Shown: positions 1-64,000 of the stretch, piece by piece | Numbering within the stretch: position 1 is the stretch's first letter | Layout: the number at the start of each line of letters is the position of its first letter | Origin: Takakia lepidozioides | Taxonomy: Eukaryota > Plantae > Bryophyta | DNA length: 64,000 nucleotides | Direction of reading: 5' to 3' | Assembly: GCA_030704615.1 (NCBI GenBank) | Contig: CM060733.1 | Span: forward strand, 52,452,001 to 52,516,000 | Program-made: the position numbers and the translations under genes | Notes under the pieces: model-generated | The model's database searches: none | Told to the model about the DNA's origin: nothing | The model's input: only the letters and a program-made list of their open reading frames with translations

Positions 1-219
1 AGATTTGTTGGTAATGGCAACGTCTTTGGATGGCGGCTACAAATTGGAGCACCAAGCAACATGAGGTGCAGTTACAATTCCGAGTTCTGTAGATATATAT
101 TCACTCTCACCCTCAACTCCAAATGTAGTATGTTTTGGTGCATATTAAATGGTTGCAGTGCATCTTTGTGTGGGCTTCAAACTGGCTTAGGTGTTTGGTT
201 TCGAAGTTTGGCAACCAGG

Positions 220-930
220 ATGGCTCCAATGAAGATGCATAAGGGTTTTAAGTACAAATACTTCTTCTCTGATCGTGTTCCAGGAGATGTGGCAGAGGAA
301 ATTGTTGGATCCCAATCCTCCAATTGTGTTGCTTCCAATTTTGAAGTGCATGAGGAAACTGACTGCGTGGTTGTTGACCCAGCTACTGATAAGGCTGATA
401 TAGAGTTGTCTAAGAAGGAAAAGAAAAGCTATGTGTTGAATCGTCATTTCGATGATACATAAGATACTAAATTGCCATGGGCTAAGTCTGTGCATGGTGA
501 GGATGATCGTGTGCACCACGTCAAGTGCAAGGTTTGTTCTTTTGTTGAGGGAAGGAACAAACTTTTGGTCCCAAAGTTAGACTCCCTTGGGAAATACGCT
601 GCTAGGCACAAGGCATTGGTTGCCATAAAGGATGTGAAGAAGAGAGAGTACTATTTTCTGAAAAACAACCTCCATACTCAAAGAGAAAAGGTCTATGCAG
701 CTAGTGCAGGCAGGGATTCCATTGCCCAACAAGTACAAGCTGACACCACTGTTGATAGAAAGAAGAAACTTGTTCAATTTACTACTGTCTTTACTTCATC
801 ACAACATGACAGACCTATGTGTGAGTATTCGTAGCATATGCAAAACTTGTTTAGGTTTTTGAAGGTCAGTAATAACCCAGTCAAGCATTGGTTTGACAAT
901 AGTGGGTAGGAGATGGCAGACCATTTTGGT
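220..930 (+). pseudogene. hAT-like (ZNF862-type) transposase N-terminal fragment
   Basis: ORFs 61-462 and 472-834 are one frame broken by stops: 'LNRHFDDT*DTKLPWAKSV...HVKCKVCSFVEGRNKLLVPKLDSL...KKLVQFTTVF...RPMCEY...PVKHWFDNSG*EMA'. Zinc-finger-like CxxC and overall pattern resemble plant hAT/ZNF862-like transposases (recognition from memory). Confidence 0.6.
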
Positions 931-1028
931 GTTCTCACTGGTCGATAGTCTAGAACCGACCTAAGTAGTTTTTGCAAGAATTTCTAGATTTGTTAACAGT
1001 CAGACAAATAAAATAAAAATGTCCATAC

Positions 1029-1654
1029 CAGTGTTGGACCGGTATATAGGTCCAACCCCGGGTAGGTAAGACCATTCCCGGCTGGTAGGTAGGCTGGCCA
1101 ATACCCCGGGCAATACCACTACGGGCAATATATATCTTACTCCACGTTGCGGAATATACCATACCCGACTGGTATTGCGAGGGACGAGATTGTTGTTGAT
1201 ACCAGTATTGTTGCGATGTGAGCCTCCAAACAGCACAGTAGTAATAGTAATAGTGATAGTAATAGTAATAGTAATAAGAATAGTAAAGATAATAGTAATA
1301 AAAATAAGGATAGTGATAATGATAGTAGTTGATAATAGTAGTGATAATAGCAGTAATATCAGTAGTAATTGTGATCCACGAAGGTCCTTTTATTTTTCAG
1401 GTTATTGAGTATTTTCTTGAATATATTGAATATTCTATATACCTATCCCGGAAATTTTCATATTCCCTCATATGAGATGGAAAAAAATAAGTATTGATAC
1501 CCTACTCTATACAGCCACAAATTTACGTTATTGATACCCCTCCTATACCCTACCCGCCCCCTTACCCCAATACCAGGACCATACCGGTCTTGGGAAATAT
1601 GGGCCCTTGTGACAAGTCTCGGTATCATATTTTTGTGATACCAATCCAAGACTG
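1029..1654. mobile_element. Non-autonomous hAT element (MITE), subfamily A
   Basis: TIRs CAGTGTTGGACCGGTAT ... ATACCAATCCAAGACTG; 8-bp TSD GTCCATAC (1021-1028) / GTCCATAT (1655-1662). Homologous in reverse orientation to 56155-56841. Confidence 0.9.
1237..1369. repeat. Degenerate (AGTAAT)n/(AAT)n microsatellite inside the hAT MITE
   Basis: agtagtaatagtaatagtgatagtaatagtaatagtaataag...; explains the spurious VIVIVIVI ORF 1175-1408. Confidence 0.9.
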
Positions 1655-1890
1655 GTCCATATGCCTCTCTCACACATCTTCAATGTTTTAAGGGGCATGA
1701 ATTAAAAATTAAACTTGTGCAGGTTTTCAAAGCTGTCGTGCGCATACATATCGCTACACAACTACATCGTTGTCCCAAACCACACAACACATGTGCACAA
1801 CACATACTAGTATACCACTAGTCCAGCCACTAGTCCAACCACTAGGCTGCCACTATGCTGCCCACTATGGCAGTCACTAGTCCACCACAA

Positions 1891-2114
1891 TGATAAAGAA
1901 GAAGAATACAAGCACAAGCTCATGCGAGCTCATAAACCTGAAACATATATACTCTCATCACTCAAATACAAGTCAAGCCAAATGCACCCCACGCCATGGG
2001 GAATCCACACTACGGCGCCATAGCTAGGCACGGTGAGGCTCAACTCGAGAAAGATGAGCCTCCCGCGCTTGCCGTGAAGATAACCACTCCAGGGCCTAAA
2101 TCTACCTTGACCCC
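1891..2114 (-). mobile_element. Short LTR (3' LTR on minus strand, missing its first ~10 bp) joined to the DNMT-integrase relic
   Basis: Diverged direct repeat of 22557-22791, starting TGATAAAGAAGAAG. Joined to the truncated integrase sequence through a 4-bp GGGG (minus strand) microhomology at 2111-2114. Confidence 0.75.
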
Positions 2115-2500
2115 AATCCCATGATTGGTAAAGGATGCAACTGTGGTGTAGGGTAGTTGAATGAAGCACGCACCCTGTCACACACCATGCATCTAGCCAC
2201 AAACCATTTGCCCCTCTGTGTGCATACCATGCCACCAATACTGCCCCTGCAGTAAACTATGAGTGCGTCTCACTCCAAAATGCCCCAACTCCTCATGGGC
2301 ATGCCGCACTAACCGTGCACGTTCTGTTGGGTGAGGCACAATCCTCACCCAACTATCCTCCCATACTCGGAGCAGGTGTGTCCCCTCCCACTTGAACCTC
2401 TTGGCTCGTTGCAGGATCCGATCCCTCTATTTGGCAGTCACAGTGGCTACCGTGTCTCCAGTACGGAGGTAGTCTAACACAGCCAAATCCTCATGTTTAT
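2111..2500 (-). pseudogene. Ty3/gypsy integrase N-terminal zinc-binding (HHCC) domain, truncated
   Basis: Manual translation: 'HEDLAVLDYLRTG...K*RDRILQRAKRFKWEGTHLLRVWEDSWVRIVPHPTERARLVRHAHEELGHFGVRRTHSLLQGQYWWHGM' (frameshift) 'FVARCMVCDRVRASFNYPTPQLHPLPIMGLG'. Confidence 0.88.
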
Positions 2501-2969
2501 CTCTGGCACCACCTGGCTCATCACTAGCCTCAGGGTTCCCAGACACTCTGTCTACAGTCATCCCTGTTGTAGGTCCAACCTGCCAAGGCTCCAAATTGTC
2601 CTCCGTAACTGCAACTTTAAGTCCAACAGACTTAGAGGTAGGAGACGCGTTCCGTGGTTGCTATACTGCAACCTCTTGAGCAATGCCCATTGCCTGCTTT
2701 GTCAATGACAATGCCTCATCCTGCCCCATCATCTCATCTTTAAGGACCTCCTCAACCCGAGAAGAATCCCTATTATCATCCATCGCCGCCGCCTTGGCTG
2801 CCAACTCCATCTGAACCTCGAGCACCTCCCATGTGTGCCATGGATGTCTGCACCCCGTGGTCATTGCCTGCTCGCCCCCACTCACTGCTTGTACCGTCTC
2901 GGTAGGCAGGGAGTCTGTCAAGGGACATGTAGTGGGAGAAGTTGTCTGCAACCTGCGCTGCTCAGCCAT

Positions 2970-3444
2970 ACTCAGGCTAATGATCTAGGTCAAGCAATTG
3001 AGATCCATTGCTTGCCCCAACACCTGATGACATGATGCCTCAGAAAGAGAATGCACCGCCGTGGTCCCAGTGGAAAAACCCGTAGCCCGCTTGCGCTCAT
3101 CGGTATTAGGCTCCACTAACTGCTGCAACTAAGCATCCCATAGGAGGCCAGGTCCACTATCCCGGAAAGCTTGCGATCTTGGGAAGCTGAGTAGTGTAGG
3201 TAGTGCTGCTCGTGGTTGACCCACCTTGTTGACCACTGCCAAAGGCAAACGGTCATCGTGTCTCACACGCTGAGACTGCCTTCCTATGTCCAAAATGCTA
3301 TCCACCGTGAGGTGTGCTGGTCGCTGCACCCCATCAAATGCATGCTTGAGCAGTGCGGGTGACATCAAGTTAGTCGACCATAGCCGTAGACGATGAGCCC
3401 GTAACCCCACTGCAGCTGCATCCAACAACACTGCTGACCCAAGC
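2970..3444 (-). pseudogene. C5-cytosine DNA methyltransferase (DNMT3-like), C-terminal half (motifs VIII-X)
   Basis: 'LGSAVLLDAAAVGLRAHRLRLWSTNL' (compare DNMT3 DAxxVSAAHRARYFWGNL), 'LVEPNTDERKRATGFSTGTT' (motif IX), 'CHQVLGQAMDLNCLT' (motif X). In-frame TAG stops. Confidence 0.85.
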
Positions 3445-4191
3445 TGTCGCGGCCCTTTGCCTTGAGGGCAGGGGGTCGGGACACATCAGGGGCTGCCCCT
3501 GTGGTGGGGGCAGCGGCAGCGATAGGTATGGGGGGGCTGAGCACCCTTGAGTGCCCAAGCACTCAGGGAAGCGGAGGCGCTCACTAGGTGGAGCCCCGCA
3601 CACCGGGTTGCGGTGGGGGTGGCTCCACAAGCGGTGGGGTTGGCTCCACAAGGGTGGTGGTAGCTTAGTGGGACTTAGTGGGGTGGCATAGGACTCACCA
3701 TGGGGCGGAGACCTCGTGGTGGGAGTCGTGGGGAGTCTTGGGACTCATCACGGTCCATAGGGGCCGTGGTGAGCGGGCCAAGACTCACCGCGACTCACCA
3801 CCGGGAGTCGAGGGTTTTCGTGGTGGTTCGCCATAAAATGGCATGGCTGGTTGTGAACCCCCGCGGACAGCTACAGAAGTATATATAGGGAGTAGTAACC
3901 CCGAGAACGGTGCAAGCCCGTTGGTGACCAAAAACTAGTGAGTAAGCGAGCGAGCCGGAAAGCGACCAAAGAGTGGGGAGCTGTTCCGGACTGCCATCTA
4001 CCAAAGGGAATTCTCCTAGTCCCAAAGAGGTGGAGGGTTTAGAAGGAAGCGAAGGGGGGACCGTTATGTCCCGGTGAGCAGCCGAAGCTCCAAGTTGGCC
4101 CGGGCGGCCAGGTTGGGAGTCAGGCGCGCGCATCAAAGCGAGTAACTATGACTTGAAGGGGAGCTTACCGGAGTGAGTGTGGTGCGCGACA
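3445..4191 (+). repeat. 5' LTR of chromovirus copy 1
   Basis: TG...CA termini, near-identical to 9705-10453; internal 21-bp tandem duplication gcggtgggggtggctccacaa; TATA-like TATATA near 3880. Confidence 0.97.
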
Positions 4192-4192
4192 T

Positions 4193-4204
4193 TGGTATCA
4201 GAGC
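4193..4204 (+). promoter_or_regulatory. Primer-binding site (initiator tRNA-Met)
   Basis: TGGTATCAGAGC immediately after the 5' LTR. Confidence 0.95.
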
Positions 4205-4241
4205 TTAGAGTTCAGTACGCGATCGTCCTTGGGGCCTCATC

Positions 4242-5856
4242 ATGGGGTCGGGCAAGCCGAAGCGAAAGCGGAACGGCCCAAAAGATGATGATCCCGGTGA
4301 GCCCGATGGGGGCGACGTGTCACCGAGGCGGCCGTTTGAGGAAGCGATGAATGTTTCCGAAAACGAGTCCGCTCAGGAGCGGGAGGAATCCGAGGAGTCG
4401 GAGCCCGAGGAATCCTTGAGAGCTCCGACAAACCAAGAGATGCCTCCCATGCCGGCAGCCTTTTGGGAAGGGTTGTTGGCGCAGTTTGGCGGGACGTTGA
4501 AAGACGTGTTGAAGGCGGCTAATGCCACTTCCACTAAGGCAAAGTTTAAGGTGAAGCCTAAGGAACCCGGCACCTTCGAGGGCGTTCGAAACCGGAAGGC
4601 ACTCAACACCTGGCTCCTGGAGCTAGAGCAGTACTTCCGGGCGGCCAAGTTGAGTGACGAGGATCGGGTGGAAGTGGCTCCCACCTATTTGAGGGGCTAT
4701 GCTCAACAATGGTGGCAGAAACGCCTTCACGACCGAGGCCCAAGCCCGGAAACCTTGAACTGGAGTGGGTTCAAGGAATTGATGAAGAGACAGTTTGTGC
4801 CCCTCAACGCGTCCTGGCTTGCCCGGGACAAGATGAGGAATTTGAAGCAAACAGATGACATTCGGGGGTACGTCCAGGCTTTCAATGTGCTGTTGCTCGA
4901 AGTCGCGGACATGGCAGAACCAGAAATGGTCTTCAACTTTGTGGCGGGACTGGCCCCATGGGCCAGGCGGAAGTTGGAGGAGAAGCCACCCAAGACTTTG
5001 AACGAGGCAATTGAGAGGGCTGAATGTTTCTCGGATGTCCCTAGGGGTGAAAGACAAGGCCGTACGGAGCTGAACCACAAGAAGACCCGGCGGGAAGGTG
5101 ACTCCTTCCGACCGGAAAAGAAGTGGGATAGGCCACGCGGCGATAATGGCATGTGGAAATCGAAGGGAGGGCCTTCGTACGTCAAGGCGGCACCCGGTGC
5201 TCCGAAAGGAAAAGCGGGTGGAGCGGCTTATGGCGGACAGAAGGCGACCTTTGATGGAGTGTGTTTCAATTGCGGGGAGCCCGGGCACATGGCCAAGAAG
5301 TGCACGAAGCCCCGGCAATTGAACATGACTCGGGCGACCACGGAGCTGTCGGAAGATACCATCAGTCGCTTGGTGGAAGCGGTAGTCGCCAGGACTTGCA
5401 AGGTAGGCAACTATTCTTGTGAGTTGTATCAGGAAACTGGCGCCTGCGAAAGGGAGTCAGTTATTGTTCGTGGATGGGATAATATCCGGAACTAACGTGT
5501 CGTTGTTGGTGGACACAGGAGCGTCGCACTCCTTCATGACGCCGGTGGCGGCGCGAAAGTTGGGACTCCCGACAAGTGACGTGGGGGCCTCTATTGAGGT
5601 GCGCTCTGCCAAAGGAGAACCTCAGTTGGCGACAAGGTTGGCGTTTGATGTTCCTCTTCAACTGGGGAGTTGGGAGGGACGTGAGAACTTCACTATCTGC
5701 GAGATCGATGGAGTGGATCTCATTTTAGGGATGACCTTTTTGAGCAAATCCGGAGCGGTCATAGATGGCCGCAAGAGAGTAGTCACGCTGCCATGTGGGA
5801 ATGGTGGCGAGGTTTTACGAGTGTCAGAAACGCCCAAATCCGTGGAGGGCGAATAA
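4242..5856 (+). CDS. gag: Gag plus aspartic protease (frameshifts near 5445 and 5845)
   Basis: Retrotransposon gag core ([20 protein letters not shown]), CCHC knuckle [14 protein letters not shown]; protease motif [11 protein letters not shown] in ORF 5419-5856. Confidence 0.93.
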
Positions 5857-8801
5857 ACCTTCTGTCAGCAAAGGAGTGGGCCGTGGAGGAGGCACACGAG
5901 TCCCAGTTTTTGCTTTACATTAGAGAAGTGAAAGGAGAAGGCGATGGGGAGCCGAGCCCAGATTGGATCAAGGGGATTTTGGAGAAATACCAGGATGTGA
6001 TGCCGGAGGATTTACCAAGCGGCTTGCCACCGCGAAGAGGAGTTGACCACAAGATTGAGGTGATACCGGGATCGGGACCGCCTGCCAAGGCGCCCTACCG
6101 GTTGAGCCACAGAGAGTTGGTCGAGCTGAAGACTCAGCTCAAGGATCTAATGTCAAAGGGGTACATCCGGCCGAGTAAGTCACCTTACGGAGCCCCGGTG
6201 CTATTTGCAGACAAGAAGGATGGGACGCTGCGGATGTGTGTCGATTACAGGGCTCTGAATAAGGTGACTATCAAAAACCGGTACCCTTTGCCAAGGATCG
6301 ACGACCTCTTCGATCGGTTGGCAGGAGCGAAGTATTTCAGCCGGATCGACTTGCGCTCCGGCTATCACCAAATTCGGGTGGCAGAAGGAGATGAGGAGAA
6401 GACCGCGTGCAGGACAAGGTATGGTTCATATGAGTTCTTGGTGATGCCTTTTGGGCTCACCAATGCACCAGCGACATTTAGCACGCTGATGAACAGCCTT
6501 TTCCAGGAGTGGTTGGATGACTTTGTGATCGTGTACATCGACGACATCTTGGTGTACTCGAAAACAAAGGAGGAGCACCTGGAGCACCTCAAAAGGGTGT
6601 TCCAAAAATTGCGAGAAGGGAAGCTGTATGCCAAAGCTTCAAAGTGCGAATTCGGGGTCACAAAAGTGGAGTTCTTGGGGCATGTGATTACACAGGATGG
6701 GATCAAAATGGATGACAGAAAGGTGAGGGCGATCTTGGACTGGGAGCCTCCGACTTCGGTCCCGGGAGTGCGATCCTTCCTAGGACTCGCCTCCTATTAC
6801 CGGAAGTATGTGAGAAATTTCGCCAAGATCGCGGGGCCGCTGTCGGACCTTCTGTGTAAATCCAAAGTCTGGGTATGGAACACATTTTGTGGCCAAGCTT
6901 TTGCTGAATTGAAGCAGCGGATGACGGAAGCTCCAGTCTTGAAAATCCCGGAGTTCGATCGTCCGTTTGAGATTCATACAGATGCATCGGACTTCGCAAT
7001 TGGGGGTGTACTTATGCAAGATGGACGTCCAGTGGCTTACGAAAGTAAGAAACTGAATGAAGTGGAGCGACGGTGGCCGACGCACGAAAAAGAGATGAAG
7101 GCGGTGGTGCATTGCCTTGAACTCTGGCGCCACTATGTTGGTTCCAACCCAGTGAAGGTGTTCACGGACAATGTCACGGTGAAGTATTTTGCCACGCAGC
7201 CCAAGTTGTCCCCAAAACAACTTAGGTGGCAAGATACTTTGGCAGTGTTCGACGTGGATATCCAGTACAAACCGGGACGGGACAATGTGGTGGCCGATGC
7301 TTTAAGTAGAAAGCAGCAGCTCTTGTTGGTGTACAAGGGCGAGACGGCGCTCCAAAGGAAGATCCGGAAGGCTTGCCGGAAGGATGAGCTGGCAAAGTGC
7401 GTGATGCAGGACTTGAGAATGGGGGTTAAATCGCAGTTCCACTTGCAAAACGGACTGCTCCGGTATAAGCAAAAACGTCTCTATGTGCCAAAGGGAGGGA
7501 TCAGGGATAGCCTCTTGAGAGAATGCCATGATAGCCCGCTTGCGGGCCACGGTGGAGCCAAGCGCACTGCGGCACTCTTGAAGAAAGAGTATTTCTGGCC
7601 CAAACTGAGGGAGGAGGCAGAGGAGTATGTCAAGACATGCACCACATGCCAACAAAACCGGAGCGAGTACAAAAAGCAAGCGGGGCTGTTACAACCCTTG
7701 CCGATTCCAGAGGGGACTTGGGAAAGCGTCTCGATGGATTTCATGACTGCTATGCCGCTGTCAAAAGGATTCGATGCAATCATGGTGGTGGTAGATAGGT
7801 TCAGTAAAATGGCCCATTTCATCCCCACCAAGGAGACGGCAACGGCGCAGGAGACAGGGCGACTTTACTTCGCCCACGTCTTAAAGCATCATGGAGTCCC
7901 GAAGGATATTGTCTCGGACCGCGATCCAAAGTTTACGAGTAAATTCTGGAGAGCACTTTGGAAGAAGATGGGGACGAGGCTGAAGATGAGCACCGCCTTC
8001 CGACCTACGACGGACGGCCAAACGGAAAGAGTGAATTCCGTAGTGAAGCAATTCTTGCGGAATTACGTGTCGGCAGACCAATCAGACTGGATGGAACACT
8101 TAGACGCGGCAGAGTTCTGTTATAATAACACAGAACACTCCGCGACGGGAGTTTCCCCTTTTGTGTTGGTCTATGGAAAAGCACCTCTGGTGCCGACAAG
8201 TTGGGCCGCCCAGGACGTTGAGGAACCGGCAGTAGCGGCGGTACTGGAAGAACGCGAGCGTTTGTTGAAGCTCGCAAAGTACAACATTGCCAAAGCTAGG
8301 AAACGGTATGAAAGGCAGGCGAATCGGAAGCGGAGGGAAGTGAAGTTTGAGGCAGGCACAGAGGTCTGGTTGAACATCAAGAATTTTCGACTACCTCCGG
8401 AAGTGAGTCCGAAGTTCGTACCTCCGTATGCGGGTCCCTTTCGCATTCGGAGGGTTATGAATGAGGATGTGTATGAATTGGAGCTGCCGGCAAACAGCAA
8501 GGTGCACCCAGTATTCCATGTCTCCCTTTTGAAGCCTTACTTCAAAGATGAAGCACGTCCGAATCGGCAGCAAGTGTTGCGTCCGCCACCTATGCTGTTG
8601 GATCATGAAAATGAACCTGAGTACGAGGTGGAGGCAATACTTAAGTCGAGGAGGTTCAAGAACCGAGAAACGGAGTATCTCGTCAAATGGAAGGGCTATC
8701 ATCTTGTGGAGGCATCTTGGGTGCGTGCCTCAGAAATGGGAAACGCATCCGAGGCACTTGCAGCGTTCGAAGGGCGACCTCAAAAGCGGAAGAAACGTTG
8801 A
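5793..8801 (+). CDS. pol: Pol: reverse transcriptase, RNase H, integrase, chromodomain
   Basis: 1002-aa open frame: [25 protein letters not shown]; [10 protein letters not shown]; HDSPLAGH...CTTC; SMDF/SDRD/GQTE; YAGPF; chromodomain EYEVEAIL...YLVKWKGY...SWV; basic tail RPQKRKKR. Confidence 0.98.
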
Positions 8802-9704
8802 TGGGGACATCAACCTTGGAGCGTGGGGGAGGAAATGCATGCTTAGCCCGGTTTAGCTAGCTCAGGAATCCGATTGCAAAAACTTGTATTGTACAAAAAT
8901 TTGTTATAAAGGAAATGGGTTCCAAATATTGTGCGTCCTATTGTGTTTGGAATGGTGATGCATGGTGTGGTTGGCTAGTGTGTAGAATGCATGCTAGCTT
9001 ACAAAAGTGGGAGAGGTAAATTGGGTAATCGTGTGTTTGCGCAGTGCCGAAATCGGGTGACTCCCATCCAGGGGCAAGGAAACTTGCGCCTTCTTTGGGA
9101 GTTCACGTGCTAGTGCGCACCTGGCGCGTGCGCGTACTATAACTGCGCTACCGAGGGGGTTGCCTTGTAGTGCGGGCTAACGCGGAAGCTACGTGCTTCC
9201 GTTCACGTACTATAATCGTGTAGCCTCGGGACGAAGTCGTAGTGCGGCTTCGGCGTGTTCCCGTACCTCAGGCCAGCATTCCAAGGCGGACCCAATTGTA
9301 GTGATTGGGGCGCACGGTTGGTTCAAGGTTATCTTCCTAGTCAAAGAGGGTTCCAGGTGAACCCTTGCTCAAGGTGATGCCAAAAGCGGCATCATGAGCG
9401 ATCGCAAGCAATGTTGTTGCAGTAAGGCGATTCGATCCTCGGGGAGGATCGTTCCTTGGCCTTGAAGTAGGCCAAGAAGAGTGCACTGGAGGAGCTGGAG
9501 AGGCTCCACCCTTGGCCGGGACTTGGAGGAAGTCGGCCGAACTAGCTAGTGGAGAGTAGAGTCAAGTGTGGGGTTTGGTTCTTTGCCATGGGACGCCATG
9601 GTACAGAAACAAACTCCTTGATGTGGGACGCCACAACTTGGATGTTCGTTTCTACAAAATGGACAAGTCGATGAGGACATCGACTCCCTGTTGGTAGGGG
9701 TGTG

Positions 9705-10453
9705 TGTCGCGGCCCTTTGCCTTGAGGGCAGGGGGTCGGGACACATCAGGGGCTGCCCCTGTGGTGGGGGGCAGCGGCAGCGATAGGTATGGGGGGCTGA
9801 AGCACCCTTGAGTGCCCAAAGCACTCAGGGAAGCGGAGGCGCTCACTAGGTGGAGCCCCGCACACCGGGTTGCGGTGGGGGTGGCTCCACAAGCGGTGGG
9901 GTTGGCTCCACAAGGGTGGTGGTAGCTTAGTGGGACTTAGTGGGGGTGGCATAGGACTCACCATGGGGGCGGAGACCTCGTGGTGGGAGTCGTGGGGAGT
10001 CTTGGGACTCATCACGGTCCATAGGGGCCGTGGTGAGCGGGCCAAGACTCACCGCGACTCACCACCGGGAGTCGAGGGTTTTCGTGGTGGTTCGCCATAA
10101 AATGGCATGGCTGGTTTGTGGAACCCCCGCGGACAGCTACAGAAGTATATATAGGGAGTAGTAACCCGAGAACGGTGCAAGCCCGTTGGTGACCAAAAAC
10201 TAGTGAGTAAGCGAGCGAGCCGGAAAGCGACCAAAGAGTGGGGAGCTGTTCCGGACTGCCATCTACCAAAGGGAATTCTCCTAGTCCCAAAGAGGTGGAG
10301 GGTTTAGAAGGAAGCGAAGGGGGGACCGTTATGTCCCGGTGAGCAGCCGAAGCTCCAAGTTGGCCCGGGCGGCCAGGTTGGGAGTCAGGCGCGCGCATCA
10401 AAGCGAGTAACTATGACTTGAAGGGGGAGCTTACCGGAGTGAGGTGCGCGACA
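9705..10453 (+). repeat. 3' LTR of chromovirus copy 1
   Basis: Preceded by purine-rich GGTAGGGGTGTG (9693-9704); ends GCGCGACA followed by TSD CAAGC. Confidence 0.97.
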
Positions 10454-10727
10454 CAAGCCATGACCGGACTTGATGCACACTGGCCATCACCCTGGCCCGA
10501 GAATCGCCCATCAGTGGCACATTCTCCAAGACGTATGCTGAAGGTACAGCTTGATGAAGCTGCAAGTGGCGCAAAACCCGCACCATCTCCCAAAACAGAC
10601 CCGACCTCGAGTCTCACAATCCATTGTCATACCTGGCTTATAAATGCCCTTGGCAGGGCCAACCTGCCACTACCAGATCAATGGAGCCAACCCGCTCCAA
10701 ATCCTGCGCCGCCCCCAACAAGAAAAT
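10454..10727 (-). pseudogene. C5-cytosine DNA methyltransferase (DNMT3-like), catalytic N-terminal half (motifs IV and VI)
   Basis: Manual translation: 'DLERVGSIDLVVAGWPCQGHL*ARYDNGL*DSRSGLFWEMVRVLRHLQLHQAVPSAYVLENVPLMGDSRARVMASVHQVRSWL'. PC motif within 10647-10664, ENV at 10518-10526. Motif I is absent (truncated). Confidence 0.9.
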
Positions 10728-10749
10728 GTATGGTGGCAAGGCCTGCTGA

Positions 10750-12709
10750 TAATTGTGGGAGCATTGAGGATGCGGAGGGAGTGTTCAACACTATGGCTGA
10801 ACAAGGTGGTGTCGTGGAACACGATTCATCCAAGAGGTCGATTTTAAACACAAGATTACTTCTGATTCCCTGCGGATCAATAGCTACAAGAAAGCTGCGT
10901 GGGTAGATGGTCAACTGGAAACAGCAGCGGCAGCAGTGCATTTGATAGAACAAGGCGCTGCTAATGAAGGTACCTTCTTCAACACATTTCAGCCCGTTTT
11001 TCCCTGTTATCAGAGTTTTTCCCTATTTTTTCCTGAATGAGCATGGATAGAGTGTGGGTCCAGATTCATCCAAGAGGGTTGGACTTCAAGCTCCAGATTA
11101 CCTTGATTCCATGTGGGGGTCAGTAGCTATAAGAAACCTGCATGGGTGCGTTAAGGATGTTCTCCCAAATGATACCAGACTGGTCTGATATCTAATACCA
11201 GTGCATATACCAGTATTATGTACCAGTCCTTCACCTATATACCAGTCCAACACTATTCCAGACCTTCCATCTTAATGCACTTAAGCAAAAGACAGACATA
11301 CATATCTGAATCTGGTGAAATGCCTTGTGATGTGGTTAGGCTTCACCCCTTCTCCCATCATTTGCTCATAGGTCTCCAAAGCCTCCATCCCGTGCCCCTG
11401 TTGTGCATACCCTGCAAGCATCACGTTCCACGACACCACATCTCGTTCAGCCAGAGTGTTGAAAACTCGTCTTCCTCATTTACGCTGGTATGTATACTGA
11501 ATTAATTTATGTGTACATATGCCTATATATTCGTACTTATGTATATTTACTTCTTATGTATATTTTATTTGTTTTCACTTGATACTTGCCACTTGACAAA
11601 TTTGTAACTCAAGATGGCTTTGGAATGATACCAGAGTTGATATCTCATACCAGCTGGTATTGTGGTCATGATACTCATATTCATACTAGTATCTGGAAAA
11701 AAATACATCCACCATTATAGAAACCAGACTGGTATGAAAGTTTTGTGATACGCCTGGTACCAGGACCAGTCTGGTATGTAAAAAACTTGATACCAGTCCA
11801 ACACTGGTGTGGAAGTTGGAAAACAGGTGCATACTCACATCATCCAAAGTGGATTCACGTCAAATGTTTTTCTTCTCAACACCCTTGTCAACATGTATGT
11901 TATGTGCGGGAGCATCATTGATGCTCACCAAGTGTTCAACAGAATGCCTCAACGATCTTTGATCACGTGGAATATAATGTTAGCAGGATGCAATGCGTGT
12001 GCAAGCCTGGGAGCTCTGGAAAAGGGGAAAGAGGTCCATGGTGACATTGTCAAAGCTGGAATTGTACCAGATCTCATTCTGAACACTCTTTTGGTGGACA
12101 TGTATGCCAAATGTGGGTGCATTAAGGATGCGAAGAGAGTTTCCATGGCTGAACGAGATGTGGTGTCGTGGAGTGCGATGCTTGCAGGGTATGCACAGCA
12201 GGGATGTGGTCTGTCAGCTTTGGAAAAGGGCAAAGAGGTCCATGGCGACATTGTTAGATCTGCAATTGTATCAAATGTCATTTTGAACAGTACCCTCGTG
12301 GACATGTATGAAGGGAGTGTTCGACGGTATGGCTGAACGAGATGTGCTGTTGTGGAGTGCTATGATTGCAGGATATGCACAACAAGGGCGTGGGATGGAG
12401 GCTTTGGAGACCTATGAGCAAATGATGTGCGAAGGGGTGAAGCCGCACTTTGCATTGCATGATGTTGAGGAAGAGCTTAAAGAATCGTCTCTTTGCCACC
12501 ACAGTGAGAAGCTGGCCATTGTTTTTGGGCTTACCAACACACCCTCTGGGATGTCTTTAGGGATCATCAAGAATCTTCGGATGTGTGGTGATTGACACAC
12601 AGCCACCAAATTCATCTCAAAGATAGCTAAGCAAGAGATTGTTGTACGGGATGCAAACCGCTGTCACCACTTCCAAAATGGTGTTTGTTCTTGTGGGGAG
12701 TATTGGTGA
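10750..12709 (+). pseudogene. PLS-class PPR-DYW RNA-editing factor pseudogene
   Basis: PPR motifs (NTLVNMYVMCGSIIDAHQVFNRMPQRSLITWN; MYAKCGCIKDA; ERDVVSWSAMLAGYAQQG). DYW part [12 protein letters not shown]...KNLRMCGD*H...[20 protein letters not shown] (stop at 12707-12709). Frameshifts, a stop in CxxC, loss of E/E+/PG box, a MITE insertion and an inversion. Confidence 0.92.
11160..11806. mobile_element. hAT MITE subfamily B, split by an inversion (pieces 11160-11255 and 11474-11806)
   Basis: 11474-11806 is the reverse complement of about 28461-28794; 11160-11255 matches about 28873-28968 directly. TSD recoverable as GTCTGGAA (reverse complement of 11256-11263) / GTGTGGAA (11807-11814). Confidence 0.85.
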
Positions 12710-13404
12710 AATGAAATGCTTGTCATCTAATTGAATGTATTGAACTCTGTCAACTGCGAGTCAGGTTGGACTCCAACAGTGGCAGCAAAGGCGCACGAAA
12801 TCTCTTTTTGGAGAGGAATTCTTAACAGTAGGTTTTGAACATAATTGGACCTTGCGAAGGTTGAAACTGTAGAACAAGTTCAGAAACTGTCCTAGTTGAT
12901 GAACAGAGGTGCAGTGACTAGGTCTTGGTCTTCAAGAGGGTCACTCTCTGATGAAATACCCAGGACTGCATATCAGAAAATAGAAACTTTCTTTAGGCCT
13001 CTTGCACATAGGGCATTGACAATGTCCCTTTCCTCTCGGCATCTGATTATGGTTCAAAGTGAGATTCCACAACAAGTTTTATCGAGGGCAAACAAATTTT
13101 TTAATGAATTTATTAGATTTTATTCTATTTTTAAATGAATAAACTTGATATAATATTAAAACATACATATACATATTTGAGGGTATTTTTTAATTATTGA
13201 AAAGGGAAATATACATACAGAAGGGGGTATTTTTTAAAAATTACAAATTTCTATATATTTACAGGAGAGGGTTTTATAATCTTCAAAATGTATGTACAGA
13301 GGGGGTATAAATGATCCAAGGACCCGTATACATGGGGTTTTTTTATTAGGCGGCGAACGCACGTGATACGGACATTTTATAAAGAGTGCACCCCCCAGGA
13401 TCCA

Positions 13405-16400
13405 GGGGGGGGCTGAAGCACCCTTGAGTGCCCAAGGCACTCAAGGAGGCGGAGGCGCTCACTAGGTGGAGCCCCGCACACCGGGTTGCGGTGGGGGTGG
13501 CTCCACAAGGGGTGGTGGTAGCTTAGCGGGACTTAGTGGGGGTGGCATAGGACTAACCATGGGGGCGGAGACCTCGTGGTGGGAGTCGTGGGGAGTCGTG
13601 GGGAGTCTTGGGACTCATCACGGTCCATAGGGGCCGTGGTGAGTGGGCCAAGACTCACCGCGACTCATCACCGGGAGTCGAGGGTTTTCGTGGTGGTTCG
13701 CCATAAAATGGCATGGCTGGTTGTGAAACCCCCGCGGACAGCTACAGAAGTATATATAGGGAGTAGTAACCCCGAGAACGGTGCAAGCCCATTGGTGACC
13801 AAAAACTAGTGAGTAAGCGAGCGAGCCGGAAAGCGACCAAAGAGTGGGGAGCTGTTCCAGACTGCCAACTACCAAAGGGAATTCCCGCTGGATCCAAATC
13901 GGTGGAGGGTTCTTTGGGAGTTCAAAGGGGGACCGTTATGCCCCGGTGAGCAGCCAAAGCTCCAAGTTGGTCCGGCGGCCAGGTTGGGAGTTAGGCCGCA
14001 TCAAGCTAGCAACTATGACCTGAAGGGGAGTTTATCGAAGTGAGGTGCGCGACACTTGGTATCAGAGCTTAGAGTTCAGTACGTGATCGTCCTTGGGATT
14101 GGCCTCATCATGGGGTCGGGCAAGCCAAAGCCAAAGCGGAACGGCCCAAAAGATGATGATCCTGGTGAGCCCTATGGGGGCGACATGTCACCGAGGCGGC
14201 CGTTTGAGGAAGCGATGCATGTCTCCGAAAACGAGGCCGCTCAAGAGCGGGAGGAATCTGAGGAGTCGGAGCCCGAGGAATCCCTGAGAGCTCCGACCGA
14301 CCAACAGATGCCTCCCATGCCGGCAGCCTTTTGGGAAGGGTTGTTGGCGCAATTTGGCGGGACGTTGAAAGACGTGTTGAAGGCGGCTAATGCCACTTCC
14401 ACTAAGGAAAAATTTAAGGTGAAGCCTAAGGAACCCGGCACCTTCGAGGGTGTCCGAAATCGGAAGGCACTCAACACCTGGCTCCTGGAGCTAGAGCAGT
14501 ACTTCCGGGCGGCCAAGTTGAGTGACGAGGACCGGGTGGAAGTGGCTCCCACCTATTTGAGGGGCTATGCTCAACAATGGTGGCAGAAACGCCTTCACGA
14601 CCGAGGTCCAAGCCCGGAAACCTTGAATTGGAGTGGGTTCAAGGAATTGATGAAAAGGCAGTTTGTGCCCCTCAACGCGTCCTGGCTTGCCCGGGACAAG
14701 ATGAGGAATTTGAAGCAAACAGATGACATTCGGGGATATGTCCAGGCTTTCAATGTGCTGTTGCTCGAAGTCGCGGACATGGCAGAACCAGAAATGGTCT
14801 TCAACTTTGTGGCGGGACTGGCCCCATGGGCTAGGCAGAAGTTGGAGGAGAAGCCACCTAAGACTTTGAACAAGGCAATTGAGAGGGCTGAATGTTTCTC
14901 GGATGTCCCTAGGGGTGAAAGACAAGGCCGTACGGAGCTGAACCACAAGAAGACCCGGCGGGAAGGTGACGCCTTCCGACCGGAAAAGAAGTGGGATAGG
15001 CCACGCGGCGACAATGGCACGTGGAAATCGAAGGGAGGGCCTTCACAAATCAAGGCGGCACCCGATGCTTCAAAAGGAAAAGCGGATGGAGCGGCCTATG
15101 GCGGACAGAGGGCGACCTTTGATGGAGTGTGTTTCAATTGCGGGGAGCCCGGGCACATGGCCAAGAAGTGCACGAAGCCCTGGCAATTGAACATGACTCG
15201 GGCGACCACAGAGCTGTCGGAAGATACCATCAGTCGCTTGGTGGAAGCAATGGTCGCCAGGACTTGCAAGGTAGGCAAATTTTCTTGTGAACTGTATCAG
15301 GAAACTGGCGCCTTACGTAAAGGGAGTCAGTTATTGTTCGTGGATGGGATAATATCCGGAACTAACGTGTCATTGTTGGTGGACACAGGAGCGTCGCACT
15401 CCTTCATGACACCGGCAATGGCACAAAAGCTGGGACTCCCGACAAGTGACGTGGGGGCCTCTATTGAGGTGCGTTCTGCCAAAGGAGAACCGCAATTGGC
15501 GACGAGGTTGGCGTTCGATGTCCCTCTTCAACTGGGGAAATGGGAAGGACGTGAGAACTTCACCATTTGCGAGATCGATGGAGTGGATCTCATTTTGGGG
15601 ATGACCTTTTTGAGCAAATCCGGAGCGGTCATAGATGGCCGCAAAGAGTAGTCACGCTACCATGTGGGGATGGTGGCGAAGTCTTACGAGTATTGGAAAC
15701 GCCCAAACCCGTGGGAGGGCGAATAAACCTTCTGTCAGCAAGGGAGTGGGCCGTGGAGGAGGCACATGAGCCCCAGTTTTTGCTTTACATTAGAGAAGTG
15801 AAGGGAGAAGGCGATGGGGAGCCGAGCCCAGATTGGATCAAGGGGATTTTGGAGAAATACCAGGATGTGATGCCGGAGGATTTACCAAGCGGCTTGCCAC
15901 CGCGAAGAGGAGTTGACCACAAGATTGAGGTGATACCGGGATCGGAACCGCCTGCCAAGGCACCCTACCAGTTGAGCCACAGAGAGTTGGTCGAGCTGAA
16001 GACTCAGCTCAAAGATCTAATGTCAAAGGGGTACATCCGGCCGAGTAAGTCACCTTACGGAGCCCCGGTGCTATTCGCAGACAAGAAGGATGGGACGCTG
16101 CGGATGTGTGTCGATTACAGGGCTTTGAATAAGGTGACTATCAAAAACCGGTATCCTTTGCCAAGGATCGACGACCTTTTCGATCGGTTGGCAGGAGCGA
16201 AGTATTTCAGCCGGATCGATCTGCGCTCCGGCTATCATCAAATTCGAGTGGCGGAAGGAGATGAGGAGAAGACCGCGTGCAGGACAAGGTATGGTTCATA
16301 TGAGTTCTTGGTGATGCCTTTTGGGCTCACCAATGCACCCGCGACCTTTAGCACGCTGATGAACAGCCTTTTCCAGGAGTGGTTGGATGACTTTGTGATC

Positions 16401-19400
16401 GTGTACATCGACGACATCTTGGTGTATTCGAAAACAAAGGAGGAGCACCTAGAGCACCTCAAAAGGGTGTTCCAGAAATTGTGGGAAGGGAAGCTGTATG
16501 CCAAAGCTTCAAAGTGCGAATTCGGGGTCACAAAAGTGGAGTTCCTGGGGCATGTGATTACACAGATGGGATCAAAATGGATGACAGAAAGGTGAGGGCG
16601 ATCTTGGACTGGGAGCCTCCGACTTTGGTCCCGGGAGTGCGATCCTTCCTAGGACTCGCCTCCTATTACCGGAAGTATGTGAGAAATTTCGCCAAGATTG
16701 CGGGGCCGTTGTCAGACCTTCTGCGTAAATCCAAAGTCTGGGTATGGAACACCTTGTGTGGCCAAGCTTTTGCTGAATTGAAGCAGCGGATGGCGGAAGC
16801 TCCAGTCTTGAAAATCCCGGAGTTCGATCGCCGTTCGAGATTCATACAGATGCGTCGGACTTTGCGATTGGGGGTGTACTGATGCAAGATGGACGTCCAG
16901 TGGCTTACGAAAGTAAGAAACTGAACGAAGTGGAGCGACGGTGGCCGACGCACGAGAAAGAGATGAAGGCGGTGGTGCACTGTCTTGAGCTTTGGCGCCA
17001 CTATGTTGGTTCCAACCCAGTGAAGGTGTTCACGGACAATGTTACGGTGAAGTATTTTGCCACGCAGCCCAAGTTGTCCCCAAAACAACTTAGGTGGCAA
17101 GATACTTTGGCGGTGTTTGACGTGGATATCCATACAAACCGGGACGTGACAATGTGGTGGCCGATGCTTTAAGTAGAAAGCAGCAGCTCCTGTTGGTGTA
17201 CAGGGGCGAGACGGCGCTCCAAAGGAAGATCCGGAAGGCTTGCCAGAAGGATGAGCTGGCGAAGTCCGTGATGCAGGACTTGAGGAGGGGGGTTAAATCG
17301 CAATTCCACTTGCAAAATGGACTGCTCCGGTATAAGCAAAAGCGTCTCTATGTGCCGAAGGGAGGGATCAGAGATAGTCTCTTGAGAGAATGCCATGATA
17401 GCCCGCTTGCGGGCCACGGCGGAGCCAAGCGAACTGCGGCACTCTTGAAGAAAGAGTATTTCTGGCCCAAACTGAGGGAGGAGGCAGAGGAGTATGTCAA
17501 GACATGCACCACATGCCAACAAAACCGGAGCGAGTACAAGAAGCAAGCGGGGCTGTTACAACCCTTGCCGATTCCAGAGGGGACTTGAGAAAACGTCTCG
17601 ATGGATTTCATGACTGCTATGCCGCTGTCAAAAGGATTCGATGCAATCATGGTGGTGGTGGATAGGTTCAGTAAAATGGGCCATTTCATCCCCACCAAGG
17701 AGACGGCAACGGCGCAAGAGACATGGCGACTTTACTTCGCCCACGTCTTAAAACATCATGGAGTCCCGAAGGATATTGTCTCGGACCGCGATCCAAAGTT
17801 TACGAGTAAATTTTGGAGGACACTTTGGAAGAAGATGGGGACGAGGCTGAAGATGAGCACCGCCTTCCGACCTACGACCGACGGCCAAACGGAAAGAGTG
17901 AATTCCGTAGTGAAACAGATCTTGCGGAATTACGTGTCGGCAGACCAATCAGACTGGGTGGAACACTTAGACGCGGTAGAGTTCTGTTATAATAACACAG
18001 AACACTCCGCAACGGGAGTTTCCCCTTTCGTATTGGTCTATGGAAAAGCAACTCTGGTGCCGACAAGTTTGACCGCCCATGACGTTGAGGAACCGGCAGT
18101 AGCGGCGGTACTGGAAGAACGCGAGCGTTTGTTGAAGCTCGCAAAATACAACATTGCCAAAGCAAGGAAACGGTATGAAAGGCAGGTGAATTGGAAGCGG
18201 AGGGAAGTGAAGTTTGAGGCAGGCACGGAGGTTTGGTTGAACATCAAGAATTTCCGACTACCTCCGGAAGTGAGTCCAAAATTCGTACCTCCGTATGCGG
18301 GACCCTTTGGCATCCGGACGGTTATGAATGAGGATGTGTATGAATTGGAGCTGCCGGCAAACAGCAAGGTGCATCCAGTATTTCACGTCTCCCTTTTGAA
18401 GCCTTACTTCAAAGATGAAGCGCGTCCGAATCGGCATCAAGTGTTGCGTCCGCCACCTGTGCTGTTGGATCATGAAAATGAACCTGAGTACGAGGTGGAG
18501 GCAGTACTTAAGTCAAGGAGGTCCAAGAACCGAGAAATGGAGTATCTCGTCAAATGGAAGGGCTATCATCATGTGGAGGCATCTTGGGTGCGTGCCTCAG
18601 AAATGGGAAACGCATCCGAGGCGGTTGCAGTTTTCGAAGGGCGACCTCAAAAGCGGAAGAAGCGTTGATGGGGACATCAACCTTGGAGCGTGGGGGAGGA
18701 AATGCATGCTTAGCCCGGCTTAGCTAGCTCAGGAATCCGATTGCAAAAACTTGTATTGTACAAAAATTTGTTATAAAGGAAATGGGTTCCAAATGTTGTG
18801 TGTCCTATTTTGTTTGGAATGGTGATGCATGGTGTGGTTGGCTAGTGTGTAGAATGCATGCTAGCTTACAAAAGTGGGAGAGGTAAATTGGGTTAATCGT
18901 GTGTTTGCGCAGTGCCGAAATCGGGTGACTCCCATCCAAGGGGCAAGGAAACATGCGCCTTCTTTGGGAGTTCACGTGCTAGTGCGCACCTGGCGCGTGC
19001 GCGTACTATAACTGCGCTACCGAGGTGGTTGCCTTGTAGTGCGGGCTAACGCGGAAGCTATGTGCTTCCGTTCACGTACTATAATCGTGTAGCCTCGGGA
19101 CGAAGTCGTAGTGCGGCTTCGACGTGTTCCCGTACCTCAGGCCAGCATTCCAAGACAGATCCAATTGTAGTGATTGGGGCGCACAGTTGGTTCAAGGTTA
19201 TCTTCCTAGTCAAAGGGGGTTCGAGGTGAATCCTTGCGCAAAGTGATGCCAAAAGCGGCATCAGGAGCGATCGCAAGCAGTTGTTGCAGTAGGGTGATTC
19301 GATCCTCGGGGAGGATCATTCCTTGACCTTGAAGAAGGCCAAGAAGAGTGCACTGGGAGGAGCTTGAGAGGCTCCACCCCTGGCCGGGACTTGGAGGAAG

Positions 19401-20297
19401 TCGGCCGAACTAGCTAGTGGAGAGTAGAGTCAAGTGTGGGGTTTGGTTCTTTGCCATGGGACGCCAAGGTACGGAAACAAACTCCTTGATGTGGGACGCC
19501 ACAACTTGGATGCTCGTTTCTACAAAATGGACAAGTCGATGAGGACATCGACTCCCTGTTGGTAGGGGTGTGTGTCGCGGCCCTTTGCCTTGAGGGCAGG
19601 GGGTCGGGATACATGAGGGGCTGCCCCTGTGGTAGGGGCAGCGGCAGCGATAGGTATGGGGGGCTGAAGCACCCTTGAGTGCCCAAGGCACTCAAGGAGG
19701 CGGAGGCGCTCACTAGGTGGAGCCCCGCACACCGGATTGCGGTGGGGGTGACTCCACAAGGGGTGGTGGTAGCTTAGCGGGACTTAGTGGGGGTGGCATA
19801 GGACTCACCATGGGGCGGAGACCTCGTGGTGGGAGTCGTGGGGAGTCTTGGGACTCATCACGGTCCATAGGGGCCGTGGTGAGTGGGCCAAGACTCACAG
19901 CGACTCATCACCGGGAGTCGAGGGTTTTCGTGGTGGTTCACCATAAAATGGCATGGCTGGTTGTGAAACCCCCGTGGACAGCTACAGAAGTATATATAGG
20001 GAGTAGTAACCCCGAGAACGGTGCAAGCCCGTTGGTGACCAAAAACTAGTGAGTAAGCGAGCGAGCCGGAAAGCGACCAAAGAGTGGGGAGCTGTTCCGG
20101 ACTGCCAACTACCAAAGGGAATTCCCGTTGGTTCCAAATCGGTGGAGGGTTCTTTGGGAGTTCAAAGGGGGACCGTTATGCCCCGGTGAGCAGCCGAAGC
20201 TCCAAGTTGGTCCGGCGGCCAGGTTGGGAGTTAGGCGTGCGCATCAAGCTAGCAACTATGACCTGAAGGGGAGCTTACCGAAGTGAGGTGCGCGACA
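13405..20297 (+). mobile_element. Ty3/gypsy chromovirus copy 2 (decayed, 5' LTR truncated)
   Basis: 5' LTR remnant 13405-14054, PBS TGGTATCAGAGC 14057-14068, 3' LTR 19573-20297; highly similar to copy 1. No TSD recoverable because the first ~85 bp of the 5' LTR are missing. Confidence 0.96.
14110..18668 (+). pseudogene. gag-pol of chromovirus copy 2, disrupted
   Basis: Gag-PR in one frame (to 15651); frameshifts near 15645, 16565, 16830 and 17133; TGG>TGA stop at 17586-17588; chromodomain ends at 18668. Confidence 0.95.
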
Positions 20298-20935
20298 CAC
20301 AGGCCACAGGTCACAGCCTGTCACTGCCCCAAAGGCCATAGGGCACAGCCTGTCACTGCTAGTCACAGCCCATCACAACCCCACAGGCCACAGGCCACAG
20401 CCCGTCACAGCCCCACAGGCCACATGTCACAGTCTGTCACAACCCTACACATGTGACAGGGTCACAGCATCACAAGCCACAGCCTGTCACAGCCCCAAAG
20501 GCCACAGGGCACAGCCTGTCACAGCACGTCACAGCCCCACAGGCCACAGGTCACAGCCTGTCACAGCCCGTCATGGCCCCAAAGGCCACATGTCACAGCC
20601 TGTCACAGTCCATCACAGCCCATCACAGCCCGTCACAGCCCCAAAGGCCACAGGGCACAGCCTGTCACAGCCCTACACAGGTCACAGGGTCACAACCCCA
20701 CAGGCCACAACCTGTCATAGCCCCATAGGCCACAGGTCACAGCCTGTCACAGCCCCAAAGGCCACTTGGCACAGCCCATCACAACCCATCACAGCCTGTC
20801 ACAGTCCGTCACAGCCCATCACAGCCCCACAGGCCACAGGCCACTGCCCGTCACAGCCCCACAGGCCACTGCCGTCACAGCCTATCATAGCCCCCAAAAG
20901 CCACACAGCCCGTCACAGCCACATCCATGGCCGCT
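20298..20935. repeat. Complex minisatellite built from ~10-11-bp units (TGTCACAGCC / CACAGGCCACAGG)
   Basis: Directly visible tandem array; produces the repetitive ORFs 20453-20970. Confidence 0.92.
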
Positions 20936-21429
20936 CATGGCAGTTTAGCCATTTCTCCAAAGGGGTTTAGCCACCACACCAAGCTAGGGTTAATATCTCC
21001 TTGAACTCTAAGCTTTTTTGCACCGAGCTATGGCGGCTGTGAGGAAATCAGCAAGGTATTCTTGCTCTTTTCGGCTCCCACACACCACCAATAATAGCTC
21101 TAAGTCATGAGGAAGATGTTTGCCACAATCCAAACCCTCTTTCTCACTTAGACTCCCAAAATCCGCCACTCAACTCAATGGCAAACAACCGAGCCTTGCT
21201 GGTTTCCAGCCCTTGTGAGCACTTATTCATGCGCTCTCCTTGGCCATAGAATGTGTCTTAGAGCCTATTCCAGCCCCCTGCACCTGCCACTTCAAGAACC
21301 ATGCTCTATCTAGGCTTGTAGTTGAAACCCCAACTCAGAACACGCTCTACAAGTGTCGGACTGTCACATAAGAGCAGATCAGCCCCTTACCTTCTCTTCT
21401 AGCTCTCCAAAGCTTAAAGATGGAGGCCT

Positions 21430-21862
21430 AACTAGGCTGAATGCATGCTCCACACATGCACTACTGCCACATAAGATAAATCAGCTCCTTTGTTGCCTTT
21501 CTTGCACCCACAAACCTGAAAATACAAGCTTTAGCGGGCTGAAAGCATGCTCCACACATGCCCTACAGGGAAACCAGCTCCTTCATTCATTTTTTGCACT
21601 CCCAAACCTGAAAATACAAGCCTTCAACGGGCTGAAAGCATGCTCCACACATGCGTTGCCTTCACATAAGAGAAGTCAGCCCTTCCCTCTTCCTTCCTTG
21701 CCCTCCAAGCTTGAAGATAGAAGCTTCATGGGCTAAATGCATGCTCCACACATGCATCCTTTCACACAAGAGGTAATATCAGCCCCCTATCTTGGCTGAA
21801 TGCATGCTCCACACATGCATCCGCTTCACACAAGAGGTAATATCGGCCCCCTATCTTGGCTC
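21430..21862. repeat. Degenerate tandem repeats with core GCATGCTCCACACATG
   Basis: Core seen five times (about 21443, 21545, 21637, 21738, 21802), with near-perfect duplication of the last two units; separate 21-bp duplication ACAAGACACTCTTCTTGTGGT at about 21950-21992. Confidence 0.85.
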
Positions 21863-22556
21863 TTTGGCTCCTTGATGCTCTCTAAGACAAGACTAAGCAT
21901 TCCACAGCCTTTGCCAAGCTCCTGAAATCCTAAGGTTTACATTTCCAGCCACAAGACACTCTTCTTGTGGTACAAGACACTCTTCTTGTGGTACAAGAGC
22001 TCTTATTCCAAGCTCTGAAACCCTAGGTGCACATTCCATGGCGTTGCCGTACCTCTTAGCTCCTGTTCCAGCCTTGCTCTTGCCATGGCAAGAGCCCTTT
22101 CAATGCTGAAGCTCGAGATTGAAACCCAATCTCAACATACTCCACAAAGTGCACTGATTTGCCCCAAGCCAAATTAGCCCTTTAGCTTGGTCTTGCAATC
22201 CTTCACACAATGAAAGCTCGCATTCCCAAAGCCAGTTCTCAGCTTTGCCACCAAAGCCACTATAACTTGCTTTTGAATGATCATCTTCACAATCGTGCTT
22301 GCTCATGCATGTACACAATTTGAAACCATCAAGGTGCTCTGGAATTACCTGCATCATGGTGCTTTCATCTCTGAAGCTGAAGATCGAATGCCAAGGTCTA
22401 CCACCTTGTACCCACATCGCCTCCGCTCCGAATAACCACGAATTTGATGATGCTCCTCGCATCCAAACCTGATTTCTCTCATTCTCAAGCAAAAACCACA
22501 AGTGCTACAACTAACTCGTATATGGCACTAACAGATACGAGCCGATCTTTCTCGAG

Positions 22557-22801
22557 TGATAAAGAAGAAGAATACAAGCACAAGCTCATGCGAGCTCACA
22601 AAGCTGAAGCATAAATTCATGCATATATAAACTCATCACTCAAATACAAATCAAGTCAAATGCACCCCACGCCATGGGGAATCCACAGTACGGCGCCATA
22701 GCTAGGTGCGGTGAGGCTCAACTCGAGAAAGATGATCCTCCCGCGCTTGCCGTGAAGATAATCACTCCAGGACCTAATCTGCCTTAACCCCTAGATTGAC
22801 A
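22557..22801 (-). mobile_element. Complete ~245-bp LTR (5' LTR on minus strand) with putative self-priming PBS
   Basis: Minus strand TGTCAATC...CTTTATCA. The junction sequence ACTCGAGAAAGAT (22557-22545) is exactly complementary to LTR-internal ATCTTTCTCGAGT (22733-22721). Homologous to 1891-2114. Confidence 0.78.
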
Positions 22802-22966
22802 CTTGGGCCAATCCCAAATATCAATATGTAAAAGCTAGCTATTTCTTAGCTAGTTTCACACTAGTGGTGAAATAACTTGACAAAGCTTTTGTAGCGCAGC
22901 TGAGCAACCCTTTAAGATCAACTATATATAGTTGGGCTACAAGCAGCAAACTCATCCACCAGAGGG

Positions 22967-22997
<31 letters not shown>

Positions 22998-23599
22998 CGC
23001 GATATAGACAGTACTATGCCCTAGATAATGTTACCTCTATAAATGTTAAGAAAACTTTACTCCCATGCTTGTACGCACTAGCAAATATTAAGTGTCATTT
23101 GTTAACAAATGTTTACTCCCCTCTTCATTGAGTTGCCCTAAATAAATATTAAATACACCGTAAACCACAAGATATGCTCTAGCTAGTTTGAGATAAGCTC
23201 CATAATCAAGCTCCAGCCATGCCAAGATAAGATTACATGCTAAAATATAACCAATCATAGGATCATAAGGTAGTCGTGTAACGGTAACGTGATTATAAAC
23301 ACAACAAAATATATGTTTGCCGTTTCTAGATGGAGGTTGTTTTTGCCAAGAGAGAGGATTGCCTATGTGCTAATTGTACATGCATAACATATTTTGCAAG
23401 TATATGGTATTGTCCAATTGCTCATGTAAACGAAGTGGATGTTGTGTAGATGTCATTTTGTAAATGCTAATGTCTATCATTAACTGTGAATGTGTCAACC
23501 TTGTCTAAAATGTTATTTTATTTCTACTCCCGACCGTTAACATCTATCCAGGGACTGTAGCAACTAATAACAGCCCAAGCTCTTTCTGACAAAGACCCA

Positions 23600-23830
23600 C
23601 AATTCGTGTTACCCCAATCTGCGGAACACTTGGCTGGCATCCTCCATGCTCCCACACTTGGCCTACATGCCAACAAGTGCAGTCGCCAGAATCAGACGAT
23701 CAGACCTGCAGCTTTCAACACAATGCTGACATTGTCCTCTTTGTCCTTTTCCAGGTATCCGAGGCTCGCACACACATTTCGCGTGTTGCCTCGCCATTAC
23801 TTCACAGCCCTGGAGTAGCCAGGGAGGCCA
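23600..23830 (-). pseudogene. PPR repeat fragment
   Basis: Manual translation: CASLGYLEKDKE...ATALVGM*AKCGSMEDASQVFRRL. Confidence 0.75.
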
Positions 23831-24775
23831 TCATTGCATTCATTTGCGTTACGTTAAGGGCATATATTTATATTCTACAAGCTCGTTATGTGCTCATAAT
23901 GTGTCTGTAGACAATAGCGGATCGTTCCACAACCTCTCAACTCCGAAGGAATGAGCCGAGTCTGACCTTATCGCAGGTGGATGGGTAGTCCTAAACCCAA
24001 TGTTAACCCATCACTTCCGAGATATGGAAGGAACGGAAGGGTCGGTATGGAGGAAGTTTTCGTTCCTTGGCGGTCTGCACCGTGGGGCCCAATGCGAAGT
24101 CCGCCACGATAAAACGGACAAATTACACCGAGTAGGATGAGAAAGGGATGTGACTGTGAGCTATGGTATAATCAGGTGTTCGACTCGTATGATACTTTGA
24201 ACATACCAGACTGGTACTAGTACATAGACCTCCGTCCGATTGCGATACCACCCGTTTGGTGTTTGTGGAATACCCCCAATCCGTCACCTGCTATATCTCC
24301 CCTTTCTTTTTGCCTCGATTTCTAATTCCGGAAGGTCTATAGTATCTTGTGAGATTAATATCTAATCCTCTCACGCGATGTGCAGGAAATTTGCGGCGAC
24401 CATTCACTGTCGTTGGAGAATATCCATTTCTACGTACGGTACCCAAAAACTATATCTGCTAGTGATACCATAGTACGTGAGAGCTACATCAATTTCATGC
24501 ACAAATACAGAGGTCCACTTGCTTTTGAAGAAGCATAAGTATGACAAGTACTACAGCCTTACCTTCTTTGTAGATCGAGAAAATTTCCAAACAAAAATAA
24601 CAATTACTCGAGCTACCACCATCGAGTTATAACATCCACCCATACCGCCTTTGCTTCGAAAGTGAATCCCGACATCAGTCTTCCACCTTTGTTTACGTTA
24701 CGCTATATCCAACTTGAGCGACAGATCTACAGACTAATGGTTGGTATAATTACATCTTCAGGAGTCTTTGTTATG

Positions 24776-27700
24776 TTACTGGGCAAGCTCTATCTGGATG
24801 GATTGAATGATGATGGTCGTATCCTTGCTTTTGGGCACAAGACTGACCAGGACGCTGGACTCCTTCTCAAGGCCAAGCTGCTTCAGCTTTGAGCTGATGC
24901 CTACCTTGAAGGAATACTCACGGCTATAAGTGTGTTCTCGAGAATCTCCAGCACTTGGATAGGGATAGAAAGCGCCTGCATACTCTGTACAACTCCATGG
25001 TGTATGCTCATCCACCTCGGGTAAGTTCAAAAACAAAACAAACCCTACTGGTTTACCTGACGTTAACCTTATGCCTTCAATGGCAAGGAGCTCTTCTTGA
25101 AATCCAGGTTCCTCTTGTTGCAACCCAAAAGCTTTAGGCTCCCTGGTTTGAATGATTATGGGCACTGGCCTTGAAATGTGAGCCTGGAAAACTGCACCAG
25201 TAAGAGTGATGTTTCGAATCTGTACAATTTCTGTGGCAATCGAATTACAACCCTTGGTTGTTCGCTCTGTCTGCCATGAAGGGACGATGAACCTTGCAAG
25301 CTTGGTGATACCCCTCATGAGTTGCTCCAACAACTCTGGAGCACAATCTGCAGACACTGAAACTGGAGCCGGCTTGGTGCTCAGACGGGTAGAATTGAAC
25401 AATAGCCAGTCATTCTCTACCTCTTCGTACTTGTAGCGAAATTTTTCCATATCAAGAGAATCTGCTACCTGTACAAACCAATCAGCAGTGTCTTCACTGT
25501 TACTTAACCATTCCAATTTTGGACCAAAGCTGTTCGAACTTTGTAGACGTAGATGCACATATTAACCGTTCTAGAAGGCGAGATAAGGAAAACCAACCGT
25601 CACTCGAACAAGGTCAGCGTTTTCATCGTAGAAGACAAACTCCGAATTGAGCCAGTCGGGGTCAGTAAAGTCGCCACGTTGACCTCCTGGCAGGTGCTTC
25701 CAGAGATCCCATAAACGGTCCACATTGGCGTGATGTGCATAAAAAAGGGGATCTCTTCCTGAAGAAAAGGCTAGGGCCATATCCTCACTTTGTGCCTCCC
25801 TCTCATCTCCTGCCCCCACATGTACACAGAATCAGATAAATCGCCACAGCTCGCGACTACTACCGCTCGCATTATATCCTCGTATTGTGACCACCGTTAC
25901 TGCATTTAAGAAGGCTCCCAGGAACTAGAAAATGGCGACTTTGAGGGCTCTAGTGTTTCGAATCAAATTGCGTGGGCGCCTTCCAAGGCTTATAAACAAC
26001 AACGCTTCTGTAACCGTTGCTTGCATTTGACGCCAAAGACTCTCACCACAAAAGCACAGGATCTCAGAGTAAGAACTACGAACCTGTCCAAAAGTGGACA
26101 GCGGCATGGGGGTGACCCTCGAAGACGGCACCAACATTGGGTCGAGCGTCGCCTGCGCGGATAGCACCCCCAAGAAACAGGAGCGGGGTGGGAGCGGCGC
26201 TCACTACGCCGGTGTACAGAATGTTTCTATTGATCGCCCGCTGCTCCTCCGGGCTGGCGACTGCGGCTGTCGGGTCGTAGCGGCCTTGGAAGGAAAGGTC
26301 GATAATGGTGGGGGGCTGGTGGGCCAGGCTGCGTTTCGCGTCGAACAGCCCGACGTTTCGGCGGTCTTGGTAAATGGAGGGGAACACGTTGGAGGGCGGG
26401 TGGACGTCGGCCTGGTTGTCCCATTGCCAGAAGGGCAGCGCGAAGGTGTCGTCGTCCAACAGCCTTGCGAGTATTCGCTCGTGAAAGTAGACGTACCAGC
26501 GATGGAAGGGCATCAGCAGCCAGTTGCTGTGCACATCAAACACCTCCGTGGAGTTCACTTGCCTGCGATGGTAAGAAGTGGCATCCAGTGTTAGATAATT
26601 GAGAGCAACAGTCTCAACAAGTCTGTGGCCTGTAATGTAGCTACTTGGAAGCTCAATGATCTTTCGGAGAGGCAATGCATTATAGCTGAAGTCTTCTTGA
26701 TGTACCAGCAACTTCGAAAACATTGCTGTATAACCTTGTAGCTAATGCCTCGATGTCCAATTCAAATCCGTTAAAAGCTGCATTTCATTCCTCATTGCTT
26801 ACAAATGAGTACGATGTAAAGTGGTCTCTCTCCTCTCGCTCCAGAACATAAGAATGGGGCAAAGAGTATTCCACCAACTATGTGATGGGTACTGACAAGG
26901 AGAAAACAACGAAAAGTTTAAAGACGAGCCCCATGAAGGATATAAAATTGTGCGCACCCTACACAGATCCTAAGTAGTTTGAAGGTGTATCACATGGACG
27001 TCCTGTTCTTGTTTAAGTAGCATGCGGATGGGTGCCATGCTCAAGTGAGAAAGACACAAGTTCTCCTAGAGGGACATCAGACGTGATATGAAGAAGGAAA
27101 GCTGATGAGGAATATGTTTCTACATGTATTTGAATCAAGTCATGCTCTCAACGAAACAGCCGAATATTGTCAAATGAGATTTTCAAGAGATAAAACTACA
27201 ATGCAAGGAGGATAGGGCAAACACAAAGAGGTACCGGTTCTTTAGACTTCCACAGCCTTTCCCATAAGAAGTACTTTGTACTGCGATTAGACAAGATCAA
27301 CCTGCTCATAGGATAGAAGAGTCATGGGACTCTACACCACAAAATTGACTATCGGGGTCGAGAGGACTCACTCAGAGAAACGCGTTCAATAAAATGAGGG
27401 AGAGAAACTACTGCCAGGGAGAAGTTTTAAGAATGCTTGCCTGTAAACTTTGGAACAGTAGGCACAGTGAAGGTTGGACTGACGAAGGAACGATCGGGGG
27501 TCATCATCTGGAAGCGCTTTCATCAGCTCGTATGCTCGATTGAGCTTCTCTACGTACGCCTGATCCACGCTGTGTGTGGACCGCCTTACCCGCATAGGCA
27601 AGTCTGTGTTGAATTGAAACTTGATTTCGGGTCTCTTGGGGGGCAGAAAGCAGCAGTCTAGTGGAACCCCGTTTTCCATAATAGGTTTGCACCTGGTCAA

Positions 27701-27835
27701 GTCTGGGCCTGGCAATGGAGCGGCATGCACAGTATGCATCTTCCTACTACACCACGCTATGGATACTAGCATAATCGCCCACAACAATTTCGATGTGCCC
27801 AATCCACATCCCGGATGCAGTCCTTCCCTACCCAT
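24776..27835 (-). CDS. PPO: Polyphenol oxidase (type-3 copper tyrosinase family); 4 coding exons: 27835-27441, 26562-26084, 25809-25598, 25468-24776
   Basis: CuA LHCAYC + VHSNWLLMPFHRWY; CuB HPHAAVH + DPLFYAHHANVDRLW; DWL and KFDV-like C-terminal domains (EELLAIEGI...FLNLP...EYAGAF). Splice phases are consistent and the N-terminus is hydrophobic. Confidence 0.95.
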
Positions 27836-28460
27836 AGTTGTTGTCCACGAACCCAGAGACCAACGAAGATATCAGCTGGACCTGTGAGAGAGAGACTAAA
27901 TGACATGAATGGGAAGCCTTGAACTGATATTTCGGGTTCTCCTTGAAGGTGCAGAGTTTTGGAGATGCCCAGCTGTGCCGTGCAAACAGCTCAGGAAACG
28001 GCGGCGGCCTGCTCCGACTGTAGACAGCTGTACCAGAGAGTTTCCAAACCCCGACCTATCATCACCACAGGAGTTTCCAGAGCAGTTCACTGAATTAGCA
28101 GCTGGAGCCTGGTGCTACTTTTGTTGCTCTCTGACAAGCGTCGTTATGGCTGCACCTGGATTGTACATGCACTTGATGTTCAACGGTTTGGCGAATAAAT
28201 ATAAGTTTCTGCCTTTCACGTTAGTCTTTAACGATCTGTCTAAACCAAGCTACTGGCCCGTTGTTTCACATGGCGTATCCGGAATCCCAAAACAGCCATA
28301 CAGATATTAATATTTAGTTACTAGGGTTAATATGATAAATTATGATAAATTAATATTTATACCAATATTAGATGCAAGAAACCGTAGGACAAGATTCCTC
28401 AAACTCCAATTGTAGAGAATATTCTCCAGCTTGATGTAGGATCCTCTATTCGGTAAAATC

Positions 28461-28968
28461 CAGTGTTGGACTGGTATCAAGTTTCTTACATACCAGACTG
28501 GTCCTGGTACCAGGCGTATCACAAAGTTTTCATACCAGTCTGGTCTATATAATGGTGGATGTATATTTGTCCAAATACTGGTATGAGTATGAGTATCATG
28601 ACCACAATACCAGCTGGTGTGAGGTATCAACTCTGGTATCATCCTTTATGTGTATTGTATTTATTTTCACTTGATATTTGCTATTTGATAAACTTGTAAT
28701 TCAAGATGGCTTTAGAAGTAAATATACATAAATACAAATGTATAGACAAATGTACACATAAATTAATATGGTACACATACCAGAGTAAATGAGGTAGACT
28801 GGGGGGGGAGTACTGGTACTGTGGCTGGTATGAAAAAACTGATACCAGCCTGGTCTGGTATATGACCAAGTATTCTCCCAAACGATACCAGACTGGTCTG
28901 GTATCTAATACCAGTGCATAGACCAGTACTTTATACCAGTCCTTCACCTATATACCAGTCCAACACTG
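28461..28968. mobile_element. hAT MITE subfamily B, intact, upstream of PPO
   Basis: Perfect TIR CAGTGTTGGACTGGTAT...ATACCAGTCCAACACTG; perfect 8-bp TSD GTAAAATC (28453-28460, 28969-28976). Confidence 0.96.
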
Positions 28969-29896
28969 GTAAAATCCCGCTGTATTTTTTCTGGACATTA
29001 TTGGCTGGTTCAACCCAAGCAAAAACAGGTATAATAGCGCAAATTAGTGTATACATACTTTTTTTTTTTCTTGAAACAGTGGACAATTATATACAATTTT
29101 TTGTCCATAGATATACCTTTGATTAGAACCGAAACAAATCCCAAATTAAAATACAGCGAATGGATCTTAAGTGGAAAGAACCCTAGTCCGTGCAAAAGAT
29201 TATTTATCCTGGTAAGGGATTCTCTAATATAAGAATATGAGGATGGCTGGAAGCTGGAGTTTTAAGGAATATTCTATGATCTCAAGTACTCGGAAAGGAT
29301 TTTGGGGGCAGATTATGCCTTTTTTGAGGCAAATTAGGAAGCAGGAGATCGTCGCTGCACGGCGCTGGTGCATTCGTAAAAGGCCATCGTCTGAAACCTT
29401 CTCCTATGTTGCCTTCCGTCCACTGTTTTTTTTCTCATTTACCGCACTCTACTGTGTTGTGTGGGGTGGAGGTTTTCTGGGCACCCTTCATTATGTAGGG
29501 CAGTTTTTTTCTAGACCTTCAATGTGAGGGATTTAACTCGACATTTCATTTTGCAGGGCTCTGTTGACAATTGCCTTCAAATTTTCGGGGAAATTGCCTC
29601 TTCAAGGCGTCTTCCCCTCTCGCTTGTGGTAATACGATTTGGCATGCATTGGCAAGATGTGTGAGACGGCCTGCATGCCCCACTAGCTGCCTCGACTTTA
29701 TGACATTGTTGCACTGTCTCAATTGCCGCACCATGGGTAGGGAATTCCAAAAAGACCTTGATGTGAAATGTATAGCTACTAGCAATTCACTTGATCATCC
29801 CCGTGAAAGTGCGCAATTCAACGTGCGCAAAAGTGCTAAAACTAGCTTGAAAACAACCCTAATGTGCAATTCAATTGAATTGTAATCTATTATTTT

Positions 29897-30637
29897 AAAC
29901 TTATTTTGTATATAATATATATTACATATATGTATATATTCAAGTTATACTATACACATATGAGAGTATAAGCTAAAAATACATATTGCCCAACTATTCT
30001 TGTTGCCCCTCTATCTTGTGCCCTTGAGGAAATTGTGGAGTTGTGAATCTAGTCTCAACGAGAGAAGGAGAGCCAAAGAGGGAGCTAGGGAGGGAGAGAG
30101 ATCAGTAGCCTCCTGTGATTCAATGGCAAAAGAAACATGGCTGGCTCTCAAAGAGACAGACAAAATCAAACCTGACAATTTATTAAAGGCTTCCCCTGCA
30201 TCATCATGTAGTGCCCTGGCACTAGTATCTGCCCAAGGGACACAACCGCTGAGAAAACAAATGACCTGTTCATCTTGAGAATTATCAAAAATAATATTAT
30301 TTCGATACCCTTATAAAGGTATCATGTTGAAGTTGGGATGTGAGTTCCATACAAAGTCTAATATATCAAACCCTTATGTTGATACTCTTATATTGGTATC
30401 ATGTTTGGTATATGTACATAGCCATATATTGGCACCAACATCCACAAAGAGGGATAATCAAGCTTTTAGGGCAAGCGCTTCGTCACTTCCTCTCTCTCTC
30501 CCTCTCTCACTCTCCCTTAGGCTAATCTCGTACTCAGGCCTTACCACGGGCAAAGAATAGACAAGCAACATGTATTTTCAGCTTATACTTTTGTATGGCA
30601 TATATATATTATATACATTATACACAGAAATAAGTTT
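29897..30637. mobile_element. Fold-back/MITE-like element with long AT-rich imperfect inverted repeats
   Basis: aaacttattttgtatataat...agtataagctaaaaatacatattg...ctattctttg versus caaagaatag...caacatgtattttcagcttatact...cagaaataagttt. No clear TSD. Confidence 0.65.
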
Positions 30638-31101
30638 GTGCAACATATCGCAGGTGTTGGAGGGTGGAGCACAAAACTTTGGCATGTATTATATTTAATA
30701 TCCTAACAGAAGATGACATTCGAGCGGTGTATCCATTTTTACCGTCAATGGACTATGCATATGAGGACGACTGGCTTGTCAATGGGTAGTTCTTATATGC
30801 ATGTTCACAGGGTGCATACAATGTGAACTTGTGTGAGTGAGAAGGCAATGCAAGAAAACAGTGTTGTGTTGTTTGCTTTAGTTAAGAAGCACATGAAGAA
30901 ATTTTCACAATGATGCACATCATTGTAGGCATGTCAGGATAGTGTGTAGAATGAAATTGAGCATTGCAATGACAGAACAAAACTTTTCATTTCAGTTTGC
31001 TGCAACAACTGTACCGAGTTTTGGTCCTAGGCTGCGAAAGGTGGGTAGCAAGGTTAAGAATGGATTCAGCACATGACAACATGGTGGACAATATTATTTG
31101 C

Positions 31102-32003
31102 TCATTCAATGAAATCTTGCAGCGTGGACATTCGAAAGCATTGTACTGACATACCTGGTGGGCAAGGAAGCCACCCCATGTCCAAGTCCTCACGATACCT
31201 CAACATTTCAGTAAATTCAAGGATGGCTGTATCAACCCCCATTCCTGGTTGTCCCCCTCCACACCACAAGACCTCAAAAGTTGTACGATTAACAATGGCA
31301 AGGTCACGGATAGTCCTGCATCTGACTTGCTGCATAAAAGCCTGCAGCGATTGTATGACGCGGTCTTGGTCGTCTTTCTGTCTCTCCAGAAGGTCTGCCA
31401 CAGAGTCCAGCACCTCCCTTCGAGCCTGCTCGTATGGTGCCATGCAACCATATAGAAAGTATCTAATCTCAAGAAAATTATTGGCTGCATTTGTAATGGC
31501 CATGTGACCCTCGGGTGTGTTTAGAAGTTGGTGGAGGAGGTCGCGCAACACAGAGTTCCTTGGTGTGGACAAGGAAATTGTCTTCTGAACGTGACACATC
31601 CAAATGAGACGCAACACCCGCATGAACCGGGTGTTTTCGGAGGTGGTGCTGTGTTTCAACTTCCTGCCAAAATGGCCATGAACATGTGGGCTTCCTCCCG
31701 CAAATGTGTGAACATATTATTTGAGAGCTTTGGGATGTCACCCGCCTTGATAATTTTGAAAAGTGGGGACCAACCCCATTTACTCTCATGTATTTCGTCA
31801 TTGACCTGTCTGTCCCATTTATGCAATCCAGCCTCCACAAACTGAGTTCTTGTACTCTCCAATGCAGCCTGAGCAGCAACCTCCTTCATGTCACAATCCA
31901 TGATGGCAGCCCTGTACTTGTGGTATTTGACAACATCATTGCACTCAGCGTATTGAGCTGCATGGTCAGGAGTAAAACCAGGACGTATTGAAAAGAATGC
32001 CAA
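31102..32003 (-). pseudogene. Orphan ORF pair (115 + 185 aa, likely one frameshifted gene), probable transposon cargo
   Basis: Overlapping minus-strand ORFs meeting at about 31657; protein-like composition; no recognised motif. Confidence 0.4.
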
Positions 32004-34549
32004 TGTCTTGCGAAGAAGTGTCTCCTCCTGGGGTGGTGCATCATGCTGCTACCACACCATGAAACATATTTGTACTGACATTAGAACATACCCCTCCCAT
32101 AATGAAGGTCATGGACAGAAAAGCAATCCAAACAGGCACATTACAATGCATGAAAACAAACCCATGCAAAACAATTTGTTCAAATTCAAATGCATATAAG
32201 ATAATGGTGATGGAGATCATGAGTTGCAAACGTTGTGGCCAGTTCAGTGAAAGATATGCCCCGCAAAAAAGCGCTTTCAGAGGAGGTTCTTAGCAGCGTC
32301 AGTCTTTCATGTTTCATGTTTCTCATTTGCTTTGGTTACACACCCTTCACCCGCTTTTTTCATGTAAGTAGCGCTTGGATCTTGGGCAACACGATTTGGA
32401 AGGACGTGTACGTATACCGAAACGCCTTCCTTTTCATTTGCTTTGTTGCGCGACTGCTTTTCTCATGCTCGGTTGCTTCTGTTGATCTGTATAAAGACAA
32501 AAAAAAAATTAAACGTTCACAGGACAAATGGGTGTGCTGTTGTTGGGAAGGGTGGGGGTAAACTAAAAATGTACCCTGTGTTTGAAGCCAGTCAGAGGGC
32601 GTTGATGGAGACTGTTCTGAAGGACCATGGGCATCTGCCGCGCAAAAACTCGCGGGCGAAGGTGGGCCGGGAGGACAGTGGGGGTGAAGACGAATTTCAG
32701 CCAGAAATGAAGCGGAGGAGGCATTTGCGGCTACTAGCTAAGGACTCCCATGTACCTCTTCAAGCGGGGGACTTGGGCAATGGACGAGGAAACTATCATG
32801 CTGCCAGACCCACCAACGAGGACACATACAGAGGCACCAACTCTGGATCAGTTGATCAAGTCTGCTTTGCTTCAATCCATGACTAGAGAAGAGGCCAAAC
32901 AAGCCTTTGTGGCACCTTCTCTGATACTGAAATCTGACATTGTCGTGCCCCCCAAACCTGCACCTGTTGCACGCCCAGGTCTCAGCTACCTCATGGACTA
33001 CAATTTGTTGTCAGGTGAAGGGAACCCATCAGGCCCACCCCTGCTTTTTAGAAAGTCTTGCTGCACTTGTGGGGAGCGCGGAATTTGCTAATAGTATGAC
33101 GGGTAAAGCGTATGGTCAATGGTTCGTCCGACACATGGTAATACCTCTTCTAATCCTCTCCTGCACTGACCGCCCTCTTTTTTCTGTTATGCATGTTTTT
33201 CCATCTGTGAGCACGCATTTAAGTCTGTGGAATGGTCATGTTCCCTTGCATTTGTATTCCAACATCTATATTGTAAGGTTGTTCCTCTTGGAGGCACATG
33301 TATACGCATGTAGCTGAAGCCCATGGCGTTCTCTTCACCATGCATATTGGTGTGAGATTATTGCACATGATGTTTCCAGAACACGCACTACGGCATCGAT
33401 AGAGACGGTTGCACGGTTCAAGTGACGTGGTTGAGGAGAGACGTTCCCTCGCATACGAAGCGTCGCCTTCAGCGTCGGTGTAAGCAGTTGACAATCACTT
33501 CCGCAAAGCACGATCATGTCCTAATCTGTATGCAATTATGAACAATGCATGTATGAGCAGACATGCATACATGTGGGACGACGCATGCATGTATGACAAC
33601 CTTCACATATGGATGCATGCATCGTGGTAATACAATTGAAGTAAAACCGTTTCATGTATTACGTGGGTGACAGCCTCACAGGGATGGAGGCCAGGCGGGG
33701 GAGACAGGAAGCCCAATTGCGGCGACTGCGGGTCGCCGCGTTGCCACCAAGGGGGTAGGGGGGGGGGGGGGGGGGGGGGGGGGGTGAGGGGGGCCACCTA
33801 GGCAGCCCCATTGATGGCGCATTAAACTCCAGGGCCTCTTCTATTACTTGCCATTGCGATGCGTTTCACATCAAGGTCCCTACCATCAGACCCACATATC
33901 ACATGTTCGCTGTCTGTGCCCAAGTTTCTGCGTCTGAAATGAACTACCCAAAAATTTAGGAGTGCTTTACGAGATACGGAAGGGAAGGACTTACCTGTTA
34001 GAGGGAGGGAGGGAGGGAGGTGGGCGGCGGCGTTAGTCTGAACTGTGGGGCCAGTGTGGGGCTCCGCCACGATAGGATGAGACGGACAAATGACAGCTCG
34101 TGTGAATCTGCGTGCATAGAGATGAGGCTACTTCAACAGTCAACTGCTTTGAGTCCCGTTCCTTGTTTGGAGGTTCCTTTCTTTCTTTCAAGTCTTTTTT
34201 CCAAGGGCTGAGCTGTGGGACATACTAAGTTTGGGTAAACCTAGACGGAGCCATGTTTAGTTGTATTGGGGCCGAATTTTGCAGCATTGTGCTAACTGAG
34301 TGAGGGTGGTTGACGAAGAGTAAGAAGATTGTATCACAAGACAGCTCGGTATTTTGCATCTACAAGACTTTACAGTAGGCTCAGCAGTGTACTTTCAGAT
34401 CCTCTCTACAGAGTAAGATCTTCATGAGAGTATGAATCAAACGATTAGATACCATCGAACACTAGCCTATTACTCCGTAGTCTATACATGTGCATTGAGA
34501 ACTATGTTCTAACTCACTGTGACATGACACGTGTTTGGTGATTTAAATG

Positions 34550-36531
34550 CCTCTTATTATAGATTAATAGAGTCTTTTGGGGCCCACACATGGTGGGGCC
34601 CGCAGAAAGGAGAGGGTCACCCCACCCGGCCCATGGGTCCCAGGGAGGGTCTGCGGGACGCCATAAAAATGATAGTTTTGGGCTGGCCTGGGGCGCTGCC
34701 CGAGGGTCTAGGCCATGGACCAAGCGAGGTCTGGGCCTGGGACTGGATGTCCTGCACCCCAGTCCATACAAGGAACTCATTGGGAACAAATTTCGGCCCG
34801 CTGCCCATCCTTTCCTATTGTCCTGGGGTTGCAGTGGCCTGGGCTTAGAAAGTCCGGGAAAGATTCTTTAGCCCTGGGTAAATATTCCCTGGACCCAGGA
34901 AAATATTATTTACCCTGGGATATGAAGACACCCGTGAAATATTCCAAACGAATATTCATTGATTGCCTTGGACTTCACACTTTCATCATATCCTTTGCAT
35001 ATGCTCAACACTCTTTCGGTTAATGTAATGTTTATCTGCAATCCTGCAGTGTCTGCACCAATGTCAAAATTATTCTTGCTTGTGTATTTCAAGGTTTTTC
35101 ATGTACAAAAAGTAGGCAACATACTGACCCGCTTTTGTCTGCAATCTGCACGAGTCTCCTTCAGGAGACTGAAGCGTGGTATCTGGGTAAGCTCTTGGCA
35201 AGGGATTTGGTCTTTGTGTGCATGCTAAATCTCGGTAAATGTGAATAGTGATTCCATTCTTTTCAAAGGTTGTAGAGTCGGTAGGGATAGCAAATTGTAG
35301 CTATTGGGGCATTGCATGGTAAGTCTTCCAGATGTGACCTTAGAATCTGAAAGTCCTTATGAAGTAGTCATTAGCCACGATTTGAAAAGGAGGCTGACTG
35401 GACAAGGACAAGTGGTGAAAAATCAAATTCCCCTCTATCCTCCTTCCCAACACGCGTGAAGAATGTACATGTGGTGCAAGTAGCCCTCGGAACCTTGAGA
35501 AGGCAACATTAATACTGCGATCCACCTATATCTTTTACCGCGATGGCTTCTCCGCGCCGTTCCAAGTGGGATTAGTCTTTTTGTTATGGGGCTTGGTAGT
35601 ACTAGCCGAGAGGTAGTATGCGATGCAGCTCATGTCAATACTCCAATTTTACCAGAATTGCCACCATTTGGCATTTGCTGCTGGAGCTCTGGAAATTAGC
35701 ACACCTCGAAAGCTTTTGCTATGGGGTTTTGCTTTGGTACATGGGCAGAGGGTAGTGTGGCAGAAGGTGTCAAGTATTGCGAGGAGTAGGCTAAGGTGGG
35801 AATGACTTCATATTTGCACAACCTTGTGGCTATAAACCTTGTGGTTATAAAGAATATTCCTTGGGTCCAGGGAAGATTTACCGGGTAGAGAATCTTTCAC
35901 GGACTTTCTAAGCCTGGGCCACTGCAACTCCAGGACAATAGGAAAGGACGGGCAGCGGCCGAAATTTGTTCCAATGAGTTCCCTGTATGGGCGGGGGTGC
36001 ATGACATCCAGTCCTAGGCCCAAATCTCGCTTGGTCCATGGCCTAGACCCCCGGGCAGCGCCCTAGGCCAGCCTAAAACTATCATTTTTATGGAGGCCCA
36101 CAACACGGCCTTTTTGCTATTCCCTAGAGGGTCTCCTCAGGCCAGACCAGCAGACAGCGGGAGGCCTCTCCGTAGGCCACCTATCCCAAGCCAACTGCAG
36201 AAATAAAGTAATAAAACTTTGACAATTGAAACTGGCAAGTATCCTATATATATATATATATACATATATATCCTAGTGATAGGTGTATCCATGCTGACAT
36301 GGATATACACAAAAGAATTGTTTTTTGAGAAGTTGGAAAAACTCATAAATTCTCAGAAAAATTCTAAAGTCCGGCATAAGGGAGCAGATCCTCTCTGGTC
36401 TGCCCCGATAAGTAGCGGAAGACCCTAGGGCATGGACCCTGACCATGATGGGGTGACCCTTTGTTTGGACTATGGCGGGGCCCACAGGCATCACGCTTGT
36501 GCATTCAAGACGCTATTAATCAAATGAGAGG
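34550..36531. mobile_element. ~2-kb fold-back (Mutator-like non-autonomous) element
   Basis: Inner ~245-bp inverted arms 34661-34907 and 35853-36093; more diverged outer inverted similarity (cctcttattatagattaatagagtctt versus aagacgctattaatcaaatgagagg). No TSD found. Confidence 0.75.
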
Positions 36532-36858
36532 GAAAAAAAACCTTCAAAGCCATGAATGACAATAAGCAAATGGGCAATTTGAACGCGAACTACAATTTAA
36601 TGTTGTTATACTATTTTAATTGGATTTCAACTTCCAATATTATTTCTTTTATTTATTTTCAAAAGATGGACGAGTATCAAACAATATTTTGACATTTTAT
36701 TCAAATACATGCAAGCATGCTCCTAATCTCATCTGGCCGCCACTGCCTATTTCAGTTGACAATGTATCCATGCACGATTCCTGGAGCTATCAATCCACAT
36801 AATCATGGGTACTTTTGTGCTTGGAATCTGGACCTCTTAGATGATTGTGGACTCACAC

Positions 36859-37215
36859 TCAGATCTCTGCTCCTTCACCTATCCCAGCCTTGGCACCACT
36901 AAACACATCGATCCTCTCTTTGCTGAACTTTAGATTCCATTTGGCTTTCCACCCATGTGGGGCATATGCTGCAATCATCAGCTTCCATGCTCGTTCAACC
37001 ATATTCTCGAACACTCCCTTTGCATCCTTCATGCTTCCACATTTGGCATACATTGTCATTAAGATAGAGTTCAGAATGACATAAAGTACAATTCCAGCTT
37101 TGACAACTTCACCATGGAGCTCTTTGCCCTTTTCTAAATTTGCCAAGCTCGTGCATGCATTGCAAATGTGACCTAGTTGCGCCTTGACCCTTCCCGCATC
37201 ATTTGCTCATAGGTC
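36859..37215 (-). pseudogene. PPR repeat fragment
   Basis: TYEQMMREG...LANLEKGKELHGEVVKAGIVLYVILNSILMTMYAKCGSMKDAKGVFENMVER. Confidence 0.85.
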
Positions 37216-38182
37216 GCCATTCTCCGCCCTAGCTGTGCATATCGTAAGGTCCTCGATGACTGCCATTAGGATTTGTGTAGTGATACATGCATACAGGGCA
37301 TCGTGCATGGGTCTTATGATGAATTCCCATGCAACATGGTTCCTCTCAAGAAAAGCAGCCCACCGCCTATGCATGTTCGCCCGACGTGCAAGTGTCTGTG
37401 GACCATACCACTCGAAGGTTCGCGCAACGTATTCCAAGACACACGTCTCTCCAACCCCCATGCCTAATGCACATTGCCTTTCATTCATATAATCCCAAGG
37501 ATTAAATTCCTCCTCTCCTTCATGTTCAAGTTCCATGCAATAAGGGGTTCACTGTATGAATGACCGAGGATAAGAGTACGCATCACTATGAGGGACGCCC
37601 ACTGCCATAAGAACCCAAATGGCACACATGCACCCCAAGTAATCTGAAGCCCCATCATGAGGCAAGGTACTGCTTCTTCAGCCTCCATCTCTCATGGAGT
37701 CACCGACGGATGCATCGTTCGACATCTCAATGACGGTTTGTACATGTTGCCCTTTTACATGTATATGATGTGTGTCCTGGATCGTGCTGCAAGTTACATG
37801 TTGCGGGGAGTTGCGTATGCTCATTCTACAGAGGGGAAGCATTGGACTTCCATCGATTTCACATTTTCCAAGACTCAGAAGGGCCCAAGAAAACATGAAC
37901 CCTTACAAATAAGGTTGCCTCCACCAAGAACACTTCCTCGAAGTATACTACAATAGGAAGAAGAGTAAGGAAATGACATTCATGATGAGGAGGATAACGT
38001 CAACATGGTTCTGGAAATTTGAAACACATGAGCAGCAAGTACATAATCCACTCTTACATTTCCACATTACGTAACAAAGATGTTGTCACTGGCCTTGTCT
38101 ACTTCCCCCCTTCGTCGTTACACCAAATCCTCCCCATGAACATGATGTAATAGCAATGACGAAACATTATGGACACACTCCG

Positions 38183-38871
38183 TCAATCCACAACTGAAGA
38201 CATTCCACATCTGGTTTTTAGCAGGGCAGACAAACCTGGGTTCACCCTAAGGGCTGCGAGATTTTGAACTACGTCATTGACCACAGAAACCTCCACAATG
38301 TCGGTTTTGTCCATTAGGAAAGCCTCAGTTGCGGTCATGCCGAGCGACCAAGGAACACTGCCAGGGCCTTTGGAACGAATGTATTGCTTTTTGAATCGCA
38401 TCATGAATTTACCCTTCATGATGAGGCTGCTCCTTGTAGTTTGCAGACACTTCCTCAGATCCAACACTGGAATTTTGGCCAGCACCCCAGATGTATCAGC
38501 CTCCACCATCCAGAATATGTTGTCCTCACTCAGAATATTGACCTCCATCCAGACATGGTCCCCGGATTTGCGAGCCTTCATAGTCTTGTCCAGACAGTAA
38601 TCGTTGTCTTCTGCTGCCATGGCAATGACATCCCAAATGCCCACAGGGATGCCCATTGTGACATACTCGACCCCATATGTTTTCGGGGCATTCGGCTTGT
38701 ACATTAGGATGACGCCCTCAACCAAGATGTGCTTCTCCCAGCCCCAAAAACAATGTTACTAACAATAGTTTGTGTCCCTGTGGAAGAATGCGGTAGGGAT
38801 TCCGAAATGCCTCGTGCATCCTGTACACCCACCTTCAACTCTGAAGCGGTGGCGGCAGATGTGTACGCCAT
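38183..38871 (-). CDS. Orphan ~230-aa protein (one frameshift near 38745), in the MULE-associated block
   Basis: ATG at 38871 (MAYTSAATASELKVGV...) appears to join the 180-aa ORF 38725-38183 across a T/G homopolymer run; a splice-acceptor-like tract lies upstream. Confidence 0.5.
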
Positions 38872-41800
38872 CGCAAAGATAGAACGACGAAAACGACATC
38901 TGTAAAATGAAAATGAGGAGGATAACGTCTCAGACAACATAGAATGCAATGGGGAGGAGAACATCTCAGACAACAAAAAATGCAATGAACTGAAAGGACG
39001 GAGTCCCTCAATGGTGGGATCTGCAGACAAACAATGTTGTTTGCATGCTTATTTACATGAAGCAAACAAATGGGATTTCCCGCCAATATAACATGTCATA
39101 CATGTGAGGTTTCAAAACCCTGGCACTGAAAAACCTACTCCCGTACTTCAATAAATACATGACAGACTGGTTTATGCACTACATTACATATGAGAGCACT
39201 TTCGTATCATTCAGAAGACTACTTGGCCATATAGCAGACCACGGTGCTGTCCAAATACTTCCACCTATGTATATTTACTTGTGTAAGTTTATTTTATTTA
39301 TTTTCCATTCATACTTGCTTTTTCAAGGACTTAAAAACAAAAGTGGAAGTCATCATGTTTGGGAGTAAAGAGCAGCAGCAACATTTGGAAGGCTGGATAT
39401 GTGCTAAATCTCTCGCGTCTGTATGTGTTGGCATCAATCCCACCTGATATTGTGGTCATCATGCTATCCCTGTATGTGGCCAAAAAACAATTCTCCATAA
39501 TGTGGAGGGCAGCAGGCTGATCATACGTCATTGTGGTATGTAATAAACATGACAGTTGGTGAAACTTGCAATGACCTAATGTTCTAATTCGAGATGGGTG
39601 TGGACTGGCACCAGAATTAGAATCCTTGACCATCTGCTATACATGTGCACTGACCACAGAAGAAGTAGTGTGTAATACCATGTGCAATACATGAAAGGCA
39701 CGAGAGATAAGTCATTTCAATTTCAGTTCAAAGACACAGGGGACGAAGGTTGCATGGCTTCTCCATTTCCTTTGCTGCTGGAATCCACCCTTTCAGGTGT
39801 ACATGGTTTGTTGAGCCATGGAAAGACATAGGGTCATATGCATGTAAACAGACAATCCTTTGGGGCAAATTCGTGGCCAGGATTCATTAAGTATTTCAAC
39901 GTTCAAGTGAGAAGAAAATGATCATTTCAACATTAAGGTGCATGTATGAAACTGATGAGAAGCGTCAATTACATGTGCGCGTGATATGAAAACCCTCAAT
40001 GAAAAGTGGGTGCCACATGAATCATTCTCTATCGACAAAACAACCTGTACATCATTTCTGAGTTACATAATAGCTACAACACCTACACATTGGTGTGAGA
40101 ATGTGGTCTGACTTTAGAACTGCTAGAAAAAAACAGCCGCATGTTCAAACACTACACATCTGAACTTGGATCCACAACTATCATGTCTTGCATGGAGGCT
40201 AGGATGAGTGCCAGTAGGTCCTGCACCCAATCCACATCCAGGGAGATATGATAACCCCAATCTATTGGGGCCTCCCCATCAAACCGAGAGGTGCCGTACT
40301 TGAATGTCTTGAAAATGAGCTTGTCCACAAATCCCATAAGAACATGGCAAAGGAAAACACCTTACTGCTCCTCCTCGTCCATAGTATAGACGCACTCCAA
40401 AGCACCCAAGTCGACTGTCATGTAGCACATTGAGTCCACAATGTGGTACTTCCAGACTTTGTCCTGCCCCACTTCGGTTTCAATCTTCTGAAGAATGTGC
40501 AGTTGCATGTCGTGAGAAGGCATGGCAGAAATAGCAATGAGGGGAGTGGGGTCCATATCAACTAGGTTTGGATCCAGACAAGGAGAATGAATGATTTCAT
40601 GTTCTCACTGTATTCCAGTGGATGGGCGGAGGTTGGGACTCCATCAAGCTGATTGACGCTCTTACCTCCCCTATTTGGAGGATGCTTCAGCGAAGGCATA
40701 CACCAGATAGGCCATGGACTGTTGCTGGAGACATTTGTGTCACCCTTGAGGGTGACACAACATGTGATGTTTGCATCACATATGCACATGCCAAAGAATG
40801 GCTCGTCAGTTTTCCTACGTGTTGTACTTGACTGGGGGGGGGGCAACCATTTCCATCACTCTGTTTATTTCTTTCGTTGGGATGGGCGAGTTTGTGTATG
40901 GAAGGAGCGAATGGTTAGGCTGCAGGTGGATATTCCTTCATATGACTGGAACTTCAAGGAGGTGGACTAGCTAGAGGCAGCATGAAGGTGAAAGCATTGC
41001 AGGACTGGAGTTTGACGTGTTTTGCATTGGCCCCGGGTTTGAAGTAGCACATGTGCATGGCCCAGGGGTCTGATTTCGGATGTGCATGTGGATTGTCAAG
41101 TGTGAATAAAAATGCATGTTCAATTTCAGAAGATGAATTGAGGTGTGTAATATGCATGAAGTTTTGGTAAACATTGCCCGGCTGCATCTGCATTATCACA
41201 GTTTGTTTTGTCTTCAGTTTCAGTTTCAGTACTGTTAAACTCATGGGTGATACAATGTACCACCAACGTGAAAGTGAAAGGCAGTATGTATTTCCATGGT
41301 TTGGTTGTGAATATGCATATGGATGAAAACCGCATGTACATGTGAGACAGATGGAAAACGGTTGGTGACAGTGCCATTATGTAACGCATTTGTAACGCCT
41401 ACACTGTCAATGGCATGTCCCCGTCATTGTCTCGCCCAGGTTGTTGTCGCTCTGGCCGAGGGTTCATGTAACACAGGTTGTGCATCATTAGGAGGATATA
41501 AAGGGTTCTAGAATAGACAGCTCTTGCACTTCTCCATTTCATTGTCTTCACTTTTTCCTGCTTGCACACCCACTTGTGCCATACTGATTTCATTGAGGTC
41601 ATCCTTGCCATAGTTTTCCTGGGTTTTCTGCCCACATGAGGTCTTTATGTTGCAGGTGTTAGGGTCCTCTTGTACGTCTCATATTATCAGTTTGCACTCT
41701 TATTACTGCTTGTGAATTTAGGCTGAGTTTGTGTTGCAAGTTCAAGGGTTGTCATCTTTGCAGTTTCCCTCACACTTTGCACAGTTCAGCTTCCATTGTC

Positions 41801-43107
41801 CATGGATTCCACCCCAACATCCAAGCCACTCTACCTGCGGAGTCGTGTCCCCTGATAATAATGTCCCATGTTGTTGGTTGTGACCAGTCCACCAAAGCTT
41901 CGAGAACGGAAATGCGGGACCCCACAATGCCGCCAAGGTCACCCAACAACTCCTTCATTGTGTCTTCATCAACCTCAGCTTGCTCTTGTAGCCACGGAAT
42001 GGAGGAAGAACTGGTAAGGTCGACCATTGAAAAGGAAGAGGACTGCAAGGAGAGGGAAGTCAGAAGCACAATGTGATGGGCAGCTCAAAGGAGTAAGAAA
42101 TGAGAGGGCAATGGAAAGAGGCAACTGAGAAACGACCTAGAATCCAGGACTCCTTAGTGCCACTTATAGAGCTGCGATGTATGTTTCAATTGTATGTATG
42201 TATGTGTTACATGGTTCATGATATTGTGTCAGTTCGAGTCAGGTCATTCTAAATGTATTGCATGATAGGGAGCGGGAAAAAAGACATTCCAGCGGAGGGC
42301 CAAACATTTCCTTAGCAGGCTGACATGGTAGAAGAATGATCTTTGTGTACACATGTTGCTTATCCCACATTTTATGGTAATTACAGTGTGGTGAAAACAT
42401 GGTGTTGACTTCCAATTAGTGTTGATGTAAAAGTGTCATGTTCAAATATGACCACGTTGTGGATATATAGCAATTGTTGTTGTGCATGGGGTGCACGGAC
42501 CTGTGCATGATAAGGGAAAGGATCTTACTTGATGACTAAAGATGTCCATTAATTTGTTTCAGTTTATAGGGGAGTGCCAGTGCACGTTACAAACTGATCC
42601 TCAACTGACATGAAATCTGGTTGAATGTGAAACAAAGGCTTACTTTGTGACTGAAATTGTACATTATAATGTACGTTTATGATGGAGTGCCGGTGCATGT
42701 TTGAAAACAAACTCTGAACTGAGATGAAAGAGGTCCACATTATGTTGCTAACAAAGACGTTGAACATGTAAACCCTGCCGTCCAGAGCATAGTCCATAGC
42801 ATGTGGATTGAAGAGCGGGGAGTATAATCCCTTCAAAACAGCAGAGGCATCAGTCAATACAAATTGTGATTGTAGGGAGAGTACCTAACACATAATTTCA
42901 AATTTACGGAACTATATGAGAGCTCACATGCCAAGACAAGGCATATATGTGCGCACGTATCCAACAGTTTCCATCTCCCTTGCTGAGAGGTGGCATCATT
43001 GTCCCTGCACAGTGAAATGGTCGAATTCATGCTGTCAGTGGATCTGCATCAGGATTGTACTTTACAAACTGAGTTTCAGGAAGTGTAGGGCAGTACCTTC
43101 ATGCCTT

Positions 43108-45839
43108 TCACCCTGTGTATAGCCTCTTCCTCGTCCTACAATCTGCGGGTGCGGGCCTGCCATTGTGATTGTGCCCATGCCTCTCCAAAAAGTCTTTGAA
43201 GCGTACGAGGGACTTTCCCTTCCCATCATCAACAACAGTCATAACTGGCTCTTCACCAGGGTATTGAAGGCCCTCCTCCATCATGGCAGTCAAGTCCAGA
43301 ATCTTTCCCTTTGCAGCTCTCACGAGGGCAAGCATATGTTGCTAGAGGAAGTCATTCTTCTGTGTCAATTCAAGAATACTCTGCCATTCTGTAGAAATTG
43401 AGGCCATGAGGTTAATATGCAAGGGACTTCCATGAAGAGGGCTTTTTACAGACATAGAAAGGGATTTCAAATTTGGAGGAGTTAGACCACATGGAGGGGA
43501 GGGGGATTGTGAACCTATCACCAAATTCTGAAGGCCACCTTTTGATGTGCCCATGAGAGATCCACAGAACTTTGCAATGAGCCCATCTTTGAGATGAGGG
43601 TTCAACATCTTTAAAACCTTGACTTGGTGTGCATACATATTGCCTTTCGGGGCCCAAGGGCAATCACAGCAAGCCCACTTTGAGTCGGGATTGTGAACTA
43701 TGAACGTGTCACCCAAATGTCGATGACATTCAACTTTTGCGGGGCCTCCGGGTGTATCGGACAGACTCACGTTCTCATCAGGAATGTGTTTGGCAAGCAA
43801 TATGGAACTACAAATAAATCCCTCTTGCCGCTTGTTTCAAACAAATCCATAAGCCTTCGCATGAGACATGTACCAATAATGGGTAAGGACATCACCTGTC
43901 AATTCTGAGATGAACCAGTCAACCCGCCTACTAGTAAGGACACTTTTGGTACACTTCAGTTGCGCTTTAAGGTTCCCATGATAAGCATAAATGGTAGCAT
44001 TAGTATCTTGAGAGACATGGGGAATGTTCCGTGTTCCGGTGATCCACATTTTAGCTTTGGGAAGCCACTCGGTCTCCATGTAGTTGTAGAAATCAGTCTC
44101 AGAAGGATACTTCTCCCGCTATGAAATTATCTTGTATACTGCCCATGCCTCACCTGCATCCCCAGAGGTGTCTCGTCTGTCATACATGATTTGTGCAAGG
44201 TCCTGTAACACAGCCGCACGTACTGCTGCATCTTTGACCTTGCTGACTACATTTTTTTGCCAAGCTCGCCTCACATGCCACAAACACAGGAAAATTGCAC
44301 AATCCCCCCACACAGATCAAGTAGTAGAAAACACATTTACATGTAAGCAATGACCAAGCAATTGTTTTGTAAAGTTGCAGGTACCTGATGGCTGCAATTT
44401 CTGCATGTGCATCGTCGACAATAAACGCATTGGGGCGCCAGTCGACTTTCCTGGCTTTCATTTGGTCGTTCAGTGCCTCCATCCAAGGTTGCAGATCTTT
44501 GGTTTTGCACCTAGCCATGATAATGTACGCGACTGGAATTCCATTCAGCCACTCATCAAACACCATCATGGTGTACAATGGATACTGCAGCAGCAATCAT
44601 GTAAAACAGATGTTACAAATTCTGATTTGCATATGGAATGTACATGTTATGATGTAAAGTGCATTTGCAGGTCTTCTAATACACATTGCATTAGAATGAA
44701 GTTCACCTTTTTTTCATTTGTCCCGAAAGTTGCATCGCACACCACTATTCACGAATGTCCATGGTTCACCATCTGATTTTTCTGCCATTCAGTTTGTATG
44801 CCTAGCACAAATGGGAGGTCGAGTTTTCTATCATTGGAAGTCCATGCAGGGTGGTTCAATTCTTCCTGGTAGTAGAAAACACTATGTGGGTTGGCCTCCA
44901 CCCACATGTACGTGCATCATTTGAGTGTTTTTTGAATGTTTCTTCATCACATTTGTTGGCAATATTCCGGATGTCCCATGAAAGGAGGAAAGTATCACGG
45001 TTGACCTCCAATCCAACATCCATCATCTCCTTTACCCGCTGCGTGTGCTTCGCCATTATTTTGTTGATGCTTAGCCCTAACCGCAAGTTGTGTATTACCC
45101 ATGCTTTCATGTCTTCACTGACGTGGGGAGCTAATGCAGCACATCCAGTTTCATGTGCAGGCCCATGACATATCTCTCCAGCTCCATTGACGTGTCTCTT
45201 CTCGTAATATACCAACTCTGCAATTTCATGGTCAACATAGCATTGCTTCACTACAAACCGACATACACATCCCCTCTTTATGCCCTCCCCAGATTTTGTT
45301 TTTGTGGTCCTCATTTGTTTTGGTTTTTGCTCGTTGGCAGATCCCACAAGTCTTGGATTTCTCCCCTTCTTCTTGGGAGGTCGTGGTTTCCATTTCTTGG
45401 CTGCCATGGCGGAGGTTACCTCCAAGAGGGTAGTCGTCTTGTCCTCTGGCCCATATGAGCAGTGACACTACAAAAGAAACCATGGTACATTACTCATACT
45501 GCAATGGAGCGACTCCAAGACTCATACAGCAAGGGGCCCCCAATGATGACACGAAATAGTACTGTATTACATGGAGTTCACATAGTTTTACCTTGTTAGA
45601 CTTAAGGCACTATTCGTGCGTGGAGCGAGGAGTGATCCATGTGGACAACCTCTTTGGTGATGTTTGTGGAAAGTGCATGGACCATCGGGGCGGGATGATT
45701 CCCCAATTATGAAATCATTCACATGACTCCATGGAATGTAGGCCACTGAAGCGTTGTCTTTACCGGGAGGGATACCAAGCCATTGATAACACCATTGTAA
45801 GACATTGTGATTGAAAGCACATGCGTTCGGAGATTGCAC
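43108..45839 (-). pseudogene. Mutator-like (MULE) transposase with SWIM zinc finger; intron-containing, disrupted
   Basis: YIPWSHVNDFIIGE; KRGCVCRFVVK...HVN..GEICHG; DATFGTN; YPLYTMMVFDEWLNGIPVAYII; FIVDDAHAEIAAI; FLCLWHVRRAW; DTNATIYAYHGNLK; SWIM-like CCDCPWAPKGNMYAHQVK. Stops and frameshifts present. Confidence 0.88.
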
Positions 45840-46559
45840 TTGATTTCGAAGATTCGGAACAAGATGGGGGACAACTTGGGGGATAACTCTTCACTTCTGT
45901 CATGTACAAACATGTCGTTTCAGCAGCAGTCGGGTTCACACTACATGCACGAGTGTCAACGCTGCTACAATGGTGACCGGAGAATTTTGAGGACGATGAT
46001 GAGGAGGAGGAAGATGGAGACAGGTGGACAATTGCCTGTACGAAAGTAATCATCCGGTACATGACAGAAATCATCCGGTGCAATCGATTAAAATATTTAT
46101 TTAGAAGTTCAAATTTGAATTTTGAATCGATGTGTGACGATCCATGCATCTATGTGGAGGTGTCATATCTTGGTGATGATGGATGCTTGTGTTACATGAG
46201 TGATGTGCATCTCCGGGATGATGGCTGTGTGACATAGAACATGTTCAACATGCATTGTTGTGTGACATGATTCATGTATGACGGGTTTGAAGCGGCAACG
46301 GAGGCGGGCGGGCAGATGGGGAGCGACGCGGCGACCGTGACCAACGTAGGAACCGCCAGGGGGGTGGGGGGGCGGGGGGAGGGCCACGTAGGCAGCCCTG
46401 CTGATGGCGCATTAAAATCCAAGGCCTCTTCTATTACTTGCCCATCGCAATTCACTTGATCACCCCCCTAAAAATGCGCAATTCAATTAAACTGCTAAAA
46501 CTAGCTTGAAAACAACCCTAATTTGCAATTCAATTGGATTGTAATCTATAATTTTAAAT

Positions 46560-46882
46560 CTCATTTGGTCATATTGTCGAACACTCCCTTTGCATCCATG
46601 TTGCATCCACATTAATTGGCATACAAGTCCACCAGGGCAGTGTTCAGATTGACATCTGGTACAATATCCCAGCTTTGACAATGTCGCCATAGACCTCTTT
46701 GCTCTTTTTGAGGACTGCTAGGCTCACACAAACTTCGCAAATGCAAACGAATATGATGTGGCTGGGCTTCACCCCTTCCATCATCATTGCTCATAGGTCT
46801 TCAAAGTCGGGATCCCACAACCATGTTATGCATGTCCTGCAATCATGGCACTCCAAGACACCTGCACATGTCGAACACTCCT
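46560..46882 (-). pseudogene. PPR repeat fragment
   Basis: Minus strand reads SWSAMIAGHA*HGCG...TYEQ...EGVKPSHI...KEVYGDIVKAG...LNTALVDLYA...DAKGVFDNM, with frameshifts. Confidence 0.8.
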
Positions 46883-46942
46883 TGGCCCTGACCGGAGTCG
46901 CCATTTCAAATAAAGAAAAGGTTGGAAAAAAATTGTAGCTTA

Positions 46943-47396
46943 GAGCATCTCCTGCGGTGCAAGCCAAAATGCCCCGCCAAATGCATTGTGGCGGCCGGCT
47001 TGGTGGGGCCAATTTCCAAAATATCGGAAGAGTAGAAAAGAACCCCTACCGTGTAAGCCCAATGCCTCGCTATCTTGGCATTGCTGGCAAGTTTGGGGCC
47101 CACCCGCTCTGCTGGCCGGAGGTACTTTGGTCTATGGAGAGCTTGGGATGAAGACGCTGCCATGGCAACGTGCGCGCATTAATGTGGGTTGGAGAAACGT
47201 GTCGTCATAGTAGGGATACAAACTTCTGGCGGCCCTACATAAGCCCAAATCTAGCGGGGCAAATGCCAATTTGAGCGGCCTCGCCACAAAATATTTGGCG
47301 TTATTGCACTGTTGGGGTTTAGTCTGAGTCCCACCCTTTGCGGCAGAACCAAATTGGCGCCGGCCTGGAGCCTTTGCCGTGCTGCAGGAGATACTC
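46943..47396. mobile_element. Tourist-type (PIF/Harbinger) MITE
   Basis: TIRs GAGCATCTCCTGCGG / CTGCAGGAGATACTC; 3-bp TSD TTA (46940-46942, 47397-47399). Confidence 0.88.
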
Positions 47397-50269
47397 TTAG
47401 TCAAGCAGTATGATTCCAAGGTAAGATTCTCTCCAGTGCCCAGATGGAACGTCGATGCGGACGAGGAGGCCAGGCTTGAGCTTGGACGCGAGGAGAGATT
47501 TAGAGGGCAATAGAAATATTCTTGGACTGACCGAGGATGGGGAGCCGGAGTTATGTTCATGAATCCACTTCGGGGGAGGCTGATCTGGGGGGGGTGTTGT
47601 CACCCCTCTTCCGACCCATCGGCGAGTCAGTGGCCTGCATAGGTCTGATTACCCTAGAAATATTGTTAATCATTTTAACCCTATAAACGCTCAACAGACC
47701 CGAAACGGGGTCACATGGCCCACTTAAATGTAAATTGTGTTTTCAGATCTGAATCAAATTGTATAAAATTATTGCAATTGGGTTGCCCCTCTCGTGCACT
47801 ACTAGGATTGGGCATTGATTGCCATAATTTGGAGTTAAAGCAAAGTCGTGTCATTATGCAATCAAGGGGGTTAGGAATTGATGAAGGTAATTTTGTTTTT
47901 TTCATGTGAAGATTTCTTCACATGTGCCTGTGAGAGAGATATAATTAAGGGATCTGACTAGGTTTGACCAAGTGGCAGCACTTGATGTGTTGGCCAAATT
48001 GAATGGTTTTAAGTTAGCTTGTTGGATGAGGGATCGCAAGAGGATGAAGCATGCCGAATCTGGCCTCAGTTGGAGTTGATCCAATCATGCAAATCTTTAA
48101 AAAATTGCTAAAAAATGCTATGTGTTCTACAATGGGCCCCCCATAATGGGTCCCACATTGAACAATGCCGTTTTCTGGATCTAGGGCTGATTGCCCTGGA
48201 AACTGGCAGGTGGGTGTAGGAGGAAGATACGCACATGTGTGATCATTTTTTTATTTTTTATTTATTTTTGTAACACTTACATCATTTTTCACTGCAGGGG
48301 TTTTGTTTTATAAAAAAGGTCAAACCAGGGCCCTAAGCATTTAGGGGTTAATTGTTGAATCCAGAAACCTTGCAACATCTACCTCATCATCTTCCTCTTT
48401 GCATAAAGCATCATGTACTCTTGAGATCATTGTATGTCACTGTTGTAAGAATCACTTGACCTGATGTCGTAGTACTCTAGAGGGTAGAGCAATGAGTCCA
48501 GATTTGCTTAGTCCTTGTACTCTCTATGATGTGCCAATCAAGAATTATCCTTGAGATGGGCCAACCAGAATGATGCCAACAATGTTTACATAATCAATAG
48601 GGTCTCTCTGACATACGTGATGGTCAAACTACCTTTTCTATGTTAGTGAGTATGAATGAGCACTATTTTGGCACAAGTACCAAATTTCCAAATACAAGGA
48701 TGATGGCCTTGGCTGGTAATATACTTGGAGTGTGCCAATGAGATTGGCCTGATTCTGTTCACCCTTTGGCCGTGTAGCAGAGATTGTAGAAGAATGCCAT
48801 GCATGTGAGACTGGGATCAAGCTCAATAACATTCATCTCAAAATCACGTTGACATGAAAGTTGACAATTCATACATGACTGTCTGCCTATTGCTTGAGGT
48901 AATTTAAGAGCCTGAAAGACCACCAATCTTGTATTGTAAACTCCTCTCTTATACTCAAGATATATATCTCTCTAGAGCTAGTTGTTGTTCTATGCTTGTT
49001 GATAGCCCCACATTTTTCTTTTGTATCCAGCTTTCTTTCATACCATCAACAGTCCGTGGACGTCATAAAGTTTTTCTCAGCTCTCTCGCACACATAAGTA
49101 AGGGAAGGAGATATGAGTGCCCTCTCTCATTTCGTCTTCGTTAGTCCACATTAATATTGGCACTTCGAAAAATCTTAGTTTGATCAAAATCCATGTTCTA
49201 AAGAATCATGTCGCAAATCCGATTACACGCTCATTGTCATTTCATCGATTCAATTCATACTAACCTTGAAAGCGCAAAAAGAAAAAGAAAAAGATAGACC
49301 ACACAAATTAGGATTTTGGCCTCCAATCTGATTTTTCAATACATCGTTAACTCTGACGTCCATACGATGGGCTCCGGTGATGCAGGATAGCACACAACAA
49401 AGTGGTGGAAAGTGGCATTACACGCACACCTACGCAAATCCTCCGACTCCAAGATCACACCATCACAGTCAAACACCAACGCTTTCAATGCAGCTCAACA
49501 TTATCCAAGGAATCTCACAACACTTACAGCACTTTTACATCATGACTTTCCAGAAGACAAAGGCCCCAAATTTAGACTAGAAAACATTTCTGAACAACTT
49601 TGATTTCGACATGTTGTTCGAGAAAAATTCACAGTTTCTCGCAAGAAGGAATAGCGTAGAAGCAGTGATGGTGAAATCAGAGGCAAGCAGTTGGAGGGAG
49701 ACGGAGGGCAGCAAGCTAGGCCATTGCCATAGTTCTATTTATGTCTCCCCTGCACTCGCATGCTGCCACTACATTGTAGTTTTGCCTGTTTTTGCCACAA
49801 AATTCGCTCATAAAAATGCACAATAGTGGATGGCTAAACCACTCATCCATCTGGCTAATCCTACTCATCCCCCCTCAAGCTCGTCTTGGGCTCAAATCCA
49901 CAAGGATTACATTTCAGGAAACCATTTTATTATTGTATATTATAATTATAACATACCCTTTCATATTCTTTGGGGGTTCGTCCCCAAATCTACCTCTTCA
50001 AATCTATTGTTATTCGAAATTCTCGATTTCTTGTTTAGCTCATGGTAGGCATGGAGAATTTAATGAGCCTTGATACAAACTGTGACATCTCAATCCTAAT
50101 ACAAAATAAAAGCTGGAATAGATTGGGTGAGAGACGATCGGTTTGTGCGAGATAGCTAAAAGCTATGTAGCACGAGTCTTGACCTGGTCTCTCAAGTATA
50201 GACTTTGATGCTGTTACATAGCTGCTAGCTCAAAGGAAGCAACTCCTTTTGGTTTGCATATTGCACAAG

Positions 50270-51365
50270 ATGACTATAGAGTTGGCTGGATCTTTGATGA
50301 AGAAAGGACTGGGGATGGTCATAAGCGCCACAAAGAAATCTATGGCCGCTATATCCACTGGCATTAGCAAGGTGCGCAAGGGCTACGCCAGCAAACATGA
50401 AGCCGATATACTCAACGAGTTGAAGGCCAAGGGTTTACACCCGGGAGAACATCTCTTTGACGGTGAGTGACTATGCCTCTCGTTAGATCAAACATATGAT
50501 TAATTTGTATGTGTACATTGTACCTTGAATTGTGCTTGAATGCTGTAGCTTTCAAGTGGGTTTTGGGAATTCGTTATTTTCAAAACCCTTATTCTTGGCA
50601 TGTTGAAAGGCCAAGGTTTACCAATTATTCATGTATTAGTCGTCACAATAGTTAATGTCCATTGGCAGCTATGCGAAGACTCAAATATTTGTACTTGGCG
50701 GGTTACAAACATGAAATGGCCGCTGCCTCTCAACAAGCTGCCAGAAGACTGGTAAAATTTAGATTCCTCGCCTTCAATGCTTTAGATTACGGCACAAATA
50801 ATGAGAAGATTGCTATCAAACAACTTTTGAACTCATTAGTTGATTGAAAACTGTGGTTCACCATGCATTAATAATAGTTCGCATGCAAATGTTGAGGAAT
50901 GCAGACTGATGGAGATAAGAGCTCTATCCCTCTTGATGCAGTCTTGGTGTTGGGAGGTGCTATGAGCGATGAAGCTCTGAAATACGGGGATTTTCAAAAG
51001 GGAAAATTGCTTCAAGGAATGCAAGACTTCCTCAACAAATCCAGAATGGGAAAAGACCACTACGACCGTGACTCTTTGGTGCATGATATCTACTATGCTA
51101 CGCTAGTGTGTGCTGAGGAGTATGATGGAAATTGGCAACAACTAGAACAAGTGTGTAGACAAGTGGTTTCACGACTGACCACCATGGACATCTCTGATCC
51201 CAACAATGAGACACGGTATTTTTTATATACCTAGTGCACTATCCAAATAATGAACGAAATATTTTTCGCATTCTCGTTTATTTAATTAATAAGTTCATAG
51301 TGCCACAAGGTGAAGTGGCTCTTAATTATGTTGCCTCTCTCAGGTTGGGATTGAATCCCCTTTAA
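50270..51365 (+). CDS. Spliced protein of unknown function (~200 aa); exons 50270-50462, 50669-50751, 50905-51215, 51344-51365
   Basis: Three GT-AG introns with compatible phases (1, 0, 2) join the ORF-track pieces into one open frame: MTIELAG...HLFDAMRRLKY...ARRLTDGDKSS...NNETRLGLNPL*. The last exon is least certain. Confidence 0.65.
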
Positions 51366-52506
51366 CTTGGTTTTATTAGAGTTGGGCCTTGGTTTCCTAT
51401 TGAAGTTGGGCATTCAAGTATCACTTATAGAGAAAGAAAATTATGATAATAAATTATTTGTTAAATATATTATTACTATAATATTAAATCAGGCGGAGAG
51501 CAGCAAAAGCTGTTTTTGCTTTCGCATCAACAATAAAACTAGTGAGTCAAGAGGTGGAGCAAAAACGACTAAAAACTTTAAAAGATGCTAAAGATGTTAT
51601 CGACAAAGAGCAAGAAAAATGTAGGTCATTTGTACCCTTTTCTTTTGTTCAAACAATAGGCTAGTGGCTGAAAACTCAGACCATCATCTGTCGTGGTTGC
51701 TTATTGCATGTCTTCTCTCCAAAAAATGTTGATCAAATGTTAATTCAAATGTTTTTGCTTGTGGCTAATGATTTTACTAGAAAATATTGATGAAATTATA
51801 AAATATTTCTATTGACTTCTCCAAAAGTTTCATAATGCTGGAATTGAGGTCACTTGTTACAGATTGAGATTCTATACTTATACGAGTTTGACACATCAAA
51901 CGATACTGAAGACTTGAGTATGACTAATTTTGCACTAACTTAATAATAATGTGGAATAGTATGTCCTTTCTGGTGCTCAGCTAATAATGATAGTTTAGAG
52001 TAAATTGATGAATAATCATAAATTAAATTATAGTTAATCTTATTTCCATAATGCTAACTAACCTGCACATGAGATGAGTCAGAATGTTATTATCCAATCT
52101 TTAGGGACATATTATGGTTCTATCGAGTCTCGACAACACATATTTTTATTAATGTTTGAGCTCTTGAGTGATTTTTCAAAACATCAAGTTCACAACAATG
52201 AGGTCATTGCATTTTAGTCACTTATGTACAAGTGAAATTTATTCTTATTAGTAAAAGGGGCTCTGTTTGTTAACTTAGGTCATTAGTAAATATCACTCAT
52301 TTATGGGATTAAAGATAAGGTTATTTTAACTTTTAAATTAATATTTTTAACAAAGGCATATTCTTCATATCATCTGAAATAAATAAAAGTATATGATATA
52401 AAGATCAAATGCATAAAATTATTAATTACTCAATTATGTAATCTCATCTTATTTATTAGAATATAAAAATAATCTGATTTGCTTCTCAAACAACTATCAG
52501 TTTCTG

Positions 52507-53987
52507 ATGTACATAGGGGCGGGAGCAAAAATATTACGTTCCACAAGCCCCCAACAATGGAATACAAATGAAAATACCAATGTGTTAAGAAGTGTCCACC
52601 CATGCCAAAGCAAATGGGAAATGTTATCCGAGGGATTTGGAAAAGTATATAACTATGAAAGAAGATTGCAATCAAATGAGCATGAATTATATATCAAGGG
52701 TGATCCAATCCACAATACCATTCAGACAGTGCCCAAGTCTACTACAACATTGGAAATTCTAAGTGCATTGTCAGAATGGTATGGAAAAAATCCGAAAGTA
52801 CATGCGCGTAAAAGTATCCCAATGGACACATGTGTAGAATCAAAATTATCAGGTATATTCTTGCAATTCTAAGTTTGGATGTATAGCAATAATCAACCAA
52901 GACTTATCACATATTAATCATATTTTCTTTTTTTGTAAAATACATGTAAAAACTCATTCAACAAATAGATCTTATTGGCGATGATTTATTTAATTTTATT
53001 GTATACTTACAAATTAATTAAGATGTATGATTGTCTTTCTAAATACATAGTTTTAATCATTTACTATGAAGATATATTAAGTATCGATACAAAATTTAGG
53101 TTTTAGGGTTAAATCCAAGGTATGTATTTTCTTAATTTAAATTCATGAGATGTAATATTGAATTATATTTATTATATTTAATTTATGGATTTTTTTTTTA
53201 AATTTCATTACCTTAAGTCCAAATTGCAGCGGCATTGAATTTTGTGTCACAATTTTAGTACTTATCTTGTATATCGTGCCTTAGTTATAACATGGATTGT
53301 TTGATAATAATGCCATGAGTTTGTTGGTGTTATTTAACGAGAATATTTTATTAGCTCTATTACTTTCCCTAATTACTGAAACACTATTTTATTTTTTATT
53401 AAAATTCTAGCTTGATTTATCCTTAAAATAGATAAGATTATTATTTGTAAACAAGAGAAGTTAGAACATAATATGAGAAACAAAAAGATATTTGTTTAGT
53501 ATATCCAGGAGGTGGTGAGGTGCAGACAGATCACAAGCAAACACATATATTAAGCATATGCCAATGTTGATGTAAAACTATAAAAAATAAAATAGCATGT
53601 GCGCACTATGATTCAGGTACAAAGCTGATTTCAAGTCCTATGGCACATTTATCAGATCCTAGTGAAAATGCAAATGGTGCCTTCTCTATTGCCGACGATT
53701 TCCCAAGAGAGAAAATTGAAGAAACTAATCAAGTATCAAAGAAAAATCAAGATTGTGTTGCGAAAGCATTGATGAGAGGACAAAAGAATGAAGATATTCG
53801 TCACAAAAAGTATCTAGAACTAGAGGAAAAGAAACATTTTGATAACATAATATTGGAGAAGGAGAAGATACAAGTTAGTAGAGATTTGGGAATGAGTTAT
53901 ATCAATGCTTTGATTAGTATTAGCAATGGGCTAAAGGAAATCAATGCAACACTTCAAAACACATTGAGAAATATTAATCAATTGTAA
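52507..53987 (+). pseudogene. Myb/SANT (trihelix-like) protein, probably a PIF/Harbinger ORF1 relic
   Basis: QQW...VLRSVHPCQSKWEMLSEGFGKVYNYER resembles the trihelix/MADF helix; C-terminal coiled-coil segment (RHKKYLELEEKKHFDNIILEKEKIQ...YINALISISNGL); AT-rich intron-like DNA between. Confidence 0.55.
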
Positions 53988-55799
53988 TGTAGATTGAGTG
54001 TGTGAATCTATCAATTTAACCAGTTCATAAAGATATATATATATATATAATTAATATCATCAAGTCATGATATATTGTGGATATAAATATCTCAACATGA
54101 TGCAATTTTATATTGATTTAATGGTAATGACCATCGTAAATTTGACATAACATAGCTATAGAATGGCTATTATGACGAGGTGTCCACCTTCCAAACGGAA
54201 AACAATCTTTTGGGAAGAAATGATACACTGACATAGTTACCTAGCTAGGATCTTTTTTGCGCTCCCTGATCAAGGCCGTGGAACCTGGAGAAGTTGACGT
54301 GTTTGGTCCACGTCACATTATAATTGACAACTGGGGCAAATTAGAATCTCTCTCTCTCTTAGCTCATGCATTTCTATGTGAATCAACAGATTGAATAGAC
54401 AATAGACACTAAACTTTATCAAAATAGAACTAGGGAGAGGGATAAATCATGCTTGCATTGTTGCTAGAATTAATATCTTCCTCTCTTCTAGCTTTGTAAT
54501 TTTGACCGTTCCTACGTGCTTCATATTGGATTGTTGTTTTTACATCCACTTGAACACACTGGCAACTAGTTTTGTTCGTCTAGATAGTTCTTTCCTTTTT
54601 GCTGGAATTGTGAACTACTTGGTTTGACGATTGCCACGTGTTCTAGTTCTTCCCTCCTTTCGAACTAGTTTTATCTAGCGACAGGGTTTTCTTTTTGTTG
54701 TTGCTCATACATTTGCAAAGGCAGATGGTGCAAGTGGTAGTGGTTGCAAAGTGACAGATCCACTTACAAGTAGATCTATCCATACGTCTATTGAAAGACC
54801 CCCAAAATAAAGATGCAGAAAATACGTCTTTAAAATTAAAAATTAAAAATTAAAATAATAATAATAATAATAATCATGCGCAAGCTATAAGAAGAGCCAA
54901 ATACAAGCGATACAACTAGGTTGAATATGAGCTAAAGCCGATTGATTTGAATCGAATTGCTCATGGCAGTCATGCATCTTTGGGTGGTGGTGCTTAGTTG
55001 TTGGATACTCTTAGATCACAAGAGAAAAGACGAAGAAGAAGAGTTATAAGCCTAGGCCATAAATTAGTTTATATAGGGGAGACGCCCAAGAAAGAGGTCG
55101 TCCCAAGAAGTTGTTTTTGTTGTTGTAACGGTGCTTGTTCACAAGTACCCCGTCACCACTGCGAGAGCCTCAAGGCTATGATACGATCACATGAAGAGTC
55201 ATTGATAAAAATGGTAGTGGCACTTCCAATGTCTGGGTCAATACTAGTGTTGGCCACGTCCCACTCTGGACGGGGTTACTTGGCCAAGTATTTTGTCAAG
55301 TATGAAGACCCCACATAAGCGTACATGTGACCAAAGGTGAGCTGGACCCGGTGAAGTTCATGTAGGCTTGGATCCAGACTTGGACCTATATAAGGGTTTC
55401 AAGGGTCCCTGAGACCTGGATCCCTTTGCATATAGTTTTATTTATTTATTTTGCGCAGCCATGTCAATTTCCCTCGTCACTACTCGTGCTTGCATTGACA
55501 TCAATGTACCCCATCCTATGGTTTCTTTACTTTTGAATGTTCTCCGTTGAACTTTCAATTGCTTATTTAACTTGATGGATCTAATGGTTGAGGCAGAATG
55601 GCCTTGCTAAGAGTTGTTAGAGTGTGAGCATGAGGCTCAAGGTGTCTGCATGGATGACCAGCTAAGTGTTGTGTCATGGGAGATGACTTCCGAGGTCCCT
55701 CACATTTCTGTATCGAGTCCAAGCTTGCTTACACCTGATCATCATGCGCTTGAAGGTCCACAATGAAGAAGATCAAAAGCGTCTACGTATACAGATAGT

Positions 55800-58700
55800 G
55801 GGCCAGTGTTCTAACCACATTGGCGTATAGCAAGGATGAGCGGGGCATATTTTTGTCATTTGTCTAAGATGGAGGAGGCAGGGTAACGATCATGACAATA
55901 TGTAAATTCGACAAAGTGAATGGTAAGATTGGGGGACGGAGTAGTGGGCGGGGGGCGGTTAGTGGGTAAGCCATGGATAAGCAAGATACCATGACACAGT
56001 CCGGCGGGGCAGGTGCAGGGTGAGCGGAGGCAAACACATGGAAGTAGCCACGGTGGGACTGCATGGTCTGGGGGTCTTTGGTAAGTGTCGGCATTAATGA
56101 GCGAGAACCATCTGGTTTCAGAACAATGCATGAGGAGTTCTGCGCGGTTAAGACCAGTGTTGGACTGGTATCACGAAAATATCATACTTGATTGGTCCTA
56201 GTATCACAAGGGCCCACATTTGCCCAATACTGGTATGGCCTTGGTATTGGGGTAGGGGGGCCGGGGGGAGGGTTTTAGGAGGGGGGTATCAATAACATAA
56301 AATTGTGGATGTATATCAGTAGGGTATCAATATTTGTTTTTTCCATCTCATATGGAAGGAATATGAGTATTGCCCGGGTATGTATATAAAATATTTAGTA
56401 TATTCAGGAAAATATTCAATAACCTGAGAAAAAGAATTGACCTTCACAATGGATCACAATTACAACACAATGCACGTACAAAATACATTGCTCATACACA
56501 TTGCACATTGCAAAAATACACCATACCATACATTTATTTTTGCACATTGCACATTGAGTATAAAGCAGATGCCATACATGCCCTTGAATTCCCTTGCCCT
56601 AACTCCACACATATACCTATTGTGCCTTTGGAGGCTCACATAGCAGTAATATTGGTATCAATACCAATCTTGTCCATCGCTATACCAGACGGGTATGGTA
56701 TATACCATAATATGGACCAAGGTATATATTGCCCCTAGTATGGTATCGCCCGGGTATTGGCCACCCTATCTATGGTCTTACCTACCTGGGTTGATATCAG
56801 TATTGATACCCGGGTTGGACCTATATACAGGTGCAACACTGGTTAAGACGAGTTATACGAAGATCGTGGATGATCGGGTGGGATCTACTGGGGTCTGGAA
56901 GCGCCTTCCTGAACGAGCTAGAGGTCAGCCGCTTCATTGCCGATTATACCGTTGTATGAGCGGACTTTAATAAAGTGAACAGGGTGGCCGACGAAGATAG
57001 CCAGGTTGACTATGGCTGTAATGAGGTTGCAGTCTGGGTGGTGTTGATGAGAAAATGGACGAGAGAGGTGATTACATTCAGAAGAAAAAATGAGGTTATA
57101 AGGCTGTCCGTAAAGATATAGTGTGGGGGAAAATGAGGACAGTTGGGAGAGTGCTGAAGGCCGCAGTGCCCTGGTTGGTAGTAGCACGGTATACGCTCTA
57201 TCCGGCTCTAGAGCCGGTGAGAGAACCATCGGTATAATGAGAGTTGGATGGGGGGTATTTAAGAGGCATACTCTGATGGCATCGCGAGGGGGGGGGGGGG
57301 GGGTAGCACCCTAGTCCAGGCCTTGCTGAGGTTAATTTTGGGAAATGGACTGGGTGCAGGGTTGTGAGAGATATTGGAGAGTAGATGAGAGATTGGGTCT
57401 ATAGGGGTATAAGGTGGCTTGCATGCCGCGTGTGCGTGTTAGGAGATGGCTGATGTGAGCGGGGAAGGTGCGGGGTATGGATGGGGGGAGATGTGTTGAA
57501 CATGTAGTAGGAGGGTTAAGATGGATTCCAAGTGTTTGAGATATTTAGGGAAGGGTGGGGTGTGATCGTATTGGAGTTGGTCGGGTCCGATAGTGGCCAA
57601 GAGTGTGACATCTGGTGGGAGTTGTAGGAGGGGGTGGGGCTGTTAGGTGACTTTTGGTGGGTGAGTATGAGGATTGTGACAGCCAAGAGGAGTGAGCTGC
57701 CATGCATGTCCATTGAAGAACTTTGTGAGTGTGAGTTCCAGGAGAGGGGTAGGCGAGGCTCCTGCCATACCATGTGTGCTGGGTGGCGATTTTGGTGACC
57801 CCAAAGATGCAGTCTCTAGGATACAGGCTAGCAAATGTAGGGAGTTCCATAGGGCATGTGAGCGGGCTTGAATAATATGAATGAAATAGTTGGAATGAGG
57901 TGATGAGGACAGTGAAGATGTCCGGGTGGATGGTATTGTGGCATAGGCTTGTGTTAATTTGTTGGGGGTTTGTGGTTTCTTGGGGGGAGTATCTAGGAGG
58001 TATCGATCCAAGAGCCAATAGATTTCGATAGCAAAATCTTGGCGGGGTGGTTACAGCTGACTTGCTTTGGGGGTTGAGGTAGAGTATTTGGTCTATAACC
58101 AGGCTATTGGAAATGAGGCCAAGTTGGAAACGACTGTTAAGGGCGTAGATGGTGGACATATGGGGGCCTTTGCATATTGTAGGGGAGCCGTGCAGAATGT
58201 CTTTATCGGGGTTGCATTTGGTGATGCATATGTGTACATTGGGGGCAGTTAGCGGGTTGTGTATGTGGCGGGCATCCATGGGCTGGGTTTGTGAGACATA
58301 TTGTGGGTGAATCTGTGTGAGGTAGTTAGTGTTGGTACTCTTATGGAATGTAGTGAGAAGGTTGAGGTTATGGGCAGGGACGTCGCAATCATCATGCGAC
58401 CCAAAAAGGTCGTCTTTAATTGGCCATGAGTTGTCTTCTGACGGGAAGCCAGCCTTTTTGCAGTAGCAATATGTATCCACGCATGTGACTCCAAATGAGT
58501 CGAGGGATGTCTGAGTTTTAATTCCGAGGATGGCTTCGATGATGAAGACGTTGGGATTATCGGGGTTGGCATGACGGGTTGTGAGTGCTAGGGGTGGGTT
58601 CTGGAGATCGGGGGTGTTGAAGGTTGGTGGGGAGCGGGTAGGAGTATTTAAGGAAGTCAAATTGGGGAGGTAGGCAGGGAGTGGGGGTTGATAGGGTTTA

Positions 58701-58960
58701 GTTCAGTGTCCGAGGTGGGGGGTGATGGGGAGGGGGGTGTGGGTAACAAGATCATAGTTGTTTCCAGCTTGGGAGGCTCTGAGCTTATGAAGTATAGATG
58801 CAGCTGGGGCTGTTCTATATTCAGGTAGTAGGTCTTGTTTACTGTGGGGGGTAAGCATGGGAGATCATAGTCAAGAGTGCATGATGCAAAGGGTTGACAG
58901 AATAGAGTACCATGGGTCGACCAATCCCTATGAGGCGAATGAGCGAACAACATTTGGAGT
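55800..58960 (-). mobile_element. Non-LTR retrotransposon relic (Dualen/RandI-like 3' half): chromo-like, PCIF1-like, RNase H and restriction-like endonuclease domains
   Basis: RNase H motifs HYTDGS (about 57230), YIFTDSL (about 57110), HFIKVRSYNGIIGNEAADL (56980-56920). RLE-like end VPPWLLPC...GILLIHG...LTIHFVEFTYCHDR...K*QKYAPLILAIRQCG (56060-55815). Confidence 0.75.
56155..56841. mobile_element. hAT MITE subfamily A inserted in the LINE relic
   Basis: TIRs CAGTGTTGGACTGGTAT / ATACAGGTGCAACACTG; perfect TSD GTTAAGAC (56147-56154, 56842-56849). Confidence 0.95.
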
Positions 58961-59089
58961 TTCTTGTGTTATATCTAGAACAAAGCTAATTATATGCCAT
59001 TATGTCTGTTGAGAACATATAATGAGTCATGGGTCTTATAGTTGTCTTCAGTTTTGCCCGACAACTAGTTGAAGAGCAATTGACGTCCA

Positions 59090-59480
59090 TGGTTTCTAGG
59101 ACCATAGATAGTTATCTTTCACCTTTTCTTGCTAGTTGCATGATCGCATCTACCTCCTCCAATCTTTGGATGAGCAAGGGGGGGGTACTGAATTTCAATT
59201 TCATTAGTGTTGAATGGATGCCTCTTCATGTGTTCAATATGGGTTTGTTTGAGGTATATGATTCGTCGGGTCTTGCATGATGGCTATCCAACTCGCACCT
59301 CTTTTGAATAATTTCGGTTGACTAACCCCATCATTGTCGTCTGTAAAGGAAGAAATCCAAGTACTCTAACCTGAAATCTATTATTATTTGTGACCCCTCC
59401 ACTCTGCAAAGGTGTTTGAGGGCACTTGTTTTGGGCATGTTATAGTGTCAAAGGTCTATGTAACAAATGATTATAAGGTA
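59090..59480 (+). pseudogene. hAT transposase core fragment
   Basis: NLWMSKGG...NFISVEWMPLHVFNMGLFEVYDSSGLA...FEGTCFGHV.SK..VTND; pattern resembles plant hAT DDE-domain fragments. Confidence 0.6.
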
Positions 59481-60659
59481 AATTGTGTTTGGAAACTTGA
59501 GGAGAAGAAATGGAATGCAACCCAGACGAGATACTTGTCTGCTCTGGAATCAAAAAGGATCCAGGGAATCGAAACCAGAGAAGTAAGAAGAGAAATAGCA
59601 GAATCGAACAGGTGGAAGCAAAAGATCCTTACATTCGAGTCTTCAAGTTCTGATGAGGACGAAAAGCTGAAGTCTACCTTTGACGTACCACAGTCAATGT
59701 TGACCTCTTCTTCGTCTTCGGATGATGATAATCTTAGGAACTGGGCAAGGGCAGGTGAAGCAAGCACTTCTACTAGAGTTTCTATGCCTATCCGGTGCAC
59801 AAGGAATCACAAACGCTGCCTGGTTGAGGCCTACAGCACTCCTTGTCACTGAGGAGAATTATTCACAGAAGAAGGTGGCCTGCACATACCTCGGACCAGC
59901 ACAAACTCCTCTGTGTTACTAAAGGAGCAATCGGACGACAATGAAAATGACCAGGACACTCAAAGAGACTTCAAACCAATGGAAAGCACGCACTTGACTC
60001 TTTGATTCACTGACATTGGTTGCCGGACCACCCCGGATTCATCTAGTTATATTGACCTCAAGGACTCTATTGCCTAATGCGTCTGTTATTCAATCACCCA
60101 GCTTGAACAGAGTATGTAGGACAAATCTTCAAATGCATGGAAGTGGGAAAGACACCCAACACTGAAAATGCTGCAATAAATCACTGTTGGTTATAATTGA
60201 CTCTGAATATTGTTGTTTGTAAACATGCTTTGCAAGGCTTTTCCTTGTAAAACTTTTACTTGTTTTCTCCCTCAGTGGGGAGGGATTCCAAATGTGTCCA
60301 GTCTTCGTTGAGCATCTTCCTACTTTTTGGAGGTAGTGTCAAGGTCGCTTAAAAGTCTCTTCTAGTATTAAAGGACACCTAAAACTGCTGTGGAAGAAGC
60401 ATGACCATGGCGACATTCAAAGCAAACGTTGTAGCCTGTGGTCTGCAGGGCACTAGTAACTTAGGAAGCAATTAACACATTGTTTATCAAGAGCACCCAA
60501 CGCCAGACAGCATGTTTATGCGATTCTGTCAATCGAGCCTGGGAAATAACGCTACTTGACCCTCCCCTGACTGAATTACAGATTTGCACGGAGGAATTTT
60601 GAAATTTATAAGCAAAGCTGAATTCAAGCTGAATTTCATAGAAAATGTTTCACAAGTAT

Positions 60660-62354
60660 CTATCGTCGGCAGAGCCTTTGGCCGTTTGCGGCTTGTTCCT
60701 TTGTGTACAAAGAAGTTGGAATTCGTGGAATCCCTATGAGTGTGACATCGGTGATGGATGACACACAAGAGAGGAAGTCTGCATCTTCCTGCAGTCTCTT
60801 TGCAGCATCGTGAGGCAGTTTCAAGACTATTTTTACTGTACCATCCTTATGCTGCGGTGTGAAATGGATCAGATAACACGGATCCTTCTCGGTAAAAATA
60901 TGACTGTTGGCAAAAGTCGGGCCCCATCCGAAGTTGAATTGTTCAAGACCTGGGAATCGAGTTGAAGCAGCTGTCATCACATCAGTAGAAGGTCTGAAAG
61001 TACGTGCAAAGAACCATTTCCTTTTTTCTTTCTCCATCATGGTGAGTAAAGACTTGATGTGTTGAGCAGTCAAATCTGCAATCGTCTTGTGCAGCAGGTT
61101 TGCAGCATATGATATTTTATTTCCCAAAAGCTTTCTCACGGTGCTGACTGCCACCGCGTCAAGAAGTGCATTTCCAAAATAATTGTGAGGGAGCTCTGGC
61201 CACCGTTTCCTGCAATCGACGACATTGAAGTATCGAGTTTCTTCCGTATCTTTAAGCAATCGAGCCCGGGTAATGGCCCTCCAGACATGTGCACTGATCA
61301 CAACGTAAGCACTGAACGTTGGCCCATCTGGTGAATCCTCCAAAGCTTTATCTTTGAGCTTCTTTTGCATCGGAAGATAAAAAAAAATGTGCAGCTTAGT
61401 TATTTCAGAGTCCAGGGCAGTTTCCTCCAGGTGACGAAAGAAATTACCCGACAACGGTAACCTATTAACGAAAGCCTTTGAAAAGGAGCTTTCTGTCCAA
61501 TGTGACTCTGATGCCAACTTGATTATATTCGCTCGCGAGCTAAAATTGGGCAGAAGGGAGATACGTTCCCCACGGGCGACCTCTGCCCACGACTTGATAA
61601 ATTGCATCAGCATCATTCCGTCTGCGGTTCCATGGAAGTAGGCATGCCCAATTACATAGCCGCCACACTTGAGATGAGTGATCTGCATATTTCAAAGGCA
61701 ATCAATAGTGTGGTCGTGAACAGAGATCTGCACTCAAAAAGTACACAGAAATGTAGGAAGCTAACCTGGGCACCAAAAAGAGGGTGGCAGGTACCCTCGT
61801 CCTCAAGATTCCAGGGGATTGGTTGGGCAAAGTGTTGATACATGTCAGCCATGTTGTAATTACTTAGCTCCCGCACAGTGATGGGAGCTGAAGCCTCAAC
61901 AAACTCCACCCCTGCGTCGTTACAGTCCACAGCTATCTGCCCGTCTTCGTCTTGTACAAACCGGCCTGCATGGCATGGTCTCCCAACGTCGTTATCTAGT
62001 TTCCCCGAAGCCTATATATCACAGCTGGCATGACAGACTTTGATAATCGCATAAATAGTACTCTAGCCGCCATGGCGTCGACCGTGCTACTGAAGGGTGA
62101 ACGACTTACCTGCAAATGGGTAGTAGTCTGTCAGCGCTCTTGAGAGACTCTCGTTTAGTGTTTCATTGAACTGCTCCACAATGAAGTCTTCTTGAGCTTG
62201 CGTCGAACAAGAGGAGGCATCTGAGGGGAGGTACAAGTTTGAACCAGGTGAGATCGAGGCTGGTAAGTGGGAACCGCTTGAACTCCCGGCTCTCGTGAGG
62301 ACGTGGCGTGGGAACCACCGTGGTTTTTGATAGGACTGTCACTTCCACTGCCAT
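60660..62354 (-). CDS. BAHD acyltransferase; exons 62354-62110, 61965-61766, 61682-60660; one frameshift in exon 1
   Basis: SLSRALTDYYPFAGR, VDCNDAGVEFVEA, LFGAQITHLKCGG, HXXXD as HGTAD, DFGWG-like NFGWG, YFGNA; GT-AG introns in phase. Confidence 0.92.
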
Positions 62355-64000
62355 TTTAAATAATGTAGACTTGTTCAGTGCTGGGACTCTCGCTCCAGCG
62401 CTCGAAAGTTTGCGGATCTAGAGAGCTAGGTGCAAGCTGGAAAGGAAGCCAGAGTCAAAGAGTAAGAAAATGATTGAAGAAAGTCAATGCCGATCGATCA
62501 CGAGTCAGGAAGGAATAGCTAGTCTAGCTGGAATCCACGAACCTCAGGTGGAATGGATAGCATCAAGAATATCTTGAACAAAATCGAGTCCCACTCGGAA
62601 GATAACTCCTTACCTAGAATTACAAATAGCAGATCGCAAGGTACTGGATTCGCACCTAACATAGTGAGCGCTATGAGCTGACTTCAGATGCACCCTCGCT
62701 AGTTGCAAGCTGCGCAAACAACCGTTCTGCAATTCTGTCCAGAGTCACTCAGATTTTCCCTTCGACCACATTCAAATCGAGCTCAACGTCCGATGTCCAC
62801 ACGAGGATCGTGGAGTTCAGCACGCATCTGTCAACCTTGGCCTCCTCACTCTAAAGACTTAACCCTCGCTGAAAACAATGAGTTGATCAACTAACTGGAA
62901 CACCATAGGTGTGAATACATATACAACGTTTGTTATAGGGATAAGGAGAGCAAGACCACATGGGCCTTGTCGCTAACTGTAATGAAGCTATAATTACTGA
63001 TGCAAACGGTGGCCAACTACTATCTAGATTTAAGGAGCGGTGCATTAACGGCTCATAATTTTGTGTGGCCTCGTCGTTATGAGGCTAAGTCAGACGACCG
63101 TCATGCTATAGTTGTGTAGAGATATCTATACGATCTAGTTGACATATACTATCTATATGTAGACAACGATATAGTTGTGTAGTGATATGTATGCGCACAA
63201 CAAACGTGGTATGTGCCCATTACCACTCGGCTACATGCTGGTTGTCTATCCCCCAGGAAAGTACCTGATCAGCTAGCTGCCGGCCAAAGCGTAGAAACTG
63301 ATGCTCAACTAGTCCACTTTATAACTCAAGCTGATGGACTAATGAACGTGTAACATTATTGTCCCTCTTTCAAAGCTTCGATAGACGGCTCCTCAGGCAC
63401 ACACGGTAGATCAGTCATATTGTCAAACAGTCTAGCAGAGAGCCCCGTGTCATGCATGGGCACATAGTATATGGTCCTCAAGCAATTCTTAGAAAACCAA
63501 AAAAAGACACATAAAACTCAGCTAGAATACCTTCTGTTTTGCTTGATGGTTTCATCCGACTCATATTAAATTAACTCAAGGAGGATGCTCAAAATACTCC
63601 TGCAAAGCACCAGTTTTAACATAAGACTATTTTTTTCTGAAATCTGCCATGCATAACAGCAAGATTCTGTAGTTACTGGTGGCATACGCGCTACATCTGT
63701 TTAAAAACATGCACATTAACCATGACAGTTGTGTTGAATTTCATCGTGTATACGATGAATGATTCGCTGGACACATAGATGAATTAGTATGCCAGATCAT
63801 AGGACTCAAATTATTTCCCGCCTAACTGGCTATGGCATCTCTCTGATCTGGTGTAGTTAGATATATGCTTGTAAGTACTCTCTACCTTGTAACGTTGTAT
63901 GAGCATGTCGTTGCTCCGTTTCTTACAATAGCTGAATACCAAGTAAGAGGTGAAGGAAATCACCGTTGTGGAGAAATTCAATGGAGAAAATTATCATCTG

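Follow-up and report, generated by a model that had tools for sequence, protein, structure and literature searches.

Identification of a DNMT3-type methyltransferase relic

The window, the whole analysed stretch of 64,000 nucleotides from Takakia lepidozioides, contains a defunct Ty3/gypsy retrotransposon copy with internal deletions, which makes no enzyme. Its family encodes Gag, protease and a DNMT3-type methyltransferase in ORF1 and Pol behind a likely leaky stop codon; the enzyme would most probably be packed into the particle and may methylate new DNA copies of the element. The features of the copy, and of the insert that splits it, are as follows.

3445..10453, plus strand: young chromovirus inside the methyltransferase (domains, LTRs, target duplication, empty-site joint)
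10455..10763, minus strand: middle piece of the methyltransferase, motifs IV and VI, two stops (PF00145, tblastn)
about 2960/2964..3443, minus strand: C-terminal half of the methyltransferase, motifs VIII, IX and X, two stops (alignment of relatives)
2664..2963, minus strand: ORF1 tail after the methyltransferase, aligning with the tails of proteins P0139, P0019 and P0003
2655..2663, minus strand: ORF1 stop TAG (2661-2663), predicted to be leaky, with CAACCA (a CARYYA match) after it; loci L046 and L081, of two distant families, also have a CARYYA stop context at this position
2586..2660, minus strand: first 25 codons of the Pol frame, no Met, up to the deletion point
2582..2586, minus strand: deletion point, RT and RNase H absent (sister contig, loose ends)
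2112..2582, minus strand: end of the RNase H-integrase linker, integrase zinc finger (HHCC) and first core residues, one stop and one frameshift
1891..2111, minus strand: repeat A, 3' part, terminal copy (similarity to 22557-22791)
1734..1890, minus strand: repeat B, closing the element at its 3' end and terminating in CA (similarity to B ends of relatives)
22557..22882, minus strand: 5'-type repeat A of the same family, starting with TG

The upstream methyltransferase piece, with X at its two stops, matches the Pfam DNA_methylase profile (PF00145) with an E-value of 3.7e-11 and 43.5 bits against a cut-off of 22, bearing out the original prediction. Motifs IV (PCQ) and VI (ENV) both lie inside 10455-10763(-), and the piece shares 63-69% identity with type-A relatives in tblastn. 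The downstream piece alone gives no match to PF00145, and a PDB sequence search with the downstream frame returned nothing useful; the piece is 60-65% identical to Marchantia proteins that themselves match PF00145, and the natural, stop-free sister protein P0139 is 81% identical to the C-terminal half. By protein similarity the window frame is nearest to polyproteins from Marchantia and Sphagnum, with 49-65% identity. A quick DNMT tree of 58 rows, without a host-DNMT3 outgroup, places the relic in a 99-supported clade of 18 rows together with Marchantia, Calypogeia and Sphagnum.

Across the family, the DNMT3-type domain carries motifs I-X in order, intronless and non-rearranged. In a family profile search DNMT3A/B/C rank first (E 1.7e-11), followed by DRM and Dnmt2 (1e-5), with HhaI last (2e-3). 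The predicted structure of relative P0068 (pLDDT 90), modeled from a 70-row alignment, finds its best fold match in DNMT3A (E 3.5e-18).

In the window the motif I part is absent, the relic giving way to PPR-derived sequence at about 10754-10763, and sister contigs show loose ends at 10710 and 10754. PPR gene fragments lie directly upstream of the relic, marking the presence of host-gene debris. The stop at 2985-2987 is private to the window copy, about 95% of the depth in two DNA runs reading otherwise. Decay contexts at 21 places, taken from 40 of 97 differences listed, comprise CG 5, CHG 7 and CHH 9 and do not point to CG-only decay.

Interruption by a young chromovirus

The claim that a chromovirus splits the methyltransferase frame is confirmed. 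The insert has LTRs at about 3445-4191 and 9704-10453, with 0 substitutions and 14 gap columns between them, a tRNA primer site, and a 5-bp target duplication at 3440-3444 and 10454-10458; it starts with TG, finishes with CA, and encodes Gag, protease, RT, RH, INT and, after the integrase, a chromodomain (Chromo, E 3.3e-11). Contigs carrying the empty-site joint 3439-10454 occur in all four runs (6, 4, 3 and 2 contigs; two samples), showing that sister copies without the insert exist. Discounting one target copy rejoins the frame, and motifs IV, VI, VIII, IX and X are all present, as had been proposed.

Deletions and ends of the window copy

Downstream of the methyltransferase, the window frame runs through four TAG stops to an integrase zinc-binding domain (Integrase_H2C2, E 1.1e-9), and the frameshift foreseen in the integrase part is found near 2208-2218. 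The description of one continuous frame through a linker thus holds in that stops only, and no frameshift, separate the enzyme from the zinc-binding domain, but sequence has been deleted within the linker, and of the four TAG codons the one at 2661-2663 appears native, namely the ORF1 stop. A 2173-nt sister contig spans both sides of 2582-2586 and carries 1533 letters in place of the 3 in the window; run X1 yields 46 and 16 contigs with loose ends on either side; contig depth of sister copies does not equal copy number. The idea that the methyltransferase is natively joined to the integrase consequently fails, the junction being a frame-preserving loss of about 1.5 kb comprising RT and RNase H. 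A second deletion after 2112 removed the integrase core and PHD finger, and loose ends at 2112 in sister contigs run on into the integrase core. Overall, RT-RNase H, the core of the integrase and all sequence ahead of motif IV are gone from the window copy.

The extent first given as 2111..10727 captures the body of the relic and needs widening: upstream, homology continues to about 10763, and on the 3' side the element ends at 1734. The copy retains terminal A-B repeats. Its repeat A part (1891..2111) aligns with 22557-22791 over 209 matches, 14 mismatches and 13 gap columns, and the repeat B end at 1734 matches the B ends of L007, L030 (E 1.9e-7), L048, L075 and L077. The four bases outside the repeat A at 22557..22882 equal the four bases outside 1734, with a chance of about 0.004, and this repeat may possibly be the 5' end of the same element. 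A tblastn search with 12 relatives detected no trace of Gag or protease between 10763 and 22557, and Pfam gives no match for the ORF at 22103-22504. A bridging contig occurs in one of two presumed-RNA runs; as it may derive from DNA, it is not taken as evidence of transcription.

Architecture of the family

The complete plan, drawn from relatives in Marchantia, Calypogeia, Riccia and Sphagnum and from 80 metagenome loci, comprises an ORF1 encoding Gag-protease-DNMT3, an in-frame stop, and a Pol encoding RT-RH-INT-PHD, flanked by split repeats in the arrangement A-coding-B-A-B with 4-bp target duplications. Family loci hold the full Ty3/gypsy set Gag-PR-DNMT-RT-RH-INT-PHD, of which the window retains, beside the methyltransferase relic, only the integrase zinc finger and the start of Pol. 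Among 18 long loci examined for the split repeats, 5 have them (L030, L048, L075, L077, L079; two of these are one insertion). In 50 of 76 proteins with a methyltransferase and another marker, the methyltransferase follows the protease or precedes RT; the 50 include all land-plant-named proteins except P0141, whose order is scrambled. The order RT-RH-DNMT-INT-PHD occurs in 25 of the 76, from metagenomes. Annotated Marchantia polymorpha ORF1 proteins of 1278-1281 aa are Mp_4g09160, Mp_5g06330, Mp_5g06860, Mp_Vg00370 and Mp_Vg00540. Among 76 pattern matches in viral contigs there were no relatives. As read from these frames, the enzyme natively closes ORF1, and a conserved stop parts it from Pol in this lineage.

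The ORF1 stop codon

TAG followed by the exact CARYYA hexamer is present in the window, L046 and L081, the methyltransferase of L081 being 49% identical to that of Marchantia; across the window this context follows only 7 of 1434 TAGs. CAR-YYA is the readthrough consensus of TMV (PMC2194720). The junction between ORF1 and Pol is covered in 60 of the 80 loci, giving 53 distinct moss-like stretches, in which the codon is TAG in 36, TAA in 15 and TAC in 2; CAACCC, one base off the CARYYA consensus, comes next in 49 of the 53. None of the 40 sister-contig differences listed, out of 97, falls at TAG 2661-2663. An arrangement with the enzyme in one uninterrupted ORF with RT and RNase H is not the pattern here, a stop occurring in 51 of the 53 distinct junctions as well as in L046, L081 and the window. 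From this context and its conservation, Pol is likely made by readthrough of the ORF1 stop.

Selection and CpG content

Codon comparisons between families point to long-term purifying selection on the enzyme, with dN of 0.23-0.30, dS from 1.5 to saturated, and dN/dS (Ka/Ks) of about 0.1-0.2. Within the moss-like family dN/dS reaches 0.58 for the enzyme, 0.61 for the protease and 0.30 for RT, so the enzyme there is less constrained than RT and similar to the protease. Set against the Ka/Ks of under 0.2 that marks the KnitGypsy-Dnmt3 type, the values between families agree and the moss-like value does not. Relative to expectation, CpG at codon boundaries stands at 0.35 for the relic and 0.05 for the L046 Pol frame, which is free of stops, compared with 0.73-0.78 in the chromovirus. 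The deficit is strongly CG-specific in L046 (CpG 0.27, CHG 1.22) and in the relic (CpG 0.47, CHG 1.08). It is not general, L081 (0.77 and 0.61) and L007 ORF1 (0.83) lying near the chromovirus. CpG depletion would also be expected from host methylation, and the CpG evidence on a methylating role is mixed.

Proposed mechanism and alternative explanations

Translation of ORF1 would yield the methyltransferase at the level of Gag, with the in-frame stop likely read through to give RT-RNase H-integrase-PHD. Proteins placed with Gag are, in general retroelement biology, packed into the particle, and because the enzyme lies in ORF1 it would be packaged likewise, where it would methylate the element's own new DNA copies. 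That CG methylation of cDNA is the job of the enzyme is a putative role whose chances are not quite even. A fuller reading is more speculative and on balance doubtful: an old streptophyte Ty3 lineage, still abundant in liverworts, mosses and the Takakia host, would produce DNMT3 at capsid stoichiometry through a TMV-type leaky stop, methylate its cDNA at CG in the particle, regenerate its two ends from a B|A junction inside the element, with no tRNA primer site involved, and then integrate by means of a DDE integrase.

Two alternatives concern the anatomy of the copy. The window element might natively carry its methyltransferase directly before the integrase, as in the 25 proteins with the order RT-RH-DNMT-INT-PHD, and the frame does pass from enzyme to integrase without a frameshift; those proteins, however, group apart with a support of 99 in each of the two trees, at about 30-42% identity, and the sister contig has its 1533 extra letters at this very joint, with loose ends on both sides, which largely refutes native adjacency and leaves it very improbable. 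A host DNMT3/DRM pseudogene lying by chance beside retroelement debris draws on the PPR fragments upstream, but it is scarcely credible given the lack of introns, motifs in an order without the rearrangement typical of DRM, retrotransposon polyproteins as the nearest relatives, terminal repeats of the family type at the 3' end, and coverage of the relic by many divergent sister contigs. An actual host gene, multi-exon and free of retroelement domains, was considered separately and is ruled out by linkage to Pol and the terminal repeats. With the methyltransferase linked to Pol in the sister contig and in family loci, chance juxtaposition is excluded, and the view of a land-plant relic of a Ty3/gypsy element with a DNMT3-type methyltransferase, kin to the Klebsormidium type, is supported by the polyproteins of relatives, the profile ranking and the predicted structure.

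The remaining alternatives accept the same element. Pol could arise from a separate start (an internal AUG, or a spliced or sub-genomic RNA), and in 51 of the 53 moss-like stretches the third codon past the stop is an ATG, a possible start for Pol. The 15 TAA codons and the lack of conserved RNA structure downstream of the stop in 8 junctions fit such a start, as does Candida Tca2, where readthrough of a similar in-frame stop could not be detected and the junction had promoter activity (PMC2194720). Against it, L046 has no Met before residue 48, the 1047-codon Pol frame of L081 has its first Met at residue 117, inside RT, and the 25 remaining Pol codons of the window have none; the exact CARYYA context is retained between families that are almost saturated at synonymous sites, and TAA would be the expected decay product of TAG. 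A separate start is accordingly rated unlikely beside readthrough. The enzyme might instead be kept for a job other than CG methylation of cDNA, such as binding DNA or RNA inside the particle or acting at the insertion site or on host chromatin, or be a passenger that is now weakly selected. This is a sizeable minority possibility, consistent with the dN/dS of 0.58 in the moss-like family, the CpG deficit of L081 no greater than the chromovirus level, and the lack of activity seen in yeast for the domain from K. nitens (PMC5890265), but it sits less easily with the strong CG-specific deficit in L046 and the relic and with catalytic motifs I, IV, VI, VIII and X, which are kept in the stop-free frames of L003, L007 and L046 and in Marchantia P0003.

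Relation to known systems and significance

KnitGypsy-Dnmt3 of Klebsormidium nitens carries its enzyme in a Pol ORF with RT and RNase H, and its lack of methylation in yeast is called inconclusive by its authors (PMC5890265). The present family resembles it in Ty3/gypsy domains, an intronless non-rearranged DNMT3-type domain, DIRS-like A-coding-B-A-B repeats and, in comparisons between families, purifying selection on the enzyme, but occurs in land plants and has the enzyme at the end of ORF1, with an in-frame stop in CARYYA context before Pol; TG...CA ends, 4-bp target duplications and a PHD finger further characterize the present family when set against the text description of KnitGypsy-Dnmt3 (PMC5890265). 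Because a stop stands between enzyme and RT, the family is filed as a variant of the KnitGypsy-Dnmt3 type, not a member. The kinship rests on anatomy, as no K. nitens-labelled protein is among the relatives listed (one search, best 120 of 520).

SymbioDIRS-Dnmt3 of Symbiodinium, for which de novo CG methylation was shown in yeast, likewise has a DNMT3-type domain in a retroelement polyprotein and split repeats, but is a tyrosine-recombinase element and an independent capture, whereas the present family has a DDE integrase and target duplications (PMC5890265). EpiLTRs of Cymbomonas and Euglena are also LTR elements with a cytosine methyltransferase; theirs is sister to DNMT4, accompanied by DAM and a chromodomain, and is called distinct from streptophyte Gypsy-DNMT3 (bioRxiv 10.64898/2026.05.21.726589). 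TMV, SIRE1, MuLV and Tca2 share two ORFs in one frame with a stop between, with CARYYA as in TMV, whereas the present stop follows a methyltransferase, between Gag-protease-DNMT and RT, and is predicted to be leaky (PMC2194720). No description of a land-plant retrotransposon with its own DNMT3 was found in the literature searched.

The question of why transposons carry a host silencing enzyme has so far been asked only for dinoflagellates and one alga. Plant gene surveys can take such domains for host DNMT3 genes, and ordinary LTR finders would miss these elements on account of the split repeats. An enzyme placed before a leaky stop, if true, predicts many copies per particle, narrowing its possible roles, and Marchantia polymorpha, a model for genetics in which mutants and methylomes are available, makes activity, packaging and readthrough testable.

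Methyltransferase relic and its interruption

The relic of the Ty3/gypsy element lies on the minus strand and is split by a chromovirus. The window features are as follows:
2111-1734, minus strand: terminal A-B repeat kept by the window copy
2661-2663, minus strand: TAG ending ORF1 (Gag-protease-DNMT3), 119 residues past motif X
3445-10453, plus strand: chromovirus with TG...CA ends and identical five bases flanking both sides
10455-10763, minus strand: methyltransferase motifs IV and VI, in a frame with two stops
22882-22557, minus strand: 5'-type A repeat, with the same four flanking bases as the terminal A-B (chance about 0.004)
24776-27871, minus strand: polyphenol-oxidase-like gene
60660-62011, minus strand: BAHD acyltransferase gene

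With stops read as X, the 10455-10763 piece scores 43.5 bits against PF00145 (cut-off 22). The frame from 3443 (minus strand) carries on this piece, adding motifs VIII, IX, and X, and crosses four TAG stops into an integrase zinc finger (E 1.1e-9). The original prediction of a rejoined C5-methyltransferase frame carrying motifs IV, VI, VIII, IX, and X is confirmed, and the motif order is unrearranged. Only the window copy has the stop at 2985-2987, where about 95% of the depth reads otherwise, and the natural sister protein P0139, 81% identical to the relic, contains no stops. Upstream homology ends at about 10754-10763, abutting PPR-derived sequence. Fragments of PPR and DYW-like genes, oriented both ways, occupy 10754-12600, interspersed with a small repeat also present at about 1100, 24200, 28450-28970, and 56150-56740. 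The PPR, polyphenol oxidase, and BAHD genes of the window point to a land-plant host. Tandem arrays with 10-, 21-, 64-, and 93-base units lie at 20305-20925 and 21378-21998.

That a chromovirus splits the methyltransferase frame, as predicted, is confirmed by its TG...CA ends, its five-base flanks, and an empty-site joint (3439 to 10454) present in contigs of all four runs (two samples). The insert codes for Gag, protease, RT, RNase H, integrase, and a chromodomain, and alignment of its LTRs gives 741 matches, no mismatches, and 14 gap columns. It shows many single-base homopolymer indels relative to reads, among them one near 5843, where the frame changes between protease and RT; some of these may be assembly errors. 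A second copy of the same family (13400-20298) has about 96% internal identity and a truncated first LTR; its 13 LTR mismatches indicate that it is older.

A 2173-nt contig aligns to 2400-2582 and 2586-3047, and the two stretches are separated in it by 1533 letters, a length that matches RT plus RNase H. Loose contig ends depart on both sides of 2582-2586 in run X1 (46 and 16 contigs). The RT-RNase H loss preserved the frame, and the enzyme was therefore originally seen running into integrase; that frame exists in the window, but the sister contig's intervening letters indicate that the adjacency is not native. A second deletion, after 2112, removed the integrase core and PHD finger.

Enzyme type, relatives, and domain order

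Against the family profile, DNMT3A, B, and C rank first (best E 1.7e-11); Dnmt2 and a DRM-type entry follow at about 1e-5, then HhaI at 2e-3. The predicted structure of the relative P0068 (pLDDT 90.2) best matches DNMT3A (E 3.5e-18, TM 0.81 on target).

Searching with the downstream frame yielded 12 longer proteins (7992 candidates scored), the top six from Marchantia polymorpha (60-65% identical) and the next from Sphagnum fallax (49%). The Marchantia domain as query matched 61 proteins of near its own length and 520 shorter ones, 120 of the latter being listed; named sources among the matches listed are M. polymorpha, M. paleacea, Riccia sorocarpa, Calypogeia fissa, and Sphagnum species. A transcript of Coleochaete scutata codes for a matching RT-RH-INT-PHD protein, in which no methyltransferase was seen.

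Among 76 proteins carrying the enzyme plus another marker, it follows protease or precedes RT in 50, lies between RNase H and integrase in 25 (metagenome proteins), and is scrambled in one. Quick trees built from the enzyme and from RT-RH, both lacking a host-DNMT3 outgroup, place these two arrangements in separate clades; the relic occupies its own branch within a 99-supported set of 18 rows including bryophyte sequences. P0010-P0012, P0014, and P0044-P0061 constitute a separate Ty3 metagenome clade with RT-RH-DNMT-INT-PHD order and a related methyltransferase, implying that the domain moved or was captured a second time. An apparently uninterrupted element of the lineage, L081 (CADCWO010000201.1), was found in a cyanobacterial metagenome bin, its contig likely being a eukaryotic contaminant. 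This contig is terminally redundant, matching expectation for collapsed split repeats.

Expression of Pol

ORF1 of relatives ends about 90-165 residues past motif X. Among 80 metagenome loci, nearly all of one moss-like family, the ORF1/Pol junction is covered in 60, giving 53 distinct stretches with TAG (36), TAA (15), or TAC (2). CAACCC directly follows this codon in 49 of the 53, with Pol in the same frame. TAG is followed by exact CARYYA in the window and in loci L046 and L081, a context shared by 7 of the window's 1434 TAGs; a passage of PMC2194720 describes CAR-YYA as the consensus directing readthrough in TMV. In L081, one stop-free frame runs for at least 1162 codons and another for 1047, and its Pol has no Met before one that falls within RT. 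From these sequences, readthrough of the ORF1 stop quite probably makes Pol. Against this, Pol of the moss-like family could come from other than a leaky stop: its CAACCC context is one base off CARYYA, ATG stands at codon 3 after the junction in 51 of 53 stretches, and, in the same paper, Tca2 illustrates that such in-frame stops need not be read through. Host sister copies may retain the TAG at 2661-2663: of the 40 differences covered, out of 97, none falls at these bases.

Repeats and element ends

The anatomy of the element is directly observed. The arrangement A-coding-B-A-B occurs in five of 18 long loci tested, a likeness to the Klebsormidium nitens element KnitGypsy-Dnmt3 as given in the legends of Fig. 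1 and 4 of PMC5890265. Family elements start with TG and end with CA. Exact four-base target duplications flank L075, L077 (same insertion as L079), L039, and L028, with L030 one base off; the remaining loci checked do not show both ends. L039 and L028 have duplications, yet are A-coding-B only, which suggests recombination between split repeats. In the window, the terminal A-B and the 5'-type A may well bound a single element that has grown to 21 kb, although no Gag or protease remains were found between them. The internal B|A junction (CA, two bases, TG) is near-palindromic in distant families (L007:13874-13893, L075:10342-10361, L081:7067-7084); it resembles two element ends fused together, from which both termini could be templated. 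In the five loci where the 5' end was found, the A repeat there is not followed by a TGG-type tRNA primer site.

Selection and CpG content

Between families, the enzyme shows dN of 0.23-0.30, while dS ranges from 1.5 to saturation. For copies of the moss-like family, dN/dS, computed from codon states in at least three distinct copies with L046 left out, is 0.58 for the enzyme, 0.61 for protease, 0.36 for Gag, 0.30 for RT, 0.28 for RH, and 0.37 for INT. Cross-codon CpG relative to expectation is 0.35 for the relic, 0.05 for Pol of L046, and 0.52 for Pol of L002; the chromovirus has 0.73-0.78, and two exons of the host have 0.75-1.0. The ratio is not low everywhere (L007 ORF1 0.83, L081 0.61-0.77). 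This compositional pattern fits CG self-methylation in some lineages, short of showing it.

Discussion

De Mendoza et al. assigned the capture to the K. nitens lineage (PMC5890265). The main text mentions none of Marchantia, Physcomitrella, Selaginella, or Sphagnum, and in the supplementary portion covered, Physcomitrella and Selaginella appear only in a gene-count table. Sections of later papers cite or echo that work with 'streptophytes' (PMC12344493; bioRxiv 10.64898/2026.05.21.726589), and no description of such land-plant elements occurs in the sections covered of PMC11244446, PMC10952607, PMC6317226, PMC9477723, PMC9985172, and bioRxiv 10.1101/2021.02.12.428880. No land-plant report of such elements was found in the open-access literature searched.

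Symbiodinium DIRS enzymes are able to methylate at CG in yeast; the K. nitens enzyme was inactive in the yeast test, termed inconclusive by its authors (PMC5890265). We infer readthrough, packaging, and target as follows. ORF1 most likely would yield Gag-protease-DNMT3 in bulk, with readthrough supplying a small proportion of Pol. In that case the enzyme would be abundant within the particle, the site of cDNA synthesis, and may methylate that cDNA at CG, the context in which the Symbiodinium DIRS enzymes act in yeast.
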